From a virus (taxonomy: Duplodnaviria; Caudoviricetes): a stretch of 27,915 nucleotides of DNA. The DNA is taken from positions 1 to 27,915 of IMG/VR virus record IMGVR_UViG_3300043756_000111, one strand, 5' to 3'. Each line of letters starts with the position of its first letter. Positions within the stretch are counted from its first letter, which is position 1. Shown piece by piece: positions 1-27,915 of the stretch. The translations under genes and the position numbers were made by a program. The notes under the pieces were generated by a model. The model had not been told where the DNA came from. It saw only the letters and a list, made by a program, of their open reading frames with translations, and made no database searches.

Positions 1-231
1 CTCGCAGGCAAGCGTGCGAAGTGCTGATGAACTTTTTGGGTCGAGGAAGTCGCTGCCGCAGTAAGGCTTTTAATTCTTCAGGAAAGATTGCCGCGTCGGC
101 AGCGCGATCATGGATGTCAATCTACCGCTGGCCGACGCGGCGTGTCTCGGCATTGACAGCCAGGGTGTCAAGGTTTCCTTGGCCGAGACTGCGGAATTAT
201 GCCATATTGGCCGTGAGGACAGCAATCACGC

Positions 232-828
232 ATGGCAAAGACGCAGGTGCAAGCGGCACAGCCGGAAACTCCGGTCAGGCAATGGCCTGCTGAGCACGTG
301 GAAAAGCGCGCATTGTCAGCGTTGTTGCCCTACGCCCGCAACGCTCGCACCCACTCAGCCGCGCAGATCGGTCAGATCGCCAGCTCGATTTTGGAGTGGG
401 GATGGACGATGCCGGTTCTTGCGGATGAAAATGGAATTATAATAGCTGGTCATGGGAGAGTTTTAGCTGCCGAGCGGTTAGCTATAGAAGAAATTCCAGT
501 GATGATCGCCCATGGCTGGTCGGATGCGCAGAAACAAGCGTATCGGATCGCTGACAACAAGCTCGCCGAGAACGCCGGTTGGGACGAAGCATTGTTGGGT
601 GTCGAAATTGCTGACCTCAAAGCCTACGACTATGATGTTTCATTGCTGGGTTATTCGGACAAAGAAATCGCCAAACTCTGCGCGGAACCTGAAGATCATG
701 ATGCATCGCCGCAGTTGGGCGGTTTGACCTACTCGATTATTATCAGTTGCGAGAGTGAAATAAATCAGAAGGAGTTGCTTGAGCAGTTCGAGCAACAGGG
801 ACTCAAATGCAAGGTATTGATCTCGTAG
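232..828 (+). CDS. ParB/Srx N-terminal domain protein (phage DNA-modification/packaging-associated type)
   Basis: Motifs LLPYARNARTHS, GWTMPVLADE, IIAGHGRVLAA and YRIADNKLAENAGWD are typical of phage ParB-like domains. Confidence 0.9.
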   Translation: MAKTQVQAAQPETPVRQWPAEHVEKRALSALLPYARNARTHSAAQIGQIASSILEWGWTMPVLADENGIIIAGHGRVLAAERLAIEEIPVMIAHGWSDAQKQAYRIADNKLAENAGWDEALLGVEIADLKAYDYDVSLLGYSDKEIAKLCAEPEDHDASPQLGGLTYSIIISCESEINQKELLEQFEQQGLKCKVLIS

Positions 829-1925
829 TTGAGACCACGCTTGATCTGACACCGCGCGTTCAGCAATTGTCTGGCATGTTCGATGTGCCTGCGCAGGAGA
901 AACTAACCCATCATTGGAAAGGCAAAGTGCCACTGGCCGACAGGGAGTGGAATGTCGGCCTAATCGTCGGCCCATCCGGTGCAGGCAAGTCCACGGTCGC
1001 GCATAAACTATTTGATGTCCAATCACTACATGAATGGCAGGCGAACTCCATCATTGACGATTTTGATCAAACAAAATCGATTGAAGATATCGCCGCTGTT
1101 TGCTCGGCGGTCGGGTTTAATACGATTCCAAGTTGGATGAAGCCTTATAATGTGCTGTCCACTGGTGAAAAATTCCGTGCCGGACTGGCGCGTCATCTGC
1201 TGGAAGATCCTGATCCGATTGTGGTTGATGAGTTCAGTTCTGTCGTGGATCGTCAAGTCGCGCAAATTGCTTCGCACGCAGTGCAAAAATACGTGCGCAA
1301 GTACAACAGGAAGTTCGTTGCGATTACCTGTCACTACGACGTGATCGAATGGTTGCAGCCGGACTGGATGCTCGAACCGGCGAGCATGTCGTTTACTTGG
1401 AGGTCTCTTCAACGACGCCCTGAACTCCAAGCTGAGATCGCGCGCGTTCATCATTCGGCATGGCCGTTGTTCGCTCCGTTTCACTATCTGACGGCGAGTT
1501 TAGCGAAAGCGGCGAAATGCTACATCTTGTTTGTTAATGAAGTACCGGTGACGTTCTGCGGAATTCTGCATCGTCCGGCGTGGCAGAAACAAGCACAGAA
1601 TGTATGGGCAATCTCAAGGATCGTGACGCTACCTGACTATCAAGGATTAGGGTTAGCGATGATCATCGCTGACACGCTCGGAGCCGCGCACAAGGCAATC
1701 GGCTGGCGATTGCGAAACTATCCGGCACATCCGTCGTTCGTGCGCGCGCACGATCATTCACCGAATTGGTGGCTCAGGAAAAAACCCGGAACATTCGGTG
1801 CCCGACCAGGAAAACGCTCAGCGATAGATCGAAGTTGGAAGCAGGGAGCGCGTCCGTGCGCGATTTTTGAATACTGCGGACCGGCAATGGCGGACAAGAA
1901 TAAGGCACAGGCGTTACTAACCTAG
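807..1925 (+). CDS. ABC-type ATPase fused to a GNAT/Mom-like acyltransferase domain
   Basis: Walker A GPSGAGKST, ABC signature LSTGEK, Walker B IVVDEF and H-loop TCHYD. The C-terminal ISRIVTLPDYQGLGLA matches the GNAT acyl-CoA motif. No transmembrane segments. Overlaps the end of the ParB gene. Confidence 0.8.
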   Translation: MQGIDLVVETTLDLTPRVQQLSGMFDVPAQEKLTHHWKGKVPLADREWNVGLIVGPSGAGKSTVAHKLFDVQSLHEWQANSIIDDFDQTKSIEDIAAVCSAVGFNTIPSWMKPYNVLSTGEKFRAGLARHLLEDPDPIVVDEFSSVVDRQVAQIASHAVQKYVRKYNRKFVAITCHYDVIEWLQPDWMLEPASMSFTWRSLQRRPELQAEIARVHHSAWPLFAPFHYLTASLAKAAKCYILFVNEVPVTFCGILHRPAWQKQAQNVWAISRIVTLPDYQGLGLAMIIADTLGAAHKAIGWRLRNYPAHPSFVRAHDHSPNWWLRKKPGTFGARPGKRSAIDRSWKQGARPCAIFEYCGPAMADKNKAQALLT

Positions 1926-1933
1926 TTGAACAA

Positions 1934-2131
1934 TTAAAAATCCAGCTTGAGATTGGCGGCATCAATCTGCGCCCGATAATCGGCGGCGATCGCCTCCATC
2001 ACCTCGATCTCCTGTTTGGCCGCGTTCTCGGTGAATTTTCCTGAGTCGATCCAGTGTTTGTAGACGCGTCGTCGAAACCGTAATTCACGTTCGATGCAGG
2101 CGAGCTTCTGCACGGCACTATAGGTCGTCAT
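1934..2131 (-). CDS. hypothetical phage protein (KLACIERELRFRRRVY type)
   Basis: 65 aa ORF with an ATGA overlap with the upstream gene. Last gene of the leftward block. Confidence 0.75.
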   Translation of the reverse strand: MTTYSAVQKLACIERELRFRRRVYKHWIDSGKFTENAAKQEIEVMEAIAADYRAQIDAANLKLDF

Positions 2132-2400
2132 TGCAAGCGACTCTTTAGCAGATTATCGAGAATTTCATTTTCATTGATCGGAATCAACAAGCGCATGTGT
2201 TTGATGTGATTCTGCAATAATGTCTCACGCAATTTACTGGTCTCCTTGCGGTTGATTGAGCCATCTTTGTTGAACACGATCTGACCGGCGAGCCATGTTG
2301 CCAGCAGATCGCAGAGTGCGGCGCCTTGCACGTCAGGTGTATGGCCAGCCAACAGCGGCCAGATATCGCCGCGAATATCGAGAGCTTCGTTGCTGCTCAT
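2128..2400 (-). CDS. hypothetical protein
   Basis: 90 aa ORF, ATGA-coupled to both neighbours. Confidence 0.7.
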   Translation of the reverse strand: MSSNEALDIRGDIWPLLAGHTPDVQGAALCDLLATWLAGQIVFNKDGSINRKETSKLRETLLQNHIKHMRLLIPINENEILDNLLKSRLQ

Positions 2401-2651
2401 AGTTTGCGTCCTTGTGGATTGCCAAGATCCTTGAGCGGCGGCAGATGCAGGCGTTTGCGCAAATCATTGGGCAGCATGTTGGTCATCAGCATGAACTCCA
2501 GCAGCATTTCTGTTGCTAACGGTGGTGAGCTGTCTTCACGGTCCGACGCCCAGCGGCGCGAGGTGCGCTCGCCGATATCAAGGAATTTCGCCGCGCCGAC
2601 TTCGGACATGCCGAGTCTTTGGATGATGGCGCGATAGCGTTCTGCTTTCAT
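2397..2651 (-). CDS. small helix-turn-helix DNA-binding protein
   Basis: Start reassigned to ATG 2651, which follows AAGGAG. LGMSEVGAAKFLDIGERTSRRWAS fits an Xre/Cro-like HTH. Confidence 0.7.
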   Translation of the reverse strand: MKAERYRAIIQRLGMSEVGAAKFLDIGERTSRRWASDREDSSPPLATEMLLEFMLMTNMLPNDLRKRLHLPPLKDLGNPQGRKL

Positions 2652-2654
2652 CGT

Positions 2655-2740
2655 CACACTCCTTGCTGCCAGATCGGGATTATCCTCATTACCCGATCTC
2701 GCAAGGGTGCCGGGTGAAGCAAGGCCGCACATCCGGCACC
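2655..2740 (-). promoter_or_regulatory. structured intergenic leader (two hairpins plus RBS) before the HTH gene
   Basis: On the minus strand: a GGTGCCGG..CCGGCACC stem enclosing CTTGC, then an AGATCGGG-TAATGAGGATAAT-CCCGATCT hairpin, then CAAGGAGT. Confidence 0.5.
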
Positions 2741-2744
2741 AACT

Positions 2745-3572
2745 TCATGAGGCCGCTCCTAAATTCAGGAGCGTCGGCAAATTGTTGTAGACGAGAACGC
2801 CGCGCTGTTTGTCCAAGCGCCGGAACGGAGGCAGCATCAGCAAATGATCGCCGAGTCGCGAGCCCACGGCCTGCGGTTTCGGCACGACCAATTTAATTTC
2901 CCTGCGCGGCGATAAGCTATCGAAATCCATGTAGGTGCGGACGATGGCGTGCACTAATTTCTCGCCGCATTCGTCTTTATCGTCATTGGTAACGCGCAAT
3001 TCAGCGCACCATGTGTGCTCGCCGATACGAATATGAAATGGATCGTCCGGTTTCATCGTCAGATCATCTTGATTGATGTTAAGAATGCCGTCGTGCAATC
3101 TGAATATCGCCGTACTGAGATCGTTGTCGCGGGTGCGCTGGAAGTAACGGCCGAGGGTATGATCGGTGACTTCCAGCGACCATAGATTGGCGTACTTGAA
3201 AATAAATCCTGGCCGATGCGGAGCCCAGCCGATAAACAAATAATTAACGCTGACGGCATCCTGGGTATCGCGCGGATCTTCCGGATCGGCCAGCACGGCC
3301 TCGCACGGTCGGAGAAACGCCCAGGCAGCCATTGGTTTCTTGCCATCGAGTCGCAGCGCCGCGGGCCGGGCGCGGTGTGCCAGCAGGAATTGATTGATAC
3401 GATCGAACACACGCTGGCGGCCTTTGCCTTTTTTCAGAACGAAGTCACGAACGAACTCGGTGTCCAGAGCGGTGGTATAAAACGCACGAATGGCGACATA
3501 GTCTTTGTCCAGTTTTTGCTTGAACATGCGTACCTTGCCGCGCGCTTCAGCGTCGATCCCCCGATAGTCCAT
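2745..3572 (-). CDS. hypothetical protein (~275 aa)
   Basis: Long ORF. The likely start is ATG 3572 (MDYRGID) after GGAG, which avoids overlap with 3586-3885. Confidence 0.75.
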   Translation of the reverse strand: MDYRGIDAEARGKVRMFKQKLDKDYVAIRAFYTTALDTEFVRDFVLKKGKGRQRVFDRINQFLLAHRARPAALRLDGKKPMAAWAFLRPCEAVLADPEDPRDTQDAVSVNYLFIGWAPHRPGFIFKYANLWSLEVTDHTLGRYFQRTRDNDLSTAIFRLHDGILNINQDDLTMKPDDPFHIRIGEHTWCAELRVTNDDKDECGEKLVHAIVRTYMDFDSLSPRREIKLVVPKPQAVGSRLGDHLLMLPPFRRLDKQRGVLVYNNLPTLLNLGAAS

Positions 3573-3585
3573 GTCTCGGCTCCAT

Positions 3586-3885
3586 TCATTCTGGGCGCAC
3601 AACGTCGCGACAGCCACAGCCATAGTATTTGCAGGCGTACGCTCCATTCGCCGTGCGACCATGGCTGGTCCAGGGATGGCCGCAATCGCAGGCGAGCTTG
3701 CGCCGACCGGCGCTGGTGATCTCGACGTGAATCCAAGGACTGAAATACGCATACACCAAACCAGCGTCGAGTAGTTTGGTGACAGTCTTGACGCTGACGC
3801 TAAAATCCTTGCGCAGCTTGGCTGTGCTTATTCCGTCCGGATTGGCAGCAAGGATAGTGAGCGCGTGGTGTTCATCGCGGTTCAT
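3586..3885 (-). CDS. hypothetical protein, possible winged-helix plus C-terminal Cys/His metal-binding knuckle
   Basis: Start MNRDEH after GGAG. C-terminal CDCGH...H...CKYYGCGC. Confidence 0.55.
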   Translation of the reverse strand: MNRDEHHALTILAANPDGISTAKLRKDFSVSVKTVTKLLDAGLVYAYFSPWIHVEITSAGRRKLACDCGHPWTSHGRTANGAYACKYYGCGCRDVVRPE

Positions 3886-4183
3886 GCTGCTCTCCACGCA
3901 GACTAATAATTTGCTGTTCAAGAACGTTGATGCGCGCTTCTAATTGATCCTGCTTGGTCATCGTCGCGTCGATATCCGTGTGGAGTGCCTCTGCTTCACC
4001 GGTCGTCATCTGAACGGCGGCAAGATCGTTCACAGCGGCGCGGACCGCACGCATCTCACGCCGTAGAGTTTCGATGGCCCGCTGAAGCAGCGGGACGCCC
4101 GCAATCTGCGGTCGCATAGCAGCGATGTCACGGCGCAATGGTTCAAGTTCAGTGCGCAATTGTTCGAGAGTAAGATCAGTCAT
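3872..4183 (-). CDS. coiled-coil hypothetical protein
   Basis: 103 aa with a heptad pattern (LEARINVLEQQIISL). RBS-like AAGGGA upstream. Confidence 0.7.
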   Translation of the reverse strand: MTDLTLEQLRTELEPLRRDIAAMRPQIAGVPLLQRAIETLRREMRAVRAAVNDLAAVQMTTGEAEALHTDIDATMTKQDQLEARINVLEQQIISLRGEQHEPR

Positions 4184-4195
4184 TCGCTGAGTCCC

Positions 4196-4816
4196 TTATG
4201 TTGTCTCCAGTTCGGGCAACCATTGCGGCCACGTCGCACCGGCAGGCAGCTTGGCCTCGCCGGGATCGATCTCGTGCCACTGCTTATCGTGCGACCAACT
4301 CGGCGGGATCAGCACGAGGCCATCTCGTTCATTGAAGCGGATTAATGCGAGCTTGGGATTTTTGTCGTCGGCTTGACGTTCGAGATAGGCGCGCAAGGCC
4401 GGATCGCGATGCGCATCGGGATAATCGGGGTCGACCCAAATTTGCAGGACTTGAATAGAGATTTTCTCCTGGTTATCATGTTGATCGATCTGGATAAAAT
4501 CCGGCATCATGTCGATGACGTAATGCGATCTATCCGGTCGTCGCAGATCGCGCGTGTCATCGCCAGTCAGCCAGCGGCAAGACCAGATGCGACAACCCAT
4601 CGGCCGCGTCTTGTACTGCGAGCATCCTTTGTGGTGCTTCTCGAATGGACAGCGCATTCCGGCTGGCTTGTTGAACTCGCGCATCGGCTTGGCGCCAGGA
4701 GCGATCAGGTTTCTGATCTCGGGATCGTCCCAATAGCCAGCATCGCGCGCGGCCATCGGCAGCAGAGAGCAACAAAGAGTACAACGATCGTCACCGATAC
4801 CGCAGCTACGATCCAT
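4196..4816 (-). CDS. Cys-cluster (YkgJ/CxxCxxCC-like) metal-binding protein
   Basis: C-x6-CTLCC, KPAGMRCPF and GCSQYKTRPMGCRIWSCRWL. RBS GAGGA upstream. Confidence 0.7.
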   Translation of the reverse strand: MDRSCGIGDDRCTLCCSLLPMAARDAGYWDDPEIRNLIAPGAKPMREFNKPAGMRCPFEKHHKGCSQYKTRPMGCRIWSCRWLTGDDTRDLRRPDRSHYVIDMMPDFIQIDQHDNQEKISIQVLQIWVDPDYPDAHRDPALRAYLERQADDKNPKLALIRFNERDGLVLIPPSWSHDKQWHEIDPGEAKLPAGATWPQWLPELETT

Positions 4817-4896
4817 GTTTTTGCTTCCTCGTGAGTACGATCAAGCGGCCGAATCGTTTGCCCGTCAGATCAGTGAAAACAAAGCGCGTCATATCT

Positions 4897-5091
4897 TTAT
4901 CCACCAATCAGTTTGATAAAAGCCGCGCCAGCGGCAAATAGCGCTGCACCAGTTGTCATGCCAGTGAGCACCAATTGCCAAAGCGCAATTTCCTGACGCT
5001 TGCGATCATGGTCAGCAAGCATCTGATCGATATGCACGAGCTTCTTGCGAAAATCGAGTTGCTGCATGTCAACTTGTGTTAAGTCGCTCAT
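4897..5091 (-). CDS. small protein with a C-terminal transmembrane helix
   Basis: Hydrophobic C-terminus LVLTGMTTGAALFAAGAAFIKLI. ATGA overlap. Confidence 0.65.
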   Translation of the reverse strand: MSDLTQVDMQQLDFRKKLVHIDQMLADHDRKRQEIALWQLVLTGMTTGAALFAAGAAFIKLIGG

Positions 5092-5381
5092 TTCCTGTCC
5101 TTGATCGATTTGCCGATGACGCGACCATCGGCGCCGTAGTAGGTCGTGGTGCCGCCGCTGTCGGTCCTTGAACGGCCCTGGACTGAACCATTCGCGCCAT
5201 ACAACGTCGAGGAATTCCCGGATTGAATTTCGTGGCCGATAGTGCGGCCATCCGGTCCATAGATCGTGGTCTGCTGGCCATATCCGGGCAGGACGTTGAA
5301 CAGCAAAACGACGATAGCGACAATCAGCGCGGCAACGACGAGCAAGAATGTTTCGAAGGCGAGATCGTTATACTTGGTCAT
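5088..5381 (-). CDS. membrane-anchored or secreted small protein with three TxYGxxG repeats
   Basis: N-terminal hydrophobic stretch followed by TTIYGPDGR, STLYGANGS and TTYYGADGR. Confidence 0.7.
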   Translation of the reverse strand: MTKYNDLAFETFLLVVAALIVAIVVLLFNVLPGYGQQTTIYGPDGRTIGHEIQSGNSSTLYGANGSVQGRSRTDSGGTTTYYGADGRVIGKSIKDRK

Positions 5382-5584
5382 ATGGCACCCTTCTTGATTT
5401 CGTCACACATCGGTTCGGCCTTGGGCTCATAGGCCGTCCAGCCAAGCGCGATGCGGCGAGCGCTGGCTTCGGTCAGATGATCGACTTGCACGACGCGTTT
5501 TTTGCCTTCCATCCTGAAGCGACATTGAAGACAAGTTCCGTCCGTGCAGCACAGCCGGGTCACTTGCCATCGCTTGCTGTTCAT
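5378..5584 (-). CDS. hypothetical protein
   Basis: 68 aa ORF with RBS AAGGAG and an ATGA overlap with the next gene. Confidence 0.6.
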   Translation of the reverse strand: MNSKRWQVTRLCCTDGTCLQCRFRMEGKKRVVQVDHLTEASARRIALGWTAYEPKAEPMCDEIKKGAI

Positions 5585-5585
5585 A

Positions 5586-6020
5586 TCAGTCTCCTTCAGG
5601 CGTATGTGATTTGATAATCTCGGCGTCTGTTAGATCGCCAAATTTCATCTTGCGACCCTGTTTCTCTTGCTTGATCAGTCCGCGTAGCTGCGCGCGCCGC
5701 AAAGCTGCATTGAACTTGCGTTGAAACTGAGCAATCGGAGCTTCGTGGCTGTGCGGGTCAACGTGTTGGACGACGATCCAGGTTGGAATGTCGCCATCTA
5801 TGCCGCGCGCGACCATGGTGATTTGTCGGGTGAATGGATAGGCTTGCTTGCGCACGAGATCGTTGATCAAATCGATCTCGGTTGCAGGCAAATGTACGAA
5901 GCGTATGGATACATTGCCACGCGTATCGCCGTAGGTGCCGCCGCATGCTTTGATCCGTCGCACATGTGGGTGCGACAGCGCCTTCGGCGGGAGGTGTAGT
6001 TCGAGTTTCTTGTAAGTCAC
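5586..6020 (-). CDS. hypothetical protein, first gene after the internal promoter
   Basis: Start reassigned to GTG 6020 after GAGGA. The track start at 6089 lies inside the promoter. Confidence 0.7.
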   Translation of the reverse strand: MTYKKLELHLPPKALSHPHVRRIKACGGTYGDTRGNVSIRFVHLPATEIDLINDLVRKQAYPFTRQITMVARGIDGDIPTWIVVQHVDPHSHEAPIAQFQRKFNAALRRAQLRGLIKQEKQGRKMKFGDLTDAEIIKSHTPEGD

Positions 6021-6060
6021 GTTGTTGTCCTCATTTCGGGCCAAGAATTGGCCGTTCAGG

Positions 6061-6089
6061 AATATAGGCCAAAATGGCCAGGATGGCAA
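6061..6089 (-). promoter_or_regulatory. sigma70-type leftward promoter with a palindromic spacer
   Basis: TTGCCA-17 bp-TATATT. The spacer contains GGCCATTTTGGCC. Confidence 0.7.
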
Positions 6090-6241
6090 CGGCCAATTTA
6101 TTCAAGGATAAGTTTACTGGCATTCGATCACGCAGGGAGAAGCTTGCAGGATATGCGCGCGGTTGCGGAATCGGGCAGGATCAGCTATGAAAGGCGCGTC
6201 TGGCGCTCGGCGCTTCTCCATTCGCGCCTATCGAGCGCTGT

Positions 6242-6278
6242 GACTCCTTGTAGGCAGTGGCCTGTTGCAAGCGGCCAC
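6242..6278 (-). repeat. partial copy of the intergenic element (CTTGC hairpin plus CAAGGAGTC) with no gene behind it
   Basis: Minus strand GTGGCC-GCTTGCAACA-GGCCAC-TGCCTA-CAAGGAGTC. No start codon at normal RBS spacing. Confidence 0.65.
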
Positions 6279-6310
6279 AAAAAACCCCCGGAGCCTTTCG
6301 GCTTCGGGGG
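6279..6310 (-). terminator. Rho-independent terminator of the repeat-punctuated operon
   Basis: CCCCCGAAGCC-GAAA-GGCTCCGGGGG followed by TTTTTT on the minus strand. Confidence 0.85.
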
Positions 6311-6380
6311 TGCAAGGGGACCACATAGTCTCCGACGTAAAAACAATCATCCTGACAACGACTCCGTAGTTCATTTCGTT

Positions 6381-6752
6381 TTACGCGGCGCGTTTCCTGT
6401 CCTTGTTTTGCATTGCTCGTTCATAGAGCTTTTGCCATTCCTGTGGCGTACGAGCGTTACGCTCCTTGGCAGGGCAAGCAAGCAATGCGTTGAGTTGCTG
6501 ACGTTTTATCGCTTCGTGGATTTCGTCGCCCGTCGTATACCAAGTGCGACTGGCGCAATTGCAACGGTTAGCAGGCGGAAGCACGCGCAACAATTCACGC
6601 CGTTGCAAAGCAAGAATTGCGGCGTGAACAGCATCGCCATAGGCAATGCGATCCTCGCGTGACAGTTTCGCGAGTCCTTGCTTGGCACGACGTCGGTACT
6701 TTTCAACAGTTGCACCAAGCAACGGATATGACGGCCCGGCAGGGTCAAGCAT
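6381..6752 (-). CDS. hypothetical protein
   Basis: Start MLDPAG at 6752 overlaps the upstream stop. Ends shortly before the terminator. Confidence 0.65.
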   Translation of the reverse strand: MLDPAGPSYPLLGATVEKYRRRAKQGLAKLSREDRIAYGDAVHAAILALQRRELLRVLPPANRCNCASRTWYTTGDEIHEAIKRQQLNALLACPAKERNARTPQEWQKLYERAMQNKDRKRAA

Positions 6753-7023
6753 CGCCGTACACCTCGCAGCTGAACCAATTGTGCTGCGGGAATGCTTTGA
6801 CGGCATTGGCGCGCGCGATCACAGTCGGCTCGCGTGAGCCACGCACGTAATCTTGTTGACGCTCGTATCTGTAGCGGTTTTCGTGCGCCCAACACGCATG
6901 ACAAAGGATTAAGTTGCCACTGAGCGTGCCGGGAGTGCCGAGAGGATAGACACGAACCTCGCCGGTTTCGCTGAAGCAGTGCGAGCCGTCGCAATTCGGA
7001 TTGTGTTTCTGCTTTCTAGGCAT
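6745..7023 (-). CDS. small Cys/His-rich (probable Zn-binding) protein
   Basis: Start MPRKQK directly after the element RBS. Contains NCDGSHC and LCHACW. Confidence 0.75.
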   Translation of the reverse strand: MPRKQKHNPNCDGSHCFSETGEVRVYPLGTPGTLSGNLILCHACWAHENRYRYERQQDYVRGSREPTVIARANAVKAFPQHNWFSCEVYGDA

Positions 7024-7027
7024 TTCA

Positions 7028-7117
7028 GACTCCTTGTCGTGATAAACCGCGAGCAAGCGCGGTAGTGTTCGGATGAACACTATGACGCGGGCCGCGTAGG
7101 TCCGCGCTTAGTGCTCA
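7028..7117 (-). repeat. structured intergenic element, copy 1
   Basis: TGAGCACTAAG-CGCGGACC-TACGC-GGCCCGCG-TCATAGTGTTC-ATCC-GAACACTA-CCGCG-CTTGCT-CGCGG-...-CAAGGAGTC. Confidence 0.95.
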
Positions 7118-7246
7118 CGCTCAGTATGTATCCCATCCGCAAATGCGGATAACATGCCGAGTGCCGCCAAACATGCGGCGATAAAGAAAAAATCATGTCC
7201 AGAACGACCGGCATTTTCTGATAGGCCAGTACGTAAGTCTCATTGG

Positions 7247-7750
7247 CTACATTCTCCGTTGACGTGCACCGGGAGGCGACTTGACTTCTTGTTCGACCAC
7301 ATCGCGCTTGCCGTAGCCGTCGATGTTGACGGGCAGGCGCACAGTCGAATCAGTAAAACACCAGATGTGATATTTGTTGCTGGTATCAACCATCCGACTT
7401 TCGGCGGGATAGAGTTCGAAGCCTTCGCATTCATCGCCGACCAGCTGGTTCTTGATCCACTGGCGGTGGCGCCAATCAAAAATCGGCGCGCCATCGATGC
7501 GACGAATGTTGAGATGGATCATGTCTTGTTCGAACGCTTCGTTGCGGAAGCGGCGAACCTGAACCTGATACAAATCGTTGCGCCAGTACGTGCATGTGTC
7601 GTCGTAATCCTTGAGGCGCTTGCAGGCGGCCTCAAAATCCAGCCCGTACTGTTGCATCGCCACGTCAACGAAGTGTCGATACTTCGAATCGGTATAGTCG
7701 CGGCGGTCAACCGTAGCTTCCCGCAGCGGTTTCCAGTTCTTCTTGGTCAT
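7247..7750 (-). CDS. conserved phage protein (HLxIRRxD...W...KN...YPAES..VD...H.W family)
   Basis: 167 aa. The motif pattern recurs in uncharacterised phage proteins. RBS GAGGA. Confidence 0.8.
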   Translation of the reverse strand: MTKKNWKPLREATVDRRDYTDSKYRHFVDVAMQQYGLDFEAACKRLKDYDDTCTYWRNDLYQVQVRRFRNEAFEQDMIHLNIRRIDGAPIFDWRHRQWIKNQLVGDECEGFELYPAESRMVDTSNKYHIWCFTDSTVRLPVNIDGYGKRDVVEQEVKSPPGARQRRM

Positions 7751-7945
7751 CTATGACTTCCTCATTTGAGCGTTGTAGATAAGCCAATAGGTGACTTCCG
7801 CGATGGCGTTGTGATAGGTGTCGTCTCCAATCATGTCGTCTTCCTCGTATCCGCTGGCAACACTCAGGTAGACGCCAGCAGTTTTATTAGTAGGATTGGA
7901 GCGGAACTCGTCTTGTGCTTCGTCAAATGTTATCAGACGTCTCAT
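7751..7945 (-). CDS. hypothetical acidic protein (64 aa)
   Basis: Start MRRLITF directly after the element RBS. The track extension runs through the repeat. Confidence 0.7.
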   Translation of the reverse strand: MRRLITFDEAQDEFRSNPTNKTAGVYLSVASGYEEDDMIGDDTYHNAIAEVTYWLIYNAQMRKS

Positions 7946-7949
7946 TTCA

Positions 7950-8043
7950 GACTCCTTGTTTGTTGGTCGCGTGCAAGCGCGAGAGTGTTCAGGATGAACA
8001 CTATGAGACGGCAGGGCTCGCGCGCTGCCGTCCTTAGTGCTCA
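7950..8043 (-). repeat. structured intergenic element, copy 2
   Basis: Begins at the TGA stop of the ASCH gene. Upper stem GACGGCAG/CTGCCGTC, then TCGCG-CTTGCA-CGCGA and CAAGGAGTC. Confidence 0.95.
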
Positions 8044-8457
8044 ACGTTCGGCGTAGTGTCCGATACGATATGGTTCGAAGAACCCGAGACGGCCAGCGCA
8101 TTCTTTGAATGCACTAGGTCGCGAGTGCTCCAATACGAAACCGTACGGACCGAAGAACCAAGGCGAAAACAGTTGTTCGTGTCCAGGCGAATGTTGTTCG
8201 TGTACAACATCGACAAGATGGGAGCGCCCAACAATGCCGCCGCGTTTCAACTTATCGTCATCAGGAACAATGATGCCGAAACGCGAGCTAGCCCAGGATC
8301 GAATTTTGGCCCGTTCTTCTGGCGTGCCATACAAGTTTAATCCTGCGTGGATCAAGAACTCGCCTCTGAACTCAGTGGTCCAGGTTCGATTCTCGATGTT
8401 TTTGTGGCCGTGAACGATCAGCCATGCCCACGGTTGACGAATACTAAGCGCTTTCAT
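8041..8457 (-). CDS. ASCH domain protein
   Basis: MKALSIRQPWAWLIVHGHKNIENRTW (GxKxxExR), LIHAG, GGIVG and G.LGFF. Confidence 0.92.
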   Translation of the reverse strand: MKALSIRQPWAWLIVHGHKNIENRTWTTEFRGEFLIHAGLNLYGTPEERAKIRSWASSRFGIIVPDDDKLKRGGIVGRSHLVDVVHEQHSPGHEQLFSPWFFGPYGFVLEHSRPSAFKECAGRLGFFEPYRIGHYAER

Positions 8458-8460
8458 GGG

Positions 8461-8643
8461 TTATGATCTCACGGCAGGTTTGAGATCCGATAGGAACAAC
8501 GTTTCGTAAATGCCGTTGTCCCATTTGACCTCAGCAATCGCGCCCGCAATCGAAATGATCCGGCCGACATGACGCGGATCAGCAGCATTGTAGACGTGAT
8601 CGCCGCAATGGAACTTGAGGTGATCGCCACGTTTAGCTGGCAT
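8461..8643 (-). CDS. small hypothetical protein (SH3/Tudor-like beta pattern)
   Basis: FHCGDHV...VGRII...AEVKWDNG. RBS AGGAGG. Confidence 0.65.
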   Translation of the reverse strand: MPAKRGDHLKFHCGDHVYNAADPRHVGRIISIAGAIAEVKWDNGIYETLFLSDLKPAVRS

Positions 8644-8848
8644 GGGATTCCTCCTGTATCGCGATTTCGATCAGTTTGTCCCAGATTGGATCTCCTTGCT
8701 CGCCACCGATTGCGAGCGCCTCGATGGCGAGCTTCATGATTGAGACAGCTTGTGCGGGAGTAATCCGGCGCGATTGGAGATAATCGAGAAGCCTTTCGGT
8801 TTCGTTGAACGGGTCTTCTTTGATCAGTTGTGCTGACATGTTGGTCAC
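8633..8848 (-). CDS. hypothetical protein
   Basis: 71 aa ORF overlapping both neighbours. The start could be ATG 8839. Confidence 0.6.
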   Translation of the reverse strand: MTNMSAQLIKEDPFNETERLLDYLQSRRITPAQAVSIMKLAIEALAIGGEQGDPIWDKLIEIAIQEESHAS

Positions 8849-9093
8849 TCCGTCACGTGTCTATCGTAGTACTCCTTGACTTCGCGCGCGGCGTTGGCCA
8901 AGGTTTCATAGTCATAATTGAACGGCTCGATTTGTTTGGCATAGAGCGGCATGACCCGGTCTCGTATCCAATCACGCCAGCCGTTAACGTCCAGACCACG
9001 GCGCGCCATCAGGCAATGCAGCTGATAGAATTCGCCCGTGTTGATTGTGAACAACACCAGATCATGACGTTGGATCGTCGGTTTGTCTTTCAT
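8845..9093 (-). CDS. hypothetical protein
   Basis: 82 aa. Start follows the element RBS. Confidence 0.8.
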   Translation of the reverse strand: MKDKPTIQRHDLVLFTINTGEFYQLHCLMARRGLDVNGWRDWIRDRVMPLYAKQIEPFNYDYETLANAAREVKEYYDRHVTE

Positions 9094-9099
9094 CGTTTA

Positions 9100-9188
9100 G
9101 ACTCCTTGTAGTGATAACCGCGAGCAAGCGCGGAGTGTTCAGGATGAACACTATGAGGCGGCGCATGTAGCGCCGCCCTTAGTGCTCA
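9100..9188 (-). repeat. structured intergenic element, copy 3 (identical to copy 7)
   Basis: TGAGCACTAAGGGCGGCGCTACATGCGCCGCCTCATAGTGTTCATCCTGAACACTCCGCGCTTGCTCGCGGTTATCACTACAAGGAGTC. The first TGA is the stop of the vWA gene. Confidence 0.95.
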
Positions 9189-10775
9189 GTAGCGTACGCC
9201 AACGTCGATGGCGGGCGCGCCCCAAGGCGCGTGCGCAATGTATTGCCTGACGCGCTCGGGATATCCGTGCACCGCGAAGAGGACGGGGCACGATGGTTGC
9301 GGGCCTGGATCACCGATTTCGAGGTCCGTGAAATTGACGATCAAGGAACAATCGTCAATTTGCTCTTCGACATAGGCGAACAGCGGCCTCATGTCGGTGC
9401 CGCCACGGCCGCGCGGATCGAATACGATCTCATCTTGTTGATGATACGTATCAACTCGCGTGACTTGAACATCACCATAGACGACGATGATTTCATCGAT
9501 GGCGCCGTCGTCCAACGCAGCTTGCGTTTCGTCGCGAACCTGGGCCAGCGCGATGTCATCGCACGAGGCAGAGGTGTCAATCAGAAACGCAACTCGATTG
9601 ATACCGTCCCGTTGGCGTCCGGGCAGATACAATCCCTGGCCAATGAACCGGCGATTTGGTCGGTTCCAGGTTTCGGTTTGTAGCGATCCTTGATCGAACC
9701 ACGCGCGCAGCGTCTCGCGCCAATCCTGGGTTGGATTATTCGAGCGCTCGATCTCGGCGGTGACATGTCCAGGAAGTTGACCGCGCGCTTTCGCCATCGC
9801 GGCGGCCTGTCGAACGATCCGATCCCATTTCTGTTCAGGATCGGGTCCGTCCGTTGACGGCGGCGCGTCGAGAACCTCGCCCACGCTACCAGGGAAATCG
9901 CCGCCACCGTTGGACAGTGGCTTGCCATTTTCTTGTTCGCCGTCGTCGCCCTGGTCGCCTTCGGCTTGGGCGTCGCCTTCGCCCTCGGATTGTTCGTCCT
10001 CGGATTCGCCGTCGCCTTCGCCGTCGCCATCTGAGGATTTCTCGTCAGCTTGTTCGTCACTGTCACCAGTGCCGCCCTTGCCTTCGTTGTCCTGATCTTG
10101 CTCGCCGTGATCAGCATCAGGGCTTTCGCTCTTGCCGTCGCCGTCGTCTTGATCTTCGTCCTCATCGTCAGGATCGCCATTGCCGGTTGCGGTGTCGCCT
10201 TCGTCGGTATCGTCGGACGATTCATCATCGCCCTCGCCGTCGTCAGCCTCTTGATCTTCGGAGTCCTGATCGCCCTCGCCATCGCTGGCTTCAGGAGAAT
10301 CACTGTCCTCAGATTCCTGCTCGTCTTGCTGCTGCTGCTGTTTTTGCTGCCGCTGCTCATCGAGTTCCATGCTGCGATAAATGTCCTCAGCGGACATGCC
10401 TCGATATTTCTCATCAATCAGGACGTCGTCGAGTAGGTCAAAGCCCTGATCTTTGAGAACGAGATTTATCGCGTAGTCGCATGCCTTGTTCCAGCGTTCT
10501 GGATCACGATTGCCGCGTCGCATTGAATGCTTGCTTGCATCGTGTTCGCTTTCGTGCGCCTGAACGAAAACCACTTGTGTTTGACGTTCGAGACTGGCGA
10601 CGAAATCGGGGTTCCAGTAATGCTTGGTCGAATCCGTCGCTGCGCGTTTGACTTGACGCGACAGAACAGGCTCGACGTTTGAAACAAGGACACCATAAAA
10701 CCGGCGCGACATGATCAGCTCGGCACGGGCTTTCGCGACGCGCTCCGCTGCAATCTTGTCGTTTGGATTTTCCAT
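9186..10775 (-). CDS. putative metallopeptidase-vWA protein (DUF2201-like) with a long acidic linker
   Basis: Start MENPND after the element RBS. HESEH...H zincin-like motif and WNKACDYAIN. MIDAS DTSAS plus GGTD and FTD. D/E/G/Q-rich low-complexity middle. Confidence 0.88.
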   Translation of the reverse strand: MENPNDKIAAERVAKARAELIMSRRFYGVLVSNVEPVLSRQVKRAATDSTKHYWNPDFVASLERQTQVVFVQAHESEHDASKHSMRRGNRDPERWNKACDYAINLVLKDQGFDLLDDVLIDEKYRGMSAEDIYRSMELDEQRQQKQQQQQDEQESEDSDSPEASDGEGDQDSEDQEADDGEGDDESSDDTDEGDTATGNGDPDDEDEDQDDGDGKSESPDADHGEQDQDNEGKGGTGDSDEQADEKSSDGDGEGDGESEDEQSEGEGDAQAEGDQGDDGEQENGKPLSNGGGDFPGSVGEVLDAPPSTDGPDPEQKWDRIVRQAAAMAKARGQLPGHVTAEIERSNNPTQDWRETLRAWFDQGSLQTETWNRPNRRFIGQGLYLPGRQRDGINRVAFLIDTSASCDDIALAQVRDETQAALDDGAIDEIIVVYGDVQVTRVDTYHQQDEIVFDPRGRGGTDMRPLFAYVEEQIDDCSLIVNFTDLEIGDPGPQPSCPVLFAVHGYPERVRQYIAHAPWGAPAIDVGVRY

Positions 10776-10780
10776 TGTTT

Positions 10781-10868
10781 GACTCCTTGTCGTGAGTTGC
10801 TCGCGTGCAAGCGCGAGAGTGTACATCGGTACACTATGAGGCGGCCCGTAAGCCGCCCTTAGTGCATC
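10781..10868 (-). repeat. structured intergenic element, copy 4
   Basis: ATGCACTAAG-GGCGGCT-TACG-GGCCGCC-TCATAGTGTAC-CGAT-GTACACT-CTCGCG-CTTGCA-CGCGAG-...-CAAGGAGTC. Confidence 0.93.
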
Positions 10869-10871
10869 GGG

Positions 10872-11822
10872 TTAGGACAGAAACTTGCTGACGTCGGCGA
10901 GAATGTCGTCAGCCGACTTGGCAACGCTCTTGCGCGCCTTGTCGTTTTTCCGAAGTTCGTCAGCATCCTCGGCGCACAACTCTTTGGCCATGCGCTTGGT
11001 GATTTTGTCGAGTTCGGGATCATTGGTCAGATTGAAGGCTGGTAGTAAGTCAACAAGTTCGCGGACGTTCTTGACCAGGGAATCGCGGAAGACGCCCTCA
11101 GCCTTTTCTAAGGTGGTCCGCTTGCCTTTGCCGCTCTTGCGGCGCGTTGGCTGAGCGTACTCGACTTCAGCGGGCTTGTAGTCCTTCAATCGTTCCGCCA
11201 TGTGACCAACCGTTGCGATGATTTGTTCGATCGTCGCTTTCATCGCCCCGGCGACAGCTTGATCAGACGCCTCGGCGATCTCTTGCCGGATGTCTTCGAC
11301 GATCTCGCTATCGAGATCTGACCGAAAATCATCAGCGTCAGGCAGAGGCATGAACCGCAAAGTCATCTGGAACTTGTGCTCCATTTCCTCAACGCTCGGA
11401 TAGTCGGCCGGATCGAAGGCACCGTTCAGCTGCTTCTGCCGCTGTTTCACCGCCTCGGGATAGACGCGGATGAAGTTCTTCTTTGCCACCTCGAACTTTT
11501 GTTTCAGTTCGCGGAAATTGTTGGAGAAGTTCTCATACAGTGCATTCGGCAGAATACGCGGGCCTTCATCTGCCCAAGGACGCGTCACGCGGTAGTGCAG
11601 GAGACGCGCCTCGGAAACAAGTCCCTGAAGTTCGGCGAGATAGGATCCGCCGATCAGCAACTTGTTGTATCGTCCCGCATCTTCAGTTGCGGCATAGCGT
11701 TTATTGGTTTCTGTCGTGATCTTGCGATCCAGCTTGCGCGCGGACCATTGCGAGATCGTCAGCGAAACCAGCAACGCTTTGCGCTTCAACGGCGAGGCGA
11801 TTGCAGTTTGTTTATTAGCCAT
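10872..11822 (-). CDS. DUF3150-like helical protein
   Basis: ALLVSLTISQWSARKLD and DYPSVEEMEHKF. Lies between the AAA+ and vWA genes, the usual context for this family. Confidence 0.7.
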   Translation of the reverse strand: MANKQTAIASPLKRKALLVSLTISQWSARKLDRKITTETNKRYAATEDAGRYNKLLIGGSYLAELQGLVSEARLLHYRVTRPWADEGPRILPNALYENFSNNFRELKQKFEVAKKNFIRVYPEAVKQRQKQLNGAFDPADYPSVEEMEHKFQMTLRFMPLPDADDFRSDLDSEIVEDIRQEIAEASDQAVAGAMKATIEQIIATVGHMAERLKDYKPAEVEYAQPTRRKSGKGKRTTLEKAEGVFRDSLVKNVRELVDLLPAFNLTNDPELDKITKRMAKELCAEDADELRKNDKARKSVAKSADDILADVSKFLS

Positions 11823-11828
11823 TTCATT

Positions 11829-11922
11829 GACTCCTTGTCAGTAGAATTAACCCCGCTGCAAGCGCGGTAGTGTTCGGATGAACACTATGAGATGCCGCAT
11901 GTAGCGGCACCCTTAGTGCTCA
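11829..11922 (-). repeat. structured intergenic element, copy 5
   Basis: TGAGCACTAAG-GGTGCCGC-TACAT-GCGGCATC-TCATAGTGTTC-ATCC-GAACACTA-CCGCGCTTGCAGCGGGG-...-CAAGGAGTC. Confidence 0.95.
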
Positions 11923-11933
11923 CGTTCAGGAAG

Positions 11934-12977
11934 TTATTGAACGATGAGGTCGGCATTGGCTACGGCCCATTCGCCATAGCAGGACGTGTTCTTGAGACTT
12001 TCGTCACGGTTGGTGGCGTCGGTCACCAGTAACATTTCCTTTTCGCGGTTGAGGCGTTGCGCGTACTTCATGATATTGGCGAAATTCTTCTTGGTCGCCA
12101 TACGCGCTAGACCAGTGCAGACCGCATATTGTAGCGACGGCTCAGTCGGAATTGGCGCAGTGTCGGGATTATTAGCGACGTCATCTAGAGTTCCGATGCT
12201 GCGATAGATGCCGATGAAACCATCAAACTCGGCAGCGGGTCCGTCGCCGATATGAGCGGCGAACAAACGCAACCGGAGTTTATCCGAGGCGTTCACGTGT
12301 TTTGCTGCTGCAACGTTTGAACGCGGCGAAGGAAACGTGTTCTCATCACCGCGCGGCATTCGATGCAACAGACCGTCACCGGCCGCCTCACGAAAGCGAA
12401 GGAATGCGACCAACTCGGGCGATACGCCATTCGCATTCGCCCACAGGCAAAACGCGGGTAGATCCGGTTTGCAGAACAAGTGAGCGAACCGATTGCGCAA
12501 CGCGGTCGGCATGCGTTGTGCAGCGGCACGGTCGCTCACTCGATTCCCCGCTGCGACGATGACCCAGCCGTCAGGCAGGACATAATCGCCGACGCGGCGA
12601 TCGAGCACGAGACCAAACAGAACAGCCATCATTTGCGGCGATGCTGTATTGATTTCGTCCAGGAACAAGATGCCACGCTTCCCGTCGCGCTTCTCCTGTG
12701 GCAATTCATCAGGAACGAGCCACTTGGTTGAACCGCTTTTGAGATCAGGAACAGGAATGCCGCGAACGTCTACAGGCTCTCGCAGGTTGGCACGATATTC
12801 GATGACCTTGCGGTCAGTCGCCTCGCCCATCTGAAAGACGATTGCAGACTTGCCGATACCGGGCGGCCCCCATAGCATGACGGCGGCGCCAGCGTCGGTT
12901 AGTTCGCGCAGAAGCACGGCGGCCTCGGCCATCGTGACTTCATGTTCAGTAAGAATAGTAGGTGCTAGCATTGTCAT
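11934..12977 (-). CDS. MoxR/dynein-related AAA+ ATPase
   Basis: Walker A GPPGIGKS, Walker B ILFLDEIN, sensor I VAAGN, Arg finger ALRNRF and sensor II PSPRS. Confidence 0.92.
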   Translation of the reverse strand: MTMLAPTILTEHEVTMAEAAVLLRELTDAGAAVMLWGPPGIGKSAIVFQMGEATDRKVIEYRANLREPVDVRGIPVPDLKSGSTKWLVPDELPQEKRDGKRGILFLDEINTASPQMMAVLFGLVLDRRVGDYVLPDGWVIVAAGNRVSDRAAAQRMPTALRNRFAHLFCKPDLPAFCLWANANGVSPELVAFLRFREAAGDGLLHRMPRGDENTFPSPRSNVAAAKHVNASDKLRLRLFAAHIGDGPAAEFDGFIGIYRSIGTLDDVANNPDTAPIPTEPSLQYAVCTGLARMATKKNFANIMKYAQRLNREKEMLLVTDATNRDESLKNTSCYGEWAVANADLIVQ

Positions 12978-12978
12978 A

Positions 12979-13073
12979 GACTCCTTGGAGATGTGAACCG
13001 CGTTGCAAGCGCGGTAGTGATCGGACGATCACTATGGAACGGCGCTTTTACAAACGCCGCTCGGTAGTGAACG
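12979..13073 (-). repeat. structured intergenic element, copy 6 (most divergent full copy)
   Basis: CGTTCACTA-CC-GAGCGGCGT..GCGCCGTTC-CA-TAGTGATC-GTCC-GATCACTA-CCGCG-CTTGCAA-CGCGG-...-CAAGGAGTC. Confidence 0.9.
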
Positions 13074-13074
13074 A

Positions 13075-13320
13075 TCAGCACTCTTGTTCGATGCAGAGCG
13101 TGTCAGGAGTTATGAAAAAACCACGACGTGGGCGCATTATGTCGCCCGCATCAAGAAGTGGTTTGAGATACTTGGTAAGCGGCCAGCCAGCTCCAACACT
13201 GGCAGTAACACCGGCAGGCAGCAATCCAAGTCGCACCAGTTCGTGATACATTTCGGTGCGGCGAACGCCTCGACTACACAAGTCGATGATCGCGATGTTG
13301 GTCAGGTCGTCTTTAGTCAT
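13075..13320 (-). CDS. hypothetical protein
   Basis: 81 aa. Exactly fills the gap between element copies 7 and 6. Confidence 0.8.
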   Translation of the reverse strand: MTKDDLTNIAIIDLCSRGVRRTEMYHELVRLGLLPAGVTASVGAGWPLTKYLKPLLDAGDIMRPRRGFFITPDTLCIEQEC

Positions 13321-13327
13321 TGTTCTA

Positions 13328-13416
13328 GACTCCTTGTAGTGATAACCGCGAGCAAGCGCGGAGTGTTCAGGATGAACACTATGAGGCGGCGCATGTAGCG
13401 CCGCCCTTAGTGCTCA
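13328..13416 (-). repeat. structured intergenic element, copy 7 (identical to copy 3)
   Basis: Same 89 nt as 9100-9188. Begins at the TGA stop of the upstream gene. Confidence 0.95.
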
Positions 13417-13761
13417 ACGTAACGAATTCAGATATTCGTTGAGATTCGCTGTGAAGCGTTGCGCATTCGGGTGCGAGTTACGAAACCCGAGAGCGATCCA
13501 ACCATTGAACCACTCGCGTAACACATCGATTTGCTTGGTTGAGAATATGTTAACCATATCCTCATCGTCGCTCCAAACAATGCGCGCGGCGATATGGTTG
13601 CCGATGCGCTTTGCATTAAAGCTGTACGTCATCTCACCGTCACTCAGAACGAAGCGTCGGGTGTCGGTCACCTGATCAAGAAGTGTGAGTTCCTGTTGAT
13701 CGAACTTGTTGCCTTTCATGGCGCGATCAACGGTGTGCGTGATCAGTCGATTTGAGTACAT
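13414..13761 (-). CDS. hypothetical protein, first gene of the leftward operon
   Basis: Start reassigned to ATG 13761 (MYSNRL) after CAAGGAGTC. Confidence 0.78.
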   Translation of the reverse strand: MYSNRLITHTVDRAMKGNKFDQQELTLLDQVTDTRRFVLSDGEMTYSFNAKRIGNHIAARIVWSDDEDMVNIFSTKQIDVLREWFNGWIALGFRNSHPNAQRFTANLNEYLNSLR

Positions 13762-13767
13762 CGTGTA

Positions 13768-13830
13768 GACTCCTTGTAGTTTGATGAACCGCGTTTGCAA
13801 GCGCGGGTGATGCTGGATTGCATCCAGAAG
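13768..13830 (-). repeat. partial/lead copy of the intergenic element
   Basis: CCGCG-CTTGCAAA-CGCGG...CAAGGAGTC, preceded by a different pair of overlapping hairpins (CTGGAT/ATCCAG versus GATGC/GCATC). Confidence 0.8.
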
Positions 13831-14275
13831 AGGCACGGCACTCGATCCACAGAGGGCAATGGCCGCGCCCCTTCAAGATGCACACCTTGCAAGTGTGCAG
13901 TAGTAGGAGTCGGAGTCAGATAGATTGTTTTACGTCGTTCATACGTCACGCGCCGGGAACGCTATCATCGTTGAGCGCAGCGAACAGCTACTCGGATTAA
14001 ACCTACGATGGGAAGCAACGGAACCGCGACACCACGCACGAACAAGAAGTTCGTACTCGGCGAGAGCCTCTAGGGTGGACGTGCGACCAACAAGAAGTTG
14101 GCGCACGCGGGCAAGCCACCGCGCGCGTTGACTTAGACAGACTATGTATCAAACTGTGCGAGTCCTTGATGCCGTCACCTCGGGGGAGGCCCGGTTGACC
14201 CGGTCATTCGGCACAGATCGAATTGTCAATTAGCATGCGTAACGTTACCGTGTGTAACGTACGCTATGAACGTGC
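13831..14275 (-). ncRNA. candidate long structured 5' leader or ncRNA
   Basis: No convincing ORF between the promoter and the first gene. Several hairpins, including two with TTCTT loops and two with CTTGC in or at the loop. Confidence 0.5.
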
Positions 14276-14279
14276 ATAG

Positions 14280-14308
14280 AATATAGGCCATTTTGGCCAT
14301 AGGCGCAA
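14280..14308 (-). promoter_or_regulatory. sigma70-type leftward promoter with a palindromic spacer
   Basis: TTGCGC-17 bp-TATATT. The spacer contains GGCCAAAATGGCC. Closely matches 6061-6089. Confidence 0.7.
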
Positions 14309-14327
14309 CGTCTAATTTCGCCTGTGA

Positions 14328-14393
14328 AATCAATGACTTACGTGTTAGTTTGCACTCGTCGAAGCGAAAAACGCTAGGAAAATCAATGGGTTA
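14328..14393 (+). promoter_or_regulatory. two IHF-consensus sites
   Basis: AATCAAtgacTTA (14328-14340) and AATCAAtgggTTA (14381-14393) both match WATCAANNNNTTR. Confidence 0.6.
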
Positions 14394-14487
14394 GCCATCG
14401 CTGACGGTGCTACGATCTCGCCGCTACGGCCTGTAGCGATTGCTTGAGTGGCGAGCAGGAAATCACCGGCAAATGAGGATCAACAAC

Positions 14488-14970
14488 ATGAGCCACGCCG
14501 TTCCAACCAAGCTCAAACTGATACGCGGCAATCCTGGACACCAGAAAATTCACACAGAGCCCGAGCCGCACATTCCGGACGAAGTTCCTGAACCGCCTGC
14601 AATGCTGTCCGAACCTGCCCGCGAGGAATGGAAACGCATGGCGGCAGAACTGCATCGTTTAGGATTGTTGACGACCGTGGATCTCAACGCGTTCGGCGCC
14701 TACTGCCAAAGTTACGGCCGCTGGTATCAAGCAGAGCGGGCACTGGCGAAAATGGCTGAGCAGTTGCCAAACGATGCGCTGATGGTGCGCGGCTCTCAAG
14801 GAAAAAATCTGGTGCAAAATCCGCTGGTGAAAATCGCTGACCGCGCGGCGCTAAACATGATTCGGATCGCCAGCGAGTTCGGCTGTACACCGGCCGCACG
14901 CGCGCGCATTGCCGCTGGCTGGCAAGGACCACAACGGCCAAGCAAATTCGAGGGATTGCTCGCGGGCTGA
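14488..14970 (+). CDS. terS: terminase small subunit, P27 family
   Basis: PTKLKLIRGNPG, PPAMLSEPAREEW, AYCQSY, QNPLV and SEFGCTPAARARI. ATG 14488 after GAGGA. Confidence 0.93.
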   Translation: MSHAVPTKLKLIRGNPGHQKIHTEPEPHIPDEVPEPPAMLSEPAREEWKRMAAELHRLGLLTTVDLNAFGAYCQSYGRWYQAERALAKMAEQLPNDALMVRGSQGKNLVQNPLVKIADRAALNMIRIASEFGCTPAARARIAAGWQGPQRPSKFEGLLAG

Positions 14971-14973
14971 AGC

Positions 14974-16593
14974 ATGTCATTGGACGTTGACACATCACAA
15001 CTGGCGCGCCGTCGGCGCAAAAAGCGGAGACGCGGACAGGGCAACAGACGCGCCAGAGATGTCATCGATTTCATCGAAAGGCTGACAATCCCGAGCGGTA
15101 TCGGGGCGGGTCAGCGTTTCGAGCTGATGGAATGGCAGAAACGATTCATCCGCGATATCTATTCGCCACAACAAAACGGTAAACGAATTGTCCGCCGCGC
15201 CATTCTCAGCATCAGCAGGAAAAACGGAAAGACGGCGCTGATCTCGGCCATCGTGCTGGCGCATTTGGTCGGCCCGGAGGCGATCCCGCGCGGTGAGATT
15301 TACTCAGCGGCCAACGATCGCGATCAGGCGGCGATCGTGTTCAAGTTCGTGCGGCAGCTGATCGAACAAGAACCAGAGTTACGTGGCGAGGTCGAGATCA
15401 TTCCTTCGACCAAAACCATGATCGCGCATCGCACTGGCTCGATCTATCGGGCGTTGTCATCTGAAGTCGGAACCAAGCACGGATATTTGCCGAGCGTCGT
15501 GATCTACGACGAGCTGGCGCAATCCAAGAGCCGCGCTTTATATGACGTGCTTGATACGTCATTTGGCTCGCGCTCAGAACCGCTGTTCATTGCGATCAGC
15601 ACGCAAAGCAATGATCCCGAACACATTCTGTCAAAACTAATCGACGACGGATTATCGAAAGTCGATCCGAGCATTGTGTGTCATCTCTATGCTGCCGATG
15701 AAGGCTGTGCGCTCGATGACGAGTCACAGTGGACCAAAGCAAATCCCGCGCTGGATATATTTCGCGATCGACAGGATCTCGTGAGCGCGATCAAGAAAGC
15801 GATACGTTTGCCATCCGAAGAAGCCAAAGTCAGAAACTTGTTCTTGAACCAGCGCGTATCGCCGATCACGCCGCTGATCGCCGCGGCGGAATGGAAAGCG
15901 TGTGCGGGCGAGGTTGAGTTCGAGCCGGGCGAGCGCGTTTATCTGGCGCTCGATCTGTCATCGACACAAGATCTCACCGCGCTAGTGATGGGATCAATCG
16001 GCGAGCCGTGCCGGATCACATCATTTTTCTGGAAACCGGGAGCTACCGTCGACGATCATTCGGCCCGCGACTTCGGTACAGGAAGTCGTCGCTATCGCGA
16101 ATGGATGGATAGTGGGCATTTGTTGCTCAGCGCGGGACGTAGCATCAGTCACGAGCAAGTCGCGCTGAAAATTGCTGACTTGTCCAGGCACTATCAAATC
16201 CTGGGCATGGCTTACGATCGATGGCGCATCAACGATCTGCTGCGCGAGTTCGATCGGATCGGCTTTGCCGCTTACGAAGATGGCAAAGACAAAAATCAGG
16301 TTGGTCTGCGCCTCGTGCCGTGGGGCCAAGGCTTCAAGGATCAGGCGCCAGCGATCGACGCCCTAGAGAATGCGATCAATTCGCGCGCACTGATCCATGA
16401 TTCAAATCCCGTACTTAATTGGAACATGACCAACGCCATCGCCGTGATGGACCCGGCTGGCGGGCGCAAGCTCGACAAGAGCAAGGCGCGGTTCCGTATA
16501 GACGGCGCGGCGGCCTTGGCGATGCTCATGGGGCTGCGGTCTAGGGATCGCGGACCTGCAAGGATTGTGGATGTCGAGGCGTTGATCGGCTAG
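14974..16593 (+). CDS. terL: terminase large subunit (cos-type Terminase_1-like)
   Basis: LMEWQ, Walker A RKNGKT, Walker B VIYDE, ISTQ, nuclease LDLSSTQDLTA, YDRW and RIDGAAA. Confidence 0.96.
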   Translation: MSLDVDTSQLARRRRKKRRRGQGNRRARDVIDFIERLTIPSGIGAGQRFELMEWQKRFIRDIYSPQQNGKRIVRRAILSISRKNGKTALISAIVLAHLVGPEAIPRGEIYSAANDRDQAAIVFKFVRQLIEQEPELRGEVEIIPSTKTMIAHRTGSIYRALSSEVGTKHGYLPSVVIYDELAQSKSRALYDVLDTSFGSRSEPLFIAISTQSNDPEHILSKLIDDGLSKVDPSIVCHLYAADEGCALDDESQWTKANPALDIFRDRQDLVSAIKKAIRLPSEEAKVRNLFLNQRVSPITPLIAAAEWKACAGEVEFEPGERVYLALDLSSTQDLTALVMGSIGEPCRITSFFWKPGATVDDHSARDFGTGSRRYREWMDSGHLLLSAGRSISHEQVALKIADLSRHYQILGMAYDRWRINDLLREFDRIGFAAYEDGKDKNQVGLRLVPWGQGFKDQAPAIDALENAINSRALIHDSNPVLNWNMTNAIAVMDPAGGRKLDKSKARFRIDGAAALAMLMGLRSRDRGPARIVDVEALIG

Positions 16594-16728
16594 ACTTATT
16601 CGGTCTCGGCCATCCCAGAGATGACACCCATATCCCTGTTGCCGGGACATAGCCGCCGTCGGCCGATCATGTTCTGATACCCATGACTTGGATGCCGACG
16701 GCGGCACCTTCCCCTAGCAAACAACATC

Positions 16729-16950
16729 ATGAAATCCAACGGCTCATATGCGGCGCGATACTTTCGCGAGATGCAGCGCATGACCTCGCTGCTTCAAGAT
16801 ATCTACACGCCAATCCAAGCGGTCGAATGGCTAGTGAAAAAGCACACATTGCTTGATGGCCAGAGCCCATCGCAATTGATTGCGCAGGGTCGCACGGAAG
16901 AAGTCGAGCATCTGATCGAACAATTACGCGACGGAGATCAGTTCACATGA
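16729..16950 (+). CDS. MbcA/ParS/Xre antitoxin C-terminal domain-like protein
   Basis: AVEWLVKKHTLLDGQSPSQLIAQGRTEEVEHLIEQL fits the W...L.G..P...G...V pattern. Confidence 0.7.
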   Translation: MKSNGSYAARYFREMQRMTSLLQDIYTPIQAVEWLVKKHTLLDGQSPSQLIAQGRTEEVEHLIEQLRDGDQFT

Positions 16951-17138
16951 GGGAACAACTGCATGAAGTGATGACAGCGACGGCCTCGCTGGAAAGCCTA
17001 CGCGAAGCGCTCGCCGATCATGAAATCAAATCCGAAGAAATCATCGCCGTGTTGGCGGTTGAGGCATCGTTCACTGGCAATGCAATGCAAACGACGCAGC
17101 CACGCTTGCGCGTCATTTATCGAAAGGCGGCCGCTTAA
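16947..17138 (+). CDS. hypothetical protein
   Basis: 63 aa, ATGA-coupled, RBS GGAG. Confidence 0.55.
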   Translation: MREQLHEVMTATASLESLREALADHEIKSEEIIAVLAVEASFTGNAMQTTQPRLRVIYRKAAA

Positions 17139-17367
17139 ATCTGTAGTGATGCATCAGATCTAGGATGTACACATCGGCTAGCGCGCGGTCTAATTCTTCT
17201 TTGTCCTGTTTGCTCTGTTTATAATCGTCATCGTCGATAGATTTGCGCAAACAATTTGACACGCGCTTGAACGCTTCAGCATAGCCAGGAACGTTTTCAA
17301 TCTTGTATTGATGATCAGCCCAGATCCCGGCGATCACGTCTTCGCTCAGTTCATCTTGTTCATTCAT
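17113..17367 (-). CDS. hypothetical protein on the antisense strand (moron-like)
   Basis: Start MNEQDE at 17367. Lower-GC stretch that fills the gap before the capsid gene. Confidence 0.55.
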   Translation of the reverse strand: MNEQDELSEDVIAGIWADHQYKIENVPGYAEAFKRVSNCLRKSIDDDDYKQSKQDKEELDRALADVYILDLMHHYRFKRPPFDK

Positions 17368-17399
17368 GCTCACACTCTCATGAATCAAAGGAGATGGCC

Positions 17400-20132
17400 A
17401 TGCCGCTTCGTAAACCAAAGCCCGGCGAAAGCCAATCGTCATTCATGGAATATTGTATGCATGAAGTCTCGCAAAGTCCGGATCGCACCAATGAACAGAA
17501 TGTCGCGATCTGCCTGGACAAATGGCACGAAGTGCATCCGCGTCGGGCCGCCTCGAATTGGGTCTGTGGTGCATCGCGCGATCTACCAATCGCTGAGACT
17601 GAACGCGCCTGGGACGGCTCGGCAGCGGCGAAACGTATGTTGGATCGCGCCAATATCGGCGAAGAAGAAGGCGCGAAACCTGAGATGGCAAAGCTCGGAT
17701 TCCTGATATACGACCGGGCCAATGGCGAATTGCGTGGGTCGTATTCCTGCCCATTTGCCGATATTGTTGATGGAACATTGAAAGTCATCCCGTCCGGATT
17801 GCGGGCTGCGGCGTCCAGACTGCCGCAAGTGACCGATGTTTCGCAGAGCGTGAAGGATCGCGCTCGTGGAGTGCTCGATGCGTATTTCGCGCGGCTGGAG
17901 GACAACGACGACAAGGGCGCGAACGACGACAAGAGCACCAAACAGGATTACGATGGATATGACGCGCCCGACGTCGCGCCGGGGGAAAGCCAGGATCGGT
18001 ACATCGAGCGCTGTGTGATGGATTTGGAGCGGCAAGGCGCCGATGAAGGCGACGCCAGCCGATTGTGTCATCTCGCCTGGATGAATCGGACCTACTCCAG
18101 ACTGCGGCACAAGACGCATGCCGAGACCGTTCAGGGCATGGATTTTGTGTTGTCCGATGAATCAGAAGATCGGATGGGTGATGTAATTTCGGCGGCCGGT
18201 TGGGATCTAACAAACTTCTTGAAAAATCCGATTGCGCTGTTTGGGCACCGCAATGATTTTGTGATCGGAACATGGGAAGGTCTGCGCAGCGAAAAGAATG
18301 CGCTGCGCGGCAAACTCAAGCTCGCGCCAGCAGGCACCAGCGAGCGCATCGATGAAATTCGCAAATTGATCGAGGCCGGTATTCTCAAGGCGGTGTCGGT
18401 CGGTTTCAGACCAATCACCTCCGTGCCGCGTCGAGATGGCGACAAGTATGTCGGCGAACATTTCACGCGGCAGGAGTTGATCGAGACCTCCGTGGTCTCG
18501 GTGCCAGCCAATCCCAATGCGCTGGCGATTGCCAAGTCATTGGATATTTCCACTGACACGATGGATTTGGTCTTCGGCAAGCACGCCGCAGCGAGACCAA
18601 TCAGGAAGATCGGTGGTTCATTCGCCGAGCATGGCGCCAGCAATCAGAAGCTGAAGGAGCGCTCGCACATGAGTGCATTAACACAGCAGATTTCTCAGGT
18701 GGAAGCTGAGATTGTCGGAGTAAAGGACAAGCTCAAGGACTTCTGGAATAGCGTCGATCAGACCAATGTCACTGACGTCGAGATGCAGACCGCGCAGGAC
18801 TTGAACGAGGAACATGCGCGGCTCGACAAACTGCGCACGACGCTCAAAGAGTCCGAAAAATTTATGATGGAAACTGGGGAGCAAGAACATCGCCAGCTTG
18901 CGCTTCGGACCAACGGCGGCGGCAATGGCAGTGGCAGCGGAGAAATCCGCAGGCCGAACATCCAGACGGATCGTCGGCAGATGCCGAAGACCAAGGAGGA
19001 ACGGCTCGACATCATCGCGCGGGTCGGTGTGATCACGGTGCTCTCGCACATCAAGAAACTTAATCCTGAGGCGACGCGCCAGTTTATCGCCGCGCAGTAT
19101 TCGCGCTATGCCGACGAGGGCACCAAGGCGTTTCTGGATTATATCGGCAAGGCGCCGAGCGCGCCTGCCATGACCACTGTCGATGGGTGGGCGGCGGAAT
19201 TGGTTCAGCAAATCCATGCTGACTACATGGAATTGCTGCAACCCGATTCGGTTTTCCCGCGATTGTCGGCGTTGGGTCTCAGCCTGCAATTCGGTCGTGC
19301 CGGGCGTATCGTCGTGCCGACTCGATCGCGCACGCCGAGCATCTCCGGATCGTTTGTTGGTGAAGGCCAACCGATTCCTGTTCGTCAGGCCGCGTTCACG
19401 GCGCAGATTCTAACTCCGAAAAAAATGGCCGTGATCTCAACTTGGACCAGAGAAATTGATGAGAGTTCTATTCCTGCAATCGAAGGTCTGTTGCGCAGCG
19501 CGATTCAGGAAGACACAGCGGTCACGTTGGATTCGATCTTGATGGATGCCGACGATGCCGATGCGATCCGACCAGCTGGTCTGCAAAGCCAGAATCCGAT
19601 CGCCGGGCCGCCGCCAAATGGCAGCGGTGCCACCGAGGTTCTTCCTGCCGCGATCGGTGCGGCTGGTCCGTTCGGAGCACTAGTCGACGATCTCAAGGCG
19701 TTGATCGGTGCGCTGCTTGGTCCGACACAGGGCAACGTGCGTCGGGTCGTGTTGCTGATGAACCCGCAACAGAAGTTGTCGATCTCGCTGACAGCCATGC
19801 CGGGCGTGAGCGCATTCCCGTTCATGGATGCGATGGGTCGCAACGTGTTGTTGGATTACACGGTGATCGGTTCAGGCACGGTTCCGGCTGGCAAGATCAT
19901 CGCGATCGACGCCGCGGACTTCGTCACTGTGGGCGGTGAAGCCCCGCGCTTCGAGGTGAGTGACCAGGCCACGCTTCACATGGAGGACTCGACTCCGGGA
20001 CCGATCCATGGTTCTACTCCAGTGCGATCGCTGTGGCAAACGGATTCACTCGGTCTTCGACTGATACTCCCGATCAATTGGTGCATGCGGCGCGACGGAA
20101 TGGTCGCGTTTGTTGAGAACATCGCGTGGTGA
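17400..20132 (+). CDS. fused HK97-type prohead protease, scaffold and major capsid protein with an N-terminal extension
   Basis: Protease motifs DRMGD, PIALFGH, AVSVGF and ETSVVSVPANPNA, then a coiled coil, then capsid motifs FVGEGQPIP, LTPKKMAVI, DAADF and SLWQTD. AAGGAG lies 6 nt before ATG 17400. Confidence 0.92.
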   Translation: MPLRKPKPGESQSSFMEYCMHEVSQSPDRTNEQNVAICLDKWHEVHPRRAASNWVCGASRDLPIAETERAWDGSAAAKRMLDRANIGEEEGAKPEMAKLGFLIYDRANGELRGSYSCPFADIVDGTLKVIPSGLRAAASRLPQVTDVSQSVKDRARGVLDAYFARLEDNDDKGANDDKSTKQDYDGYDAPDVAPGESQDRYIERCVMDLERQGADEGDASRLCHLAWMNRTYSRLRHKTHAETVQGMDFVLSDESEDRMGDVISAAGWDLTNFLKNPIALFGHRNDFVIGTWEGLRSEKNALRGKLKLAPAGTSERIDEIRKLIEAGILKAVSVGFRPITSVPRRDGDKYVGEHFTRQELIETSVVSVPANPNALAIAKSLDISTDTMDLVFGKHAAARPIRKIGGSFAEHGASNQKLKERSHMSALTQQISQVEAEIVGVKDKLKDFWNSVDQTNVTDVEMQTAQDLNEEHARLDKLRTTLKESEKFMMETGEQEHRQLALRTNGGGNGSGSGEIRRPNIQTDRRQMPKTKEERLDIIARVGVITVLSHIKKLNPEATRQFIAAQYSRYADEGTKAFLDYIGKAPSAPAMTTVDGWAAELVQQIHADYMELLQPDSVFPRLSALGLSLQFGRAGRIVVPTRSRTPSISGSFVGEGQPIPVRQAAFTAQILTPKKMAVISTWTREIDESSIPAIEGLLRSAIQEDTAVTLDSILMDADDADAIRPAGLQSQNPIAGPPPNGSGATEVLPAAIGAAGPFGALVDDLKALIGALLGPTQGNVRRVVLLMNPQQKLSISLTAMPGVSAFPFMDAMGRNVLLDYTVIGSGTVPAGKIIAIDAADFVTVGGEAPRFEVSDQATLHMEDSTPGPIHGSTPVRSLWQTDSLGLRLILPINWCMRRDGMVAFVENIAW

Positions 20133-20148
20133 TGACGTTGCGCGGACA

Positions 20149-20661
20149 TCATCTAGCCCGCGCGAACTGTCCGAAGTGGGCCTTCGCGGCTTTCACATAA
20201 GCCGCATGGCCCGCCTCGGGATCATCGAAATAGCCGAGGGCGACCCAACGACTATTGATAGTGATGCCTACTTGATATTTGTTTGATGGCTTATGCCAAG
20301 AAACTCCTTTAGGTGTGTGTTTGTTTTTCCGCAGGCGTATGCTTCTGTTGTGCATATTTTGCAAATGATTAGCTGGTCTGAGATTCGACCAACGATCATC
20401 GTCTGGCTTGCAATTCTTGTGATCCATCTCAACGTTCGGCCATCGGCCGGTCATGAACAAACATGCCAAATGCGAGGCCATGTATTTCCTATAATTGATG
20501 CAGATAACTCGATGTTGGTTTGCTTGCAGGAGAGTTCCGGCGACACGGCCGACCCCAATGGGGCCGCGCTTTTGAACGCGCCATCTAAACACGCCGGTCT
20601 TCGGATTGTAGTGCAATAGCTGGCGCAGCCGCTTTGCTGTTAAAGTTGGCTCAGCCTTCAT
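20149..20661 (-). CDS. HNH homing endonuclease with an AP2-like DNA-binding domain
   Basis: LHYNPKTGVFRW, MDHKNCKPDDDRWSNLR..N..N, KGVSW and LGYFDDPEAGHAAY. Confidence 0.92.
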   Translation of the reverse strand: MKAEPTLTAKRLRQLLHYNPKTGVFRWRVQKRGPIGVGRVAGTLLQANQHRVICINYRKYMASHLACLFMTGRWPNVEMDHKNCKPDDDRWSNLRPANHLQNMHNRSIRLRKNKHTPKGVSWHKPSNKYQVGITINSRWVALGYFDDPEAGHAAYVKAAKAHFGQFARAR

Positions 20662-20861
20662 CGTGATACTCCCACGGTGCGAGGTTAGACTCGGCCGTCG
20701 TGTCACAGCGCGGCGGTCGAGTCGCTTAACAAATAAGGGCCGTCGTCGGCAGGCGCACGATGGACGTCACCAATCACTTGGCCGACGACGGCAGCAACAG
20801 CAGTCAGGCTATGGGTAGCACTGAGATCATGGCCGTCACGGCTGTGAACATAGCAGGAAAA

Positions 20862-21935
20862 ATGAGTCCGTTTGAAGCGAGAAAATCGGCGGTTCCGCCG
20901 CGCCCCTTCAGCGCATCGCCACGCAAGGCGGATGCGCTTGATCTGCTTGTGCGCGCAGCCATCGTACAAACCTATGCGCGCGTTCGTCGCATGGGCGTTG
21001 AGCAAGCGCGCGCGACAATCGCAATGAAGCGCCTGCGCTATGACGACGAAGCAACAAAGCTCATTTGCCGCGCAGCCAGTGCACCGGCCACGACGTTTGA
21101 TGTCGAATGGGCGTCTGAGCTTGTTGTTGCCGAGGGCGCCGATTTGATTTGCACGCTTATACCGCGCTCAACATTCGCGCAGCTTGCGGCACAGGGCATG
21201 CACCTCACGTTTAGCGGCCCGGAAATCCTGGTGCCCAATTATCTGCCGAATGTGCCGGGCTTGTTTGTTCGCCAGGGGGAACCGATTCCGGTGCTCCAGG
21301 GACAGACGACTGGCCAGTTGCTGACGCGAAAAAAGATGCCTTGCATTGTCACCTACACGGGCGAAATGTCCGAAGGCGCCATCGTGACGATGGAAGGCAT
21401 TTTCCGTACATGCATCACGGAGTCGACGACGTTGGCACTTGATGCCGTGTTGTTGGATGATCAGCCGGGAAGTGATGTTAGACCGGCAGGTCTACGCAAT
21501 GGTGCTGTCCAGGTTGCCAGCACGGGCACGCTGCACAGTGATTTACAATTGCTTGTAGAAGGATTGCTTGGGGTCGCCGACAATCATGTTCGTGCGCCGA
21601 TTTTGATCATGAATCTGGCGCAAGCGGTAGCTTCGCGCATGCAAGATTATAGAAACATCGTGCCGGTGATACCATCGCCGAGTGTTGCGCCCGGCACGGT
21701 GATGATGGTCGATGCGGCCGACTTTGCTTGTGCGGGCGGTCAAGTTCCGCGCGTCGAGATGTCGAAAGAAGCGGCGCTGCATTTCGACGATGTGGCTCCG
21801 GATCATCTCGATGGTGCAAGTCCTGTTCACAGTTTGTGGCAGGAGGAATTGTTAGGTCTGCGTGTGATTCTTGAAGTGGATTGGTGTTTGCGCCGTCCTG
21901 GCGTTGGTTGCTACATGATAGATGCGCATTGGTAA
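20862..21935 (+). CDS. second HK97-fold capsid protein paralog
   Basis: Collinear similarity to the capsid part of 17400-20132 (FVRQGEPIPV, LTRKKM, DAADF, SLWQ, WCLRR). Likely start ATG 20862 after AGGA; the track start is 20760. Confidence 0.85.
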   Translation: MSPFEARKSAVPPRPFSASPRKADALDLLVRAAIVQTYARVRRMGVEQARATIAMKRLRYDDEATKLICRAASAPATTFDVEWASELVVAEGADLICTLIPRSTFAQLAAQGMHLTFSGPEILVPNYLPNVPGLFVRQGEPIPVLQGQTTGQLLTRKKMPCIVTYTGEMSEGAIVTMEGIFRTCITESTTLALDAVLLDDQPGSDVRPAGLRNGAVQVASTGTLHSDLQLLVEGLLGVADNHVRAPILIMNLAQAVASRMQDYRNIVPVIPSPSVAPGTVMMVDAADFACAGGQVPRVEMSKEAALHFDDVAPDHLDGASPVHSLWQEELLGLRVILEVDWCLRRPGVGCYMIDAHW

Positions 21936-21951
21936 CTGAGCGGGCGGTGAC

Positions 21952-22989
21952 ATGGCAACGAAATTAGGCGCCAGACCGGGACGCAGAATAGGTGCTTTGT
22001 TTCGCAGTGGAGCGATACGTGAGTTAATTCCTTCAACACGTCCGCGCGTCGGTTCCATCAGCCCCAATAATGGTCCGTCAGCAGGCGGCACGACGATCAC
22101 GATCACGGGCGTTAATTTCACAGGCGTCACGGCGGTCAATTTCGGCAGCATCGCTGCGGCGAGTTTCACATTTGTCAGCGACAATCAGATCATTGCGACG
22201 TCGCCAGCGGGCAGCGGCGCAATCTTTGTCACCGTCGTCACGCCGGAAGGCGTCAGCCCAGGCAGCGCGGCGAATCGATTTAGCTACGCAGCGGCGCCAA
22301 CTGTTACTAATCTCAATCCAAATACTGGTCCCATCGCTGGCGGTACGACGGTCACCATCAGCGGCACGGGCTTTACGCCGACCTCGACAGTTGTGTTTGG
22401 TGCGACCGCAGTGGCCGTGACATTCGTCAGCGCCTCGCAGCTGACTGTGGTTTCCCCGGCCGCTGCGGCGGGCGCCGTGAATGTCCGCGTGACGAACACG
22501 GAAGGCACGAGTGCCATCGCGCCCGGCAATGTGTTCACCTATGGCCTGCCCGCGCCGACAATCATCAACCTCAATCCAAACACAGGCGCAACCACAGGCG
22601 GCACGGCCGTCACGATTACCGGCACGAATTTCACTGGTGTAACATCAGTCAACTTCGGCGGAACTGTTCTGTCGGCAATCGCCGCGCCTGGGGCTCCAAG
22701 TGTAGGAAGCATCAATCCGACCAGCGGTGTGGCAGGAACGCCAGTGACCATCACCGGCACAGGATTTATTGATACACCCGGTTTTATCTTCGTCAGCGCA
22801 ACGCAGATCAATGTCATCACGCCGCCAGGGACTGCTGGTGCTGCGAATGTGACAGTGACAACACCTAATGGCACGAGCGCGCCAGCCACGTTCACTTATG
22901 TCTCGCAGTCTCCGACTGTTGCGAGTATCAATCCGACGAGCGGACTCGCAGGCACGACGGTGACAATAACAGGGACAAACTTCTCATGA
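21952..22989 (+). CDS. IPT/TIG Ig-like repeat virion protein
   Basis: Repeated P.V..I.P..G...GGT.VTITG.NF.....V.FG....VS.TQI...P units. Confidence 0.88.
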   Translation: MATKLGARPGRRIGALFRSGAIRELIPSTRPRVGSISPNNGPSAGGTTITITGVNFTGVTAVNFGSIAAASFTFVSDNQIIATSPAGSGAIFVTVVTPEGVSPGSAANRFSYAAAPTVTNLNPNTGPIAGGTTVTISGTGFTPTSTVVFGATAVAVTFVSASQLTVVSPAAAAGAVNVRVTNTEGTSAIAPGNVFTYGLPAPTIINLNPNTGATTGGTAVTITGTNFTGVTSVNFGGTVLSAIAAPGAPSVGSINPTSGVAGTPVTITGTGFIDTPGFIFVSATQINVITPPGTAGAANVTVTTPNGTSAPATFTYVSQSPTVASINPTSGLAGTTVTITGTNFS

Positions 22990-24044
22990 CCGTGACCGCC
23001 GTCCACTTCGGCACAACATCAGTGCCATTCACCGTCGTCAATGCGACGACAATCACTGCCAATGCGCCCGCTGGTTTATCTGGTGCTCAGAATGTGCGGG
23101 TGACGACAACGCATGGCCAGAGTCCGATCTCGGCGGCGTTTACTTATACAGCAGTGGCAGCACCGACGATTACAAGCCTGAGTGTGAACACCGGGCCAGC
23201 GGCGGGCGGCACCGCAGTGACAATTACTGGTACTGGTTTCACTGGCGCAACGGCAGTGAATTTTGGTGCCGCGGCAGCGACCTCCGTTGTCGTCGTCAGC
23301 GCCACGCAAATCACCTGCGTCTCGCCTCCAGGCGCGGGCGGCGTCAATGTAACAGTTGTCCATCCCACGAATGGCACAAGCAATGGCATGGCCTGGACCT
23401 ATGCGGCAGCGTTGGTTGCGCCAGTCATCACCAGCGCGAACGTCGCCGCTGCGACGGAAGGACAGCCGTTCAGCTACACGATTACGGCTTCAGGCAATCC
23501 GGCTCCAGCAATTGCGACTGGGTTCAATGCAACGGGTTTACCGGGATGGTTGACGCGCACCAACAATGTTGTCTCAGGAACGCCACCTGCTGGTTCTGGA
23601 ACGACTTCAGTGACCTTCACAGTGACGGCACAAAACAGCGAAGGCACGAGCCCCGGAGTGTTAGTGACTGTGAACATAGCAGCGCCGACGGCTGGTTGGT
23701 CAATCGATTGGGCTGGACCGTCGGTGGCCGTAATCACGGGCGCGGCGGGACATATTCCTCTTACTTCCATTCCAGGTTGGAACCCAGCGTGGAACGTCGA
23801 TATGACGGAAGACAATCTTTATGATCGGCCAACGATGGCTGATATGCCGGTCAATCTATTTGCGCAATTCGCCAACAATCCAGGGGTGTGGGTTGGTCCC
23901 ATTCATTTCAATAATTGGGGTCCAGGAACCGCTGCCGGTAACACGGTTCAAAATTGGGGTTGGAATGATTCTCCTCCGAGGATTGAGATTATCGCTTCTA
24001 ACGCAACCAGCCAGCCAGTTCAATTGCGGCTCGTCAAGACTTAG
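22986..24044 (+). CDS. IPT/TIG plus He_PIG-like Ig domain protein
   Basis: Starts with the second part of an IPT domain, followed by a full IPT, then FSYTITASG..ATGLPGWL..VSGTP and a W/N-rich C-terminal domain. Confidence 0.85.
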   Translation: MTVTAVHFGTTSVPFTVVNATTITANAPAGLSGAQNVRVTTTHGQSPISAAFTYTAVAAPTITSLSVNTGPAAGGTAVTITGTGFTGATAVNFGAAAATSVVVVSATQITCVSPPGAGGVNVTVVHPTNGTSNGMAWTYAAALVAPVITSANVAAATEGQPFSYTITASGNPAPAIATGFNATGLPGWLTRTNNVVSGTPPAGSGTTSVTFTVTAQNSEGTSPGVLVTVNIAAPTAGWSIDWAGPSVAVITGAAGHIPLTSIPGWNPAWNVDMTEDNLYDRPTMADMPVNLFAQFANNPGVWVGPIHFNNWGPGTAAGNTVQNWGWNDSPPRIEIIASNATSQPVQLRLVKT

Positions 24045-24058
24045 CGGAGTGGACTTAT

Positions 24059-27000
24059 ATGGCAACCTCTGACGAAATCAGGGTCCAAGCTCTCGGCTTT
24101 TCAGTTGATGAAACGCCCGGTGGCGGCAATGTCGGCGACATTGATAAGTGGAGGTCAACCGGTGGATCTGGTGGTCGTAATGTGCTGAATACTGCGGCGC
24201 AAGGTGGAACGATTGATCCAGTTCCCAATCGCGCCATCAATGATTTGTATTTTGATATGGTTACCGTGCGAGCCAATTCTGATGCCTTCGGTGATCGGTT
24301 CACTGATGTCGTCGGCGAAGAGTTGGCTACTGATCAAGCCGCGTTTAATTCAATCGGTCAAAAACTCATTCCGGCAATTGCTGATCTCGTGGCAGAAACT
24401 CTGCCTGAGCCAGCGGCGGACGATAAGATCTATGGTCGCAGCGTAGCGACCGGCGCGACTGTTGGTACCTGGGAGGAAATCACGGGCGGCGGGGCGGCCA
24501 TGCCTGAGCCTCCTGACGACGACAAACTTTATGGTCGTTCAGTAGCGCCGGGAGCAACTTCAGGAACATGGGAAGAAATCATTGGTGCTACTGGCGGTGC
24601 TGCGATCGACGATACAACACCGAGCGCAACCACGGTTTTTTCTTCGAACAAGACGTTGGCCGAAATCGACGCGCTGATTGATGACGCAACCGCGGCGACA
24701 ACTACGACTTATTCGTCAACGAAAATCGATTCACAGATTGCGATGGCGGCTTTGACCGGACCGACCGGACCGACCGGTCCGACCGGCAATGATGGTACGT
24801 CGGTCACAATTGCTGGCTCATTTCCAACGCTCTTGGCTTTACAGACAGCGCACCCGACAGGAACTGGAAATCTTAGCGATGGTTTTGTTGTTGATGCCGA
24901 TGGTCATTTGTATATTTGGACTGGCACGCCTCCGGAGTGGAGTTCGGTTGGTGAAATTCGCGGGCCGACCGGCGATACGGGACCAACAGGGCCGAGCGGC
25001 CCGACGGGTGATCCTGGTCCGACCGGGGATCCCGGCGCCAATGGCACGTTCATTGTTGGATCATTTCCGACGCTCGCCGCTTTGAATGCTGCGCATCCGA
25101 GCGGGACAACTGTTCCCGGTGATGGCTTTATTGTTGATGCCGATGGTGAACTCTATGTTTGGAGTGGTACGGCATGGATCTCGGTTGGTGAAGTTCGCGG
25201 TCCGCCCGGTGCGACAGGCCCGACAGGTTCAGGCCCAACAGGCCCGACCGGGGCTGATTCAACAGTTCCTGGTCCAACCGGCACCGCTACAACCATCGTC
25301 GGTAATTTTCCCAACATCGGTGCGCTGAACACCGCCTATCCGGGCGGTCCAGCCAATGATTGGGAAGCGTATCTGGTTGGCAATAATTTGTATATTTGGA
25401 ACGGCGTGTCGTGGCAGAGCGTCGGCAATTTGGCAGGACCGGCAGGCCCGACTGGGCCGACCGGCGCTGACTCAACCGTACCGGGACCGACCGGCGATCC
25501 AGGGCCAACCGGTGCGACGGGAGATCCAGGCGCGGCGCTGATCGACGACACGGCGTTGACCGGCGCGACCGCCAGCACGTGGTCTTCCACGAGAATCAAT
25601 ACGCAACTCAATGCCAGGGTGATGCGTACGGGTGATATCGGTGGTTCTGCTACGACCACGTTTGTTACTGGGCTGCAAGGCAATCCAGTATCAGGTGATC
25701 CGCCCGCTGTCGGTCATGTGCTTGGTTGGGACAATGCGGCGCAAGAATGGAAGCCGATGGCACCCAGCGGCGGCACTCTGGCTGGCGACGTCACTGGCGC
25801 ATCGAGCGCGACGACTGTGACGAGACTTCAGGGTCGCAACGTATCAGGCGCAGCGCCTGTCCCCGCTGCTGGTCAGGTTCTCACTTGGAGCGTGGCACCT
25901 GCGCCTGGGCAATGGCAGCCCGCAGCAATTCCGTTGGCAACGCTGGCTGGCGATGTGACCGGAGCAACAAACGCCAGCGTTGTTGAAAAATTGCGAGGCC
26001 ATGACGTCGCCAACGTTGTGCCGACTGGCGGTCAAATTCTGACCTGGAACGCGACGCCAGCGCCGGGGCATTGGGAGCCGCAGACGCCGACCGCCGTAGG
26101 AACGCTGGCAGGCGATGTGACTGGTGCCATTGGCACCGCAGTCGTTGAGCGGATCAGAGGTCGCAATGTATCAGCAATGGCGACGACGCCGACCAACGGC
26201 CATGTACTGACGTGGAACAATACAGCGGCGCAGTTTGAGCCACAGGCGCTGCCAGCGGCTGGTGCGCTTGCTGGTGACGTGACCGGCGCGATTGGCGCCA
26301 ATGTTGTTGAAGGAATCAGAGGTCGCAGGATCGCGGCAGCGATGACGACAACGACGCCAGCTGAAGGTCAGGTGTTGACGTGGAACAATGCGGCGACGGA
26401 ATGGGAGGCGCGGACACCGGCAGCGGCGCCGTCACATACAGGTGATGTGACCGGCGCGCATACAGCCACCGTAGTGACGGCGATCAGAGGCCGTACGATC
26501 GCAGCGGCAATGGCGACCACGGCGCCGACCGAAGGTCAAGTGCTGACCTGGAACAACACGGCATTGGCGTGGGAAGCGCGATCACCGACAGCCGTGGGCA
26601 CGCTCGCGGGTGACGTGACTGGTGCTCTCGGCACGAATGCTGTGGAGAGAATTCGTGGCCGCACGATTGCAGCAGCAATGGCAACGACGGTGCCGACCAA
26701 TGGCCACGTGCTGACCTGGAACAACACATCGGCACATTGGGAAGGACAGGCATTGCCAGCAGCGCCGACGCATGCGGGCGATGTGACTGGTGCGCACACC
26801 GCGACGGTAGTGGCACGCATTCGCGGCGTCACTGTATCAACGACTGGCCCGACCATTACCGGCCAGATCATGAGCTATAACGCAACGACGTCGCAATGGG
26901 AGCTAAATACGACAAATCCGCCTGGACCCGGTCAGGCACTTGTTTGGAGTGGCTCGGCATGGGTTCCGACATCAGGTGGCGCGTTTGGTGCACCGGATAC

Positions 27001-27915
27001 GATTATTCATAAGACGCCTGTTCCGACCAACATCATCACCTTCATCCCCAGCGGCACACAGGGATTGTTTGCTGCGGAAGCAACTGGCGCCACCAACGGA
27101 CCGACGACAGGCGCGACAGCGCGCTATCGCTACATCTACAACAGCTCGCTCGACAGCAATCAGCAGACCGTTCTGGCGTTCAGCTTTGAGAACAAGGCAT
27201 TCCTTCGCACCAACAACGGCACGACAGCGGCGGCATGGACGGCTTGGACTGAATTGGCGGGTGTGAACACTGATCCAAATTTCTCCGAGCGTAATGCAAC
27301 GCAATCGACGGCGACGACAGAGGTGACTCTTGGAAATAGCATATTGGCTGGGCCGCCGGTTCAGATCAACAGCATCGTTCCGACACTGGCTGGCGATATT
27401 TGGCGCTTGCAGGCGGGCACGGCGACGGCAACCTCAACCTATATTCGTGGTCCAAATACAGGCATGTCCGGCGCCACCGGCTCTAACACTATGGGACCTT
27501 GGCTGGGCTATCCGATCACGAATAACGGTGTTGCTGGCACGGCGGCAGTTCCACAAAACAGCAATATTCGACTTGAATTCAATATGGGTGGCACGCCCAC
27601 ATTCAATTTGATCTTTCGATCTGGCGTGAATCCGTCATATGGAGGTTCCTCACTTCAACAGACAAGCAACATCACTGTCTCAAACGGAATGAACACACGA
27701 GATTCTTCGCCGACTGGCAGCGCGACGTTTAATTGGCTTGTGGTGGTTCCTGGTAACAACCTGAACGGCACGACTGCGGCCAATCACATTGGCAATACGT
27801 TTCAGATGATTTCGGCGCGACATTTCACGTCAGTGACGACTGTTGCAGGTAGTCTTAGCCGAACCTTCGCGATCAAGACTGCATATGATGTCAGGGTCTA
27901 TGGCACTGGCGTCAA
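24059..27915 (+). CDS. large fibre/adhesin-like virion protein with collagen and 51-56 aa repeats (partial, open at the window end)
   Basis: ATG 24059 after GGAG(TGGA). My manual translation is open to 27915 (MATSDEIRVQ...YDVRVYGTGV). Contains G-P-T triplets and GDVTG..VLTW repeats. Missing from the ORF track because there is no stop in the window. Confidence 0.88.
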   Translation, partial: MATSDEIRVQALGFSVDETPGGGNVGDIDKWRSTGGSGGRNVLNTAAQGGTIDPVPNRAINDLYFDMVTVRANSDAFGDRFTDVVGEELATDQAAFNSIGQKLIPAIADLVAETLPEPAADDKIYGRSVATGATVGTWEEITGGGAAMPEPPDDDKLYGRSVAPGATSGTWEEIIGATGGAAIDDTTPSATTVFSSNKTLAEIDALIDDATAATTTTYSSTKIDSQIAMAALTGPTGPTGPTGNDGTSVTIAGSFPTLLALQTAHPTGTGNLSDGFVVDADGHLYIWTGTPPEWSSVGEIRGPTGDTGPTGPSGPTGDPGPTGDPGANGTFIVGSFPTLAALNAAHPSGTTVPGDGFIVDADGELYVWSGTAWISVGEVRGPPGATGPTGSGPTGPTGADSTVPGPTGTATTIVGNFPNIGALNTAYPGGPANDWEAYLVGNNLYIWNGVSWQSVGNLAGPAGPTGPTGADSTVPGPTGDPGPTGATGDPGAALIDDTALTGATASTWSSTRINTQLNARVMRTGDIGGSATTTFVTGLQGNPVSGDPPAVGHVLGWDNAAQEWKPMAPSGGTLAGDVTGASSATTVTRLQGRNVSGAAPVPAAGQVLTWSVAPAPGQWQPAAIPLATLAGDVTGATNASVVEKLRGHDVANVVPTGGQILTWNATPAPGHWEPQTPTAVGTLAGDVTGAIGTAVVERIRGRNVSAMATTPTNGHVLTWNNTAAQFEPQALPAAGALAGDVTGAIGANVVEGIRGRRIAAAMTTTTPAEGQVLTWNNAATEWEARTPAAAPSHTGDVTGAHTATVVTAIRGRTIAAAMATTAPTEGQVLTWNNTALAWEARSPTAVGTLAGDVTGALGTNAVERIRGRTIAAAMATTVPTNGHVLTWNNTSAHWEGQALPAAPTHAGDVTGAHTATVVARIRGVTVSTTGPTITGQIMSYNATTSQWELNTTNPPGPGQALVWSGSAWVPTSGGAFGAPDTIIHKTPVPTNIITFIPSGTQGLFAAEATGATNGPTTGATARYRYIYNSSLDSNQQTVLAFSFENKAFLRTNNGTTAAAWTAWTELAGVNTDPNFSERNATQSTATTEVTLGNSILAGPPVQINSIVPTLAGDIWRLQAGTATATSTYIRGPNTGMSGATGSNTMGPWLGYPITNNGVAGTAAVPQNSNIRLEFNMGGTPTFNLIFRSGVNPSYGGSSLQQTSNITVSNGMNTRDSSPTGSATFNWLVVVPGNNLNGTTAANHIGNTFQMISARHFTSVTTVAGSLSRTFAIKTAYDVRVYGTGV
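25631..26910 (+). repeat. eight tandem 153-168 bp coding repeats
   Basis: GD(V/I)xG codons start at 25631, 25784, 25949, 26111, 26273, 26441, 26609 and 26777. Confidence 0.9.

Follow-up and report, generated by a model that had tools for sequence, protein, structure and literature searches.

Why the genes of an ~8-kb operon in an uncultured phage should be set apart by eight copies of one ~90-base spacer is the question raised by this locus. In the window, by which we mean the whole 27,915-nt stretch of DNA analyzed, the array reads leftward and is bounded by one promoter and one terminator. Each full copy contains, in mRNA order, strand A, a GC stem, strand B, strand C, a small hairpin, and the ribosome binding site (RBS) of the next gene. 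The reading that we tentatively prefer is that the element would be a host RNase III processing site on one long transcript, which is probably early. The features of the array are as follows.

14280 to 14308, minus strand: sigma70-like operon promoter with palindromic spacer (likely operator); same design in L057 and L079
13768 to 13885, minus strand: element copy 1, divergent, with long GC stem and different letters in A, B, and C (R1 model, fold)
13414 to 13761, minus strand: 115-aa gene, no family; its stop is the UGA within strand A of copy 2
13328 to 13419, minus strand: element copy 2 (A 13408 to 13417, B1 13380), predicted cut 13381/13380; 91 nt identical to copy 6
13075 to 13320, minus strand: 81-aa gene, no family
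12979 to 13076, minus strand: element copy 3 (B1 13033; R1 model)
11934 to 12977, minus strand: MoxR-type AAA ATPase (AAA_5)
11829 to 11925, minus strand: element copy 4 (B1 11886; R1 model)
10872 to 11822, minus strand: DUF3150-like protein, under the Pfam cutoff
10781 to 10871, minus strand: element copy 5 (B1 10835; R1 model)
9186 to 10775, minus strand: DUF2201 metallopeptidase-like/vWA protein; its stop is the UGA within strand A of copy 6
9100 to 9191, minus strand: element copy 6 (A 9180 to 9189, B1 9152), predicted cut 9153/9152, alternative 9141/9140
8041 to 9093, minus strand: four small genes, the last an ASCH-domain gene (8041 to 8457) whose stop is the UGA within strand A of copy 7
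7950 to 8046, minus strand: element copy 7 (B1 8002; R1 model)
7247 to 7945, minus strand: 64-aa gene and DUF7694 gene
7028 to 7120, minus strand: element copy 8 (B1 7081; R1 model)
6381 to 7023, minus strand: two small genes, no family
6271 to 6312, minus strand: intrinsic-terminator-like hairpin (-22.2 kcal/mol) and U run, operon end
6242 to 6278, minus strand: lone 3' module (small hairpin and RBS motif), no nearby start codon
6061 to 6089, minus strand: further sigma70-like promoter whose palindromic spacer is the same

The motif GACTCCTTG was found at all nine positions where the first-pass annotation had placed it, in a single orientation and never reversed, and a start codon follows it after 1 to 7 nt in eight copies, the one exception being, as had been noted, 6242 (20 nt). 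That annotation counted seven full and two partial copies; the seven full copies and the partial nature of 6242 were confirmed, but the copy at 13768 has the full structure and scores 34.4 bits against covariance model R1, which makes eight full copies. The other seven score 65.9 to 79.6 bits (E ≤ 1.8e-13) against a model whose seed took in six of them, the copy at 9100 being identical to the seed copy at 13328, and the top sense-strand match outside the elements reaches 11.3 bits. Identity extends over exactly 91 nt between 9098 to 9188 and 13326 to 13416, so 13328 was left out of the folding, which gave z-scores of -2.8 to -6.0 (eight copies folded). The 6242 copy, which consists of the small hairpin and RBS motif only, is situated behind the intrinsic terminator, whose hairpin was missed by a simple scan. 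Relatives L057 and L079 carry the same promoter design ~370 nt ahead of their first element; compared with theirs, the 390-nt leader had no convincing conservation past the promoter, and the first gene product (115 aa) had no match among phages or in the Atlas. The genes between elements had been described as unrelated, yet not all are: those for the AAA ATPase, the DUF3150-like protein, and the vWA protein make up a conserved trio, whose order is the same at 29 of the 30 loci.

The element had not been recognized as any of its known loose analogues, and a covariance model had been proposed as the check. The model recovered 125 distinct copies at 35 loci, all in one phage clade, and neither the window nor seven loci matched any Rfam 15 family at the gathering threshold; at E ≤ 1, the window gave a single weak, unrelated match at 1285. 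Over 1.19 Mb around more distant homologues, the model found zero copies. When one copy was compared by blastn with 50,697 phage records, two chance matches were all that came up, and exact-pattern scans of viral contigs were nearly empty (0, 1, and 0 matches), so the family was reached through the ATPase instead. The closest named ATPase homologues (45 to 48%) belong to Pseudochrobactrum, Ancylobacter, Hoeflea, and Aurantimonas genomes, in which the element was not found; terminase matches have at most 44% identity. No paper on the element was found in the literature searched, which covered few subscription journals.

All helices of the element covary, in agreement with the earlier suggestion of an expression module that acts at the RNA level. 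Strand B can pair with A or with C, and both of these mutually exclusive helices covary across the 125 copies: none of 500 shuffles reached the scores, and every slid control was lower. Read on the mRNA strand, to which the alignment was fitted, the GC stem has 98 G-U versus 7 A-C pairs. In the predicted fold, A, the GC stem, and B form a helix of ~20 to 22 bp with an internal loop, as is typical of RNase III sites; in 124 of the 125 copies, the top A:B pair spans 23 to 36 nt, roughly one turn of a helix. In 61 of the 123 copies folded both ways, the free energies of the two folds lie no more than 2 kcal/mol apart. An upstream gene was called for 106 copies; its stop is the strand A UGA in 49 of them, and in another 40 it lies 11 to 25 nt ahead of the top of A.

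The first-pass annotation had offered processing, antitermination, or translational activation as the role of the element, and of these candidates processing would fit best. In the RNase III form that we tentatively favor, A, the GC stem, and B would fold in vivo into a ~20-bp hairpin with a central internal loop, and the enzyme would nick the 3' arm immediately 5' of B. The GC hairpin would stay on the upstream message as a protective 3' end, and after the cut, strand C would displace A, yielding a B:C hairpin that caps the downstream message; this message would then carry the B:C hairpin first, next the small hairpin with its GCAA loop, and then a spacer rich in A ahead of the RBS. As the upstream stop is often within strand A, a ribosome that terminates there may also push the RNA toward B:C, the fold that would not be cleaved. 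In a secondary role, the repeats act as patches of homology where genes come and go.

The position of strand C is consistent with such a cut. Watson-Crick pairs in B:C jump from 17 of 123 copies at B0 to 93 of 123 at B1, so that the helix begins at the predicted cut, and the 5' end of a fragment starting at B1 is paired in the predicted fold in 120 of 123 copies. For a box test, the proximal box was set at B1 to B4, with rules taken from PMC1540722 (in excerpt). Of 124 copies, proximal position 2 is A-U or U-A in 109 and G-C in 4, proximal position 1 is G-C in 86, and distal position 2 is U-G in 54. Pairing at that position is seen in 122 of the 125 copies, and a figure of 95 to 97% in vivo is reported for it (PMC6212723, in excerpt). 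Proximal position 3, however, is A-U in just 9 of the 124, and for copy 13768, the model register puts G-C at proximal position 2. The mean fit is moderate, 3.07 of 6 versus 4 to 6 for five T7 hairpins, under E. coli rules that may not be those of the host, and column permutation gave P = 0.11 when the best register was taken and 0.035 when the two orientations were combined. The T7 records carry no RNase III site annotation, so these hairpins were located by motif; they are presumably the sites named R0.3 to R1.3. A second register, in which the helix would be cut at its base, within the B:C loop, fits nearly equally (2.93) and, if true, would leave strand C without explanation. The upper half of the helix is GC-rich, which makes it a poor recognition half for RNase III, and the conserved GCAA loop is not explained by this reading. 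No phage-encoded RNase III was found in five near-complete relatives. The sequencing runs that were listed included no RNA data set, a result that weighs neither for nor against the reading.

A more specific version, which we consider doubtful, is a self-capping cassette in which one nick plus displacement would give both products hairpin ends and a ribosome at the strand A stop would block cutting. If such gating is true, cutting at each junction would depend on translation of the preceding gene, and if the same module is a recombination seam, a captured gene would bring its own stop, processing site, and RBS. Were the RNase III reading correct, a long, fast-changing accessory operon could be run from one promoter with a stable, tunable message for each gene, a single cut would protect both new RNA ends, and synthetic operons might borrow the module as a portable insulator. 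With 125 natural variants and exact predicted cut positions, the proposal lends itself to direct testing.

Foremost among the alternatives, although in our judgment unlikely, is an uncleaved, REP-like stability barrier or insulator, in which the post-stop hairpin would block exonucleases or slow translation termination and B:C would merely keep B paired while a ribosome opens A. The placement of upstream stops and the similar energies of the two folds suit this idea, as does the report that REPs no more than 15 nt from a stop codon stall ribosomes (PMC12306157, in excerpt). However, the GC stem alone would suffice for such a barrier, which would leave the internal loop, the AU-rich 10-bp helix, and the position-specific pairs superfluous, and the first copy lacks a convincing upstream gene.

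The small hairpin raises another possibility, which we also think unlikely, namely, that the element is a platform for a phage RNA-binding protein (an antiterminator or translational activator) that would read the GCAA-loop hairpin and set the A:B/B:C switch. The loop letters are kept while the stem covaries, and the small hairpin with the RBS also stands alone outside elements (49 sense versus 11 antisense matches, some false), including at the predicted transcript start in L019 and L057. Against this, the hairpin is absent for want of room in four copies, a search of 36 window proteins and 19 shared proteins turned up no RNA-binding family, and neither fold opens the RBS, for which the mean unpaired probability is 0.59 in A:B and 0.56 in B:C. 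The RBS is equally accessible in the two states, so translational activation through a change of fold is unsupported; a switch by RBS occlusion was likewise rejected, the RBS being more open in B:C in 9 of 123 copies and less open in 37. A loop-RBS pseudoknot (CUUG with CAAG) seems possible in the window but is not maintained in relatives (alignment by eye). A GANTC methylation site in the RBS was rejected: the motif occurs as GGAGTC in 87 of 123 copies, and GANTC is not clearly depleted; a sigma70 or sigma54 promoter within the element was rejected for its variable spacing and missing second box.

A ribosome-coupled attenuator, in which the hairpin would extend through B and end transcription when no ribosome occupies A, is very improbable. 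A strong GC hairpin does adjoin stop codons, and in relatives some degenerate junctions consist of a hairpin with a U-rich tail, but all 125 copies have at most 4 T within 8 nt past the stem, for which intrinsic terminator identity was also rejected, and strand C covaries even though it would be transcribed after the decision.

Between relatives, genes are gained or lost, and in one case change order, at elements, with breakpoints inside elements in L049/L056, L057/L079, and L009/L011; indels between relatives are also found without elements. The earlier suggestion of a homology handle for shuffling, for which a comparison of gene order had been proposed, is supported for small accessory genes and by one core-gene swap, apart from which the core trio is fixed. 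Integron attC sites are imperfect inverted repeats that cut an array into one-orientation cassettes. The element shares both features, which with the breakpoints could point to a single-stranded DNA site for a dedicated recombinase, yet we give this little credence: the attC core pair occurs in 0 of 125 copies on both strands, and no integron integrase exceeded the TIGR02249 cutoff in five genomes, so the likeness to attC that had been drawn does not extend to membership. A tyrosine integrase is absent from two of five near-complete array genomes and a PF07508 serine recombinase from all five, and ordinary homologous exchange would be sufficient. A self-cleaving ribozyme of a new type, whose cleavage ahead of B would follow the same cut-and-cap logic, is barely credible given the lack of an Rfam match and the few invariant unpaired bases in the family alignment.

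Several known systems resemble the element in part. REP sequences are also repeated GC-rich hairpins soon after stop codons (PMC12306157, in excerpt), whereas the element is confined to one phage operon and a single strand and bears the RBS of the next gene. The SAS/ESAS of cluster K mycobacteriophages place a repeated RBS motif before nonstructural genes, sometimes with an upstream inverted-repeat module; in the excerpted PMC3203893, ESAS is described as a single pair of 17-bp inverted repeats that has a consensus sequence. The element has instead three helices, in which changes are compensatory, and two folds that exclude each other, and it shares no sequence with SAS/ESAS; by eye against the alignment, the 13-bp SAS and the 17-bp consensus were unmatched.

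The PeSLs of T4-type phages are ~100-bp repeats that end in a Shine-Dalgarno sequence and start codon, flank orphan genes (PMC2839356, in excerpt; see also PMC4122927), and recombine between copies, as the elements do in the three pairs of relatives above. PeSLs carry a sigma70 promoter and a working terminator (PMC2839356, in excerpt). In contrast, neither a promoter match nor a U tract lies within any element copy, and a single promoter serves the whole operon; sigma70 sites number 6 versus 7.0 expected, one of which (12997 to 12970, 9/12) touches a copy. The PeSL analogy in the first-pass annotation is thus not one of identity, the defining promoter per copy and terminator stem-loop being absent. 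The RNase III signals of T7 early mRNA are likewise intergenic hairpins with an internal loop, set between a stop and the next RBS of a polycistronic message, and their single-strand cuts leave stabilizing 3' hairpins (PMC1540722, PMC3867540, in excerpt); the element fits their proximal and distal boxes in part, at the moderate level given above (PMC1540722, in excerpt). Unlike the element, T7 sites have their recognition boxes in the upper stem, and they give no score against model R1. Features that the element has in addition are strand C, a competitor that covaries, and a second hairpin, whose loop is conserved; its repeats are also nearly identical, and genes turn over where its copies lie.

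The element repeated between genes of the leftward operon is real and conserved and has no description in the sources searched. In the mRNA sense it comprises strand A, a GC stem, strand B, strand C, a small GCAA-loop hairpin, and a ribosome binding site (RBS), and its copies lie in the window where the first-pass annotation had placed them. Seven window copies scored 65.9 to 79.6 bits against a covariance model of the element (R1) and folded far better than shuffles, and two of them match base for base across precisely the element's 91 nt. The copy at 6242 is partial, as had been proposed, and consists of the 3' module only (small hairpin plus RBS motif); the copy at 13768, also called partial, instead has A, B, and C strands whose sequences differ from those of the other copies, and its GC stem is longer. 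In the first copy, part of strand A also lies in an extra hairpin with the same CUUGCAA-type loop (13880-13896, (-)), which competes with A:B pairing.

Relatives were obtained through the ATPase gene plus one pattern match, and the R1 seed consisted of 82 copies picked by hand. Sense-strand matches of at least 30 bits were present in 40 of 43 close sources (the window counted in), and the strong matches included copies absent from the seed. A set of 68 sources at greater distance (1.19 Mb; a subset of the distant loci fetched, with the T7 left end among them) gave a single match, at E = 0.5. Removal of antisense matches, three odd rows, and duplicates from 150 aligned matches left 125 distinct copies in 35 loci, several of which are close kin, so the copies are non-independent. 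In five near-complete relatives, the copies are all confined to a single operon no longer than 6.3 kb. Rfam returned no match; the literature searched contained no description of the element, and the accessible part of PMC5737381 added no family outside the expected coverage of Rfam. A subtype in L030 (9134-9975 and 15732-17306), L028, and L047 has a different B strand, a GGAGCA or AGAGCA RBS, a low R1 score, and a poorer fit to RNase III boxes. At L079:7887-7960 and L057:9356-9430, the leader holds an A-GC-B-C module that is not followed by an RBS and sits within a doubtful 94-aa frame lacking a Shine-Dalgarno sequence.

The leftward operon encodes a MoxR-type AAA ATPase, a DUF3150-like protein, a DUF2201/vWA protein, an ASCH protein, and orphans, and its ends are marked by the following features:

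14308-14280, (-): sigma70-like promoter, at one end of the operon
about 6312-6271, (-): terminator-like hairpin, at the other end
6089-6061, (-): second promoter sharing the palindromic spacer, beyond the terminator-like hairpin

The promoter design is common to the relatives L057 and L079, where it lies ~370 nt ahead of the first element, and from promoter type and gene content we infer that the operon is early. The GGCC-type palindrome in the promoter spacers at both operon ends (14280-14308 and 6061-6089, (-)) is likely a repressor operator; such promoters also occur at L057:9147 and 15407, L079:7678, and L019:8352, and a family of small HTH genes (11 copies) is found near the operon end in relatives. 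The virus record is linear, with an estimated completeness of 33%, and the right half of the window encodes terminase, head, and tail proteins. The (+) strand has, at 232-1925, a ParB-like gene and behind it an ABC-ATPase/GNAT acetyltransferase fusion (phrog_11143); at 17394-21935, a 912-aa protease-capsid fusion and then another capsid-like gene (391 aa, phrog_617); and at 21952-27913, two TIG/IPT-repeat proteins ahead of one that is at least 1285 aa long and contains collagen repeats as well as ~56-aa repeats.

Covariation is seen in the A:B helix (9 to 10 bp), the GC stem, and the small hairpin, as well as in a competing B:C helix. For either structure, neither the paired fraction nor the covariation score was reached by any of 500 shuffles, and slid controls were lower. 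Strand B occurs as several quite different sequence types, with A and C matching in each, and the longest B:C helix averaged 6.3 bp when C came from the same copy, compared with 4.6 bp for C from another copy and 4.1 bp for a shuffled one. On the mRNA strand, the GC stem has 98 G-U versus 7 A-C pairs; the 74 G-U and 62 A-C of A:B are uninformative on strand. The two folds lie close in energy, differing by a median of -1.3 kcal/mol, with A:B lower in 88/123 copies. The element is made of two separable modules: four copies have A-GC-B-C without the small hairpin, and the small hairpin with its RBS is also found alone.

Because C covaries, some state must have A gone or occupied, and the states that remain place A on a separate molecule after a cut or under a ribosome. 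The same reasoning disfavors a plain terminator, and element copies have no U tract. The covariation of C does not favor a switch of RBS access either, accessibility being 0.59 versus 0.56 in the two folds.

Cleavage by RNase III was assessed by scoring A:B in 12 registers against six box rules given in the available part of PMC1540722. The best register, cutting immediately 5' of position B1, scored 3.07 of 6, and the second, cutting at the helix base, scored 2.93; five T7 hairpins scored 4 to 6, a partly circular comparison, as the rules were derived from one of them. On permutation of helix columns, the best register had P = 0.11 and both together P = 0.035, so the sequence evidence for an RNase III site is weak. 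Independently of the box score, Watson-Crick pairing with C rises from 17/123 copies at B0 to 93/123 at B1, so that B:C starts at the predicted top cut (pairing of B2 to B4 with C was a search requirement). The top register also accounts for the U-G wobble at B9 in 54/124 copies, a pair that PMC1540722 describes as stringently required at that position. According to the accessible part of PMC3867540, single-strand cuts at internal loops leave stabilizing 3' hairpins, and product release is rate limiting for RNase III; strand C could hasten that release after a cut.

A ribosome might act on the same helix. An upstream gene was called (by a crude caller) for 106 copies; in 49 of these, including window copies 7950, 9100, and 13328, its stop is the UGA in A, and in 40 more the stop lies no more than 25 nt away. 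With the stop in or near A, a terminating ribosome would open A:B. In the base register, this UGA also fills two of the box positions and may inflate the score.

Gene content turns over at elements, as judged by blastn of 13 locus pairs. L049 has one element-plus-gene unit more than L056, and L079, compared with L057, has additional units at two sites; all of these breakpoints are in elements. In L009, an 89-aa gene separates the two halves of an element that is uninterrupted in L011, and the vWA and DUF3150 genes, in their usual order in 29 loci, are swapped in L022, each with an element ahead. Exact stretches shared by element copies are longer within a genome (median 13 nt) than between genomes (median 8 nt). 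Because elements occupy most of the intergenic space, whole-gene indels necessarily end in them; the compared pairs also show several element-free indels outside the operon, and insertions occur at plain junctions in L184, L058, and L038. An element precedes 24/33 ATPase, 28/33 DUF3150, and 19/32 vWA genes and is dispensable at a given junction. Unrelated dispersed repeats of ~100 and ~55 nt with inverted-repeat ends occur in L012 (4284-4487 and 15338-15437) and L018 (1863, 3971, and 5932). A tyrosine integrase is encoded elsewhere in the genome in three of the five near-complete relatives and is absent from two; searches for an integron integrase and an attC core found neither.

The element does not qualify as a PeSL, attC, or ESAS, and it is a putative rather than a proven RNase III site. 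It resembles the RNase III signals of T7 in where it lies and in how it probably acts, and the PeSLs in serving as a recombination seam.

Follow-up and report, generated by a model that had tools for sequence, protein, structure and literature searches.

An intergenic RNA module repeated in a phage gene cluster: two conserved alternative helices and a candidate translation sensor

Seven copies of an RNA module lie between the genes of one phage cluster, and ~205 distinct homologues in 70 related loci suggest that its central strand, B, pairs either with an upstream strand, A, or with a downstream strand, C. On covariation and pairing rates both helices are conserved, and B:C is predicted to stack flush on a further hairpin, D. 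Conserved as well, across the aligned elements, is the placement of the upstream stop codon, which lies in or just before A, with a GC stem (U) starting ~10-11 nt after the stop. The module is likely an intercistronic mRNA element acting as a translation sensor. We are fairly confident that the trigger would be a ribosome terminating at the stop of the upstream gene; the full explanation, which adds an RNase III gate and a leader antisense RNA to this ribosome-sensing switch, is our tentative preference and falls a little short of an even bet. The original prediction named neither trigger nor output.

Module copies, cluster boundaries and homologues

In the window (the whole 27,915-nt stretch analysed), a soil-type phage cluster carries the seven copies at 7028-13416, every one on the minus strand between minus-strand genes. 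Each module of ~95 bases is ordered A, U, B, C, D and the ribosome-binding site (RBS) GGAGUC; in copies 1, 2, 3, 5 and 7, A/B/C read GAGCACTA/TAGTGTTC/GAACACT. Copy 7 (13328..13416) has its UGA stop and A at 13416-13408, U at 13406-13384, B at 13381-13372, C at 13368-13362, the D loop from 13356 and the RBS at 13333-13328. Copy 6 (12979..13077; stop 13077, A 13073-13065, U 13062-13037, B 13034-13025, C 13022-13016, RBS 12984-12979) precedes the AAA_5/MoxR-like ATPase gene (11934-12977), copy 5 (11829..11936; stop 11936, A 11922-11914, U 11912-11890, B 11887-11878, C 11875-11869, RBS 11834-11829) the DUF3150-like gene (10872-11822, scoring below the Pfam cut-off), and copy 4 (10781..10874; stop 10874, A 10868-10860, U 10858-10839, B 10836-10827, C 10824-10818, RBS 10786-10781) the DUF2201 peptidase/VWA gene (DUF2201_N+DUF2201, 9186-10775); these three minus-strand genes are the core regulated genes. 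Copy 3 (9100..9188) has its UGA stop and A at 9188-9180, U at 9178-9156, B at 9153-9144, C at 9140-9134 and the RBS at 9105-9100. The UGA stop of an ASCH-domain gene lies with A at 8043-8035 in copy 2 (7950..8043), followed by U (8033-8006), B (8003-7994), C (7990-7984) and the RBS (7955-7950). Copy 1 (7028..7117; A 7117-7109, U 7107-7085, B 7082-7073, C 7070-7064, RBS 7033-7028) is without a convincing ORF ending there and is predicted to fold as B:C even in the free state. Copies 3 and 7, which share the same sequence across 91 nt, are therefore not independent.

The cluster transcript likely starts at a promoter-like site at 14280..14308 (minus strand; TTGCGC and TATATT 17 nt apart, the spacer containing a GGCC-N5-GGCC palindrome), which is absent from the list of the sigma-70 scan; a similar site lies upstream in 12 of 14 related clusters. 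The first module (13768..13806, minus strand) consists of only the D hairpin and RBS, has a different long hairpin 5´ of it, and lies before a 115-aa ORF (13414-13761). At the other end, 6242..6310 (minus strand) is likely the end of the transcript, with a terminator-like hairpin and U run (6310-6279), absent from the terminator scan's list, followed by a lone D hairpin (6278-6257) and then GGAGUC. A sigma-70 promoter and terminator scan of the copies gave no terminator-like site in any of them, and one 9/12 promoter-like match overlapping copy 6, with three found in total versus 4.7 expected by chance. The D loop was considered as an internal -35 box and rejected, a -10 at the right distance being absent.

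Searches with Rfam 15 gave a single match in the whole window, a chance SorX hit away from the element, and none in eight related loci; no match to a known aptamer family or to Rfam C4 was found. One copy searched by blastn against 50,697 phage records had no match, including among cultured phages, the DUF3150-like protein reached only ~31% to three cyanophage records, and a locus search by single protein gave no result. Pattern scans returned largely chance hits (3 of 120 loci real in one, 0 of 15 in another). No description of the element turned up in the literature searched, which took in neither subscription papers nor the 224-motif supplements of PMC5737381, and these might affect its novelty.

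Two alternative folds and the upstream stop codon

Minus-strand folding of all seven copies was far more stable than that of shuffled sequences (z -3.7 to -5.6, 0/200 each); plus-strand folding of three copies gave z of -2.6 to -4.4. The original prediction held that both folds are under selection in the mRNA sense, and homologue covariation, pairing rates and G-U bias bear this out. We aligned 138 non-redundant homologues with a model that held the U pairs only, and used our own tree-null G-test rather than R-scape. Each helix had significant pairs in this extended alignment: columns 15-62 (E~0) for A:B, with 14-63 at E=0.15, and columns 67-84 (E=0.017) and 68-83 (E=0.05) for B:C. Paired cells made up 86% of A:B, 94% of B:C and 98% of U. 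The argument that G-U rather than A-C pairs mark the mRNA strand also held across 205 elements (151 vs 18 in U, 189 vs 87 in A:B, 76 vs 43 in B:C). The proposed three-way covariation fared less evenly: covarying pairs are present in each helix, but they fall at separate columns, and changes in all three strands are a minority. Such changes do occur in copies 4 and 6, whose A, B and C strands were given correctly, but at one column only in each. The internal loop described as AG/TCA is really A/CA closed by a G-U pair; copy 6 additionally contains a U-U mismatch, and the helix of copy 4 ends in an A-C.

Median predicted energies over 141 elements were -10.7 kcal/mol for A:B and -7.7 kcal/mol for B:C. 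In 106 of 173 elements the free RNA folds as A:B and the RNA with A masked as B:C, while 21% of elements fold as B:C even unmasked. Masking A promotes B:C trivially. B:C is present in 185 of 205 elements, with C absent in 20 by a lenient test whose control was positive in 48 of 205. In the leader modules of three loci (L170, L262 and L280), A, B and C have been swapped wholesale with both pairings retained.

The stop codon is tied closely to these strands. Upstream ORFs that reach strand A end exactly at the stop codon inside it in 105 of 106 cases, and such ORFs span 41 of 57 unrelated upstream gene families. Among 128 high-confidence upstream ORFs, U begins 10-12 nt past the first base of the stop in 80 and 10-24 nt past the stop in 127. 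A +1-frame stop just 5´ of U is present in 50 of 105 elements and is used by no ORF. At one column B and C change jointly with A constant (ACG in 12 of 138), since this A forms the final base of the UGA that ends the upstream gene, and where B has a C opposite it, the stop's A is retained, breaking the pair, in 24 of 24 such stop-at-A elements. In the available part of Chemla 2020 (PMC7518266), the first free base at a terminating ribosome is +9 from the first base of the stop; a U start at +10/+11 corresponds to the edge of that ribosome.

As A:B begins at the stop codon, a terminating ribosome would melt A:B, and B would move onto C. A ligand is an unlikely trigger. Melting is doubtful for the 55 of 161 stops located 5´ of A, at distances from U of as much as 24 nt, and copy 1, with no clear upstream stop, counts against a ribosome trigger. 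The idea that the A:B base follows the stop position was dropped, since the two do not track each other (rho 0.05).

Predicted output, the operon leader and rival readings

A switch that sequesters the RBS does not fit the predicted folds, neither of which hides it. RBS opening differs by a median of 0.14 kcal between them, the RBS region is engaged less by real C than by shuffled versions (5.8 vs 6.3, p=1e-6), and a 0.5-kcal effect of C on the RBS disappears against shuffles; C was thus rejected as an anti-RBS.

The tentative output, which we rate somewhat below an even chance, is RNase III cleavage gated by the fold; gated cleavage is our best guess because A:B resembles an RNase III half-site. 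The consensus WNAGWGNNCWUNNN^N, termed weak in the available part of its source (PMC4357697), comes from E. coli. B matches it strictly in 84 and at the core in 130 of 201 elements; the same loci, with the elements counted in, contain only 110 strict matches over 648,553 positions. The distal and middle boxes, AG-WG paired with CWCU, are present: positions -12 to -9 of B are A in 167, G in 200, U in 192 and G in 188 of 201, and are paired in 161-196. Pairing is high across -13 to -5; in the proximal box, -6 is C in 167 (paired in 192) and -5 is A in 166 (paired in 174), -4 is paired in 121, mainly as G-U, and -3 in 70. From -3 onward pairing is at background (at most 70/201; control offsets 52-85), and no lower stem was found below the predicted cut in the 201 elements. 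A helix of at least 11 bp up to and across the cut was not found; mapped RNase III sites are >90% paired around the cut in the part of PMC11780869 available, and the accessible part of PMC1540722 holds that one box set is enough for cleavage and that the minimum helix is 11 bp. Where the stop is further upstream, 20 of 47 elements have lost the proximal-box CW, vs 5 of 80 with the stop in A, so UGA explains part of the half-site match. B and C as two halves of a single site were rejected, their spacing falling 3-4 nt too short, and none of five genomes encodes an RNase III.

Upstream of the modules, the operon leader carries a tandem GACUCC (13906..13917, minus strand), the complement of every module's GGAGUC RBS, and a hairpin (13880..13898, minus strand) whose loop, UUGCAAG, complements the D loops CUUGCA/CUUGCU. 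Both lie outside the interval of the original prediction and went unseen there. D loops vary from phage to phage but are uniform within each, sharing 92% identity there, against 56% for the adjacent stem. Of 15 GACUCC-anchored leaders, 11 have a hairpin loop in which at least 5 nt complement their own D type (permutation p=4e-5, no correction for kinship), which gives these 11 the c4/CI-type layout of two complementary sites 5´ of their targets in the same operon. The order GACUCC then anti-D loop is antiparallel to D then RBS, and three separate leader loop changes on the DUF3150 tree are matched by D; only 3 of 54 internal U loops have an anti-D match. In two loci (L262, L297) the leader loop is a closer match for D loops further downstream than for its own first D; the first module of L253 lacks a D. 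The sense-strand anti-RBS plus anti-D pattern occurs once in G002, at the leader, and is absent in G001, G004, G005, G007, G008, G009 and G010. No anti-D loop was seen in nine leaders (L137, L142, L155, L174, L183, L189, L190, L201, L278), and further leader searches added no new leader to the tested set. Four of 10 related records contain a tyrosine integrase, and no anti-D leader occurs in those four. The complementarity and compensatory loop changes point to a leader-encoded antisense RNA. Its action in trans on the modules is plausible from these sequences, at slightly under even odds in our estimate; cis pairing of GACUCC with the first RBS, predicted for all 15 leaders, could be the sole job of this sequence.

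Taken together, in the favoured mechanism the leader RNA would block initiation by pairing with the modules at D loop and RBS. Where the upstream gene goes untranslated, A:B would persist and present the RNase III half-site, so that the mRNA would be cut between genes; B:C is predicted to conceal the RNase III-like cut site, which lies between B and C. Loss of ribosomes would keep A:B downstream, so silencing would spread, irreversibly. A wider reading, which we regard as doubtful, is RNA-only, operon-wide silencing in which one leader RNA would address every early gene through a phage-specific kissing-loop code plus the anti-RBS hexamer, loss of translation would lead to cleavage and gene-by-gene shut-off, and the circuit would serve as an early-gene timer or heteroimmunity code.

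Somewhat unlikely, in our view, is a ribosome trigger lacking the nuclease gate, in which U would insulate genes in the manner of a ribosome termination structure (RTS), whose position U fits (PMC7518266, available part), A:B would cap untranslated or 3´ ends, and C would park B, so that B cannot pair with the next RBS region and D is kept rigid. When A and C are masked, the unpaired B strand increases the RBS-opening cost from 5.4 to 7.0 kcal/mol (by >1 kcal in 84 of 141), C avoids the RBS as described above, and B:C adjoins D with zero gap in 90 of 115; but real B occludes barely more than shuffled B (7.0 vs 6.6; 82 of 141), and the AGUG-NN-CA of B, in register with the RNase III consensus, is left unexplained. 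Constitutive T7-like RNase III sites that divide the early transcript into single-gene mRNAs with protective hairpins, B:C being incidental, are improbable. The half-site match of B, the occurrence of one site per intergenic gap of a single polycistronic cluster (in four complete genomes with several matches, copies are limited to one ~6-kb cluster) and minimal modules without C and D would suit such sites, but B:C is too widely present and has its own significant covariation, constitutive cutting does not require strict in-frame stop placement, and the lower stem is absent.

We think it quite unlikely that the phage-specific D loop is the target of a phage protein or metabolite that would move the module from A:B to B:C, with the leader locking the first gene in cis only. 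The uniformity of D loops within each phage, their conservation in the nine phages with no visible anti-D leader loop and the strong cis pairing of GACUCC agree with it, but stop-codon placement is left unexplained, no Rfam riboswitch matched, and the matched leader loop changes and the downstream fit in L262, L297 and L253 argue for RNA-RNA pairing. DNA-level repeats, as operators or as recombination cassettes for gene shuffling like the PeSLs of T4-type phages, with RNA folds as a by-product, are very improbable and already largely refuted by covariation. Such repeats would accommodate the identity of copies 3 and 7, the differing gene content between copies among relatives and the inverted repeat formed by B and C; compensatory changes, variable B-C spacing, mRNA-strand G-U bias and reading-frame selection are signatures of RNA and translation, and the copies hold no internal promoter. 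Gene shuffling may be a side effect of the modules.

Significance and relation to known systems

If true, the preferred explanation would provide a natural, repeated device that senses whether a ribosome completed the previous gene, and a swappable RNA address code of at least four loop types with which one RNA controls many RBSs. Stop-codon mRNA structure would be a two-state sensor, not a passive RTS, and a directly testable case; the modules may account for conserved start-associated repeats elsewhere in phages and would give builders of synthetic operons ready orthogonal parts. With ~205 elements in 70 loci the family is large, and it has no counterpart in the Rfam and single-copy blastn searches above.

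T7 RNase III sites are hairpins located between early genes, as the modules are. T7-type sites (R1.1 and its minimal form; PMC1540722) share with A:B distal and middle and, in part, proximal box sequence in register; unlike them, the module has no helix below the predicted cut, mostly lacks pb3/pb4, overlaps the upstream stop codon and has a conserved competing strand C. In the RTS (Chemla 2020, PMC7518266), a stable stem abuts the terminating ribosome, ~+10 from the stop, and a stem in such a position is found here as well. The RTS is a generic stability signal depleted within operons, whereas the module is conserved, repeated, two-state and inside an operon.

The PeSL cassettes of T4-type phages (PMC2839356, available part) are similarly repeated regulatory units between non-essential early genes, and they and the modules are likely shuffling substrates; PeSLs consist of promoter plus terminator, and the modules have neither. 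SAS/ESAS of Cluster K mycobacteriophages (PMC3203893), for which an RNA or protein partner was proposed, share with the modules an RBS conserved beyond 16S pairing at many genes and tied to an upstream inverted repeat. They differ in sequence and host, and the available part of that report describes no alternative helices, stop-codon link or complementary leader.

The leader has no sequence or Rfam similarity to CI, IsrK or c4 RNA. P1 c4 RNA is likewise a 5´ phage-transcript RNA that pairs with its own operon, at one or two target sites. Phage P4 CI RNA and Gifsy-1 IsrK (PMC4825925) are, in the part of that report available, 5´ transcript RNAs that pair with their own operon, as the leader is predicted to do, and IsrK shifts two alternative folds. 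CI and IsrK act on one or two sites (PMC4825925, same part), whereas here there are 8-9 RBS modules per operon, and, unlike the targets of CI and IsrK, the modules share one two-part address, a putative loop kiss plus anti-RBS, with a phage-specific loop code.

Module copies and their minus-strand cluster

The ~95-base RNA element (the module) was recovered as originally described, in seven full copies in the window, a 27.9-kb virus record. Its order on the mRNA is strand A, a GC stem (U), strands B and C, hairpin D, an A/C-rich linker and the RBS GGAGUC, with CUUGCA or CUUGCU as the window D loops. Two partial copies, each comprising D and the RBS, lie at 13806-13768 and 6278-6242 (both minus), and 10 of the 11 minus-strand GGAGTC sites of the window fall inside one gene cluster. 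This cluster (~14.3 to 6.3 kb, minus) encodes a MoxR-like AAA ATPase, DUF3150-like and DUF2201 peptidase/VWA proteins and small ORFs, and is bordered by a promoter-like site (14308-14280, minus) and a hairpin plus U run (6310-6279, minus), neither of which was listed by a consensus promoter/terminator scan. A CTTG-N17-TATAT promoter style, which we take to be alphaproteobacterial, was found 5´ of 12 of 14 related clusters, and one homologous module is carried by a 2.7-kb contig (L316) of an Alphaproteobacteria MAG.

Relatives were collected by pattern and by DUF3150 alignment, the latter contributing the best 80 of 308 viral matches, the best 80 of 274 metagenome matches and four genome loci. 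A covariance model with the U pairs alone gave 273 matches from 100 sources. Removal of opposite-strand and duplicate matches left 205 distinct elements at 70 loci, possibly including one or two partials of doubtful orientation. Because the seed was drawn from TGA-containing copies similar to those of the window, sequence counts are biased, but reading frames are not. For four complete genomes, every copy lies within a single ~6-kb cluster; a fifth genome had one weak match. The module is a real and conserved feature.

Several further features were noted. Many D loops (CUUGCAA, CUAGCAA; for example, window 13009-13003, minus) look like a 7-nt anticodon loop whose wobble base varies. A GGCC-N5-GGCC palindrome is repeated at 14286-14298 and 6067-6079, in the spacers of two minus-strand promoter-like sites, and relatives have phage-specific palindromes at the equivalent position; these palindromes are likely repressor operators. 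The window also contains terminase, protease-capsid and HNH genes. A fusion of an ABC-type ATPase with a GNAT acetyltransferase (807-1925, +) lies downstream of a ParB-like protein, and a small Xre/MbcA/ParS antitoxin-like ORF (16729-16950, +) lies between terminase and protease-capsid, an interval with no recognised portal gene. A single 912-aa ORF (17394-20132, +) encodes prohead protease fused to major capsid and is extended far at its N terminus, and past the HNH gene a 391-aa ORF (20760-21935, +), without a Pfam match, resembles a capsid paralogue by eye. Two neighbouring proteins of tandem IPT/TIG domains (21952-24044, +) are followed by a large ORF that runs off the contig (24059-27915, +), a probable tail fibre with collagen-like GPT repeats and at least four ~168-nt repeats.

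Alternative helices and a probable ribosome trigger

Covariation was assessed with our own G-test against a tree-based null (60 simulated alignments) for the top 150 matches (138-139 distinct). Seven pairs of the U stem gave E ~ 0, as did column pair 15-62 of A:B (14-63, E = 0.15), while B:C was represented by 67-84 (E = 0.017) and 68-83 (E = 0.05). A:B is the looser helix, with 86% of cells paired versus 94% for B:C, and its column pair 10-67 is unpaired in 55 of 138 sequences. C was scored as missing in 20 of 205 elements; the test was lenient, and its control came out positive in 48 of 205. Judged from these alignments, the mutually exclusive helices A:B and B:C are both real. The three-way covariation from which selection on both folds had been proposed does occur (CGC six times and GCG eight times, for instance), most strongly in the leader modules of three loci (L170, L262 and L280) where A, B and C are all replaced, but three-strand changes are a minority.

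Upstream ORFs were selected on their RBS-led length at 30 nt before U, a choice blind to where the ORF ends. The stop was 10-24 nt before U in 127 of 128 long upstream ORFs. Among 161 ORFs of at least 40 codons, 105 end at the stop codon inside A, 55 upstream of A and one beyond it. These 105 come from 41 of 57 protein families that are unrelated to one another. In 50 of their elements a +1-frame stop lies immediately ahead of U, and no ORF uses it. A ribosome with a stop codon in its A site shields the mRNA to about +9 (PMC7518266), and the footprint would thus cover the whole of strand A but stop short of U. The predicted stability of A:B exceeds that of B:C by ~3 kcal/mol, and masking A led to a predicted switch to B:C in 106 of 173 elements, though such masking favours B:C trivially and 21% of elements adopt B:C even with A unmasked. 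A stop at -18 to -24 may fall short of A, the base of the helix does not track stop position, and window copy 1 is without a clear upstream stop. With these caveats, a terminating ribosome is well supported by sequence comparison as the putative trigger.

Candidate outputs of the proposed switch

RBS occlusion was rejected as the output: opening energies are nearly equal, and C keeps away from the RBS more strongly than its shuffled versions do. Strand B follows the RNase III consensus of E. coli (PMC4357697) in register, strictly in 84 of 201 elements and in the core in 130 of 201; over the 648,553 positions of these loci, strict matches number 110, elements counted in. The predicted cut lies inside the B:C loop, and B:C would therefore mask it. 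The output we tentatively infer is an RNase III-type cut between B and C that would be masked once B:C forms. Alternatively, C may merely park the freed B strand; free B is predicted to add 1.6 kcal to opening of the RBS region, yet this cost is hardly above that of shuffled B.

As to the RNase III-type cut, no pairing above background was found at or below -3 of the predicted position in the 201 elements, whereas mapped sites are paired there (PMC11780869), and an 11-bp helix is given as the minimum for a substrate (PMC1540722). The proximal CW is gone in 20 of 47 elements with a stop upstream of A. Given the register match without this pairing, and the CW losses, the module behaves like a candidate RNase III half-site that lacks the helix expected across the cut.

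The leader and known systems

The leader, the likely 5´ part of the cluster transcript, has ~350 nt of structured, apparently non-coding sequence (13920-14270, minus; 250-400 nt in relatives) between the promoter-like site and a tandem GACUCC (13917-13906, minus), the complement of the RBS, 5´ of the first gene. Downstream is a 9-bp hairpin (13898-13880, minus) with the loop UUGCAAG, the complement of the D loop, giving an order antiparallel to that of D loop and RBS. Anchoring on GACUCC only, we found a loop with at least 5 nt complementary to the leader's own D type in 11 of 15 distinct leaders (permutation p = 4e-5, uncorrected for kinship), and four further anti-D leaders by eye (L158, L164, L253 and L297). 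On the DUF3150 tree, three D-loop changes (to AUGCA, CUAGCA and CUACCA) are each mirrored by the leader loop. Pairing between GACUCC and the first RBS is predicted for all 15 leaders. Every locus that has a GACUCC leader contains GGAGUC sites, and no GACUCC leader was found for the nine loci with mainly GGAGAA/GAU/GCA sites, some with the leader out of view.

D loops are 92% identical within a phage versus 56% for stems, only 3 of 54 internal U loops carry a match complementary to D, and in two lineages the leader is a better complement to downstream D loops than to its own; together, these observations suggest that the leader acts in trans. Nine leaders are without an anti-D loop though D loops are kept, and three further unclear leaders were set aside. 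A tyrosine integrase is present in 4 of 10 related records (G004, G005, G007 and G008), all among those without the anti-D loop. Lysogenic immunity is thus unsupported, and a role as a timer of early genes is as plausible.

Among leader RNAs, P1 c4 is one that the system resembles. No description of the combination of parts was found in Rfam, in the literature searched or in main-text passages of PMC5737381. Taken singly, parts of the module recall T7 RNase III sites, RTS, PeSLs (PMC2839356) and SAS/ESAS (PMC3203893), and parts of the system recall the P4 CI/IsrK leader RNAs (PMC4825925).
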